NCBI RefSeq assembly: GCF_052425735.1
Contig: NC_135770.1
Span: 15,376,001 to 15,440,000, forward strand
Length of the DNA stretch: 64,000 nucleotides
Reading direction: 5' to 3'
DNA from: Oculina patagonica
Taxonomy: Eukaryota
Below the pieces are notes generated by a model, which saw only the letters and a program-made list of their open reading frames with translations, was not told the DNA's origin and did not search any database. Below are positions 1 through 64,000 of the stretch, piece after piece (the stretch's first letter is position 1; every line of letters starts with the position of its first letter). The translations under genes and the position numbers were made by a program.

Positions 1-192
1 TTCATTTAGTCTTGCTCCATAATGACTTATGGCCCTATCTACATCACACAAACATTTTTTGCTTGTCCATTTTCTACCCAACAGGGCGCGCAATATGCAC
101 TATTGCTCATCCAGAGAAGGTGTTGTCTACAAAAGCAGTAACAGTTGCGACTTTTGTTAGCATAATATCAGTGGTGTTATGACCTGAACGCC

Positions 193-2885
193 CTAGAAAA
201 TAGCCATAGAAGTGATTAAGGCACTGTTCTTTCCTGGGGTGTTTCCAGAGTTGCCTCTGTCTCTGTCAAATGTTTGTGTGGCTGGAAATTCCATTCTTCT
301 TCGGGCCACGCCTATGAAGGCAAATAAGCTAGTTTAATTTCGCTCCACTGATCACAAACAAGAGAATTTAGAAGAGGTTAAGGGGATAGTTGTTTTATTT
401 TGTTCTGTTCCCCTCAATTTTGATTTCACTCATTTGTTTGGGATCAGTGGAGCGTAGTTCGAAACCAGGCTATTAAAAAAGAAGAGACCTATTACCAAGG
501 TGGTACAGACTGGAAGTTAAGATTAACTACTTGACTATACAGTTCCAAATTAGCGATCGTACGATCCCTCCAGATTCCCGAATGTAACAGACCATATGAA
601 AATGGCAATACGTATCGCTGAAACGGTATAATAAACCTGCTGGTTTTCATAATAATAAATAGATATTTTATAGCTGTCAGCTTCCCTCAAAAGCAACGAC
701 TTATCCGCAATGCGTGCGTGTGACTGCTTCGGATATTGTAATTTAATCGACAGGAATGAACAGCATACCTTTAAGGGGTTAAAAAAATTTGAACGTCTAT
801 TTGAACTTTACACAGTACATGCAAGTGGAAGGTGTTTATAGCAAATTAATTTGGGTGATGTCCATAAAAGGGATTCTGGTACGCTTTAGTCTTTCAGGGA
901 TTCTTTTTACAACTAAGTCGAGCATCTCCTTCACTTTTTTATGGGGTTACTAATAGGCTTGGACGCTAAGTGAGTAAAAACATTGCCGCAAATCCTTCAC
1001 TTTGTCTCTGAGCTCGGCAAACCGTTGGTGCTAGGAATGATGCACAGATATTGTGCAAACACTACGTAGACACGATTGGAATAAATTGCTTTAGTTCCTG
1101 TTTGTCAACTGAGCTTGAAGATACATGCTCACCCCCAAGAATTATTCCGAACGGCAGTGATACCAAGAATAAAACTTCTGATAATTTATCGCTGCTAAAT
1201 AGATATTGATTTGTCATGTAAAAAATCCCTTACCTATCGATGAGTCCATGAACGAATCACTACCTGAAAACATACAACAAAACTGAGGATTTACCCTATA
1301 GCAGAATTATGCAAAATAACAAGAACAGAACATTATACTCGTTAACATGTTTCCAAAGAGATGTCTTTTAACGCTCGCAGATTTGCACACGGGAGTTGAT
1401 TTCAACTGAATGCGGCAGAGCCGACACAGAAAACTAAATACTACTTACTACATGTTTACTAAACAAGGGCATCCAATTAGCTAGCTATATTTTGCCCTTT
1501 TCCATTTCTCTTCTTTACTTGTATTACTTTACATTTATCTTCAGTTTGTTTTTTTGAAATGAAATAAATAAACAAAAAGGAAAAAAATACTACAATCAAT
1601 AACTAACGAAGCAAATAACTCTCAAATTAAACGAAGCAAATGCAATGCAGGATAGCTGAACGTACACAGTACAATTCACTGCTGGCATCGAGCTCTTAAA
1701 ATATCCTTTCCTCCCCATAACATAACAGATAGTCTGTATGACTAAATAATATCTCGGGCACGTGCAAAATACAGAATTCGTATAACATTTATTAGCCACT
1801 ATTATAATTTGATTTGAGCGTACAATTTGTATGTTACCAGGCCTGTATTTCGGAGTCATTCGACCCAGTCCTCTTCAAGTTGCTTTGCCCTATCAGTTTT
1901 TCAATTAGCTCTTTAGTAGTCTTTTCATAGTCGATGTAAAATTAACGCCAGTTATTCTTCTTGGATAAAGTTTGGCGTGATGTGTTTATTTTTTGTGAAA
2001 ACGGTATTACGTCATGTACCAACCGATCGCAAAAAAGAAAAACAACGAAACTTTCACGGCGGTAAACTTTAGTTCAATACACTCTTTTTTTTTTCTATAA
2101 GAATATTTTTTTCTGGCCCAGGCTGAATATTTTTATTTTTCTGCCGATTTTAGGCTGAAAATATTAAATTATATTCTTTTTAAAATCTCAGCCTCGGGTT
2201 TATTCTTAAAATATTCTTAAAATTTCGCAAATTTCAGCCTCGATATTCTCATAAAATATATTCTTATAGAAAAAAGGTTGCACACATTTCGGCATTATTT
2301 TGAAATAATTTCATCAAAGCAGTATTTATCTATAATGTGACGCCAGACTTTTGAGAAAATTTAGCAATTACTAGGTGTCAGTAACTTGCGGACGAGCTTA
2401 CGACAAGAGTCCAAATAACTGTAAATTAACTGTAGCGCTTACGATATCAGTAGTGAAATGTATTCCTACACAATTGGTTTATTTACTTATTATACAAAAA
2501 CTAAGATATTAAATGTTCTTGCGATTTTTCAGTTGAAATTAAACACACAGAACTGATTTTATTGGGCTGATATCATCGTTTGAGTGCCGGCCACTGGCAA
2601 TATCGATTTCACATGAAAGTACATCACGCCAACCTACAATCCAAGACCAATAACTCGTGTATTTTATATCAATCGGACTCAAGAACATACAAGTTTTGAA
2701 GCAAATTGAAAACGTTAGGATTAAATTCGTCCTCATTGCGCCATATGAGACGTATAAGTGAGGAACCGTCCCCCAAACACTTCCTCGAAGCACCCGCTTA
2801 ATTTAACATTTATCATACCTTCTTTCCACTCTTCTTCCCAGTCAGTGATCTCGGGATGAGCATTTTCTTTACTCTTATGTTCCAT
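193..2885 (-). CDS. Putative small spliced gene or decayed gene copy A; exons 2885-2819, 1263-1234, 311-193 (71 aa if real), unknown function
   Basis: Canonical GT/AG sites, all phase 1: GAAG|gtatga, ttttcag|..ATAG|gtaagg, ttcatag|. Joined ORF reads MEHKSKENAHPEITDWEEEWKEGSDSFMDSSIGVARRRMEFP...SMAIF*. Diverged homologous exons lie at 11608-11408 and 4750-3430. No recognisable domain. Confidence 0.35.
330..472. mobile_element. Decayed short inverted-repeat element (MITE-like)
   Basis: Inverted pair cgctccactgatcacaaacaa (from 341) / ttgtttgggatcagtggagcg (to 454). The right end CAGGCTA matches other TAG..CTA elements in the window. Confidence 0.4.
2089..2275. mobile_element. Palindromic AT-rich MITE-like element
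   Basis: Terminal inverted repeats ttttttctataagaatat / atattcttatagaaaaaa with internal inverted ggctgaa/ttcagcc motifs. Confidence 0.5.
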
Positions 2886-3520
2886 TATTCGTGTTGGGTA
2901 TTCTGTTGCCTTTGCCTCACTTAGCAGTTCTTCAGTTAATCCAACCGCCACACTGTTTTTTTCACCCTCTCAAATCGTTTCTCTGCTCGTGATCGGGATA
3001 TCAAAGCAATTCAATGTAAACAAGACCGTGAAATGGACAGAAAGTGGCCAGAAGTATAATGCCGTAACATGAAAATCACGAGTTTACCGGCGGACTGAAC
3101 ACGAGTTTCTTAGAAATCGGTCAATACATGTTTAATTGTGTTTCTTGCGTGGCGTGATTGATCACTAATTGTCTTTATTATCATGTTGAATGCAAACCAA
3201 AGAGGTAAATATTGACGCATCGTGTTACAATTTTTCGAGCAGTTCACTCTTAGCTTCGATTTGTTCCACAGTTAATATCAATTTGGGTAGTCTATTAATA
3301 TAAAGATAAAAATTTTTTATGGACTTCCATCCAGTCCAAAGCTTTCTTTCAGCAGTGATCACGCTGGTTGCATCCCAACTTAATGACAGAAGATGTTTTC
3401 ACTCGATTTTCACGTTTCGGTTTGGTTCAATTTAGTAATGACTTATGACCCTGCATGCATCACACAAACAGTTTTCCAGTGTCTTGCTCCTACCCGCCCG
3501 AGGGCGTGCAATATGAATAT

Positions 3521-4580
3521 TTATACCATGCCATAGAAAATACAGCCAATCAGAATACTGGAAAGCCGTTGTATATTCGACGGATTCAACCCAACCTTCC
3601 CATCGTGCGCTGCGACATTCTCGACGAAATATTTAGCGTATTTTCTAGGAGGTATAAAATAGAACACCTCGTGGTATACTATAAAATACCCAGTCCTTTT
3701 TCTTGGATACACACCGCCAAAGGCCGTGTGAACCGAGAAAATACAAGTGACGTGGGAACCAAAGTATACCACTCGAAAGTGTTGCATAACTAGTATTTAT
3801 ATAATAACCTGAATTCTACGCGCATTTTGATTGGTTCTTACTTATGATCTATCAGAGTACAGACGCATAGATGACGTCACGCGGTGGTGTGACTCGCGCG
3901 CGTGATCAGAGTTCATAGTCCAAATCAGAGTTGTCGGCAAAGTTTTTCAGTCAAACTTGCGGGGCGGCCGGGGCCACAACAAAGCAAAAAAGTTCAGCTT
4001 AATTACAAATCTTCAGTGAGAAACAATACGCCAAGCATCGTTCACCTTTCGAAGCATTTAACTGAGCGAAACAAGGTTGAAGGAGACAGTGAATTATTCG
4101 AGAAATTATCCGAAACCTGTATGAAAGTTTGAAAGTTTGAAGTTTGGACGACGCCACGGGAAACAAACGTATTGCGGTTGAACGCTTCTGTTACTGCTCA
4201 CAGATTTGAACAACTTTCCAAATCGGAATAAAGGTTAGTTTTTTCATTGACTTTCAATTGACCATTTTTCTGTTTTTATTAAATCGGATTAACAGTGCTT
4301 CGTGTTAACGAAAACTCAGTAAAAGTGAAATCAAAACAACTTAGCTCATCGGTACGGCGGCATTGCTCACACTGAAGTGTGCTAAAGTCTTGTGTTATTA
4401 TATAAAACAAATAGATTTCATTTTGCCGTGCGTCTGTTCAGTAATAGATCACAGAAACGTATGTGGACCCACTCGGCTAGCGCCTCGTGGGCCACTTCTC
4501 TGTTCATACCACATTTTGACGTCATCTGTGATCTATTACTGAACAGACGCACGGCAAAATGAAATCTATTTGTTAAATAT
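3521..4580. mobile_element. Composite non-autonomous insertion ending in a perfect 50-bp hairpin
   Basis: Interrupts the similarity between 3430-3520/4610-4755 and the uninterrupted paralogous tract at 20-290. Perfect inverted repeat 4406-4455 / 4525-4574. Confidence 0.6.
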
Positions 4581-6390
4581 TGAATATCACGAAAAACGAT
4601 AATTCAAATCCAGAAACAGTTACGGGATCTGTTAGACTTATACGTTAGTGGTGTTACTAAAGTTTATTTGCAATGTTATATTAGTTCAAGACAGCTCAGG
4701 CACCATTCTTCCCTCGAGTGTTTTCACAGTTGCTTCTACCTCAATCTGTCAAAAGATCTCAATTATTTTCAACCTTCACCTTTTGAGCCTTATAACTTTA
4801 AAAATACTTGGTGAAAGTTTTCGTTTTTTAATATTTTTGTCTAATCAGTATAAGAAATACAGTATAATGTAATAATTTGTCAGCCGCACCATCGGGTTGT
4901 AGGAAGGTCTAAAATACTGTGAGTCACCTTAAACACCCCTCTGTAACAGACTGGTGACACTGATTTTCCACCAGTTTTCCCAAAATCGACCAGGGTACAT
5001 CCACCAGGTTATTGCTACTTTATGCAATAAACTTAGCGGGGTCGTGCACCGCACGGTCGCCTACGGGAGATGACCCGTCGCGCATACTAAGAATTTACTT
5101 TGTATCCTGCTCAAGGAGAAATGGCAAAGGAAGCGGACTCTTTACAAGTCTAGGCCTCGCGTTCGGCAACGGGCGCGATCCCGACAGCCACAGATCGGAG
5201 AGCGTTGATCGCTAGACAGCGAGAGCGAGACGAAAGGAACTCGACCCAGGCGAGAGGAAGGAGAGCGAGGGGGGGAGGAGTGGGGGCGCCGCGGCCGGGG
5301 AGGAATTGACTCTAGTGGAGGGAGAGGCGGCCCGTCAGGGAGCGAAAGAGCGGGCGGGGCGGACGGGGGAAGGGGAGGGAAGGGGAGGGGGGGGGGCGGG
5401 GGGTAGAGGGGTTTCCTTAAATTTGAACTCAGAGTGGCACGTTTTGATTCAATGCGCCTGATAAGGCGACTGCACGGGTGACAACTGTAAAACAAATGAC
5501 GCTTACGGACTTAGAACTTTATTGGTTCATTAAATCTTATGAAAAACTGCAAGGAAGTTATATTTCAATGCAAAATAAAATGACATTTTTAAAATCTTGA
5601 TCAATTCTTTCGTAGCCAGCCTTTGTTTTATTTTTACTAAGAGAGAATGATGATGATGATCTCCTGTCGCTCTATTTAATAATACAAACAGCCACTGCGA
5701 ATCTAATTTCTATTTGAATTTTTTTACATTTAGATATTGGCACAGTTTTAGTGCAGAGTGCACCCTGATGCGCTTTTTTTAAATTATTTTCCTGCATGGT
5801 ATGTAATTAATTAACAAGAGAAGGTACGTTCTTTTACAATCTCGATTAACCCTGCAGGTTTTAACAATGACTCGATCCAGGTCCTAATTTTAAGTTAGTT
5901 TAAACCAACCTATGAACCTAGAAGAAGCAGAAGTAAATAACCACAGCGATAATTAAAATTAGATTTAATTTTACTTTTCGTCTCTTTAGTCCACAAAGTA
6001 TTTTCACAGTCGCTTCTGTCCCTGTCAGAGGACTCTAGGGTTGGAAAAGGCATTCTTGCTCGATCTGTTAGATGATGAAATTCTAAGGAAAAGCAAAGAA
6101 AACAAACGAGCTTTGTTATCTAAGAAGCTAAAAACTATTGTTTGCCCGTAAGTCCTGAACAGTTCCGAAAATAATCGCAAGCACTGATGCAAAAGCGTAA
6201 TAAAACCTGAACCCTCCCTCAACTATAGTGTATTGACTGTCCCCTTAGGGCTACTATTAATAACTGATTAAACCGCAGTCACTTTTCGTCTTGTGAGATG
6301 GAGAAATGTTTCCACACTTGTTTCTGTCACTTGTTTCTGTCCCTTTCTCAAGCTGCCTTTTGATCAACCATGCAGCCTTGGCCTACTTAC

Positions 6391-9300
6391 TTATTCCTCT
6401 TCGTCCCTGGTGGGACATAAGGCGGCAACGATCTGCTTCCATCGGGACCGATCTTTTGCTACAAGTTGTGGCTCGCCCCAAGTCAAGCCCATCTCATTTA
6501 GCTCGGCCATCACAGTACGTCTCCAGGTTGTCTTGGGCCGCCCTCGCCTCCTTTTTCCAGGTGGTGTCCATCTAAGAGCGGTCTTCGGAATACGATCTTG
6601 GTCCATTCTGAGGACATGTCCAAGCCAACGGAACCGGCGGCGTTTGATCTCAAGCACCACACTTTGGCTCTTTGTTTTCTTGTAGAGTTCTTCATTCGAG
6701 ATCTTGTTAGGCCAGAAAATGCGGCATATCCTCCTGAGGCAGCCGTTGTGAAAGGTGTTAATCTAGTTCATATCGCTCTTCACCACTACACGCCAGCACT
6801 CGGCGCCATACAACAAAACTGGCTTGACAATGCTGTTATATAGCCTAAGCTTGGTTCTAAGGCTGTACTGCTTTGATCTCCAGACGGGCTGGAGTCGTGT
6901 AAAGGCACCGCGGGCTTTCCCAAGCCTTTCCTTGATGTCCTTCCGTGCTGCACTATCCTTTGCGACAAGACTACCCAGGTAGGTGAATTCCTCAACAAAG
7001 TCAAGTGGTTCACCATCTGCCGTAATCGGTACATCAGGGGTGGCATTGATGTACATTACTTTAGACTTTGAGGTGTTAATCTGCAAGCCTGCCTGTTTGG
7101 CAAACCTGTTGAGCCTGTCGGTTTTCTCCTGTAGATGATGACGATTGGTGGAGAGAGCAGCAAGGTCATCCGCAAACTCAAGATCTTCCAGTTGGGAAAA
7201 GAGTGTCCATTGAATGCCACGGGGTCTGTCGGCCGTTGTTGTGCGCATGATCCAGTCGATGGTGAGCAGGAAGAGGATGGGTGAGATGATACATCCCTGA
7301 CGCACCCCTGACTTCACAGGAAACCATTCTGATAGGTTGCCATCAACAATGACACTGCACTCGAACTGCTGGTAGAATGAGCTCATAAGTGTGACCATCT
7401 TTGGAGGGACTCCGTATGATCGCAAGATCTTCCATAGGGGGTCACGGTGCACACTGTCAAACGCTTTCTGGAAGTCAATGAAGTTGATGTAAAGAGGGGT
7501 GGTCCACTCGATGCACTGCTCGATGATGTTTTTTAGAGCAAAGATCTGATCTATGCATCCGCGGCCTCTTCTGAATCCTGCCTGCTCCTGTCTCAATTTA
7601 GTGTCAATGGCTGTGTCTATTCTGGCAAGAAGAATCCTGCAGAAAACCTTGGATGGAATTGACAGCAGTGTGATGCCCCGCCAGTTGTCGCAATTTTGGA
7701 GGCCACCTTTCTTAGGAATCTTGACAATTAGGCCTTTGGTCCAGTCATCTGGTATTGTGTCTGTCTCCCATAGGTCTCTGAAGAGGTCCGTGAGGACCTT
7801 GGTTAACGTACAAAGGCAGGCGCGAAGGAGGGGGGATTCGAGGGGTTCGAACGAACCCCCTTTGGAGGTCAATAATGGAGGACTGAAAACACAAACTGTT
7901 GATTTTCAGCTTTTAGCAAATAGTTGGGGAATGGGAAACGTCGCAGTGTCGCAGCGTTTACATTACCCTGCAAGAAAACGCTAAAAGTATCGGGAAAGTA
8001 TTAAATTGTAAGGAGAATGGGCTCTCCTCACTGGCTCTCATGCATATCAAGTATCAGTATGCCTGTCGATCTGGACGAAATTATCAATCTATTTCAAGGC
8101 CTTCACCCGAGGATGATGCAATTGTCAAGTTTGCTTTACGAATAGTCCTGTATTGAATTAGTTAGTAAGTGGCCTCAATATATCCTAGTGACCTAGTATT
8201 ATATGTAGTAAAAATAATCTCATCGTTGAAAAATATTTCCTTGACAGGCGTTCGGGATTTGATAAATGGAGTATCAATAGACGAAAGGCGGGGAATAAAA
8301 TTTCGGGGGACCCAGGTGATACGTGTATTTAGTGCATATCGACGCTTTGACGCTGCTTTTAGTACATTGACGGTGGAACCGAGGGGTGGGGGGCTTAAGC
8401 TTTTACCCTGAGATGCCTTTGCAGCACACGTCAAGCTTTTGTAAAACGTTTAGTGTACTAAGCCGGTATGTAAATGTATCAAGTTAACAAAACGCCGGAA
8501 ATATTGTTGTTATGACTAAAAATACCTGTTATTTTACACTCCATCGAGTTTGAAATATTGACGTGCACAATGCTGAAAATAGCATTTCCAGGCCTCTAGA
8601 TTTCAAAATATTCTGGGGCACATGCCCCCAGACGCCCCTAGAGGCTCGCGCCTTCGGCGCTCGCATTTAATAACCCCCTAATAAATATTCCTGTCAATAC
8701 GAACACTCTTCCAAAAACCTCAGCTACGCGCCTGAAAGGTCAGCTTTTAGCATTTCAGCATGGATGGAATCAATGCCTGCGGCTTTCCCGCTCTTCGTGT
8801 TTTGGATGGCACGCCTCACCTCAGCTTCAGTAGGGGGACTGATGTTGATGTTGATAACATCTTCTGCCGGTGGAGGGTCAGCAGGATCATCTGGTTCTGG
8901 GCGATTAAGTACCTCACCGAAGTGTTGTACCCATCTTGCAGCCTGCTCACGTTCTGTTGTGAGGTTGTTATTGTCATTGTTTTTGACAGGGGCAGACTGG
9001 TTGATGTTTTTACCACAGAGTCGCTTTGTGATCTTGTAAACAGCGCTCATCTCTCCCCTTGCAGCAGCACGTTCAGCTTCACCTGCTAACTCTTCAGCAA
9101 AGGCTCTTTTGTCATTCCTAGCGCTCTTCTCCACTTCCTTGTCCTTCATCTTATAGGCTTTTTGGACCTGCTGCTGGACCCTGAGTGACTTTGTGCTCAG
9201 TGCCTTGGCTTTCAGTTTTTTCCGTTCTTCTATCTTTTTCCACGTACCAGGTGTTATCCATTCCTTGTTCTTTTTCTGTCGGTAGCCTAAGACACTGGTG

Positions 9301-10304
9301 GCTGTCTCAACGTACGTCTTCTTAATGGTTTCCCACTTGGTGTTAATGCTAGAAACCTCATGGTCTTTAGCCAGGGCGGCAAAGCGGTCCTGCAGTCTTA
9401 ACGCAAACTCTTTGCTGGTGGGTGGGGACTTCAGTATGGCAACATCAAAGTGTTTCCTGTGCTGGTTTGACTTAGCTGCTTTTCTTAGTTTTAGCTTGAT
9501 GGTGGCTGTAACTAGGTAGTGATCGCTGTTAACATCGGCACCACGACAAACTCGAACATCATGAAGGGACCTGCGCCACTTTCCATTGATCAAAATGTGG
9601 TCGATCTGGTTGACAGTGGAACCATCAGGAGACTTCCATGTGAGCTTGTGGATGTTTCTGTGTGGGAAGATGGTACCGCCGACTACACAATCATTTTCTA
9701 AGCAGAAGTCAATTAGACGTTCGCCATTGTCGTTCATCACACCGCATCCATGTTTCCCCATAGCTCTGTCGCAGTCGGAATTGTCAGCTCCGACTTTGGC
9801 ATTCATATCACCCATGATCAGAAGCATGTCATGCAGAGGGACTTTGGAGACTGCTTGTTGTAATTGCTCATACCAGTTGTCCTTGTCTTCTTCGTCAGCG
9901 TCATTTGTTGGATAATAACACTGCAGGATGGTAAGATTGCAGTGTTTAGAGCTGAAGCATGCTCTGATCAACCTGTCACTCGGTGGCTCCCATTCCAGCA
10001 AGGTGTTGGCTTTTGCTTTTGAGACTATGATGGCCACGCCGCGAATGTGTTGACTGTCGTGTCCAGAGTACATGATGACTGCTCCATCGCTGTTCACTCG
10101 GCGTCCAGAGCCTGTCCACCGGCATTCACTAATCCCCAGAATGTCCAATCTGTACCTCCTCATCTCACTGATAACCTGCGGTGTTCTTGAGGTCTCGAAC
10201 ATGGTGCGGACATTCCATGTAGCCAGGCGGATGTTGGTTTTAGGCCCGAGCAGACTATCCATCGTACTCCTGACTTCCCGAGGGCTTTCATCAGGAGTAG
10301 TCAT
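6391..10304 (-). pseudogene. RTE ORF (AP-endonuclease + reverse transcriptase), disrupted
   Basis: APE motifs LATWNVRTM, GISECRW, GDMNAKVG, QIDHIL, SDHY; RT motifs QAGFR, FIDFQKAFDSV, GVRQGCIISP, FADD, YLGS; RTE C-terminus RWLGHVLRM..RGRPKTTW. Removing 7812-8734 restores one frame of 997 codons with a single internal TAG at 6763-6765. Confidence 0.93.
7817..8734 (+). mobile_element. Non-autonomous hAT-family element with 5-bp TSD (hAT5-like), inserted in the RTE ORF
   Basis: TIR CAGGCGCG..CGCGCCTG; TSD AAAGG at 7812-7816 and 8735-8739. Internal relic 8022-8145 reads LSSLALMHIKY / MPVDLDEIINLFQGLHPRMMQL, resembling a hAT transposase C-terminus. Confidence 0.85.
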
Positions 10305-10980
10305 GTAGCCAGTTGGTTGGCTCAAGTCCGCTATAGGGTCCACAGTTGTTGTAGCATTTGTTGTCGTTTCCGTAACAAAGTGTTTTTTTACGGGGTGGAG
10401 TTGTTGGCACCACGCCCAACCCCCAAGCTGGAGGGCCAGGTGCTGATTTTTGTCTGGTCTCTACCCCGTAACCTTCCCGACTTGGTTGGACCTGCTCGGT
10501 ATAGCTCACATGGGTCACTGGGACACGCAAGCCTTGGCCTAGGCGAAAAGGAATTTAAATGAGTTCAATTACCTGACAGGACCCGAAACTAGACTGAGAG
10601 CGTAATCATCCACGCTAATTACACTTCCCGAAACAACCGCAAATATTGATGTCTTTTTCAGCGGAACATGGGCTCTAGTCTGTACCGATACCAGTTTACG
10701 TTACGTATGCGAAATGCGATTATGGTTGTTCGTTTTCGAATTTATCAACTCTGAAGAGTATACGTATCGGATTATCGTTCGTTTACTTATACGTGGGAAC
10801 GAAAGGCCGGGCCTGAACGTATAAAAATAATACGCATTTATAGACGTAAACATATACGTGTTAGCTCATTTTTTCGGCTTGGACGCTGGTTTAGAACTGA
10901 CCAAAAATTTTGCCCGCAAACATTAACCCTTAGTCATGTAGCCGCTGTCATTGTGGTAAACTGTTAGTTTAGAGTCCCGG

Positions 10981-11039
10981 GGGGTTTTTTTTTGGGGGCC
11001 CCCCCCGGGGGGTTTTTTTTTTTTTTGGTTTTTTTTTTT

Positions 11040-11098
<59 letters not shown>

Positions 11099-11125
11099 TT
11101 TTTGGGGGGCGGGGGGGCGCCCCTT
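10981..11125. repeat. Poly-T / G-C homopolymer tract, likely low-quality assembly
   Basis: Long T run flanked by G and C runs. It generates the spurious poly-Lys ORF 10923-11153. Confidence 0.8.
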
Positions 11126-11407
11126 TTATTAGAGTGGTAGATGAACATTGCAAAATAAATCGTGATAATTAATCTTAAATGGTTTTCTTCACTATACGAT
11201 TGAACAAGAAGATTAAACTACTAAGACTGCTAACCAAAAGCTGGCTACTTATAGAATAGGTTCCGCAATCGAAGCTCACTTCTTTCAAAAAAAGTCAAGG
11301 AAAAAAAAAACATTAATTTCGGGCAACGTTGTTGTTATTAATCAAGAGAATAAAACTTTTATCGATGGCGACTGGATATTGATTTATGACGAAATAAATT
11401 ACCTTAC

Positions 11408-11608
11408 CAATCTTTCCCTTTATGTCCACTGTAGTACTGCCTAAAAACAGATGACAAAACTTAGAATGTGTTCATCAGCAGAATGCATGGAATAAAGAAA
11501 AGCTTACTCTACCTCTTAATACTGTCACCAGCGTGTCACCACCTTCTTTTCCATCTAATTCCGGTCAGTTTCCTTTAAATTGGCATTCTCTTTACGCTTA
11601 TTTTCCAT
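11408..11608 (-). pseudogene. Diverged, frameshifted paralog (copy B) of the first two exons of the 193-2885 unit
   Basis: MENKRKENANLKETDR/ELDGKEG aligns with MEHKSKENAHPEITDWEEEWKEG after a 1-nt frameshift. Shared upstream aaacagtgtggcg. 33-nt phase-1 micro-exon 11440-11408 with tttttag| and |gtaagg. Confidence 0.45.
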
Positions 11609-12257
11609 GATTTGTTTTGGGAAGCAATTTCTGACGCCTTCGTTTCACTCAAATTCCCTTTAGTCAACTGTCCTTAACACATCGCCACACTGTTTCCTCT
11701 CCTGTCTGATCGTTGCAGGACTGAGGACCGTACAAGACTCTGACAAGGTAGCTTGTTTCCCGGCTCCCCAAGACTAATTCACCCGGCGATCATGGTTTAA
11801 TTGGTAGAGTAACATGATCACAAGTATTAAAAAAGTCACAGAAAATGAAACAGTTTATAATGACGTAAAGTTTCCCATTTTCTAAGGAACGTTACTGTTA
11901 TGTCTAGGGATTTCTCGCTTTTTAAGTCCCCTATCTTCCCCCTCTCTCTCCACGCAGGGGCGGATCCAGAATTTTTTTTATTGAGGGGATCCAAACTTCA
12001 GAAAACACTCCTCAGAAAACACTGTTGAAACGTTTTTGCAGCAAATTACTTCTCACCCCCCCCCCCCCCCCACCCTCACCAGTCGCGGTTGCACGTTATT
12101 ATTCCTTGGCCCCTTACCGTGTACATGAATTCTGCTTGCCAATATACTTATGGGCAAAGTCGTAACAAAAACGCTTAGCCGTGAAAGCGCATTCAAACCT
12201 CTCGCTTGAAAACGATATTATATCTCGAGGGCATTTTCTCCCTTCGGGACACTAACA

Positions 12258-12573
12258 GATAGGTTCATTGATTTAGCAAATAAACATCAGGCCACTATCA
12301 AGTTCACGGCTGAAATTTCTGATACAGAAACTACTTTCCTGGACACCAGCGTTCACAAAGGCGAAAGAGTCATAAACGAACCAGTGCTTCAAATACGCAC
12401 CTTACAAGCCCATTGAAACAGTTCAGTACACTTATTCTTCCTTATGTCACTCACTTGGAGTCAAGAAAGGTTTCATCAAAGGGGAGGCCTTAAGACCGCT
12501 AAGAACAAATTCCTCTAAAACAGCATTTGAGGAAAAATCAAGCACCTCCAATCACATTTTATCAAGAGAGGTT
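12258..12573 (+). mobile_element. Penelope-like retroelement fragment (RT C-terminal region), degenerate
   Basis: Translates with frameshifts to DRFIDLANKHQATIKFTAEISDTETTFLDT..YKPIETVQY..SLCHSLGVKKGFIKGEALRPLRTNSS, typical of the Penelope-type RT thumb/linker region. Confidence 0.8.
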
Positions 12574-12964
12574 TCCACAAAAGTTCGGTCTAAACTCGTG
12601 AGATCAAAACTATGAAAATGACTAATACCCGTTCGTGGGAGTAGTGCAAGCTTGTCAACTTGTTTTTATCACTGTCGATGAAAAAACCACACCACATTGT
12701 TATTGAAAAAAGTTTTCTTTTAATTTTGCCAGGGCCTTATTACATGGTTTGGCTGACCAGTTAGCAGATATGGCTTCGGGTTATTCATGTTTAAACCCAC
12801 AGCGAACGTCCTCGACAGTATGTTACCATAAAAAACTATCTTGATAAATATATTATGTTTCAATAAATTAATCTATAGCGTTTCTCCAATGAAACAACTT
12901 GTAACCAGACAGTCAGGTGAGGTCTCTTTACTTGTTCCCATCATGGACGCTCGATAGCTATATC

Positions 12965-15900
12965 CTAAAATTGTGATGCCAGCCAATAACTCCATGTCAT
13001 TAGTGGCTGTTTAAATTGCAGCAATCTATCAGCTGAGATGGCAAGACGTTTTCTTTTTTGTTCCTGCTGAGTTACTTTGCAAAATGGTCCTGTTGTCTTC
13101 AGAAAGTTCTGAAATTGAAAATGTAATCCAGTAAGAACTTGTTCTATAAAACTCAAAGAGACAACTTAAAATCATAGGGCAAGTCCTTTTTGAAAGAGGA
13201 GTATTAAATAAAAGAAGGTAGAAAATTTTAAAACTTAAGGGTGATCATGGCTTAAATTGAGAGTTAAACTTCTGACATTACTAGAGCGGGCTGTCGGTTG
13301 GGTTGGTTGAATGGTGGGTTAGTTTGATTTGTTGGTTGGTTGGTGGGTGGGTGGTGGGTGGGTGGGTGTGTTGGCTGTAATTAGTTAATTGGTTGGCTTG
13401 TTTGTTTGTTTGGCAGGTAGGTCGGCTGGCTTGCTGGCTGACTGGCTGGTTGGTTTGATTGATTGGTTGGTTGGATGGTAGGTAGGTAAGTACAGGTATG
13501 TAGGTAGGTGGGTAGGTGTGTAGGTAGGTAGGAAAGTAGCTAGGTAGGTACAAAGGTTGGTTGGTAGGTAGGTAGGAAAATAGGTTGGTTGGTTGGTATA
13601 GGTAGGTTAAGGTAGGTTGGTTGGTTGGCTGGTTGGTAGGCTGGTTGCATTGGCTGCATGGTTGTTTGGTTGGTTTGATTGGTTGGTTGGTGGTAGGCAG
13701 ATATGTAGGTAGGTGGGTAGGTAGGTAGGTAGGTAGGTAGGTAGGTTGGTAGGTAGGTAGGTAGGTTGGCTGGTTGGCAGGTTGGTTGCATGGTTTGTTT
13801 GTTGAGTGGTTGGTTTGGTTGGCTGGCATGTAGGTAGGCTGGTTGGTTGCATATATGGTTGGTTGGTTGCATGGTTGGTCTGGTAATGGCTGCTTGGTGT
13901 ATTAATTTGGCAGGTTGGTTGGTTGTTTAGTGGGTGGGTGAGTGAATGGGAGGGTGGGAGGGTTGGTTGGGAGTAGAATATTGTTTGTGGAAATTGTTAT
14001 GTGTGAGTGATGTGTTCAGAGTATTGGTTGGTTAAATTACTTTTTAATTACCTGGGTGATTTGCTTTTGTAGTACTTGTTTTAGATTTATGATGTGAATT
14101 GTCGCATAAACTGCTGCTGTTGCCATTCAAACAGGATTTTGCGGGCGATGCATTGCATTCTGAGCTGCAAGGAAATTCCATGCGACCTCTTCGCACTTTT
14201 TCAATTACTTCATCTTCGGCATCACTGTTACCTCCAGTTTCACCATTAACTTTAAAGTTTTCTTTGTTTCCAGATTCAACTTTTCCTTCAAGGTCATCTT
14301 TATCGTTATTATTAGAGGTTTTTTTTGTACTGCGTTGAAAGTCACCATCCTGATCTTTGTAGTCTCTAATGCCGTTAGTTGGAGCTTGATGTACAGGCCA
14401 TAATGTCTTTACAATTATCTCATCATCTGAATCATCAGATTCTGAAGGAGAGAAAAGAATAATTATATGGATGGTGGTATACAGGCTTGTTAGTAAATTG
14501 ATGTACTCATTTCTGTGTTGGGTAGCCTGTATAGAAGCCATAGATTTCCATCTTTTATATCATGCTTTAGTTGCTTAGAACTGCTGGTGGAAATCTACCA
14601 GTGTTTGCTGGTTGTGTTTGGGATTAGATTTAAGTTAATTTTTTATTGTTTGAGGTAGAATGGCAATTTAAGGTGCCTAAGAATCAATTATTATTTATGA
14701 TAATTTTACAACTTTTGTTTTCATTTACTCATGTATGTTCAACTTTGAGCACATCCATCTGACTTATAAATATATTTTTGATCCCATAACAACTGCCAAA
14801 TAGCCTTTTGCATAAGGTATCATAAACTGAATGTATTTAAAGTCTGTGTCTGAGCCAAGTGGCCCATACAGCCGGAGCTTTTCCTGAGTTCTGTAGCATT
14901 AATTAAGTTGACTAGAAGTAGTGCTACTCCGTCTGGATGGGATGCTAGTCCATCCCAGGGTTACCCCCCAGCAGTAAATTAGCCGGTACCCATTTATACA
15001 CCTGCATGGAGAGAGGCACTGTGAGAGTAAAGTATCTTGCCCAATAACATAACCTAACGCGCCAGCCAGGGCTTGAACCCAGGCTGTTCAACTTGAAGTC
15101 AAGCGCGCTAAACATTAGGCCACCACACCTCCCATGGTGTCATAAACACAACCAATGAATTCATCATGTATTACTTTTATGGAAGAAAAAGAAAATGCCG
15201 CTTTGGGTTTACACAGGCTCGCTCATGCAAACACTTGAGTGAGTCTGAGAGACTTTGAAAATAATCATTTCACCATTCCTTAAGGCTATGGTTGGAAAAA
15301 CAACCTTTAAATTCTCCCAAACCCTCGAAAACCCTGTTGATGCTAAGGGGATTCTATAGAGGGCTGCCTCTTTTAGGCTGCAGGTTTATAAAAAGGTAGG
15401 GATTTGATGTGTTGGAGTATAGAAATGGGTAAGGAAAAATGGGTTTTAGGTATTTTAAGGGGCCTTAGCTTTTAACTTTTTTTTAACAGACCAACCACTA
15501 ATGAAAAGTTAATATGTGAAATGGTTTCCATTTTCTATTGAAGGTATATGAAGGCTCCCCTTTTAATATGTCAAAAGCGGTAAAAAAACAAAAAAAGCTA
15601 CTTTTAACCACAACCTGGGTCTAAGGGCCTGTTTACTCACGCGGCGGACGCCCCACTCCAAGAAACCAAAGAACAAGCGGGCCGGGGCCCCGCAAAAGGA
15701 CATGGAAGGCGGGTGCCCCGGCTAACCGAGTTACCTGGCTAACCGAGCTACCCTGGGTGAGCCAACTTTTCATACGTTTCCTAAGAAAATGTATTGAAGC
15801 TTTTACATGCTAGAAGGGTAACCCGCCTTGCCGGGGCACTCGGTCTACTTGCCCGGGGCACCCTTCTAGGCGGGATAGCTTTTTGCCATGTAAACGGTTA

Positions 15901-17038
15901 TGCCCGAGCTATCCCGGCTTGCCGGGATAAGTTTTCGCGCGTGTTTTTAAACTAAATTTGAAGTTAATGGCATAAAATGTATAAATTCTGGACCCAAACA
16001 GTGCTATTTGATCAAAATTAGTTTTATCAGTCGGCTGAAAATATTTCTTTGAGCAACAGCTAATTAATTCGAAATTTTCGTTGGAATGATTATCCTAATT
16101 CACGACACAACAAATTTAATTTCAATTTGGCGGCCAAATACTGTTGAATTTCGATTGAATTTCGTCAAAAATGAACGCAGTAAATTTCTGAGAACTTGTA
16201 CATCAAATTAAAATAAGTTTGAAGACGAAAAGCCTTGATTATTCAGTAAAAAGCCATATTTTTCTTCAATCATTTGGAGCTACATTGTTTTCCCACGCCG
16301 TGACACGCTTCAATGACGCTGTCTCATCTCGGGTAGAAGGGTTGTGAATTCTGCATGTAAGGGAAGGTACGTTATTTATTGGGGGGGGGGGGGGGGGGGG
16401 GGGCGGGGGGGGGGGGGGGTAATTTTTTTTTAANNNNNNNNNNNNNNNNNNNNNNNNNNNNNNNNNNNNNNNNNNNNNNNNNNNNNNNNNNNNNNNNNNN
16501 NNNNNNNNNNNNNNNNNNNNNNNNNNNNNNNNNNNNNNNNNNNNNNNNNNNNNNNNNNNNNNNNNNNNNNNNNNNNNNNNNNNNNNNNNNNNNNNNNNNN
16601 NNNNNNNNNNNNNNNNNNNNNNNNNNNNNNNNNNNNNNNNNNNNNNNNNNNNNNNNNNNTAGGTTTTATCCCTTCTAGCCGGGTAACTCGGTTAGCCGGG
16701 GCACCCTCCCTCCATGTAAACAGGCCCTAAATGTCAAGCTATCAACAAATTCTTTCCGAATGCAGCTGATATATTCAGAATGACGACCATTTCTTCAAAA
16801 GGAGAAATTATTGAGAATACACAAGTCAATATTATACTAGCCAGTGTAATGTACTTGGTATTCAGAAAGTAAACGTTAAACGCTGATTTCAGGATAATAA
16901 GCTTAATGAATATTGTTTTAGTCGTTCATTTAAAAATTCAACATTCAAGTCTGACATAATCGAACAGAAAAATTACTCAGTTCTTTACCTACCGTTTGAG
17001 AAAGTTTCCTTTCGCGTGGGTGTTTTGCTGTATTCCAT
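12965..17038 (-). CDS. Uncharacterised protein, 204 aa; exons 17038-16993, 14441-14052, 13143-12965
   Basis: ATG exon MEYSKTPTRKETFSN|gtaggt, acceptor ctccttcag, donor CCAG|gtaatt, acceptor ttttatag. Phases 1/1 join to 615 nt with no internal stop. Acidic low-complexity middle; C-terminus contains KRKR and ends WSYWLASQF. Intron 1 contains an assembly gap. Confidence 0.75.
13295..13970. repeat. Degenerate (GGTT)n/(GGTA)n tetranucleotide microsatellite
   Basis: Directly visible. Lies in intron 2 of the minus-strand gene and is the source of the PTNQ/PTYL ORFs. Confidence 0.95.
14839..15133 (-). mobile_element. tRNA-derived SINE
   Basis: Reverse-complement homolog of the SINE at 45488-45786, with A box, B box and central GGGCAAGA..TAAATGGGTACC core. 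Confidence 0.85.
15625..16727. mobile_element. PIF/Harbinger-type non-autonomous element spanning the assembly gap
   Basis: TIR GGGCCTGTTTAC..GTAAACAGGCCC; 3-bp TSD TAA (15622-15624, 16728-16730); repeated subterminal cccggctaaccgag motifs. Confidence 0.8.
16434..16659. other. Assembly gap (226 N)
   Basis: Run of N preceded by a poly-G tract. Confidence 1.
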
Positions 17039-17039
17039 T

Positions 17040-17330
17040 ACTGTCGTTCTCTATTCTTAAAACTTGTTTTCCTTCAAATCTCTTTTATATTCTTCCGTTC
17101 CGCATAGCTCGGAACAAGGTGAAATCAATAAACGGGAAGGACGCGAAACGTCTTTATAATAAAGTGGCGTGACCGTCACGCTCGTCTGATTCCTGAAAAA
17201 ACCGGATGGGTACGCCCGACGCGATGGGATGACGTAATTTCCGTTCAGGTGGCTTTATTTGGTAAAAATGATCGGAAAAGTTGTTCAATTAGTACTTCCT
17301 GTTTCCCGCTTTTCAGTTTCGCTCCGTTAA
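17040..17330. promoter_or_regulatory. CpG-rich promoter region of the minus-strand gene, possibly bidirectional with XKR-A
   Basis: Immediately upstream of ATG 17038. Contains CRE-like TGACGTAA, ETS-like ACTTCCTG and E2F-like TTTCCCGC. The XKR-A first coding exon begins with a splice acceptor, so it needs an upstream non-coding exon. Confidence 0.45.
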
Positions 17331-17632
17331 TGGTTTACCATATTTTTAAGTGATCCGAACGAATCAAATCGGCACTTCACTGAAAAAGATGCACTGCAAT
17401 GACAATCGTGATACTGAAAGGATTACAACATCGCAGCTCTTGAATGATTGAATGACACATGATTATTCCTGCCCTTTCTTTGGCCATATATAGTTTGCTT
17501 TGGCGAATCATGTCCTTACTAAAAAAAGTGGTCCATACAATTAGACTCCAAACCGCAGAGATCTTTTATACCCTTCAACAAGGCAACCCTTTTCGCTTTT
17601 CCATATATTGGAATGTAGGCTACCGTAATATA

Positions 17633-18103
17633 CAGTAGAACCCCGGTAACTCGAACTCGGATAACTCGAACAACCCCGCTAACTCGAACAAACTTCCATT
17701 TCCCTTGGATTTGACCCCACTTTTCAGTCATTTTTACTCGGTTAACTCGAACTCGGATAACTCGAAAACCCCGTTAACTCGAACTAAATTTCGTTTCCCT
17801 TGAACAAAATTTGGGTCAAATTTACCCCGATAACTCGAATTCCGGTTCTTGCAAGACGCCACGGATTAGAGCAACGAACAGATCACGTATTTGACAGCCA
17901 TTTTCCACTCTTATCATTAGAATGTATGGCCGTGTTAGAGTTTCTGGCAAGATAACTTCAATTTGCACTGTACTGTATACTGTAGTGCTGAAAAATCAGT
18001 AAACTATCAATTATTAACTTGGCAAATTAAGTATTCAATCGACCCCGATAACTCGAACTGTTTTTCGTTTCCCTTCAGAGTTCGAGTTACCGGGGTTCTA
18101 CTG
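17633..18103. mobile_element. Tc1/mariner(pogo)-type MITE
   Basis: TIR CAGTAGAACCCCGGTAACTCGAACTC at both ends; TA TSD; repeated taactcgaa motifs. Confidence 0.9.
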
Positions 18104-18220
18104 TACAGTGTATCGTGCAATTTAATATCCCGAAAAAGTAAAAACCTTGAAAATGTCAGCTTTACTGACACTGTGACAAGAGAGGCTTTAAACGTAAATC
18201 TGTTCATCCCGTTTTATTGG

Positions 18221-18779
18221 TAGCCTGCGAGCAGGCTCACCTTGGGGCACGCACGAGAGCTACACGAGAGTAAGGATGGGCCGATACTCGATACCAAATA
18301 TTCGATACCTCGATATTTTGACAATTTTGAAAATTTTCGATACTTTCGAAAAATATCGCACTTTCGATACGTTTCCGATACTGCACACGTGACCTGAGCC
18401 TGCGGTCTCCTGGTCAGCACCTGAGGTTTAAAAATGCAATTTTGCTCAAACAAATATTGTTGTTCTTGTCAATATTTGAATTTTTCTTGCCTTGATGCAA
18501 AAGTGAATCAAAAAGACCAAAAATCAACATTCGTGGCTAACATCTACAACGCCAGGACTGTCTTTTGAATTCTTTAACAAATCACGTGACTTACCAATGA
18601 CGTCAGGACGGAAATGACGTCATAATATCGAGATCGATATCGATATCGAGAAAAAAGGCAAATATCGTATCGATATCGTATCGTTTTGAAAAACCTGTAT
18701 CGGCCCACCCTTACACGAGAGCGGCGAAGCCGCGACACGAGAGCTGCGCTTGCCCCAACGTGAGCCTGCTCGCAGGCTA
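18221..18779. mobile_element. TAG..CTA element with 9-bp TSD (AcademH-like, non-autonomous)
   Basis: TIR TAGCCTGCGAGCAGGCTCAC; TSD TTTTATTGG (18212-18220, 18780-18788). Confidence 0.8.
18271..18713. mobile_element. hAT-type MITE nested in the 18221-18779 element
   Basis: TIR TAAGG(A/G)TGGGCCGATAC; 8-bp TSD CACGAGAG (18263-18270, 18714-18721); subterminal CGATA repeats. Confidence 0.88.
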
Positions 18780-19062
18780 TTTTATTGGTTGCTTTTGTCA
18801 CACACAAAACAATGTGCTGTTATGTGTGATTCGAGATGAGTTTGCACATGCATGTAATCGGCTGCTGACAATTTCTACGCTATTTAATTTTGTGTTTCAG
18901 TAAAACACAAAAGTTACACGGAGGATTTCCCAGTCTGTTATCTCGGTGAGCCCGATTTTGTAAATATTGCATGCTCTTATTTTTTGCTACAACTCGAACC
19001 TTCAAGGGAAATCGAGAAAGGTTTGGTTGCCAGAGGGTTCGAGTTGTCGAGGGTAAAACTAA

Positions 19063-20800
19063 GGCTCGGGTCGCACTTGAGACAAACATTTGAAATGTTG
19101 CAAGATGTTGAGGACAATGTTTGTCTCGGAACTTGTCCGAGACAATTTGAATTGTTGTATTTAGGGTCGCACTTGGACACACAAAATTACCCGTCACTTG
19201 ATACTGTGTTAATTTCGCAGCAAAAATAACATTCAAAAGGGAGAGACAAACCGGTCGCATTGAATCAAATCAACGCAAATGTTTGTTTCTACCTTCTTAA
19301 TGCGAGCGTTCGTAACGATGTCGAAGCTCATATAAAAGAAAGCGTGCCGCCGTATAAAGCGGAAAATTTGATGAGCAAATTGCTGTGCATCATGATTCGG
19401 ACTGCGGCTACAGAACAGTTGCCCTAGCCTATACCAATCTTTCCTTTCATTTGAATTATCTTGGCGAGGGCTCTTTTCCCAAATAACGGAAATATTCGGT
19501 CGAAAACCGCTTGAATTCGTATTCATCAGACTAGATAGTAAAATGTGAAGCGAACAATTTTTTAAGGATCACTGAACTGATTGACACTTTTGTCACAAGA
19601 AAAACAATTTTTGTTTGTTGTTCGTAAAAAGTCCTGCGTTGAGGTAGCTAGCGAGCAGGCTCACCTTGGAGCATGCATGAGAGCTACATGAGAGCGGCGT
19701 CAGCCGCGAGTGAGCCTGCATCGATCTCTGCTAATTTTTCTCTTCCACCCCGGAAACCGCAGGAACAATTATTAAGTTTCACGGGAATAGAAGTTTGACA
19801 GGAACGTTGACAGCGAATAAGCCTGATAGTTTTAGATTTATCGGGAAAATTTCCAATGCAAACTTTCCACAATGTCGGTTGTGAATGCTACACCGAAGAA
19901 ATAAAGCAAGCGTTGAAAAAAACCTCTTCTTTCTTCGGTTAGAGATTTCTGCCGACTGTGTGCGTGTTCGTTAAAAGTCCAATATGGAGAGTCGGCTCGT
20001 GTGATCGCAACAGAAAATTCCTTTCAAGCGTCAAAGCAGAAAGTTTTCGCCGGTGTTATCCTCGCTTAACTGTGCTAATATGTTGGTTTACAAGTGACAG
20101 CCTCCGCGAAAAAATCCGATAGAGTTTGCCAGGCTTGTGCACGGAAAATAAGAAATATGCACGAGCTGTACTCGTTTGTAGCTAAAGCGCTGCGGAAAGG
20201 GAAATCGAATGCGAAGAAAGCGAAGACCGATTCAAGCAAAACGGCGAGTACATCTCGGTTCATCAACAAACTTTTAACAGCGTATCCTGCTCCTTTTTTA
20301 GGTTAGCAGAAACAGACTAGAACTTCGCTGAAACATTAGAAATACACGCACTCGATAATAATATTGCTGATTGTTGACGACTGATTTGCGACAGCCCGCG
20401 GCAAACTGAACGACTCCATGCATGGGGATCTGATCGCACCTCATCAAACAAAACAGATTGACAGTTATCTCACCTTTCTCGCCTTTCGGCCAATGGTATT
20501 TCACTTTGCTAAGGCAAAGGAGAAATGAAAAATATACAGAGATCAAAGCAGGCTCACTTTATTGGCGCCACTCCGCTCGCCACTCGCGTGTGCCCCAAGG
20601 TATATTCGCGCGTGCCCCAACGAGAGCCTGCTCGCAGGCTAGCGTTGAGGCAGGACGACGGCTTCTTTGAAGATTTGTCTCCGTGGACGTAGGGACAAGT
20701 AGGTCGCACTTGGCGTGGTCAACTGATGACAGGAATCTGACAACTTTTTTGGTTATCAAAATAAACTTGTCCCGATTTCGTCCCAAGTGCGACCCGGGCC
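19063..20800. mobile_element. PIF/Harbinger-type non-autonomous element
   Basis: TIR GGC(T/C)CGGGTCGCACTTG(A/G)GAC; TSD TAA (19060-19062, 20801-20803). Inserted into an older actcgaac/gttcgagt-type MITE (~18987-20873). Confidence 0.85.
19645..20641 (+). mobile_element. TAG..CTA element with 9-bp TSD (AcademH-like deletion derivative) nested in the Harbinger element
   Basis: Ends TAGCTAGCGAGCAGGCTC / GAGCCTGCTCGCAGGCTA; TSD GCGTTGAGG (19636-19644, 20642-20650); internal zinc-finger-like relic SDRVCQACARKIRN. Confidence 0.8.
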
Positions 20801-20908
20801 TAAATGTAGTAAGAAAATGATCTGGAGGGGAATCGACAAAGGTTCGAGTTAGCGGGAGGTTCGGGATTCAGACTGGGAGATGAAAATTCCTTTACTCTCT
20901 GCAGGTGT

Positions 20909-23696
20909 ATGGTGCCCCACATGCACAAAGAGATGAATAGGACAGAGCCGTCATCGCAAAATATTCAATGCCCGTGCCGATACTTCTCCTGTGCTCCCAG
21001 ATGCAATCGGTTGTTGGATTGGATACAAGACACACGACCAGATGTACCTCCCAAAGACCCCGAGACAAGAATATGGTATGAACGAGGAAAATGCTCTCGG
21101 TTTGACCTGTTATTTCCGTTTCTCACTGCGTTACTGTCGTTACTGGATACTGGCATGGATGTTGAGGTGGCAGTGACTCATTATCGCCGTGGGGATTACA
21201 GCTGGGGTGTACTGACCCTCGCTTTTGCGTTTGTTTCACTGGTTTCAATCGGAATAGTATCTGCAAACTGGTACCTTGAGGATCAAAAGAGTTACAAGCG
21301 GGAGATTTTGAAGAAAAATGGACTGGAGATAAAAAAGTGGCATTATTTGTGTCACTTCTTCCTTTGTGGAGGTCTCTTAAGGTAAGCTCTTGTTAAGGAC
21401 TTTGTACCGAGTGAGTCGCTGTTACTGCAACAATCGATCGTGGCTTTATGTGACAAATCTTTGTTAAAAACAGTTTCATGGGCCGTTTTTGTAATTTTAT
21501 TTTTCAATTTCCTTACATGGCTCCAATTTATAATTTTGAATAAGTAGTTATGAAATCTGCGTGGGATGACGATCCATCGTCACGTGATAAGAACAGCTCA
21601 TTGCATGCATGTAGTATCTTTTGTTTGACAAGTCACGGGAAACGTGATTAGGTATTTGTCATCCCTTTTCGCAACCTTGAACGTCCGTCACGAAATCAGG
21701 GAAAAGATTACGTAACGAGTGGGAATAACAACTGGGGGTTCTTCGTATAATTATTGACCTGAAGGGGTAAATGGGAACAGGGATTTACAAATTTCCTCTG
21801 GAAAAATTGAATTTGGGTCACTGGGACTGGCTGTGATGACCACAAAAAACAACAACAATAGAACTGGAACTGGGATTTGGGCTTTTGAAACAGTGGTTTT
21901 TTAGCACTGCTAGGTACTATTCGAATTCAAGAACTAGTAAATCAATAGGTCCAGGCTACTTCACGCAGATAATAGTAGTCTGGCAGGTCCCGGATAGTAG
22001 AGTAGCAGTACTGACTGTTACAAGATCTTGGTGTTCTTTCAAGTTAACAAATGGCTGAAGCGTCTGTCACTGAGTACAGTCAACTCTTGTTATAGCGGAC
22101 ACGCTCGGGGCGTCGTTTATTGCCCGTTATAGCGAGTGTCCGTAATAGCGGGAGTCATTTCCAGTCAAACCTCTTCCGCCGGGGATCTGGATTTTGTCCG
22201 TAATAGCGAGTGTCCGCAATAGCGGGGTGTCCGCAAGGCGAGAGTTGACTGTAATGGTAAAGGATGTGTGTTTTTACTGTTGTAGATGCTGTCAGATATT
22301 TAGAACCGTGCGTTTAATACGAAGTATCAAACACCAATCGCCAGATGATAAAGAAAGGTATCGCCTGTATATAGCTCAGCTACAAGACTCGAGCACTCTT
22401 GGTGTTTTAGAAGCGTTTATGGAAGAGGCTCCACAGGTAAATGCTTCCTGAGAATGCCGGGTATATTGTATATTTTGGTAGTAACAGTAGTTTCACTGCT
22501 GCTAGTCAAAAGCATATACAGTTAGTACGTTTTTGAACGAGTCTTGAAAATTTATTATTAATAGTTGCAGAATTGTAAAACCCTGTTTTTTTTAGAACGT
22601 TTTTGAACGAGTCTTGAACAATTTATTATTAATAGTTGCGGGATTGTAAAAACCTGTTTTTTACACATAATAACCAGAAAGACAAGCCAATGAGAGTGCA
22701 CTACGTGTAACGGGAGGCGCCAGTATCAGCCAATCAGCGCACGCGTTTTGTTTACTTATCAAAGCTGATTGTAAAAGTAAATCGTTCTGGCTGTAAAGGC
22801 AAAAAAACCTTATCTGGGATTAGCGTAAACTTCAAATTTGATTTTATAAATGTGTTATTATCAGTTAGTCTTATATCACCAGAAGCTAAACTGAACCATT
22901 TTTCTCTACCTAACAGGTCGCCTTACAACTCTACATCTTATTACGCCGAGGAAGTCTAGACTTAGCATCGTTTGAAGATCTCATTGTGGCTCTCAGCATA
23001 CCGAAGTCACTCGCTCTTTTTGCCTTCAACCTTCTCATCTACGCAAGATATATCAGAGTAGCTGATGAAGAAAGTCGCCAACTGAATTGGTGTAGTGCTG
23101 GTTCCTTGTTGTATTTCCTATGGAGGTTGTTTATGCTCACATCTAGAATACTAGCTCTCGCTGTGTTTGCGTCACATTTCACTCGTTTTGTGTTTATAGT
23201 CGTCGCAATTCACTTTGCTGCCTCGTATGCCTTGTTGTGGAGACAGGAATGCGAATATTTTGAAGACGAGCCAGTTAAACAGAAATTCTTCAGATTCGCT
23301 ATTGCATATGTGCATATGTTCTGTTTTTTTCCACTGGAAGGCAAAAACACTCGAAAATGGGGATATCCTTACTATATCCTGAACCTCATTGAAGACACTG
23401 TGATGGTTCTACTGTGGAATTTTCTAACGAGCTACGATCTGAAGTTCAGGATAGTCATACTAACAACAGAATGGGGAACATTCTTAATCGGGATCGTTTC
23501 TTTGGTTTTATTTTATCGCTGTTTTCACCCGTCGTTAAACACAGCTGAGATGAGACAAGATGAAATTGATTTAGGACGAAAAACCAATGTAAAGACTCAG
23601 TACAAGAGAGCGCGTTGGAAAGTAAATAGTAATGGAAACAGTAGCACAGCTATGGCCGTGAGAACGATTAACTTTTCTACTGTAAGTTACGTGTAA
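20909..23696 (+). CDS. XK-related protein (XKR4/6/8-family phospholipid scramblase-like), paralog A; exons 20909-21381, 22286-22436, 22917-23696
   Basis: Spliced motif LEAFMEEAPQVALQLY (family signature ExxPQxxLQxY), YFLWRLFMLTSRILALAVFAS, and final helix LFYRCFHPS; multiple TM segments; canonical splice sites in phases 2 and 0. Confidence 0.93.
22077..22251. mobile_element. Tc1/mariner-type MITE in an XKR-A intron
   Basis: TIR CAGTCAACTCT..GCGGACAC / GTGTCCGC..AGAGTTGACTG with TA TSD. Confidence 0.85.
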
Positions 23697-23909
23697 GAGT
23701 GCTACATTTGAGTGTCTCAGATTGCCAATCAGAACAGAGAAAACGTGCAACCGGTACCAAGCGCGGGAAAACACACTTGACTCCGATTGGCTATGATCTC
23801 GCTGCTGCCTTAAAAAAAACAAACAGACAAAGAAACAAAACAAACAAACAAACAGACAAACAAACAAAAACAAAATAAAACAGAAGAGATCGCTAAAACA
23901 AAAACGGCC

Positions 23910-24985
23910 TAGATAGATGAAGATAGAGATAGATAGTTTATTGATATTCTTACATGACAGTCTAAAAACTGAATTGCGTAAAAATTTACAGAGATAAATT
24001 ATTAAAAATACAACTATTAAAATCTATTATAACTATATTAAAAATACAACTATTAAAATCTATTAGAACTATATTAAAAATTTGACATAGAAGGAAAGAA
24101 ACTATGTTTAAAACGATTTGTTCGAGCCTTACATGCTTGAAAATGACGTTGACTTCTGAGGTTATACATATTTACATTTTCCTGTGGTATGTACTTATGT
24201 AATTTGTGGCTACTATCGAGCATAATCTTATTAAAGAGTTTCTTGCACAGGATAGAACGTCGTTCCTTTAGGGTGCTTAGATTGCAACTTGATAGGATAT
24301 CCTGATATGATGCTTGTGGATCGATAATAAATAGCGCGCGTTTCTGTACGCGTTCTATATCGTCGCTTAGGTAAGCGGGAAGGCTATGGTGAAAAGCCGG
24401 CGCGCAATACTCTAGAACTGGTCTTATGCATGTACAATAGAAGTTAAGAATGACCTTTCTTGGGACACAAGCTCTTTTTAGTAATTTGATAAACTATAGT
24501 CTTTTGTTGGCCTTCTTTATGATTTCCGTAACGTGGTTATTCCAATGCAACGTATCGGTGATGGTGACACCTAATATCTTTTAACACTGTTGACCAAATC
24601 TAGATCTAAACTATTAATCGAAATGGGAACAAAAGACTGTTTAATTTTCTTAAAGTCTATTGTTAACTCTTTGCACTTGTCCACATTAAGTTGGAGCTTG
24701 TTGCAGCGCGACCAGAGAGCTACCGTGTCCACAGCTTCCTGAATGTTACTTTCACTGTCCTTTGCGACCACTTCAGCAAGGGTAGTGTCATCGACGTATT
24801 TTCAAGTCTGTACATCAGAGGGGCTGAGATCATTTATCATAAGGACAAATAACCAGGGGCCAAGCTTGGTGCCTTGAGGCACGCCAGATGGTACGGTTCC
24901 CCATTCTGAGAAACAGTCGGCAGAGAGTTTCACACGTTGTTGTCTGTCCATCAAAAAATCACAGACCCAACGAGCGATTTACTTT
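23910..24985 (-). mobile_element. 5'-truncated CR1/L2-group LINE (RT 3' half), degenerate
   Basis: Minus strand reads GVPQGTKLGPWLFVLMINDL..KYVDDTTL..NKLQLNVDKCKEL with stops and frameshifts; 3' end AATAAA followed by a (CTAT)n tail. Confidence 0.88.
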
Positions 24986-26884
24986 CTGGGGATACCAGGG
25001 ATTTCAGGGAATGATATTTTTAATTACTCTTGCCCTGCTATCTCCGTCACGCTCGGACGAGTTGCGTGACGAGCATTTATCCGCCTTGAAGTGATGCAGA
25101 AAAGCGAAAACAAAAAGCACGGAAGAAGTCAGTTCAAGTTCCCATGCTGTTAAACGTTTTTTTTTTTAATTTTTCGCCTTCAGGAAAGGATTTTTAAAGA
25201 AACAAGTTGCTCTATGTCTGGCAGAAGAACTCTGTAATTTACTTCCGTGCAAATATTGTTTAATACCATTTTGTTTTATTTTTGACATATTTGATATTCG
25301 TCTCATTCGTTCGAAAAGGAAAATATCTCTCAACTAAAGTATGACTTCCTCTTTTGGTGAGAAAGTGAAAAACGTTCAAGGCGTTGACTTCCGCAAATTC
25401 GCAGGTAACACTAAATCAATTCTCCTCTTCCGGTCATTCATAGAATTTGTTCAGTCACACATCACGCCTAGTACAGGGGACGTGTCTTGTGACGCGTTTT
25501 TACTTCAATCGGATGTTAAAGTACCGTATGAATCCTGCGTATACCGCACAGTTGGCAATAGGACAGGAGGCCTGATATGCAAGGTAAGAAAGCGTTGAAC
25601 TGAAATTTGCTTTAACATGTTTTGTTAAATATCAGAGGCCTGCAAACTTTCGGAAGTATAAAACTGGTAAAACAATCTGCGGCAAATCGCATACAGCGGT
25701 GAGCTATGAAAACATTTTCAGACAGCGATTGTCGTGATGGTGGTGATCGAAGCCCTATCAAACAAAGAAACGAGGCTGCACTGTAAGGCAGTTGAAGCGG
25801 CCGTGCAACTGGGTTGTATTAAAGGTTTTGTCAAGCTGATTTTTCACGAATGCCACGGGCAGTTCCACTGTTCACAGTCTGCCTGTCACGCACATCGAGA
25901 TCGTGCTCTTTAATGCTTACTAACTGTTCTTCTTCGAATTCAATCATTTTGGGCAAGTGGTAAAATTTACTTTCAATTTGAAGTTTTCTTATCTTGTCAC
26001 AGGATCCAGAAGAGCTCAATTAGATCGTTTACTTCTTATTTTCGAAACCACCGGTTTCATTGCGTTACACAACGTATAAGCCGCAGACCAAAACACTGTG
26101 GGCTCACAAGTTCGGAAAAGCTGTTTTGGAGGGTCTGGACGTACAGAAGGCGGGGGGCGGGGCCGATTTGTCAGTTTTTGCATTTTGATTGGTCAGTTCA
26201 GGTGAAAGTGACCAAAAAGGTTCAAAAAATGTATCAAAACACTGTGAAACTTTGTCGGGTGGCATGGTACGGGCACGACAGTGCTGTCAACCTGGCTCGC
26301 AGTAGCAACGTAAACGACTTGGCAGCATAAACGTAACAGAATCAAGAAATCGAAGTATTTTCTTTCCCTATGTCGACGTTCAGTGCTTATATCATTATGT
26401 TCCTGATATGTTGCTATGTTATTCACTGGTGACCAGACAATAACTTTTTGAGTTTGCATGACCCTGCTGCTATGTCGCTAGTTGGAACAAGCTGACTTAC
26501 CTACAACGGGAACGTTTATATTTCCATAATACGTGAAATTGGTGAACGTCAGGCTCAGCATTCTGGCACTCAACACCAAGCAGTAAAATTTGGCAAGAAG
26601 ACAAGATACTTGCAGGCTCGTAAGATTATATTCATGAAACATTACCGTGTTTCGGTTTCCATGGAAAGAAGTAGGATTTATAAGTTTAGGTATTAACGTA
26701 AAATTTACGATATGTGTGTTCCCATATGCTGGTTTATAGATATTACAAGTCGGTCGTGTTATGATATCTTGTTTTTAGTTATACTAATATAATACATGTT
26801 TTAATACGTTTAATTGTCACGCGAAAGACCGCGCAAGGACAATGCCACCAGCTAGCCTATGTAACCATGTAAGGAGTTTTATGA

Positions 26885-27321
26885 GAGGGGAATTGGGGTC
26901 ATTAAGAAACCGAAAAACCGCACAAAAAAATCATGCAAAACCGAAAAACCGAAGTGAATTTCGATCGAAACCGAAAACCGAACAGGACATTCCAAATTCC
27001 GAAGCTCTAAAGGGAAGAAAGAAATTTTTTTAAAGAGTCTTGACATTTTTGTTCATTAACATGCAGGTTTTCTTTCTACCAGCATGATCTCAGAGAAACT
27101 GTTAACCAAATTGGAAAAGCCGGAAACCAGAGCAAATACCAAATCCAAACACCCGCTAGTATTTTTGCCAGAAACGGAAAACTATGTGCTCATAGAAGGA
27201 AAACCCGAAAACCGAAGAAGACACCAAAACCGAAAAACTGCGGCGGTTTCTTGTTGCGAAAACCGAAAAACCGATCTAAAAAATGGCCAAAACCGAGAAA
27301 CCAAAACCCAAAGTCCCCCTC
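26885..27321. mobile_element. MITE with GAGGGG termini and AACCGAAAAACCG internal repeats
   Basis: Ends GAGGGGAATTGGGGT / ACCCAAAGTCCCCCTC; imperfect 8-bp TSD TTTTATGA / TTTTATTA. Confidence 0.65.
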
Positions 27322-27372
27322 TTTTATTATTTAGTTGTCCTGACTCATCTTTTCATATCCGCAGTTAATGCA

Positions 27373-29143
27373 ATGGCTCCCACAGACGTTTCAGTTCAAG
27401 GGGATAGTGAAATAAATGAATGTCAAAGCTGTGATTGTTGCAATGTAATAACCAATCACTGTCGCCGCCTGTACCAAAACATTTCTGATGAGCGACCGCG
27501 TGTAACAGAAGAAGACGATGGTGCAAGATTCTGGAATGAGAGAGCAAAGTGCAGTCGATTCTCTCTGCTTTTCCCGTTTTTTACTGCTCTGTTATTTCTT
27601 GCCGATGTTGGTATGGATTGTGAAATAGCTGCAACGCATTACATCAGAGGAGACCATAGATGGGCTGCGTACACACTGGGTGTGATTGTGTTCTCACTGG
27701 TAATCACTGATTTATTGTCAGCCATATTTTATCTCGAGGATCAGAGAAATCCTGGAAAAACAGAGTGGCTCCGCAGAAACAGCTTAGAAATAAAACCTTG
27801 GTTCTATGCGTTCCATTTTATTTTTTGTGGTCGTCTTATAAGGTAAGATACAAAAATGTGTTTTAGTTGAATAATTAAAATAAAATTCAGAACAAGTTTT
27901 AAGATGTTTGGCAAACGTGCCAGGTTTTGACAAAAGTAATGTAGCAGCCTCTTCGGTAATTGAATATAGCGCTGGGTACCCTGTGGTTTTGAGGGTTGTT
28001 TGGTGACCTAGAGTTCTTCTTCGGACATGGATTGATCAAACTTGACATGATTTATCTTTTAGGTGCTTTCAGATCTTTAAGACTGTGCGTCTGATACGAG
28101 GAATTCAAAATCAACATCCAGATAATACCCAGCGGTATCGCCTGTATATCTCTCAGCTGCAAGACTTGAGTGTATTGGGTGTCGTGGAAGCGTTTACTGA
28201 AGAGGCGCCCCAGGTACGTGTCAGCGGTGGTCAGCAAATATGCATTAAGCAGGTTGGGTGGAAAGTAGCTTCCCAATTGACTCAGTCGTTTAGGGGCGAT
28301 CGTGTTTCACTCCTCCCTACGTTCTCCCCTAAACTGTGTGGGAGGCTAGTTGGAAAGTGAAAGTGAATTACTTTGTGTTAAGTTAGTTCCTAACCCCTCT
28401 TTTTTTGCTTTTTTTTCTGCCAGGTTGCTCTCCAGATGTATATTCTAATTCAGAAAGGTACAATGGACTGGACGTCCTTCGCGGATGTGTTTGTGGCAAT
28501 AAATATCATGAAGTCTTTGGTTCTGTTCGCGTTCAGTTTATTAAGCTTTTGCAGGTTCCTTCGCCTAGGAAATGAACATAGCAAGCTGTTGGAGCTCTTT
28601 AGCTTTGCTTCTTTCTTTCATTTCGCTTGGCGCTTTTTCATGCTCGTTGCTAGGATACTCGCTTTAGTCGTGTTCGCTTCTACTTTCAAGCACTGGGTTT
28701 TTGTAGTCGTTGGCATCCAGTTGTTGTTTTCGTACTTTCTATTACACAGCCAGCCAAATAATTATTTTGAGGAAGGATCATTAAGAGATATATTGCTCAG
28801 GTTTGCATTTACTTGCATCAACCTGTTTTGCTTTTTCCCTTTGGCGGGCGAACAAACACGGAAATGGGGATTCCCCTATTACCTGGTGATTTTCATTGAG
28901 AATTCCATTATGGTACTTCTATGGAATTTCTTCAGCGATTTTGACAAAGTGTTCAAAATTATTATTCTAGTAACAGAGTGGGGCACATTTCTGCTTGGTC
29001 TTGTATCGGTTTCTCTGTATTATGGCGTTTTTCATCCTTCCTTAAAAGATCGTAACAATGAACTAACAATTGATGGCGTCACTCCACAACAAAACAATGA
29101 CGATGAGTACAATGATAATATGCAGTTTGAGAGTAACGTTTAG
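27373..29143 (+). CDS. XK-related protein, paralog B; exons 27373-27842, 28063-28213, 28424-29143
   Basis: Same exon phases and the same 151-nt middle exon length as paralog A. Motifs VEAFTEEAPQVALQMY, WRFFMLVARILALVVFAS, YYGVFHPS. Acceptor at 27364; in-frame gcaATGg at 27373. Confidence 0.93.
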
Positions 29144-30583
29144 AGTTTAACTCTAGTAGGTAGCACGCAGTAGAACCTCTGACCGAATGGACAGACCAAG
29201 GTGTCAGAATTAGCCAAGGTGTAATTATTTGATCATAGGCATGACGCCATTTCGAAAGACCAATGAGATGTCATAATGAGTAGATGGCGGAAGTGACCAG
29301 ACACCTGCCTTGTCCCCAGGCGCTTTTGCGTTTTGTCGGTGAAAAAGAAACAGGAGCCGGCGCTTGAGTATGGGGGGTGCAATGGTCTCACTTCACTCCT
29401 AGAATTCCCTCAATCCTCCTACTACCCTGTTACCCTTTTTACGCCAAATGATGTGTATCTCAAACAGTAAAGTATATATGTAAGACAAATATCAAGATGA
29501 AAATATGTAAAATAAAGATCGGAATCTACACTGTGTGATTTCGTGTCCATGCACTGAATAAGAACAAAATTTTTGTCCACAATAAAGAGGCAGAATTTAT
29601 CTGCACCTGAGTTATAGTGTTTGTTGTTCGCGTTATCGGGGTGTCCGCATTTATGGAGGTTCTTATCGGGCCCTTGCCGGAATCAACTGAACTGTCCATT
29701 GCCCAAACCTTTATCTGGCCGTTTTGAAATCCATCGGCTGATCTAGTGAGGTAAGGGCTTGAACAACCTCGGTGAAAAAATGAGACCTAAAGGACGTCAA
29801 GCCGGGTTGCTGTCTTTTTACCGGCCTTCTATATGGGTTTGGATTCACCATTTTTATCTCGAAAAATGATTTTTTTAATATCCGCCTTCCTCCTCAGTTG
29901 TAACCATTGAATTTCTGCAAGGGACAATGCAAAGGTACAGGATCCTGGTGGATCTAGTCAGCAAATTGTAGAGAATAAGCAACTAATAAAAGTAAGACTG
30001 TACGGCGTGATGACTTTAATTTCCAATATTTCGTCAGGCACGGTCTGACTTCCTCAGGGAATGATCCATGATCGATCTTCACTGAAAAAAATTACTTGCA
30101 TAGAACGTTAAAATCGTTGACATGTGTTTGGCTTATCGATAAGGTACGCCTCCCAGCTAGCTTTGCGTATAACGGGGTCTATAACAAATATGTCACGAAA
30201 AAATAGAAATAGAATCAAAATAGAGCTTGAGAAGAAGTTTTGGGGTGCAGGGCCCTCCCCTCCCGCGGTCCTTTGCTCTATACTAACCACGATCCAAAGC
30301 TGTAGACGAGTAGCTTAAAACCACATGGGCCTGAGATGCAGTGGTAATTTGAGTTACCCCGGTAATTGGAAATAATTACTGGCGTGAAGTAGAAAACCAT
30401 CTTCGTGTTGTTCGTGACTTTCATGTGACTCTATCGTGACAGGTCACGCCATAATACCCATGGTTCCACAAGTTCGTGTCCAGGTCCAATATCATTTCTC
30501 TCGGCTAGTTGGTTCGTGTAGCGTGGCACGTTTTATTCCTTAGCTATCTCTTTGCATTTCTCTCGGACGTAATTTTCAGAACC

Positions 30584-33500
30584 ATGGTAAGTATTCAGTC
30601 ATTTTAGTATTTTATGCACAAATTTCCATCTAAAAATTTAATTTACTGAATTTAAACGGGTTATCGTTTGTGCGTGATGGTAGTATGAGTTGGCCTTAGC
30701 TTAATTTTGCAATTCCATCGCATTTGAGAAATCGACGATTACGTGTTCCGAGCAAATTGGTGTTCCTAGTCTTCCAAAAAACTATTCGACTAAAAATCAT
30801 ATAGAAATAAAGGCCTATTTAAAATCCTTCCTAAATCACGCTTTCCGTAGTAAGCAAGCTTGCACTGGGATCTACGGCAGGCACATCGAAGATTTAGCTA
30901 GACCTGTCAAAAACACACCCATTACGTATACTGCAACAAACTTAATATCGGTTCAATTCGTGCATCGCCAGTCTGTATGCTTTGTGTAGTAACGATTGTG
31001 GTTTAAGATTCTTCCAGTATCTGATTCAAAAATGGACAAATATAAATGTACAGTACAGGTTTACGGACAAGGGGGCTGAAACCATTTTGTGTCCCACCCC
31101 CTGGGGCAGCAGTGATATGAGAGATCTCTTCCACTCAGTGGTAAAGGTCAAAGTTCCTTCTAAAAAAATAGTTAACAATTATTCCACGAGCACGCTTTGG
31201 ATATGAGATGGTAGGTAGCCAACTAGGGGTGTAGCGCCGAGCCACACTTTTATAACAATCTCATATCCAACAAGTGCGAGTGAAATGTTTTATTAAAAAC
31301 GCCCAAAGAATTGCAATATTTGAGCTCCCTGGCAGTTTTTGTTGATGTGCTTTGGCTACCATATTTGTGCTCAATACCATTGCCTGTTAACCAATCAAAA
31401 CACAGGAAATGCAATATACCATTGCTAGTTTTTAATAATCGTTTTTATTCATGGTTAGTTAGATATCTTAACAAAAAAGAGTGGAGAAGGTAAAAAATAG
31501 ATTATTTTCAATGTTTCAGCCTCCCCTGTTGTGTTCTTAGGCAAGACACTGCTCATTCAAAATACTGGGTTTAGCAAGAAATAAACTACTGGTCACTTTT
31601 TATTCCTGATCAGTGTGGTATTGGATTTTGTAGGCAGAACCATTGCGTGTTTGTATCACCGGCGCTGCTGGGCAGATTGCATACTCACTTCTCTATTCCG
31701 TTTGCAAAGGCGATGTGTTTGGAACTAATCAGGTATACCACAATTTTATGACTTCCAGTTATTGTTATTATTCTTCAACCCAAAAGTACAGTATAAAAAT
31801 AATTAAATAAAATAATTTTTCCCTCATTCAAGAGGTGTCTGAAATTGTCCTTAAAAAATTCTTTATTTTTTATATTGGTCTATGTGTCTCACAGAGATCT
31901 GTGCTGCTCAGTTGTGAAGACTTGTTTGCAATTAACAATCAATGCAACACACTTCATTGATGTTTGTAGGGCTAAATCTTTAGTAAATAAATGAAATTTT
32001 TATGTCTCTCTTGTGCTAAAAGAGCCGGGGGGACATGGGGATTTGTGGTGTTGCTTACTTTTTTATGCAGTGTTGCGATGAATAAAATACCATTTTTTTC
32101 TAAATCCCAAATTGATCAGGAATCTGAGTGCTACATGTTAGGCAGTACTGTGCAGTTGTGAAGTGCAATCCCAGTAAAATGATATAAATTGTTGTTCCTT
32201 CAAAATATTTTTTCATTTCTGATTGATAAACAGTCCTGGCTAATTCCTGCTAAGTGGCTAGCACTGGCCAAATATGGAAGACGTTTCTATTATTGGAAGA
32301 TTGACGTCATTTAACAGCAACTTTTGCTAGAAAGCGCAAAAATAACCGTAAGATTTGAAGGGTGTCATCCACTGAAGCCAAAGGCTGAGGCGGATATGAT
32401 ACTGATATGGAAAGGATATACTGATATGAAAGCGTGAGCTTAATTTATTGACTAAATTTTTTTACTGGTGACCAAACTTGAGCAGTCGGTGGCCAAATGG
32501 CCACTAAGGAAAAAAATAAACTTGGAGGGTTGAAACTAGTTAGCAAGTACTTTAGGAAAAAACTGCATTTCTTCCTCACTAAAACAGCTGTTGCCATTTG
32601 TTGTTATCAGCCACTGACCCTGATGTTGCTGGATATTCAGCCTATGATGAGTGTCTTGGAAGGCGTTGTGATGGAGTTGCAGGACTGTGCCTTTCCTTTG
32701 TTGCAAGGTAACTTGATCAAAAGCATGCAAACATAAAAGAGGTTTGATGGTTTGATGTAAAAGAACAAATCCTATTTTTCTGCCAATTTCACATCTCCAA
32801 ATCATCTACAGTGGTGGATCTAGGGAGGGGCCCGTGGGGCTCACCTTATTTTCAGGCCAAACAAAGGCTTGTGCGGCTGAGAAAAATTATTTTATTCTTG
32901 GAGTCTGGATGATCGAGCCCCCCACATACCTGAAGGTCTGGATCTGCTAATGATCAGTGAACCACTTCCATCTTCATTTCTTTTTTTATTGCTTGAATGT
33001 TGGCAACATGACACAAAGATATTTCCTTTTTAAATTTCCTATCATTAGATTATAATATGAGGCTCAGTTCCATGACCATATGTAAAGAGCTAGAACAATC
33101 CATATACAACTGATCAATCTGAAAAGTGTGAAAACACACATTTGTGTTTCAGTATGTTACTCTGCCTTACATTCACTAAAAGATAAGATGAGATGAGATC
33201 ATTTATTTACCCTTGGAGCTGATGGGAGATAAGTAGGCCCCAGGGGGGTCCCCTAGGGGAAACACAGTGGCCTAATGGTTAGCACACTGGACCCAGAGTC
33301 AAACAGCCTGGTTTCTAGCCCTGGCCAGGGTTGTTGTGTTGTGTTCTTGGGAACGACACTTAACTTTCATAGTCCCTCTAGCCTCCACCCAGGTCTATAA
33401 ATGGGTACTGGGGAATTTACTGCTGAGGGTAATCCTGCGATAGACTAGCATCCCATCCAAGGGGAGTAGAAATACTCCTAGTCGCTTCATGCTATGGAAA

Positions 33501-36500
33501 CCAGAATAAGCTCAGTAGGCTGGTATGCAGACTGTACCTTGTTACCAAGAAGAAATAAAAGTAATAAATGGTATGCATGGGGCAGTAGCTTTTTGATTGC
33601 ATCACTGAAATTTTATTACTACTTTCAATAGGTCATTACTGGTACTTTTGAAACTTTGCATTTTTATATTATATGCACAGTACAATCAACTCTCTGTTAA
33701 CAGGAACACACTCTTGTCTGTCCCCTCTGGAAATCCCAGATCTGAACCCCCACACCCTCGGAATTCCAATTGTAAGTATCCCCCATGCCTTCAGAATTCC
33801 AGTACAAAGACTCCCCCCCCCCCCCTGGGAATTCCAAAAAAGCTGTCTGTGGTATTGGTATGGAAATTTTCTGGAATTGCTTAAAGTGCCTATGAAGTAA
33901 AAAAATTTTTGGCTCTTTTTGGTAGCTTATTATGTCCTCTTTCCGAAAAGCTAAAAAAAAGGATAATGTCAAAGAGAGAGAAATCAGACTTTTTGCCACC
34001 TTTAGTGCCTTCTGTAAGGCAAAACAGTGGGTCTGGAGACGAAACAAATTTGGCTCGGATGACGTAGTTAGTGGTTCCACGGATCAGTTTACACTTAGAT
34101 TTTGTTGATACAGAGTGAAGTTCACTACTTCAGCTGAGATTGTTGCTGCTTTTTCGTTGATAAATCAAAATCATGTCCCAAAAGAACGATATGTTGCCAT
34201 CTGCGGACTTGGCAGAGTGTGTTTCAAGCAGAAAGGAATCGCACAACAAAATATCCTGACACTAAATAGACCAAAGTAGTTAGTTGGACCTGTCCAACTG
34301 CAAGCCAATCGAGCGCTCTTTCACACAAGCGCTGGTCGACGAGGACGTTCGAAGTTCGGCGAAGCAGATTCAAATTCCCTATAAAAATGAATAACTAGAA
34401 TTGTTATTTTTTCCAAAAGCACATACATCGACGGGCTTCGATTTTTGAGACGGTTTCGCAGTTTCGCAATGTGCTTCGGAATTGACACAACTGTTGACAC
34501 AAGCGCTGTTTCCTGGGGTTGCTTGCTTGCCGATTGCTTGTGTGAATTCAGGTTACGGTACGCCTATCCCGGTGGTTATTCGTTATTATATCACGATTTG
34601 GTGATTTTAATACAAGTAGAGATCAGTTGCTTGCTTTCATTTTGATGCTATACTTGTGTGGGAAGGTACAGTGGACTGAGATATTTTTCCGAAGCGTGAG
34701 AGCATTGAGAGTATAAACTGAGTGACATAATAAAACATGACAACACGGCAAGATAACACTTCTTCAAACCCAAAATTAGCACTTCTAGACTTAAACGAAA
34801 CCAAAAATTTCTTCTTCAAGGAATAAACAGAACTGCAGTTGTTTCTATTTATGGTACGTTAGCCCTATGGTATATTTTCAACCGTCTTTTAATATCCGGA
34901 TATGATAAAATCCTGATTACAATGCATGTTTATCGGCTAATAATTTGCTTAGGCAGCCGTAAAATTTGTCCAAGATTTTGCGAGATCCCAGTGTATTGTT
35001 TAAAAGTGCATTCGTCAATATTAGAATACTACCGGTAATTTAAATAGATCCAGCAGATCGAAGCAGTTGTGAATGACAACATTCGAAGCGCGCCACTTGG
35101 AATCAAACAAGCCTTTCTAACTCACTCAAGTCGAATTTACATTCCATATTTTTGCTTCTTTCCTAGCCTGTGTACAGCCGTCCCGCTCCGCTCAAAAAAA
35201 TCGCGGAGAGGGACGGCTGTACACAGGCTACTTCTTTCCCAGATGTTCTCGTTCACGTCTGGTGATTGTTCGTTTCGAGTTTTGGAAAAGGAAACGACTG
35301 CTACCTTACGGATGATAAAACGATCTTACTACTAACCATACATATTAAATTTTGAGGAACGAAGTCTCATAATAAAAGAATAACGCGTATACTGTACCCA
35401 GCTGTGTAACATATTGTACACTCCTGGCACGACTGCTAGATCTTTCTTTCGGCTAGTCAGAGCAGAATAATAATTATAGAGACCGCCATATCCTTTACAG
35501 AGATAATTCCTTTAATAAATTTCCTCTTCATTTCATGACTTTACCGTTTCATTTGTGGCAAGGAAGAGCTTGTGCCGAGAGCAGCGAACCTTGAGCTACC
35601 GACAGAACAGAATTGGTTTCTTCTTGTGTTTTCATTAGAGCGAATAGCTTTACGATACACACGGAAATTTTGCTTCCATTTACGCCGCGAAGCTTCACCA
35701 AAGAAAATAAGTGTATTTGTTGCAGTTTCTTTTGCACAATTGCCTTTGTTTGACTCAAAAGCCGAAAAATAGCTTTTGCCAGCCCCCTTTGCTCTCTTTA
35801 CGCCATAATCCTGGTGTCTTTAGAACCACTAAGTACGTCATTTCGTCATTTCCGTCATTTCCGAGCCTTTGGCTGCACGCTAAAAGGACCCACTTCGAAT
35901 TGCGAAATCCATACTTCAAGGCTCATAAAATACTAGAAAAAAGCGCTTTTGATCTCTTAAACATGCATATTCATGCTTACTAAGACATAAACAAGCAAAT
36001 TGAGCGAAATTATTTTTTACTTCATAGGCACTTTAATGTATCGCTGAACAAGTGAGCTAACACATACTGTTACCGGTACTATTTTTTCTCTCAGGGATTG
36101 TTTCATCTGCTGACCCAAAGGTGGCATTCAAAGATATTGATGTAGCCATATTGGTCGGTGCCATGCCACGCAAGCAAGGAATGGAGAGGAAGGACCTTCT
36201 GAAAGCTAATGCCAAGATCTTTGTTGAGCAGGGGAAAGCTCTGGATGAAGTTGCCAAGAAGACTGTCAAGGTAGGGTGTGTCACAGTAATAATTTTAGTG
36301 AATTGTGCATTTTTTTGATTCTTTCAGAGGGCCACACAAGAATTGAGTCAGGTCAGTACATCATTTTTGCACAAAAAGGACATTTTTGGTCAAGTTTTCT
36401 TTTGATTTTAAGAGGAAGACAAACTTGAAGGTTTTTTGTGTGTGTATTTCTGAGCATTAGTTAATGCCATCATACTTGTTAAGGAATGCATTGTACAACT

Positions 36501-39050
36501 CTTTCCCACTCTATGAGCTGATTATTTAAAACATCTCCTGACATAAAAAGTGATAAGGTCACAACTGGTGTCGTGCTGTTCAAGGCCAGTTTTGGCCAGT
36601 TTAGGAGACAATGGGTTAAACACAGTTTTTACATGTAGTTAATTAAAAAAATGTTCATGTTTGAATGTTGCAGATTTTGGTAGTTGGTAATCCAGCAAAC
36701 ACAAACTGTATGGTTGCAAAGATGAATGCGCCTTCCATCCCAGCGAGAAACTTTTCTTGTTTGACACGGTTGGATATGAACAGAGCCAAGGCGCAGGTAA
36801 ATAATCATTTACACCTGGTAATAGACTTGGTAATATTTCTTCATAGATACGGTGTAACAGCTTTTTAGGTGTAGAAGTTGGTTTCCATATTACATTTTCA
36901 TGATCATTCTCAAATAAAGGGAGTTATGGTGAAATCAAGAAAATAAAGTACTCCAATCTCTCTGGGTGACCACCTCTTGTAGGTGATAATTTTCTAAAAA
37001 TGCTAAATTTTTATGGCTTGTCAAATCACTATAATTGGAACCTTAAGTGTTATAACCTCTTGTAGAAAGTTGCAACTATTTTTAGGGCCAAGGTTTTGAA
37101 TTTTCTATTGTATTAGGATGCCTTAAAACCATGACAGGATGATAAAGTTTGTTTATTCTTACATTAGCACTTTCATCTTTTTATGTGATGTTTGTGAGCA
37201 ATTGTTGGTTCATCATGACACTGCTAGTATTGAAACTTGAAATAACTTAGATTTGTTATTAAATTAAGCATTTTGGGTTAACAGATGCTTTTGAGTATGG
37301 ATTAAGCCAGTAGCCAAGGTCAAATAACTGCAGGCTATAGCTCAAAATTAAAATCACTTTTGTCTGACTTCTCATAACCCACCGCCTACATGTACGTTTG
37401 ACATTTTGGGTGTCGGCTTATGATAGGTTTGACGATAACTATTAACGTTTAACAGCTGTTTTTGTGCATCAATCAATGCAGATTGCTGGCAGAGTTGGCG
37501 TCCGAGTGGAACAAGTGAAGAATGTCATCATTTGGGGAAACCACTCATCTACTCAGTACCCAGATGTCAATCATGGCACAGTTGACATGCCCGATGGGAG
37601 TGTGCCCATTAGACAGGCTGTCAAAGACGATGATTGGTTGAATGGAAGTTTTGTCACGGTATTTTACTGTTCAGCTTTTTGTTGGTGAAATAACTTTTAC
37701 ATGCACACACTGTAACCTTGAATGAAGCAGTGTTTATTGTATTTTTACATTAACGTATATTAGTTTTTCTGTCTTGCTCACTGACTGTGGAGCAGACAGT
37801 TGACAAGTCTTTATTCTTGGGGACATTATCTTGATTTATTACAAAAATTGTGTGGTTAAATTATTGTTTGGATGGGACAAGAATCGAATCCAGGGAGAGT
37901 CTCAATAATCCAGCCTTCAATATTCAGACCAGATTTAACCATGATATGACTCAGTGCCATCTCCTGTGATTATTTGCGAGTCGTTTGCATGCAAATCTTA
38001 AACTTTGATCTTGTACTCTTTCACACACAACTTTCTCATTGTTGTCCTGACACTGAGGACATCACTGTCATCCTGGTGAGTGATGAGGGGGGCACTGTAT
38101 CACATGTCGGATGGAGGGCGGGAAGAACGGCGGCCAGAAAAGGCAGAACACAGGGCGATGGCTAACAAAACTGGCTTTAATTACAAGTCAATAAGTGTTG
38201 TTAGTTTTATACTACTGGAAGTAGTTAAACAGATGTTTTCCTCCGTATCTAGACTGTTCAAAAGCGTGGTGCTGCCATCATTGCTGCTCGTAAGTTGTCC
38301 AGTGCCATGTCTGCTGCTAAAGCAATCTGTGATCACATGAGAGACTGGTGGTTTGGTACTCCTGAGGTAAGGGGCTCTACACTCTAACCACACCAGTTAT
38401 CCCCCTACCCCCTTATAAACTAACAGGACCTAAGTTTATATGTAGAATTCATTCACTGTTCAAAACAGAAATCTCTTGTTGTTAGTAAGCTTTTTTTAAG
38501 GTCTTTGTAACTGTTATTTGGAAAGAAATATCGACGCTAGAACATGACGTTTCGGCGTCATTCTGTCCTTATGGCAAATGTAAATTATTATAAAGTAGTA
38601 AGGTCAGAATATAGCAGTTTGAATGTCAAAACATGAAACTGTTTTCTCTGCATTTTTCAGGGAGGGGGCAGTACTCTCCCCATTCTCCTTGCAGCTCAGA
38701 AAACCTTGAGTAGACCATTACTGAGACTGCCTATATAGGCTATTTTAACATGATTACTTTGGTCTTTGATTTACAACATTAGAAGACTGCTTTATAATCC
38801 AATTTATTATTGAATCAGCTGTTTCGATGTGTGTCTGTAGGGTGCGATGGTGTCCATGGGCGTGGTCTCTGATGGGAATTCCTATGGTGTGCCAGAAGGC
38901 ATTGTGTACTCGTACCCAATGACCATTAAAAACAAGGAATGGAACATAGTGCAGGGTCTGACCATTGATGACTTCTCGCGTGAGAAAATGGATGCTACCG
39001 CCAAGGAGCTCTTGGAGGAGAAAGAAAGTTGCCAATCATTCCTTGAATGA
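30584..39050 (+). CDS. MDH1: Malate dehydrogenase, cytoplasmic (332 aa); exons 30584-30586, 31634-31732, 32611-32707, 36095-36270, 36674-36796, 37482-37658, 38253-38366, 38841-39050
   Basis: Motifs [84 protein letters not shown]. All introns GT-AG; exon lengths sum to 999 nt. Confidence 0.98.
33258..33540 (+). mobile_element. tRNA-derived SINE, diverged, in MDH1 intron 3
   Basis: Homologous to 45488-45786 (gtggcctaatggttagc..ccacccagg..taaatgggtac..atactcctagtcgct). Confidence 0.85.
33885..36032. mobile_element. Kolobok-like non-autonomous DNA transposon (2148 bp) in MDH1 intron 3
   Basis: 20-bp TIR AGTGCCTATGAAGTAAAAAA; TTAA on both sides (33881-33884, 36033-36036); purine-purine terminus, unlike piggyBac; no long ORF. 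Confidence 0.85.
35164..35230. mobile_element. 67-bp TAG..CTA mini-element with 9-bp TSD
   Basis: TIR TAGCCTGTGTACAGCCGTCCC; TSD CTTCTTTCC (35155-35163, 35231-35239). Confidence 0.85.
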
Positions 39051-39071
39051 CTAGCATTATCGCATCTATGA
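39048..39071 (+). promoter_or_regulatory. Stop-codon readthrough signal TGA-CTAG and 7-codon extension ending in PTS1 (SHL)
   Basis: TGA CTA GCA TTA TCG CAT CTA TGA = X-L-A-L-S-H-L-stop directly after the MDH1 ORF. Confidence 0.85.
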
Positions 39072-40787
39072 GTGTCAAAACACAGTGTAGCGCAGTTTAG
39101 GTCAGAGTGAAGTGTTTTATAACAGTGTAGGAGGCACAACTTGTACGGGTGCTATTTTTGATTTATTTTATTGCAGTAAAATGTAATTAAAGTGCAGTCA
39201 AGTCAAAACAGTGATGGTGTGGTATTTGATTATCTGCTCATGCTGCAGTTTCTTCTCCTTAGTCACCATGAATATAGTTTAAGGGCATTCCTTCCTTGCC
39301 ATCAAAGATGGCCTGTCGTTAAAAAGCGAGCAGAAAATGAGGTCGCTCAAATATTAGTGTTTGACACCAGACAAGGAAGGGTAACTGCAGGATAGCTTTC
39401 TCACTGCTGACTCTAGAAAGTGTTCTCTAAAGTGACGAATTTCAAACTTCAAGCTCTTTCTTAATGTTAGTGTGTTGTTTGAATGTTGTCAGGTTTTGTG
39501 TTAGATCCAACAGGTAGCTATTTCAAAACGAACTAGTGTTTCGTTTCCGGGTCGCAAAACGTTAAGCATAATAATAATATAAGTGATAAGTAGTGGAAAG
39601 ATTGAGGAGAGATGGGTTTGAAATTTTGGGAATGAGTATAACGGATTCGGAAGATTACGAAGCAGTGAGGTCTTTTGCATGCATTCAATTTCGTTTGCCT
39701 TTCGTTTTGCTTTCAAGAGGAAGGTGAAGGTTCGACGGATTTGGCCTTAAAACGTACCCGGATTGCGGATATTTTGCGATACATTGAGCGATTCGCAGCC
39801 AGATTTTGAAAATACAGCGGATTGCAGATTACCTGACAATTTTTGCACTGTCCGTTGTAGGGGAACTTAACAACCCAAAGTTTTCAAGTTATATGGATTC
39901 GGATTTGAACCAGATTTACGGATTTGGCCAAAAAAAAGCACGGGTCGTCGGATTTACGTACCCCTATTCACCCCATCCTTTCAATTTGCCCTTGAGCGCC
40001 GGACAATTCTTCCGTGCGAGCAAACACGAGGCAAAATTTACAAAGTCTGCAATAAGGAAGAATATAGCTAGAATGTTTGCATAACAATTAAACACGGAAA
40101 GGGTTTTTTTATTTTTCACCAATACATCGCTTTAGTCAAACTTGACAGCATTGAAGTCGTCAGAAATTTCAATTTGTAATAATTCTCAATCTTTTTTCCT
40201 CTTCCTGACGATTATATTTTCGATATTTGAAGAACGTTTTTTACCAGGCTGTTTGCCTCTGCCATAACGTGTTGACATTAATTGTGGTTACGAGCGTTCT
40301 ACTGATTGGATAGTAGCCCACACAGTGTAAATAGTTCACATCGAATCTAAAACAATACCGTGTTCGTTTCTGAGGAAACGAATAAAAAAAATCACAGTCA
40401 TAAATTCAATTGAAAGTTATCGGGAAGTATTTTCGTTCTTTGATACCGTTGCTATGTATTCTTTTTACAACAACATTGAAAATGAGATTATGGAGATGAG
40501 GTTTTAGTGTGCTCTCCGCCTCCCGTTTTTGAAAAGAAAAATTTACACCAAGAACAATTTCTGTTGTTTAACAAACTTCTCAGTATTCCGTTCCTTTAAA
40601 CAGACGTTGAACTTTCCCCACTCTTCCCACACACTCAAAGTTTCTGCCACCCAGATAAAGCTAACATAACAATAAGATATTAAGCACAGAGCACTTTTTA
40701 TTAAGACACGTTAAAGAATTGAACTTGATAACAGGAATGCAAGGATACTGAATTGTATGTTTTGGGTTGAGTTGACCTATCAGTGGT

Positions 40788-40885
40788 TAGCCTGCGTGGC
40801 AGACGTAAAAAGGGGGAGGGAAAAAACGCCTCCCTCTCCCTCTTCGTTCCTCCCCTTGCCCTTTCGACGCATGCCATGCAGGCTA
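40788..40885. mobile_element. Short TAGCCTG..CAGGCTA element (also present in duplicate copy 2 near 51412-51509)
   Basis: Ends TAGCCTGCGTGGCAGACGT / ACGCATGCCATGCAGGCTA; decayed 9-bp TSD. Confidence 0.6.
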
Positions 40886-43118
40886 TTCACTGGGAAAAAA
40901 GCCGTACAATAAAACGCACTGAGCAGTGCAAATTTGAAAGCAAAATGAATTGGAAAATTCAATCCGTTGTGGCATAATAATGCTGTTGACACGGGGGTGT
41001 CATTAGTTATAAATTAATACAAAAGTATTCTGATTGCTCGATTAGAATTACTATACCTCTGAATTCCCATTGGAGTGTAAACTCAATCTTGCCGCGCCCA
41101 GTTCCCGCTCGTCCAGGGAGATGTGGGCTCTAGTCGGCGAAAACAATAAAAGTTTCTGTCGGAAAGAGCGGCCGTTCGTGAGCAACCGAAAAGGGCAAAA
41201 ACGCATTTCTTAGCCAAAACTGTTATGCAGCTTTGAGGGCCAAATATTGTGTCGTCTTTCTCTCGCAGCCGGGCGGGTGCGAAGCCTTCCTTTCTAAATT
41301 TGGTCTATCCTTACTGCACGTCAACAATTCTAAAAATACCATGATGAATTCGAGGGCAGGGCTAAAAAAAAGTGGTGTGTGGGTGTGCGAATATAGCCGC
41401 CTCTCACGCTCCGATCCGCTTGTTGCGTTCGGAGCAAGCGGATCGGAGCGTGAGAGGCGGCTGTATTCGCAGGCTATAGGATTAACCGTTTTAGATTGGT
41501 TGGGTTGTTTTGTGTTCTATTGGAAAAACTCGCTTTTGGTTAGTTTGGTTGATCAACTTTCAAGCGGCATCAAACTAGGTTGAAATTCACCAATAGAACA
41601 CTTTTTAAATAACGTTTGGTTAAAATGGTTGACGAATATTTGACAATCCAATTAGCCGAAAATGATTATTTCCAATAGAGCACGAATAAAAATATAACCA
41701 ATCCAACCAGAAGCATATAATGCTTCTGATCCAACTAAACAGACAATCACGTCAATAGAACATGAGCGAATGGTTATCAATCGAGGGGGGCACCAACAAC
41801 TGGTGACGGTTGAAATTGAACACGACCCAAGCGTATCAATAGTTTAGTAGAATCCTAACTTAATTTGCTTTACATAACGAATTCCAAATATTTCTCGGCA
41901 TTTTTAGTAGTATAATCCTTCATGCTCAAGTGTAGCAAAGTCCCAAGCGGACTGAATTATCATTTAAAATTCTGGCAGCTGAGTGTACACGAGTTTAATT
42001 GGCAGTTGGTTTCGAGTTTTTGAAGTCACGAAACAGAGTATCTGTCCATCCTTTAGTTTTCTCAGGAATCTAATTATAAAGTACTTTTGTTTCTAAATCT
42101 TCCTGCGAAACTTCAGAGAAACGAGAAAAAAATAATCATTTTGTGGACGAACTACAGCCCGGCAATAAACAAGAAAATATATCTGTCTCCTGGGAATATG
42201 GCGAGCTCGTGACTCAACCAGTAGCCCATAAAGCGGGTCAATCAGTCCAAGGAAACATGATCAACCATGATCATTTATTACAAAGGAAGAAGGGATATTG
42301 TTGGATTATCTGTTATTAATAGGAAACATGGGAGAAAATGCAAAAAATTCAAAGATTCAAGGAAACTTGTACTCCAAGGCCGTCATTAAAATCCTTATTT
42401 TTGTTCAAAACGTGAATATGCCGACATAAAATGACATGGCATAGTTGACATATGATAACAAAGCTTGTCTATTCACTGAGTGCATCTTAAATTGATTATG
42501 GGACAAGAGAGTGGCTTGTGCTCACGTTTTTAACCCTCAGGTTAACCTCGTCAGTAAGGAAACATTTGTTTTGTTCCTGAACACGCGATGTTACGTGTTC
42601 TTTGGTGGACTTCGAGCAATGTACAACGGCAAACTTGGGCGTTTAAATTGAAATTTTATTTTTTCGCGAAGCAGACTCTTGCTTCATACTGCACAAAAAA
42701 GGACGATGCCGTCCACAGCTTCTTGAACGTTTTTAGGGCGTGGTAACTTCATCCTTGATTGTGGAAACCTATTACAGACAATATAAAAATGCCAGTAAAA
42801 CCTCCGATCAAAATTAATTTTGAATTTAGGTCGAAGTACAAGATATCATCATCAGAGCATGATTGAGTTGCCGTGTGTGAGAATAGGCTGGCAATTCTAT
42901 TTTTCAACACATTAAAGACATAAACAATAAATTTAGCAACTGTGCAAATACTCTCCACTCTCGATCCATAAAATACGCTTCATCATCGATCAAAACTCGG
43001 ACTAAACGGATAGCTGATACTCTATCTCACCCCACCTGACCACTTTAAAGTTAAGTTGCTTTTAAAATGTTGTTGATCTTTCAACAGCTGTATCAGAGCG
43101 CTGCACGGCATGAAACAA

Positions 43119-43124
43119 TATAAA
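43119..43124 (+). promoter_or_regulatory. TATA box of ependymin-like gene copy 1 (copy 2 at 60840-60845)
   Basis: TATAAA about 25-35 nt upstream of Inr-like TCACTT/TCAGT and 83 nt upstream of the ATG; conserved in both copies. Confidence 0.6.
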
Positions 43125-43201
43125 CAGATGCAGAATAGAATCTACTTCACTTCTTCAGTGTTGTGAAGTACTCCGTGTAGTTTCTGAAGAACTGCGTCAA
43201 G

Positions 43202-46200
43202 ATGAAAACCATTTTCTTTCTCGTTGCTGTTGCTCTGTTTATTGGCATTCCTAACACCAATGCCTCAAGCTCTGCAAACCAGTCCGTACCATGCTCTAGT
43301 AAGTAACCTTTTGTGAGAATGCCGACATCGTTTTTTCAAACCAGTTTATCTGAGAAGAACAAATTTACGAGTTCGTTGATCAAATCAAACATTTATACAA
43401 ATGCGAAACGGAGCTAAGGAACTGGAACGCAAAGAAATTGCAGTTTTATATGTTGAAGGCAAATTGAACCTGCAGTTCAGAGAGAGATCGACTCGCATGA
43501 GATGCAACCTGCGCACGATCGAATGGATAGTGACAAGAACAATGATAATACACGTGTCTGAAGAGAATTAACTCAGCGAAATAACATTTACATTGGAATT
43601 CGGGAACTTTTCATTATAATCCCAGTAGAAAAACTCAACTAATTTTACTTTTCAATCCCAGTGTAATCTTCCTGCTGATAGTTCTAGAACAAGGAGGGTC
43701 GTGGGTTCGATTTCTTATCCGGTTCTCAGATTTTTTTCTGAGTATCTTTATGATTGATTCTTATACAATTTCTTATTTCTTATCAGTTTAATCTTATACG
43801 TTTTTTTTTTCAGATTTTCCTCGCAAGTTAAACGGAACAGTAATTGTGGTAAGTTTCCTAAAAAAAAACACTGGGTGTTAGTCTTTTTCTGTTTAAATGG
43901 GAAACATCGAATTCATTATATATTTTTTTGTATAAAAATAGTTGGCGTGTTGAATATTGAGGGTATAAATGGGGGGAGGGGTCCACATGTCGGTAGTCAG
44001 TTGTTCATGGTTTTCAGTTATATTATTCGCCCTTTGTCGCTAGTCGGTTAACCCCATTCAGACCTTGGATCGTCTAAGCGGTCAGCTAGATATGATGATG
44101 GGATGGAAATCAGTCAAATCCCTTGTTGGGAGATTCTTATCAACCAAGCGCGAGGTTATACTGAGAGAGTATCTTCAAAGGTCTTTCTGGTATGGACCAA
44201 GTAAAGTTTGCTATTCTAAATATTTTTTCTGCTGATCGCTCATCGGTAGTCAATCGATTGTTATAGTCCTCTTATTTTCTCTTGTTACATCCTAAAAGAA
44301 CTCCGTGTGTTACTGTAAAAAGCAGAGACAAGGAAAGATGCTTTACAATAAACTTACCGTGTGCAGATTGGCAACATCAAAGTTCTCTGTTAACAATAAT
44401 TTTCATTTGTTGTACCTGTTCTGCTGAAGGAAGTAAAAAGCCAACTCTTTATTTAATTCAGACATCACCTGAGCGGACTGACTTGCAAATGGCAAATGCC
44501 ATCTTAACGCGAAACTCCGGGGTTTTTGGTCTCTTTTTGTATTTCTGAACTCACAGAAATGAGACTCGATCAATGCAAACAATAAAGGCAAAAATATTTT
44601 TGTGCTTTTTGTTCTAAAAACGTCAATCAATCTCGACGCAATACTAATTTATGTATTACAGCCTGTAGAAACATCACGAAACGCTTCGTGCCAGATATCG
44701 TGAACTGCATGCAGCCACCTATATTATTTATTTATTTATTTTTTATTAACAGCATTGTAGAAGTAAAGTAATGTCCAAGTATGATCTTCATGCCTTATTT
44801 TAGGCTACAGCGTCGGACTCAGGATCCAGCCAGACAATGCGCTTGTTTTTTAACATGGACTTGGATATTCAACGTGTTCATGTGGAAGGTGACTTAATAG
44901 GACTGGGAACAGCCAGCGTGATAGTGGATCTTAAGAAGGTAAAAGCAACATTAGGGGTAATGGAGGTTAAAGAAAAAAATCCAACAAACCCAAGTAAGGT
45001 TCTTGCGATCTTAAAAATATCTCATTTACAACTGGATGCCGGTTTTAAGTTGCTGAAGAAGCTAGTTTACAGTATTTTAACCGAAACGTCCCATTTTAAA
45101 ATTTATTAAATCAGTGACAACAAATTTTAAGTTTACGCAATAAACCGCGAGGTTCAGAATTTACACAAATTATCAATAATTGGTCGGTAAAACGACTGTT
45201 GACTTTTAATTGATTTCTGTAATTTATTTAAGAGTCGATCACGGGATACTATGATTTTGAAATCTCTTTACCAAATTAGGGTGGGCGCACGGAGGTATTA
45301 TGGATAGTCCGGGGATTCTGGATCAAGATTTTCATGTTTAACCCTGATCGGGGTCCAACACACTTGACTCTTACAGCACCTCTCTCAATCCAGTGTTATG
45401 GCAACCAATTTTACCGTTTTACAGTAAAGGCAAAACAAACCTTCAGTTCAAGGTCTATTTGTATTTCTTACTGGTACCTCCGGAGTGGGAGGCGCGCTGG
45501 CCTTATGGTTAGCGCGCTCGCCTCCGAGTCGAACGGCCCGGGTTCGAGGCCTGGCCGGGGCGCTGCGTTGTGTTCTTGGGCAAGACACTTTACTCTCACA
45601 GTGCCTCTCTCCACCCAGGTGTATAAATGGGTACCCGCGAATTTACTGCTGGGGGTAACCTTGCGATGGACTAGCATCCCATCCAGGGGGGAGTAGCAAT
45701 ACTCCTAGTCGCTTAATGCTACGGAAACTGGGATAAGCTCCGGCCTGTATGGGCCACTAGGCTCGAAGCAGACTTTACTTTACTTTTACCTCCGGAGTGT
45801 TTTTTACTTTGCAACACTGAAATCAGGGTCCAATAAAGGGGACGTAGCCCGGGTGCCTCAATATTATTTTGCTGCAAAGCGTGGGGCCCCGAAAATAATT
45901 GTTACAGAACCCGGAGTCCTGTTTTTACGGGGCCAGGAGCGGACCCCTAAACCTTACAAATAGCATGCCCTACACAGGAAGCTAGCCACCTACACAGTGC
46001 ATGCGCTCGGCACTTGGCTCACCGCGCAATCTTTCGGGCCCAGAGAGCGTCTTGCCGGATAGGAAGCCGGCCATGATGTAGCTTGTTTAAAGATAAGTTT
46101 CTCAACAGGGCAAGCTTTATCTGACTTTGTTTGGAAGATGTCACGCTATAGATGTTGGCAAAATCCCGTTTGGCATGGATGTAATAAAGAAAATGAAATT

Positions 46201-47458
46201 GGAAGCTTCTGGTGTGCTTGGAATAAAGGGAACCTCAGTGGACTTGTACTCTTACTACTACATACCACTCAAAGGTGAGGCGGATTGCAGTCTGGGAATT
46301 TTTTCCCAGCATTCACAATACATAAGATAACTTATAGTAAAGCAACATCCCGCTGAAAAGTTCGGGGTCACTTAGTAACAGAAATAGTGAATAGGCAATT
46401 GTTGTGTTTATTGACGTATTTTAAATAAAGGCGACTTAAATTTAGAAACTTTCAAAATAGAGGAATTTTAACGTTAACGAGAAATATTTATTTTGTTTTG
46501 GACATAACTGGAACGGCATAAGAAACACAACAGGAACTGGAAGAAGTGAAACATAAACATATATGCGAGGCTATTTTGGGCAAATTTCTATTTTCTGCCC
46601 GAAATTGTCCCCGAATCGAAATTACCTTCCGTCCATGATTTTGTATTGTTGACTTGGCTCTTCCTTGGTTTCATTATCATAAATGCCCCGAAACAAGTGC
46701 ACATGTTCACCAAGAAGCCAAGCAGTCATTTGACTTAAATATAACTTATTATTCCTTTTTCAGCAACTGGCTTGTTTACAGCTGAGTCCGGTGATCAGTG
46801 CATGCCAGTAAGCGACTCTGCCAAACATAAAGGAGGTGCCTCAACAGCAGTGTAAGGGACTTACTAATACTATTCTCTATAAATGATATGTTGTCAAAGA
46901 AATTAATTTCAACTGTTCAAGTCAACTGGTGACTGCTTAAGCTTTAAACGAGAACTGTCTTTGAAAATTTTGTGAATGATAATAATAAATTAAAAAATAC
47001 TCCATCAATTACTTGATTTGACTAAAACACCGGCAGTATAACTAAAAAAAAATTGCTTCATAGCAATTAGGCTATTTTTGCTATTAAAGTGAAGGGTGCT
47101 ACCTTACTGAAGTTTCATATACACCTCACTGGCAAAGAATGCTGTAGTGTATTGTCTATATTGTGCGCTAGAAGTCTGTGCATGCGATGCGGACCACGTA
47201 TTATACCCTGATCTGAAAGCAGTACAATGGTTATCTTTCTAGTCAAAATCTACTACATCGAAGCCCCAACCCAGTGGTTAAGTTACTACAGAACCCACTG
47301 ATGATTTTTCTTTTTTTGTTTATAGTTTCCTTGATTTGAAAACTACCGTCGACTCTGACAAACTGAAGATACCTCACCAGTGTAAACCGGTACCAGCCCG
47401 CCGCTCCATCCTGAAGCAAAAAATCAAGCGGAGCTTTCCGTGGATTTCTCTGGACTGA
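43202..47458 (+). CDS. Secreted ependymin-related (EPDR-like) protein, 217 aa; exons 43202-43298, 43814-43848, 44804-44938, 46109-46274, 46764-46851, 47326-47458
   Basis: Signal peptide MKTIFFLVAVALFIGIPNTNA. Six GT-AG exons join in frame (654 nt). Four Cys in ependymin-like contexts: PCSNFPRKLNG, IVDLKKGKLY..GRC, QCMPV, KLKIPHQC. N-glycan sequons NAS, NQS, NGT. AATAAA at 47628-47633. Gene model is strong; family call is by motif recognition only. Confidence 0.82.
45488..45786 (+). mobile_element. Young tRNA-derived SINE with TSD
   Basis: A box TGGCCTTATGG, B box GGTTCGAGGCC, (CTTTA)n tail, TSD TACCTCCGGAGTG (45475-45487, 45787-45799). Absent at the equivalent site of copy 2 (~63356). Confidence 0.93.
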
Positions 47459-50400
47459 GGCTCAAGGCTCAAGCTGCTTTAAAACGGGAATTCCCTTTGG
47501 GTTTTGCATAACGTTGTTGAGCAAAAACTCCCCATCGTACATCGACAAGAAAGTAAACTTAAGAGGTGTTGGTTTAGAATAGACTACACTGGGTATGATG
47601 ATATAATGTAATTTGTTGTCCAACAACAATAAAGAAAGTTAGGTTATCATTACATGGCGTTGTGACTTTACTTGACTATCAAACTTACATACAAATCTTC
47701 TGGAATTGAATTGCCAACCTTTTTAATTAACAGTTATAGAGCGAAATCGCGCGGAATGTCGCTGATACTTAGCCGACGAGACCGTAGGTGGATTTGGTTT
47801 AGTATCAGGCGATATTCCGCAAGGGTCTGTTTCCATGGAGGGGGCCCGCCAAGAACGGCTAAAACACAACAGAGAAATTTCGAACCCTTCAACCCGGGTT
47901 ATGGAAGTGTTTTTAAAAAATTGCCGCGACGTGGGTAGGATCTGGAATTACATTTAGCAAGAAAGGAAAAGAAAGAAAGAAGGAATTCAAAAGTTCAAAG
48001 ACAACAATCGCATCAAGGTGATTATTGTAACAATGTTTAATGTAACGATGTATTTTACGAATACAATTAACAACAAAACCGCGAAAAACTATCTTAAAAT
48101 AGGTCCGGAGGTGAATTATTTCATAATCACCTAAGACGCTTTGACCAACCTGCAGAAGTTACAAGGGTCTATATATTACACCATCAAACCTTGCATCACG
48201 TAAGCCTGAAATGTCACGATGCAAAATTCATTTTGACAATATCGCCCTTCTTTGTGCCTTCGAATTATTTCTTTTGCGATTTGATGTTTGTTTAACCGAT
48301 TTATCCCGGGTGAACCGTCACGTATGCCTACAGCAAGTGTAAGCGCCAGTCAGTTTTTTGGCTTGGGACGTTTTGTGCAGGGTTACTTGGTTTGATGATT
48401 CGTTATGTAAACTGCTTCACTTCTTTTCCTGATTCTTTTTCTTCCACGCTTCTATCTTTTCTCTTTCCAACCTTTGTTGTTCCAAAAGTCTTGGATCAGG
48501 AGGTGCAACAAAATCTTGCCACTTTTTCTGTTGATAAAAAAAAAAGTCGTAATTTAAAGTCATGAGATTTTTTTTTTCGGTAAAAGACAATAAAAGACTT
48601 CCCAGAGCTCGAATACGAGAAAGATGTAGGCCATATTCAAAAAAGTAGGTTCAAAGTACTGAAGGCTCAAATGTAACAAACATCCCACATAAAAACTCCA
48701 GGATAGTTTGTCGATGTGTGAAAATGTGTAGAAAGAAATTACAAGCTTAGTAGAAATGTAAAGAAAATTTTATTCAGTCTGTGGGAAAGCAATTACTAAA
48801 GCTTGTTTTATTTTGTATTTTATTTTGTTTTTGAGCTATAAACACACACAGTTTACAATAGACCATTTGCATTATGACGTAAAAGCGCAAAGACTTCTGG
48901 TAGTTGTAGGTAGGTTCGCGGGAAATTTTGAATCGTCATCAAGCTCGCTTGCCCAAGAAAATCGTGATGGAGGTAAAGAAAATTACTCTCACCGAAGAAG
49001 ACGTCCCTGTGGCTTCATTTAAAGGGCAAAAAACAACCTCTCAGTATAAAACCAAGTCCGTTAAAATAAAAAAAAAAGCTATGCAAGAAATTGTATATTT
49101 GCTGGGTTGCGTTTTGTAGTGAAGTTTCAACGAGTGTTTCCTCCAAGTCTCAGTCGCGCGGTTATTTAGTTAAATTCCTAAAACTTTTGCTTACCAGGTA
49201 TTTTCAAATAATATACGAAGACGCAATATTTTACCCTTTCTAAACATGGGGGAGCACAGTACATGATTTCTACACTCGTAAAAATATTTGAGGCTCACCT
49301 TTCGAGTCGCACAAGTAATCGTTCATCAACAAGATTATGGAAATAAAATTATATTTGCTCGCACGGCCCTCGCTCGGATTGAAACCACAACTGCTACTCG
49401 ACGAGTTGACATTTCCAGTACAAAAACAAGAAAACTTCTTTGTTAAAGAATATTGCAATTACAGTTCTAATTTGACGAAAAAATACAATTTTAGATAAAA
49501 ACAAATGATCTGTATTCACCTACACAGGGAAGTTTTGATTGATCAGCTTGAAAATCCTTTATGATTGACGATGACCCTTCATGATTCATCGATGAAGCTC
49601 GATTGAACGAGGAAAATTATTTGACTCGTTTCTCTGTCTCACTGTAAAAATAAATTGAACTGACCGTCCCGCCGAGCAATCATGATATATGGTAAATTTT
49701 CTAAGCTTTTCAGTGAAGAATATAATTCACCTGTGATCGATGGAAGCGATCGTTTGTTGAACGTCTGAAAATCGATTAAGAACAAAGTCAATGGCTTGCC
49801 TTGCTTTCACTTGATTCCACATAAATTTAGTTATATCCTCGACTCGTCCTTTCAAGCAATCTGTTTCCAGTGCGCTTTTTTTTGAAACTGTGATATAAGG
49901 CTAAAATTATTCACGAAGAGAAGTTGTCGGCTGCGATGAATGAATCTCTAGCAAGTCAACTCCGCCAAACTTACTTGAACACGAACAACATAGTCCAGTC
50001 AATATAAGCCATTTCGTTGTCCAACCCAAAACAAATTGCAACAAAAATTAAACATGCCTTATTCGACTTTGCATATATTGAGGAATAACATACTAAAAGT
50101 CACCTCGTCTTTTTTTGCGATATTTGAACTACAATGAAAGATGAGAAATTTAATTTATGCATAAATAATGTGATTTTTACAAGTAACATTGAAGGGTCCT
50201 TATCGACAGAAATAATCAAGCTAGCAAAACCAAACAACGACAAGCCAACAAATCAGTTTACAAAAAATGTAGCAGTTATTACTTATCCTATTTATTGCGT
50301 GAAATGACATTACTATTCTGCCCTTTTTGGTACCTTAGAGAACGTACTACCAGCGGCCGGATTCTGGCATAGATGCAAGTATGGTAACAACGTTCGCTAA

Positions 50401-51989
50401 TCGGATATTTCATTAAAAAAGCTGAGTTTTCTTCAAAAATTAAAGACAGTGAAAACTGATAAAGTATAATTATACCTTTTGGATGAAAGAATAAACGCTG
50501 GTCAAAAAAGTTACCGTCTGAAAACTAGAATTGCGGCAAACAATTAAAAGCAAAAAAAGCACGGGTCGTCGGATTTACGTACCCCTATTCACCCCATCCT
50601 TTCAATTTGCCCTTGAGCGCCGGACAATTCTTCCGTGCGAGCAAACACGAGGCAAAATTTACAAAGTCTGCAATAAGAAAGAATATAGCTAGAATGTTTG
50701 CATAACAATTAAACACGGAAAGGGTTTTTTTTTATTTTTCACCAATACATCGCTTTAGTAAAACTTGACAGCATTGAAGTCGTCAGAAATTTCAATTTGT
50801 AATAATTCTCAATCTTTTTTCCTCTTCCTGACGATTATATTTTCGATATTTGAAGAACGTTTTTTACCAGGCTGTTTGCCTCTGCCATAACGTGTTGACA
50901 TTAATTGTGGTTACGAGCGTTCTACTGATTGGATAGTAGCCCCCACAGTGTAAATAGTTCACATCGAATCTAAAACAATACCGTGTTCGTTTCTGAGGAA
51001 ACGAATAAAAAAAAATCACAGTCATAAATTCAATTGAAAGTTATCGGGAAGTATTTTCGTTCTTTGATACCGTTGCTATGTATTCTTTTTACAACAACAT
51101 TGAAAATGAGATTATGGAGATGAGGTTTTAGCGTGCTCTCCGCCTCCCGTTTTTGAAAAGAAAAATTTACACCAAGAACAATTTCTGTTGTTTAACAAAC
51201 TTCTCAGTATTCCGTTCCTTTAAACAGACGTTGAACTTTCCCCACTCTTCCCACACACTGAAAGTTTCTGCCACCCAGATAAAGCTAACATAACAATAAG
51301 ATATTAAGCACAAAGCACTTTTTATTAAGACACGTTAAAAAATTGAACTTGATAACAGGAATGCAAGGATACTGAATTGTATGTTTTGGGTTGAGTTGAC
51401 CTATCAGTGGTTAGCCTGCGTGGCAGACGTAAAAAGGGGGAGGGAAAAAACGCCTCCCTCTCCCTCTTCGTTTCTCCCCTTGCCCTTTCGACGCATGCCA
51501 TGCAGGCTATTCACTGGGAAAAAAGCCGTACAATAAAACGCACTGAGCAGTTCAAATTTGAAAGCAAAATGAATTGGAAAATTCAATCCGTTGTGGCATA
51601 ATAATGCTGTTGACACGGGGGTGTCATTAGTTTAAAGGAGAAGTTCACTCCAGAATGGCCATTTATTTTCTTTACGCCAATAAAAAGTTTATGCAAAGAT
51701 ATGTTATTCACCAAAATTTCAGCCTCCAACGTGCGCTATAACCCTACGAAATCTTTCTTTGAAGTAGCCCAAAACTCGACAACTGAACGCCGCCATTTTG
51801 GAGCCTGATAATGTATGCGTGACGTCAAAGAGCTCAGCGTGAAGTTTGGCGGGAAAGTTTTAATAGTCGAAACTCCTTGTTTCTTTGTTGTGGCGTTTGT
51901 TTGTCAAAATACAAATGAGAAAATACAAATCTTTTCGCCGTCTTTCAATATCTCAAAGAAAAATTACTCAATAAGAATGGGTAGGGACG

Positions 51990-53345
51990 AAAAATTACTG
52001 CCAAAGCGAACACAAATATTTGTGTGTTCCGTGTTCCGAAAGCTATACGGGAGACGGCTTTGAAGAAGATCACAGATACAGTCTCCTACGTGAAAATACC
52101 CACACACAAAAAAGAAAGAGCCAGACGCAATACCAACCAATGTTGCGTTTATGTTATTAATTTTCACTTTTCAGTTGATCTCAGGGAGGACCGTTTTAAT
52201 CAACTAGAGAAACTCTTCTTGATCAAATATAAGATCGCAACTCCCAAAGTGAACTTTATGTCATTTTTCAGAGTTGACTGACTGAGCTAGAAATGTTTGA
52301 ATTATTTCATTTTAGATCAAGCAAAATTTTAACTTAACTTATTACTTGTTTGTATCTTTTTCTCTGTCTTTTTCTCCTTTATATTTATTTGCATGTACAA
52401 CCCAGTCAATGCACCCAAAAATTTTAACAACTTAGCCCTTTTTGTTATTTCTATTCTGAGAAGTGTTGTTGCCAATTTAAGTCAATTTTTGTTCATGCTG
52501 TTATTTTTTGCCGTCGTCGTATTAGCTCGATTAAACGCGGGTCACCGATTAAACTCCGGTTTCGTATTTATAAATGCCGGGTCAAAAATGCTAACTTTTA
52601 AATAAACGCCGGGGACGTTTGATCAAGGTCCCGGCGTTTATTTGCAGTCGAGCAAACAAGTAAATATATTCTCTTAAATAGCACTGCTACGACAAACTGG
52701 TACGGTTTGCTTCTTTGGTAATTTTTTTATAATGTTCAAGGAAAGTCCGGCGTAAAATAACTAGGATGGATGCTGTAAACAAAATGAAACAGCAATGTTC
52801 GCGTTCGTGTTGTCATGACTGACGCACTGTTGTTTATAACAGTGAACGTTTATAACTACGGAGGACGTTGGCGACATTGCCGTTTATGGACTCATTGGTT
52901 GTTTATGTTCTGCAGTGCGGTTTGTACAAATCTTGATTGCAACATGCACGTGCCGTATGCAATACTGTTACTTTGGTAAAAATCACCCTCGGAGACCCAA
53001 GAGCAGTTTGTCGGCCGGGACGACAAGAAAAATCGCACTTCGTTAATAAACACCGGACCCCGCCAAGTTTGAAATAAACGCCGGAGGTGTTTGATTTGAG
53101 AAAAAACGGTAAGCAAAATGACTAACCTCCATTCTTTCCTTATTCTTTCGCCTCCTTTCGCTTGCATGTCGTTTGAAGGGAGTTACAGAAGGAGATTTCT
53201 TAAAAATGATTTATATTGCGTCTGGCTTTTTCTATCTTTTGTGGGTATTTCCACGCAGGAGACTGCATCTCTGATCTACTTTGAAGCAGTCTTCCACATA
53301 GTTTTCGGAACACACAAATATTTGTGTCCGCTTTTCAGTAATTGT
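51990..53345. mobile_element. Nested inverted-repeat element inside the left arm of the 7.1 kb element
   Basis: About 52000-52130 is the imperfect reverse complement of about 53213-53345. Contains a further taaacgccgg-type MITE (~52519-53111). Ends are approximate. Confidence 0.6.
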
Positions 53346-55562
53346 TCTTTTAAGTGCGACTTTCTAGAATTATCAACCAGACAGCGGAACAAATGGAATA
53401 AACGATTTCGCTCATATTTTCCCCATAGATAGGTCCTGGTGAGAAACCAAACGGACCATAGCTAGTTTTTCCTAATACAGCTTCCTTTCGCAGAAATATG
53501 CAAAAAATAGATTTTGCCCCAATTGGACTCAAAATCCACTTCCGGTTTGACTGATGTTTTTGAAAGTTTGATCGCCTCGTGCGTTATACAGCAGCTGTTT
53601 ATTGATATTTCAATAATATTTATAATGTAATTAGGTCTTTATTGTATGACTGAGCGAAAAATAAAACAAATCGAGATTAATTTTTAGCCTGAAACGGGGA
53701 TAAATCCAAAGGCAAAATTGGCAAATGAGTAGCGAGCGAAATTATGCAGTAAAACTCGGCCATATTTTTCTATGTGCGGTAACTTAAAATATCGTAAAAA
53801 CAATTTTTATGGGTTAACTAGAGACTTATCTAATAGGATATCTAAAAAAATCTCTGGGGAAAAGGTTTTTAGTGGCCCGCTTTGGCCTGTATTTATCACT
53901 AATTTTGCCGATAATCTGCCGTTTTTGCGTGACAGCAATTGCGTGACAGAGGTAGTAAACAGCGAATGAAATTATCGTTTTCAATACATGTTTGACGCTC
54001 TTGAGACAATTCCGTCAGACAACCCATACAAAGAAACATGTTATATGGTGAACTATTTCAAAAGGTAAAGGCAATATTAGATTTTTTCGCTTCGCCATTT
54101 CTGGAACCTTTGCGTGATCTCTACACGTTCTTGATCACAACATGCTAGATGGTTTAGCTCTGTGTTAATAGTTGTAATAAGCTGTTGATCATTCGATCAT
54201 CCACAAAAACCGGTCGTATAAAGGAAAGCATTCTCAGTTCAATTTTTTTTTACGTAATAACGAGTCAATATTGTTTGGTTTATTTCTTTGCGTGATCTAA
54301 AGGTCTAGTGGAAAGGAAACAACGCAACAATTAAATTATAAGTATTTGTCGAGTGCGACGATGTTGCCGTTTTGTTTGTTGATGCGTTGTTGTTTCCTTT
54401 TTGTCTCAAATTGCCGATATTTTTCCAAATTCATTTTCCTTTAATGAAAAAATATAAAGCACAAGAAATTATTGGGGAGAATTGTATACGGCCAATAGAT
54501 ATCAACATTGAAGGTATTACTGAGGATTTTAAACAATTTTATGGTATAAGACATAAAATATAGCATTGCAGTTCTAAGTTATGTACAAAGTTCTATGTAT
54601 TTTGTGCCCGAATAGTTCGTTTCAAGAAGCTGAAGCTTCGAATATGATTAGCGCCAGATTTTAACGCAATATTTGCATCAGTCCTGAATCCAGTTTCTTT
54701 GCGACCTGCAAATTGTATAATCAAATTATTTTTATTTTGATAACAAGTCCTTATCCAATTCCACACTTCAATCGGTAAACACGACTCTTCGCATTTTGCG
54801 GATAAAACAAGATGAATGCTTGTTGTTCTTTTAAAGTCAGTGCTCCTTTGATCGCAGCGACAGAAATCAGCCTACGGAGAAAGTATCACTATTATCATGC
54901 ACTGGAAATATAGCACAGCACAAGTCACTCTGGGAGTTTCATAATATGCATGGAGAGCGAAGAAGAGTTGATTCTTGCTCGAGCTACGATTTTTTACTCT
55001 CCTCAAAGTGTCGACGTAATGACTGATAAACCCATGGTCTCGGCTGGACAAGAGGAACCTAGAGATGTAGGGTCCCTCAAGAGATACCAAAGCATAAAAT
55101 CGTCAGAGGAAAATGTCCGAATGCCGATGGAAGCTTAAGGGATAAACAAAATCTTCTCCAAGTTAATCATGAAAAGAACGGGACATTTGGGCCCGTTGGA
55201 TCAGGTAGATATTGACGTCTCACTCGCTTCTTGTCTGAATGCAGGCATTTCGACATACAAGTACGTCTGACAGTTTTCCTTCTGTTTCCATAAGGTATGT
55301 GCAGATCACGCAGGGAAATTTTTGTGTTCAATTTCCGAAGAAGAGAAGCTGTCAAAATTAGCAGCAGAGAACCTGCCTCCACTTGTCGTCGTAAATAACG
55401 AGGAGAAAGTAGTTGTGAGTCAAATGAAAGAATTGAAATTCAGGATTAAAAAAAAGGGAAATAATAGGCCTTTTCTAAAAAAAAAGTAATTCCATACTGG
55501 TCTTAGCGAGTGTAAAGCTGCTTTATTTTGGACAATGGAAACATAACAGACATGCACAGCAC

Positions 55563-56068
55563 CTCGAGGGGGTGGGGGGGGGGGGGGGGGAGGGTACTTG
55601 GGATTTCAAGTAACGGGGATAATGGAACCCCTAAAAACCCCGAGGGGTTCCAACAACACTCTTAAAAAATACCTGGACAAAAGAAATTTACCCCAAAAGC
55701 ATCTCATGCCGAATTTCTGTCCATTAGATTTCCAGAAAAAAGGGGCAATGATAGTAACACAAAGAAAAAATGGAAACTCAGGGGGAACGCTCGAGTTTAT
55801 ATGCAAAGCAAAGGACTGGAACACCATTGTTCAAGGTATATCATCAGTGAAAAACGTTTGTTTGTACTTTATTCGCGAAACTATACAACCAATCACGAAT
55901 GTTTAGATTGTTTTTTATTCCCCCAAAAATCCCTTCTTTATTCAGAACGCCCATAAAATATTTTTAAAAATTTTCCTAGACAAATAATTTCCAGAATTAA
56001 AAATTTTTAAGCCCAAAAAAATACTTCCATCATTTCTGTCACCTGAAATCCCGAGTGCCTCCCTCGGG
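55563..56068. mobile_element. MITE with 8-bp TSD
   Basis: TSD CACAGCAC (55555-55562, 56069-56076); ends CTCGAGGG..TACTTGGGATTTCAAGT / ACCTGAAATCCCGAGTGCCTCCCTCGGG. Confidence 0.7.
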
Positions 56069-59000
56069 CACAGCACAGGGATCCTTTAACAAATTTCTGA
56101 GAAATGCTCCAGTGACACTTGATGTAAAATGTTATTGTAAGCCCTCGTTATGGGTTCAGCGATAAGCCCCCTCCTCTCCCTACTCCTTTCAGTTTTCTTA
56201 TCTTCCACAGTCGTTACCTTAACCCCAGCCGGCTCCTGTTATTTTTAGTGCAAAATTTCAAGCTTCGCCCTTAAAAACAGGCTTAGAGCGTTGAGTGACG
56301 TTTCACATTGAAAAATCACCCTCATGCAACTGGAACCGTCATCTATAGGCAGCAAAAGGGGAACAAAAGGGACAGGGCAAAGGAGCGGCGAAGAAGGCAG
56401 GATTTTGAATATCCTTTCCTATAAGAGGGGTGAGAGGCGGAGTCTAGTTGGTACTGCTTAAAAAAAAAAAGAAAAAAAAGAAACTAGCACGTCCTCTCTG
56501 CCCTGTCTCTGCTAAATCAACCAGTAAAGGAACATGTCTACAAATGTAATGCGTTTTGTACTTGAAATACTTATTTGGCAATAATCAGCGATAGCGGCGG
56601 CGCTTCCCATGTTACGATAACCCGCAAAAAGCCTTCCACAGATAATCATGAGTGAAAACCTGCAAACAAGTCGTCTGCTCTCCATCCAATATTTGAGCAT
56701 TGACAAATTCGTTATACCAGCATTTGGTGGAGACGATCATGTTTATTTAAGTAAGAGCAGTCATCGCATAAATTACATACATGTACGTTGTTGAAAAATT
56801 TTAAAATTCCACCCTGCAAGCTCCCCTTCCCCCCTCCCCAACCTTCTCAACCTCCCTTCCAGCCTTTGATTTGCCGCAGTCAGTTGTTGCAATAGTCTCA
56901 CCTCGTTTTGCCCATTTTTAGTGGCCCAAACAAAACTATAGCTCTCTATAAAGAGGATAAGATTTTTTGGCAAGCTTTACATTGAAAACAATTGCCTTAT
57001 CGGCTTATGCAACTGAAACCACCATCAGTGGACAGCAGGAGGGGAGGTGGGCATTCGCCTTTCGTTTCCTTAAAATGGAGTCGGAGGTGGAGTCTAGTCT
57101 GCACTGATTTTAGTACAAAATAGTCAGTTTTGTAACAAAAGAGGAAGAACTGGTCATCTCCGCTGGATTCACCAGTAGACCGACTTTCATGTTTACCGAT
57201 TTAACTTAAATATATTTGAAAATACTAACTTTCAGCGAACTGTACTAGAACAGAAATAACACAAGATCTAAAAACCCATAGCTAATACCCTACAATGATC
57301 ATGAATAAACGAACGTTGTGAAAGTAGGGGCATTTTTCAATGTGAACCTTGTATGCCTATTCGTTGTTTTGAGGATTATCTTATGAAATATAAAAGAAAC
57401 GACAATTATTTCCCGTGTAGCAGAGTGCCCAGTCACACTCCGTCATGATGGGTGCATGAAAAATAAAGATCTTATAACTGAGCACTTTTGAATTCTTCTG
57501 AATTGTCTTATTAACGGTAGATACACTTTCAGTGTTTAAGAGCAGACAAAACATGGTACATTAATTTGCCTTGTTTTTAATTTCAGCTGAAGAGTAGTAA
57601 ACAGCACAGCCAGCTCGCGGGAAAAGCAACACCTCAATGATAGGTTAAACATATGTACATTATAGGGTAATATAGCAAGAAAAGGTTTTACTTTAAGAAC
57701 CCATTTTCAATCGGCATGTGACATCTACTCCTTTTCGTGTATTTTAAATGATTAGATTATTTAAAATACAGAAATTGTGAAACTGTTTACGGGTATTGTG
57801 ACAAGCCGTGTCACGCAATTGTTTACATTTTAGCTGATTTACGGCAAAATTAGTGATAATCAAAGGCCGAAGCGGGCCACTAAAAACCTTTTCCCCAGAG
57901 ATTTTTTTGCATATCCTATTAGATAAGTCTCTAGTTAACCCATAAAAATTGTTTTAACGATATTTTAAGTTATCGCACATAGAAAAATATGGCAGAGTTT
58001 TACTGCATAATTTCGCTCGCTACTCATTTGCCAATTTTGCCTTTGGATTTATCCCCGTTTCAGGCTAAAAATTAATCTCGATTTGTTTTATTTTTCGCTC
58101 AGTCATACGATAAAGACCTAATTACATTATAAATATTATTGAAATATCAATAAACAGCTGCTGTATAATGCGCGAAGCGATCAAACTTTCAATAAAATCA
58201 GTCAAACCGGAAGTGGATTTTGAGTCCAATTGGGGCAAAATCTTTTTTTGCATATTTCTGCGAAAGGAAGCTGTATTAGGAAAAACTAACTGCAGTCCGT
58301 TTGGTTTCTCGCTAGGACCTATCTATGGGCAAAATATGAGCGAAATCGATTTTTCCAATTTGTGCCGAAGAAAGGCGATATTAGTTGATTTTTGGAGAAA
58401 GTCGCACTTAAATATCGGAAGACGGTGAAAATAAACACCTCTTTTTGTATTTCTTGGAGCTCTGTGTGAGCAAAATGGTGCTGCACAAACAAGCATTTTG
58501 ACAAACAAAAGCCACTACAAAGAAATAAGGAGTTTCGAGTACAGTCTGTATTTAAATTTCCGCGCCAAACTTCAGGCTGAGCTCTTTGACGTCACGCATA
58601 CATTACCAGCTCCAAGATGGCGGCGTTCAGTTGTCGAGTTTTGGGCTACTTCAAAGAAAGATTTCGTAGGGTTATAGCGCACGTTGGAGGCTGAAATTTT
58701 GGTGAATAACGTATCTTTGTATAAACTTTTTATTGACGTAAAGAAAAAAATGGCCATTCTGGAGTGAACTTCTCCTTTAATACAAAAGTATTCTGATTGC
58801 TCGATTAGAATTACTATACCTCTGAATTCCCATTGGAGTGTAAACTCAATCTTGCCGCGCCCAGTTCCCGCTCGTCCAGGGAGATGTGGGCTCTAGTCGG
58901 CGAAAACAATAAAGGTTTCTGTCGGAAAGAGCGGCCGTTCGTGAGCAACCGAAAAGGGCAAAAACGCATTTCTTAGCCAAAACTGTTATGCAGCTTTGAG

Positions 59001-60922
59001 GGCCAAATATTGTGTCGTCTTTCTCTCGCAGCCGGGCGGGTGCGAAGCCTTTCTTTCTAAATTTGGTCTATCCTTACTGCACGTCAACAATTCTAAAAAT
59101 ACCATGATGAATTCGAGGGCAGGGCTAAAAATAGGTGGTGTGTGGGTGTGCGAATACAGCCGCCTCTCACGCTCCGATCCGCTTGTTGCGCTCGGAGCAA
59201 GCGAATCGGAGCGTGAGAGGCGGCTGTATTCGCAGGCTATAGGATTAACCGTTTTAGATTGGTTGGGTTGTTTTGTGTTTTATTGGAAAAACTCGCTTTT
59301 GGTTAGTTTGGTTGATCAACTTTCAAGCGGCATCAAACTAGGTTGAAATTCACCAATAGAACACTTTTTAAATAACGTTTGGTTAAAATAGTTGACGGAT
59401 ATTTGACAATCCAATTAGCCGAAAATGATTATTCCCAATAGAGCACGAATAAAAACTAAACCAACTAAACAGACAATCACGTCAATAGAACACGAGTGAA
59501 CGGTTATCAATCGAGGGAGGCACCAACAGCCAAAACTGGTGACGGTTGAAATTGAACACGACCCAAGCGTATCAATAGTTTAGTAGAATCCTAACTTAAT
59601 TTGCTTTACATAACGAATTCCAAATATTTCTCGGCATTTTTAGTAGTATAAACCTTCATGCTCAAGTGTAGCAAAGTCCCAAGCGGACTGAATTATCATT
59701 TGAAATTCTGGCAGCTGTGTACACGAGTTTAATTATCAGTTGGTTTCGAGTTTTTGAAGTCACGAAACAGAGTATCTGTCCATCCTTTAGTTTTCTCAGG
59801 AATCGAATTATAAAGTTCTTTTGTTTCTAAATCTTCCTGCGAAACTTCAGAGAAACGAGAAAAAATAATCATTTTGTGGACGAACTACAGCCAGGCAATA
59901 AACAAGAAAATATATCTGGCTCCTGGGAATATTTAATTTCGAGCTCGTGACTCAACCAGTAGCTCATAAAGCCGGTCAATTTCCAAGGAAACATGATCAT
60001 TTATTACAAAGGAAGGAGGAATATTGTTTATGTGTTATTAATAGGAAACATGAGAGAAAATGCACTGAAAAAATTCAAAGATTCAAGGAAACTTGTACTC
60101 CAAGGCCGTCATTAAAATCCTTATTCTTGTTCAAAACCTGAATATGCCGACATAAAATGACTTGGCATAATTGACATAACAAAGCTATTCTATTCACTAA
60201 GTGCATCTTAAATTGATTATGGGACGAGAGTGTGGCTTGCGCTCACGTTTTTAACCCTCAGGTTAACCTCGTCAGTAAGGAAACATTTGTTTTTCGATGT
60301 TTTGTTCCTGAACACGCGATGTTACGTGTTCTTTGATGGACTTCGAGCAATGTACAACGGCAAACTTGGGCGTTTAAATTGAAACTACTTTATTTTTCGC
60401 GAAGCAGACTCTTGCTTCGTACTGCACAAAAAAGGACGATGCCGTCCACAGCTTCTTGAACGGTTTAGGGCGTGGTAACTTCATTCTTGTTTGGGAAGCC
60501 TTTTACAGACAATATAAAAATGCCAGTAAAACCTCCGATCAAAACTAATTTTGAATTTAGGTCGAAGTACAAGATATCATCATCAGAGCATGATTGAGTT
60601 GCCGTGTGTGAGAATAGGCTGGCAATTCTATTTTTCATCACATTAAAGATATAAACAATAAATTTAGCAACTGTGCAAATACTCTCCACTCTCGATCCAT
60701 AAAATACGCTTCATCATCGATCAAAACTCGGACTAAACGGATAGCTGATACTCTGTCTGACCACTTTAAAATTAAGTCGCTTTTAAAATGTTGTTGATCT
60801 TTCAACAGCTGTATCAGAGCGCTGCACGGCATGAAACAATATAAACAGATGCAGAATAGAATCTACTTCACTTCTTCAGTGTTGTGAAGAACTCCATGTA
60901 GTTTCTGAAGAACTGCGTCAAG

Positions 60923-63823
60923 ATGAAGATCATTTTCTTTCTCGTTGCTGTTGCTCTGTTTATTAGCATTCCTAACACCAATGCCTCAAGCTCTGCAAAC
61001 CAGTCCGTACCATGCTCTAGTAAGTAACCTTTTGTGAGAATGCCGACATCGTTTTTTCAAACCAGTTTATCTGAGAAGAACAAATTTACAAGTTTGTTGA
61101 TCAAATCAAACATTTATACAAATGCGAAACGGAGCTAAGGAACTGAAACGCAAAGAAATTGCGGTTTTATATGTTGAAGGCAAATTAAACATGCAGTTCA
61201 GAGAGAGATCGACTCGCATGAGATGCAACCTGCGCACGATCGAGAGGATAGTGACAAGAATAATGATAATACACGTGTCTGAAGAGAATTAACTCAGCGA
61301 AATAACATTTACATTGGAATTCGGGAACTTTTCATTATAATCCCAGTAGAAAAACTCAACTAATTTTACTTTCAATCTCAGTGTAATCTTCCTGCTGATA
61401 GTTCTAGAACAAGGAGGGTCGTGGGTTTGAATTCCTATCTGGTTCTCAGATTTTTTTCTGGGTATCTTTATGGTTGATTCTTGTACAATTTCTTATTATT
61501 TCTAATCAGTTTAATCTTATACGGATTTTTCAGACTTTCCTCGCAAGTTAAACGGAACAGTAATTGTGGTAAGTTTCCTAAAAAACTAGGTATTGGTTTT
61601 TTGTTTAAATGGGAAACATCGAATTCGTTAATTTTTGTTTGAAAATAGTTGGCGGGTTGGGGTCCACATGTCGGTAGTCAGTTATAGTTTTGTTACTTTG
61701 TTGCGGTTGTCAGTTATATTATTCGCCCTTTACCGCTAGTCCGTTAAACCCACTCAGATCCTGGTTCATGCAAACGGTCCGCTAGATATAATGATAGGAT
61801 GGAAATGGACATCAGTCAAATCCCTTGGTGGGAGATTCTTATCAAACAAACTTTAAATGCAGGGCTGATCAAACAGCTAGGGACTGATTATATAAATTTA
61901 TTTTGGCCTAATATTTCGGTTGAACAAAACCAACCTTCATCGGGGGCATAAAATGCTAAGTGATGAAGGTTGGTTTTGTTCAACCGAAATATTGGGCCAA
62001 AATAAATTTATAACATCAGTCCCTAGCTGTTTGATCAGCCCTGCATTTAAAGTTTGTTTATCTACTACTGATCCTGATCTACACCAAGATCCGGCTACAA
62101 TTTGCTCCTGTTTGTCAGAGTGATCCTTGCATAGTTACAGAAGTCACTAGATTCTTATCAACCAAGCGCGAGGCCATACTAAAAGAGTATCGTCAGAGGT
62201 CTTTCTGGTACGGACCAAGCAAAGTTTGCTATTGTAAAATTTTTTCTGCTGATCGCTCATCGGTCGATCAATCGATTGGTATAGTTCTCTTATTTCCTGC
62301 TGTTATATCCTAAAATAACTCCGTGTGTTACTGTAAAAAAGAAGCGACAAGGAAAGATGCTTTTCAAAAAACTTACCACGTGCAGATTGGCAACATCAAA
62401 GTTCTCTGTTAACAATAATTTTCATTTATTGTACCTTCTGCTGAAGGAAGTAAAAAGCCAACTCATTTTTACTCATCTCCTGAGACTGACTTGCAAATTG
62501 CAAATGACATCTTAACGTTAAAATATTAGCCATTTCTTACAGCCTGTATAGAAATATCACAAAACGCTTGTGCCGGATAACATGAACTAGCAAGCATGCA
62601 TACATGTAGTCACCTAGTATATTAACAGCATTGTAGAAAGTAAAGTGATGTCCAAGTATGATCTTCATCCCTCATTTTAGGCTACAGCGTTGGACTCAGG
62701 ATCCAGCCTTACAATGCGCTTGTTTTTCAACATGGACTTGGATATTCAACTTGTTCATGTGAAAGGACACTTTTCAGTCACCATGATAGTGGATCTTAAG
62801 AAGGTAAAAGTAACATTAGAAAATGCGTATAAAACAGGGTATAAAAGAAATCAGTAATGGAGGTTAAAGATGAAATCCAACAAACCCCAGTAAGGTTCTT
62901 GCGATCTTAAAAATATCTCATTTACACCTGAATGCCGTTTTTAATTGTTGCTGAAGAAGGTAACAGTATTTTAACCAAAACATCCCATTTTATAATTTCT
63001 TAAATCAGTGACAACAAATTTCAAGTTTACGCAATACCCTTTACTCGTGAAGTTCAGAATTCACACAAATTGTCAATAATTGGTCGGTAAAAACGACTGT
63101 TGACTTTTAATTGATTTCTGTAATTTATTAAGAGTCGATCACCTGATCCTGTGATTTGGAAATCTTTTCCCCAAATAAGGGTCTGGGCGCACGGAGGTAT
63201 TATGGAGAGTCTGGTGGATTTGGATCAAGATTTTCATGTTCAAACCTGACCGGGGTCCAACACAATTCACTCTTACAGCACCTCTCTCGATACAGTGTTA
63301 GGGCAACCAATCTTATCATTTGACAGTAAAGGCAAAACCTACCTTCAGTTCAAGGAACTTCTGGAGTGTTTGTCTTTGCAACTCTGGAAGCAGGGTCCAA
63401 TAAAGGTGATCAAGGGGGAGGAGGGGGAGGGGGGGGTGGAACGTAGCCCGGGTGCCCCAATATTATTTTGCTGCAAAGCGTGGAGCCCCGAAAAAAATTG
63501 TTACAGAGCCGGAGTCCTGTTTTTAAGGGGCCAGGAGCTGACCCCTAAACCTGACAAATAGCATGCTAGACAGGAAGCTAGGCTCGTCGCGCAATCTTTC
63601 GGGCCCAGAGAACGTCTTGCCGGATAGGAAGCCGGCTATGAAGTACCTTATTTAAAAATAGTTTCTCAACAGGAAAAGCTTTACCTCACTTGGTTTGGAA
63701 GTTGTCACGCTATAGATGTTAAAATCCCGAAGAATTGGAACATGAAATTGGAAGCTTCTGGTGTGCTTGGAATGAAGGGAACCTCAGTGGACTTGTACTC
63801 TTACTACTACATACCACTCAAAG
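60923..63823 (+). CDS. Ependymin-related protein paralog 2, partial; exons 60923-61019, 61534-61568, 62681-62803, 63673-63823 (remaining exons beyond the window)
   Basis: Duplicate of 43202-47458 with intact splice sites and open frame. Exon 3 is 12 nt shorter and exon 4 is 15 nt shorter, both in frame. Confidence 0.82.
61846..62148. mobile_element. Palindromic insertion, probably an inverted Penelope-like pseudo-LTR remnant
   Basis: 13-bp TSD AGATTCTTATCAA (61833-61845, 62149-62161); single copy at the empty site 44131-44143; ~98-bp inverted arms 61844-61941 / 61962-62059. Confidence 0.8.
61955..61997 (+). ncRNA. Minimal hammerhead ribozyme-like motif, degenerate (mirror copy on minus strand 61906-61947)
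   Basis: gTGATGA-a-GGTTG(gttttgtt)CAACC-GAAA-TATT-GGGC. The mirror copy reads GCCC-CcGATGA-a-GGTTG..CAACC-GAAA-TATT-aGGC. Confidence 0.5.
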
Positions 63824-64000
63824 GTGAGGATTGCAGTCTGGGAATTTTTTCCCAGCATTCAGAAACTTACAGTTTTTTTCCCAGCATTCAGAAACTTACG
63901 GTTTAGAAACATCCCGCAGGAAATTTCGGGCTCAGTTGGTAACAGAAATAGGGAATAGGTAATTGCTTGTGTTTATTGACGTATTTTAAATAAAAGCGAC

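What the first reader, a model, noticed from the sequence alone, without database searches (positions are those of the whole stretch)
39048..39071. MDH1 ends in UGA-CUAG and reads through to a peroxisomal PTS1 (..LE-X-LALSHL*)
Seen: the MDH1 stop is TGA followed by CTAG, then six in-frame sense codons ending Ser-His-Leu before a second TGA. Established: UGA-CUAG is the strongest known animal readthrough context, vertebrate MDH1 and LDHB use it to make minor PTS1-bearing peroxisomal isoforms, and SHL fits the PTS1 consensus [SAC][KRH][LM]. Inference: this probable cnidarian makes a peroxisomal MDH1x for peroxisomal NAD+/NADH shuttling, using a 7-codon extension much shorter than the vertebrate one. 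That would place the mechanism before the cnidarian-bilaterian split or show convergence. Standard annotation would miss it. I cannot verify whether it has already been reported for this lineage.
Basis: partly seen in the sequence, partly recalled or inferred. Interest (0 to 1): 0.9.

Follow-up and report, generated by a model that had tools for sequence, protein, structure and literature searches.

The report
Coral MDH1 stop-codon readthrough peroxisome tag
A coral's cytosolic malate dehydrogenase gene ends in a leaky stop codon followed by six extra codons that spell a peroxisome-import tag, and every relative examined keeps this arrangement; it is real, but it is a further example of a mechanism already published for animals, including the cnidarian Hydra.

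Summary
Window 39048-39071 reads TGA CTA GCA TTA TCG CAT CTA TGA, which translates as stop-LALSHL-stop, at the end of an eight-exon MDH1 gene on the + strand.

- **Chance:** of 6636 stop triplets in the window, this is the only one that combines TGA-CTAG with an in-frame PTS1 (peroxisomal targeting signal 1) ending.
- **Transcript:** RNA contigs from four runs carry the stop and extension unspliced and unchanged. The poly(A) tail starts about 160 nt downstream.
- **Relatives:** 14 distinct sequences seen as DNA all have TGA CTN followed by 4-8 in-frame codons. These end in SHL, SRL, SQL, SHI, AKL, SKL or CKL, and then a second stop.
- **Selection:** variation falls on third codon positions (1.34 bits against 0.40 and 0.36). 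Similarity drops to background after the second stop. This means the extension is selected as coding sequence.
- **Rivals excluded:** no SECIS element, no alternative splice and no significant RNA structure were found.

The best reading is a readthrough-made peroxisomal MDH1x isoform. Readthrough and import themselves were not tested.

The idea is not new. Stiebler et al. 2014 state that the cryptic MDH1 PTS1 is conserved in animals and already present in Hydra vulgaris. I found no report for corals or other anthozoans. What this adds is the very short extension and the codon-level evidence.

The parts
30584..30586 (+). Candidate first coding exon end: ATG directly followed by the donor GTAAG, in a good Kozak context (ACCATGG). 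Inferred only.
   Evidence: this is the only ATG(NNN)0-6 GT[AG]AG candidate in 27000-31633. It is in phase with exon 2 (phase 0). No RNA was laid here.
31634..31732 (+). MDH1 coding exon 2 ([20 protein letters not shown]..., NAD-binding GAAGQI motif)
   Evidence: AG/GT boundaries, in frame.
32611..32707 (+). MDH1 coding exon 3
   Evidence: Its 3' end is joined to 36095 in the loose ends of RNA contigs.
36095..36270 (+). MDH1 coding exon 4
   Evidence: joint 36268>36672 (cut +2, GT..AG).
36674..36796 (+). MDH1 coding exon 5 (NPANTN; RLDMNRA where mammals have RLDHNRA)
37482..37658 (+). MDH1 coding exon 6 (IWGNHSSTQ, catalytic His)
38253..38366 (+). MDH1 coding exon 7
38841..39047 (+). Coding part of the last MDH1 exon, ending ...[11 protein letters not shown]
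39048..39050 (+). Annotated stop, UGA (the proposed leaky stop)
   Evidence: TGA is invariant in all 12 aligned sequences.
39051..39054 (+). CUAG directly after the stop; with the UGA it forms the high-readthrough motif UGA CUA G
   Evidence: CT is invariant in relatives and CTAG is present in most. Motif from PMC12233894.
39051..39068 (+). Six-codon readthrough extension, L-A-L-S-H-L
   Evidence: No variant in four RNA runs. Wobble-type conservation.
39060..39068 (+). PTS1 tripeptide codons TCG CAT CTA (Ser-His-Leu)
   Evidence: SHL is the PTS1 of human DAO. Relatives have SHL, SRL, SQL, SHI, AKL, SKL or CKL.
39069..39071 (+). Second stop (UGA followed by G), which leaves the PTS1 at the very C-terminus
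39072..39210 (+). Rest of the 3'UTR: ATTAAA at 39186-39191, poly(A) added at about 39208-39210
   Evidence: RNA contigs end at 39208 or 39210 with runs of A. Sequence.

Best explanation
The gene is the coral's cytosolic NAD-malate dehydrogenase (MDH1). Most ribosomes stop at UGA 39048-50 and make the normal cytosolic enzyme. Because the stop is UGA followed by CUA G, a small share of ribosomes should put an amino acid there (Trp or Arg in human cells). They would then translate six more codons and stop at the second UGA. That gives MDH1x ending ...SFLE-X-LALSHL. [quoted passage not shown] MDH is a dimer, so unextended partner subunits might be carried in as well. Inside the peroxisome it would regenerate NAD+ for beta-oxidation through a malate/oxaloacetate shuttle. 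Shown here: the sequence, the gene's identity, an mRNA that runs unspliced across the stop, conservation in all relatives examined, and a coding-type pattern of substitutions in the extension. Inferred: that readthrough happens in the coral and at what rate, which residue is inserted, PEX5-dependent import, and the metabolic role.
For: - **Sequence and gene:**
- **Chance:** 1 of 6636 stop triplets in the window has both features, with an expectation of 2.5e-6 per stop.
- **RNA:** contigs from 4 runs under 3 organism labels cover 38839-39208 without a joint. None shows a variant in 39048-39071, and a poly(A) tail starts at about 39208.
- **Relatives seen as DNA**: LALSHL, LASSHL, LVFSHL, LVSSRL, LASSRL, LATSRL, LFSSQL, LVTSQL, LVTSHL, LVPSHL, LVICTSHI, LVVRCKL, LAKL and LSKL. 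Each follows TGA CTN and is followed by a stop.
- **Relatives seen as protein:** gene calls made with TGA read as Trp show the same pattern, for example W-LIMSHL-W and W-LASSSL-W.
- **Coding signature:** entropy by codon position is 0.40, 0.36 and 1.34 bits. Ser is TCG, TCA or TCT, the final Leu is CTA, CTC, CTG or CTT, and His to Arg goes CAT to AGG.
- **Decay of similarity:** mean pairwise identity is 0.76 in the CDS tail, 0.67 in the extension and 0.57 in the next 60 nt, against 0.53 for shuffled sequence. TGACT is invariant in the alignment.
- **Literature:** PMC4207609, PMC5133446, PMC12233894, PMC6770196.
Against: - There is no ribosome profiling, reporter assay, proteomic or localisation evidence for any coral or anthozoan.
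- The extension is only 7 residues including the read-through position, against 19 in humans. Whether PEX5 can reach it on the folded dimer is untested.
- Some relatives carry weaker tripeptides (SQL, SSL, SHI).
- A few have CTAT, CTGG or CTCG instead of CTAG. These fit the minimal UGA CU motif but may be less leaky.
- The coral lacks two further positions that the 2025 study links to the highest readthrough: C at -5 and C at +9.
- The relatives come from unlabelled assemblies, so how widely they are spread across taxa is not documented by name.
Confidence: 0.82

Rival explanations
1. Chance: an ordinary stop that happens to be followed by CTAG and by a short open frame ending in SHL, with no function.
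For: Short motifs do arise by chance. The window holds 6 TGA-CTAG sites and 18 chance PTS1-ending frames.
Against: Only this site has both features, with an expectation of 2.5e-6 per stop. It sits in the one gene known for this mechanism. All 14 distinct relatives keep it while the following UTR diverges to background.
Confidence: 0.02
2. A conserved untranslated 3'UTR element, such as a binding site for a protein or a small RNA, or an RNA structure. On this view it only looks like a PTS1 when translated.
For: TGACT and several following bases are conserved at the nucleotide level.
Against: Variation is concentrated at third codon positions (1.34 bits against 0.40 and 0.36). The residue class is kept through multi-base changes (CAT to AGG or AAA). 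The frame and the second stop are kept even where the length differs (4, 6, 7 or 8 codons). The 3'UTR fold is not significant, z = -1.4.
Confidence: 0.04
3. The PTS1 form is made some other way: alternative splicing as in some fungi, RNA editing or an allelic TGA-to-sense change, or selenocysteine insertion at UGA.
For: Fungi make peroxisomal isoforms of metabolic enzymes by alternative splicing (PMC4207609, PMC5133446). UGA can encode Sec.
Against: RNA contigs show no joint inside 38839-39208 and no base difference at 39048-39071 in four runs. No SECIS or other Rfam match up to E = 1 in the 3'UTR. Assembled contigs drop rare variants, so minor isoforms are not excluded.
Confidence: 0.04
4. 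Readthrough happens and is selected, but the extension serves another purpose, for example as a degradation or quality-control tag, rather than for peroxisomal import.
For: Import was not tested. Some relatives have weak tripeptides (SQL, SSL, SHI).
Against: What is conserved is exactly the PTS1 pattern [SAC]-[KRHQ]-[LI] placed directly before a stop, while the spacer residues vary. The homologous vertebrate extension has been shown to target peroxisomes.
Confidence: 0.06

Closest known systems
MDH1x, the readthrough-extended peroxisomal isoform of vertebrate cytosolic malate dehydrogenase (Stiebler et al. 2014, PMC4207609; Hofhuis et al. 2016, PMC5133446)
   Same: The host gene is orthologous and the stop lies at the equivalent place, with the coral protein ending about two residues earlier. 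It has the same UGA CUA G context, a cryptic PTS1 at the end of the in-frame extension, and both are conserved across relatives.
   Different: The extension is 6 codons (4-8 in relatives) instead of about 18-19. The tripeptide is SHL, or SRL, SQL, AKL or SKL in relatives, instead of CRL in mammals and SRL in other vertebrates. There is no experimental evidence in this lineage.
Hydra vulgaris MDH1 cryptic PTS1 (Stiebler et al. 2014, Fig. 4C, as described in their text)
   Same: A cnidarian MDH1 with a readthrough-dependent PTS1. This is the published basis for dating the trait before the cnidarian-bilaterian split.
   Different: Hydra is a hydrozoan, whereas this window is from a coral. I could not see the figure, so the Hydra extension sequence was not compared. 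The paper gives no codon-level selection analysis and no anthozoan example, as far as its text and held supplements show.
LDHBx, mammalian lactate dehydrogenase B readthrough isoform (Schueren et al. 2014, PMC4359377)
   Same: The same logic: UGA CUA G, a short extension, a hidden PTS1, and import of unextended subunits alongside.
   Different: A different enzyme. LDHBx is restricted to mammals, whereas the MDH1 case is broadly distributed.
MDH1 lineages with a PTS1-like end in the main reading frame (...AVCKL, ...EGKL)
   Same: The same enzyme acquires a C-terminal PTS1-like tripeptide. Stiebler et al. also list 'no readthrough' cases.
   Different: No stop codon has to be read through, so all copies carry the signal rather than a minor share.

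Membership tests
MDH1x-type functional translational readthrough (UGA CU(A G) + cryptic PTS1) | The host gene is the cytosolic NAD-malate dehydrogenase (MDH1) orthologue | tested here: met
   Eight-exon model with AG/GT boundaries, 331 aa plus Met. Exons match human and pig cytoplasmic MDH best: E 1.3e-26 for the last exon and 3.9e-16 for exon 5.
MDH1x-type functional translational readthrough (UGA CU(A G) + cryptic PTS1) | The annotated stop is UGA followed by CU, ideally CUA G | tested here: met
   TGA CTAG at 39048-39054. Motif definitions in PMC4207609 and PMC12233894.
MDH1x-type functional translational readthrough (UGA CU(A G) + cryptic PTS1) | The in-frame extension ends, directly before the next stop, in a PTS1 tripeptide | tested here: met
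   LALSHL then TGA. SHL fits [SAC][KRH][LM] and is the PTS1 of human DAO, with measured PEX5 binding. No PTS1 predictor was available.
MDH1x-type functional translational readthrough (UGA CU(A G) + cryptic PTS1) | Both the stop context and the PTS1 are conserved across relatives | tested here: met
   14 distinct relatives seen as DNA and 7 more seen as TGA=Trp gene calls all keep it. Third-position wobble. Similarity is lost after the second stop.
MDH1x-type functional translational readthrough (UGA CU(A G) + cryptic PTS1) | The extension lies on the mature mRNA, contiguous with the coding sequence | tested here: met
   RNA contigs span 38839-39208 unspliced in 4 runs, with a poly(A) tail at about 39208.
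MDH1x-type functional translational readthrough (UGA CU(A G) + cryptic PTS1) | Measured readthrough above background (reporter assay, ribosome profiling or peptide evidence) | not testable with these tools
   No Ribo-seq or proteomic data could be reached.
MDH1x-type functional translational readthrough (UGA CU(A G) + cryptic PTS1) | PEX5/PTS1-dependent import of the extended form into peroxisomes | not testable with these tools
   Needs a localisation experiment.
Selenoprotein (UGA = Sec) | A SECIS element in the 3'UTR | tested here: not met
   Rfam scan of 38800-41000 at E up to 1 found no SECIS. The 3'UTR is only about 160 nt.
Peroxisomal isoform by alternative splicing (fungal type) | An alternative splice junction that creates the PTS1-bearing C-terminus | tested here: not met
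   No joint within the last exon in four RNA runs. Contigs can miss rare isoforms.

The most novel reading that the evidence does not exclude
The coral-type arrangement would be the minimal natural form of the MDH1x module: UGA, a CUN leucine codon, zero to four spacer codons, a PTS1 and a firm second stop, 4-8 codons in all. On this reading it is kept under coding selection across the whole anthozoan-like sample. Together with the bilaterian cases this would make UGA-CU readthrough of MDH1 a single ancestral trait older than the cnidarian-bilaterian split, with the 19-residue vertebrate extension a later elaboration. It would then be among the oldest programmed readthrough events known in animals.
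Probability: 0.55. Interest if true: 0.45.

Novelty: new member of a known kind. Interest (0 to 1): 0.3.

Why it matters
It adds a well-supported anthozoan case to a known mechanism for sending one gene product to two compartments. Three consequences follow.

- **Annotation:** standard coral gene models will list MDH1 as purely cytosolic, so inventories of coral peroxisomal proteins will miss the NAD+/NADH shuttle enzyme.
- **Mechanism:** four to six codons after the stop are enough for selection to maintain the signal. That gives a compact natural cassette for testing how short a readthrough PTS1 extension can be.
- **Evolution:** the data support, but do not originate, the view that MDH1 readthrough predates the cnidarian-bilaterian split. 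Peroxisomal lipid metabolism matters for coral-algal symbiosis and its energy budget, so the isoform is worth including in metabolic models.

Tried and rejected
- **Representative-library search** with the last exon. It returned mostly unnamed fragments and no labelled full-length cnidarian MDH1. It was useful only for extra TGA=Trp gene calls.
- **Cluster look-up**. It gave no names or accessions, so the relatives stay taxonomically unlabelled.
- **One relative, P0009,** and one of the two contigs carrying P0037 had no retrievable DNA.
- **Supplements of Stiebler 2014**. They hold no species table naming Hydra, Nematostella or Acropora, and Fig. 4C itself is not held.
- **Paper searches** for coral, Nematostella or cnidaria together with readthrough and PTS1. 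They found only Stiebler 2014.
- **Selenocysteine:** rejected, no SECIS.
- **A stimulatory RNA structure** in the 3'UTR: not supported, z = -1.4.
- **Alternative splicing or editing:** not seen.
- **The earlier-findings index** has nothing on this site.
- **Structure prediction** of the extended protein was not attempted. The tools do not accept a read-through protein by reference, and I did not type the spliced sequence in.
- **The first exon** (ATG at 30584) is a lone pattern match and was not confirmed by RNA.

Full report
**1. The observation**

Window 39048-39071 reads TGA CTA GCA TTA TCG CAT CTA TGA. This is a UGA stop followed by CUAG, then six sense codons L-A-L-S-H-L and a second UGA. 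The frame is that of the open frame 38841-39047, which ends ...[15 protein letters not shown].

As a control I walked every stop triplet on both strands of the window. Of 6636 stops, 2408 are TGA and 6 are TGA-CTAG. Eighteen have an in-frame extension ending in [SAC][KRH][LM]. Exactly one has both features, and it is this site. The product of the two frequencies is about 2.5e-6 per stop, so a genome of some tens of thousands of genes would not be expected to show even one such case by chance. This case also sits in MDH1, the gene already known for the mechanism.

**2. The gene**

MDH motifs line up on the + strand from 31.6 to 39.05 kb. With AG/GT boundaries the exons are:

- 31634-31732
- 32611-32707
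- 36095-36270
- 36674-36796
- 37482-37658
- 38253-38366
- 38841-39050

They join into an uninterrupted 331-residue frame. The protein carries [25 protein letters not shown] and IWGNHSSTQ.

The four downstream introns are confirmed by GT..AG joints in RNA contigs. A single upstream candidate, ATG|GTAAG at 30584 in an ACCATGG context, would supply the initiator Met. That is an inference only.

The last exon and exon 5 match human and pig cytoplasmic malate dehydrogenase best: 7RM9, 4MDH and 5MDH, with E 1.3e-26 and 3.9e-16. The coral protein ends about two residues before the human C-terminus.

Sequencing runs that hold this stretch include some labelled 'coral metagenome'. Together with the animal-type introns this makes the gene the coral host's own.

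**3. The transcript**

Contigs from four RNA runs under three organism labels cover 38839 or 38868 to 39208 or 39210 in one piece. Two of the contigs end in runs of A. An ATTAAA sits at 39186-39191.

The 3'UTR is therefore only about 160 nt, and the stop, the extension and the second stop all lie on the mature mRNA. No joint falls inside the last exon. No base difference is reported within 39048-39071. The nearest differences are a synonymous A>G at 39047 and an A>G at 39078.

An Rfam scan of 38800-41000 at E up to 1 finds no SECIS. The 3'UTR does not fold significantly better than shuffled sequence, z = -1.4.

**4. Relatives**

Searching the last-exon peptide gave 74 short gene calls from genomic contigs.

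Several had been called with TGA read as Trp, which shows the extension directly:

- ...SFLE-W-LASSHL-W
- W-LVSSRL-W
- W-LASSRL-W
- W-LASSSL-W
- W-LIMSHL-W
- W-LMMSHL-W
- W-LVTSQL

Every sequence with a coral-like C-terminus has TGA CTN followed by a short in-frame extension and a stop:

| Extension | Loci | Context or second stop |
|---|---|---|
| LALSHL | window, L001 | |
| LASSHL | L002-4 | second stop TAG |
| LVFSHL | L005 | |
| LVSSRL | L006/7 | |
| LASSRL | L016/17/23 | |
| LATSRL | L019 | |
| LFSSQL | L008/9/18 | CTAT |
| LVTSQL | L010 | |
| LVTSHL | L012 | |
| LVPSHL | L013 | CTGG |
| LVICTSHI | L011 | eight codons, TAA |
| LVVRCKL | L014 | seven codons |
| LAKL | L015 | four codons, CTCG |
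| LSKL | L022 | four codons |

These relatives are 66-90% identical to the window's exon at the protein level, so they are not copies of one genome.

More distant MDH1 sequences in the same searches show the same arrangement with longer or different extensions: W-LIAGDGNVSKL-W, W-LAGPAESKL-W, W-LSDSKL-W, LISCKL, LQQSQL and a 26-residue extension ending ...VSKL. Others carry ...CKL or ...GKL at the end of the main frame.

**5. Is the extension selected as protein?**

In the eight six-codon extensions, column entropy by codon position is 0.40, 0.36 and 1.34 bits. For the four functionally critical codons (the first Leu and the tripeptide) it is 0.14, 0.14 and 1.30 bits.

- The Ser codon is TCG, TCA or TCT.
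- The final Leu is CTA, CTC, CTG or CTT.
- The middle residue stays H, R, K or Q through changes as large as CAT to AGG.

Mean pairwise nucleotide identity is 0.76-0.77 in the last 120 nt of the coding sequence and 0.67 in the extension. It is 0.57 in the 60 nt after the second stop, against about 0.53 for shuffled sequence. In the multiple alignment, TGACT is invariant in all twelve sequences, and alignability collapses after the second stop.

Where the length changes, it changes by whole codons, and the PTS1 stays adjacent to a stop. A conserved untranslated element would not produce this pattern.

**6. Mechanism**

Established knowledge:

- UGA CUA G is the high-readthrough motif in human cells, and UGA CU is its core in fungi and animals (PMC4207609, PMC12233894).
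- About 4% of human MDH1 is extended, with Trp or Arg inserted at the stop. The extension carries a hidden PTS1 that directs it to peroxisomes (PMC5133446).
- SHL is the native PTS1 of human D-amino-acid oxidase, and it loses PEX5 affinity when mutated (PMC6770196).

By inference, the coral makes a minor MDH1x ending ...SFLE-X-LALSHL that PEX5 imports. It would serve the peroxisomal NAD+/NADH malate shuttle, possibly carrying unextended subunits of the dimer with it.

The second stop is followed by G in most relatives, whereas the first stop is followed by C. That fits the requirement that a PTS1 sit at the very C-terminus.

None of the functional steps has been measured in this lineage. The shortness of the extension leaves open whether it is accessible on the folded enzyme.

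**7. Comparison with what is known, and novelty**

Stiebler et al. [quoted passage not shown] Hofhuis et al. 2016 document CRL in mammals and SRL in other vertebrates.

Full-text searches for coral, Nematostella or cnidaria together with readthrough and PTS1 returned nothing beyond Stiebler 2014. The site therefore passes every sequence-level membership test for the MDH1x family. The two experimental tests could not be run.

It is a new member of a known kind. Three things are new here: the anthozoan-type example, the very short 4-8 codon form, and explicit codon-level evidence of selection.

**8. Limits**

The relatives come from unlabelled assemblies. I cannot name their taxa, so I cannot map gains and losses on a tree. 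RNA evidence comes from assembled contigs, which drop rare variants. No PTS1 predictor or structure of the extended protein was available.

Noticed in passing
window 39931-41013 vs 50552-51636; 41014-41500 vs 58777-59263: Two direct repeats downstream of MDH1: 98.8% identity over 1086 nt and 98.6% over 487 nt.
   Followed up: partly
window 40787-40889 and 41386-41471: A hairpin-forming stretch with weak, sub-threshold matches to several unrelated microRNA families on both strands (best E 8e-4, 29.5 bits against a gathering score of 90). Nearby is an 86-nt inverted repeat that is also present at 59149-59234. It is probably a small transposon-like element rather than a microRNA.
   Followed up: no
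window 36674-36796 (MDH1 exon 5): The conserved motif RLDHNRA of mammalian cytosolic MDH reads RLDMNRA here. The residue next to the catalytic-dyad Asp is Met instead of His. Whether relatives share this was not checked.
   Followed up: no
L015:1696-1725: In the relative with the four-codon extension LAKL, the second stop is again TGA CTG G, itself a leaky-type context, followed by three codons and TAA. A second readthrough there would bury the PTS1.
   Followed up: no
L020, L021, L022, L025, L036, L037, L046, L089 (metagenome contigs): Other, more distant MDH1 genes also show TGA CTN plus an in-frame PTS1-type end: a 26-residue extension ending VSKL, and LQQSQL, LSKL, LPGKL, LISCKL, LNNKL and LLPACRL. 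One has TGA CGG followed by RSRLSRL. L024/L026 (TGA TGCG) have none. The taxa are unknown.
   Followed up: partly
window 39518-39651: One RNA run (X17) shows a depth of about 245 on this stretch beyond the MDH1 poly(A) site, while the other runs show next to none. It may be a repeat or a separate small transcript.
   Followed up: no
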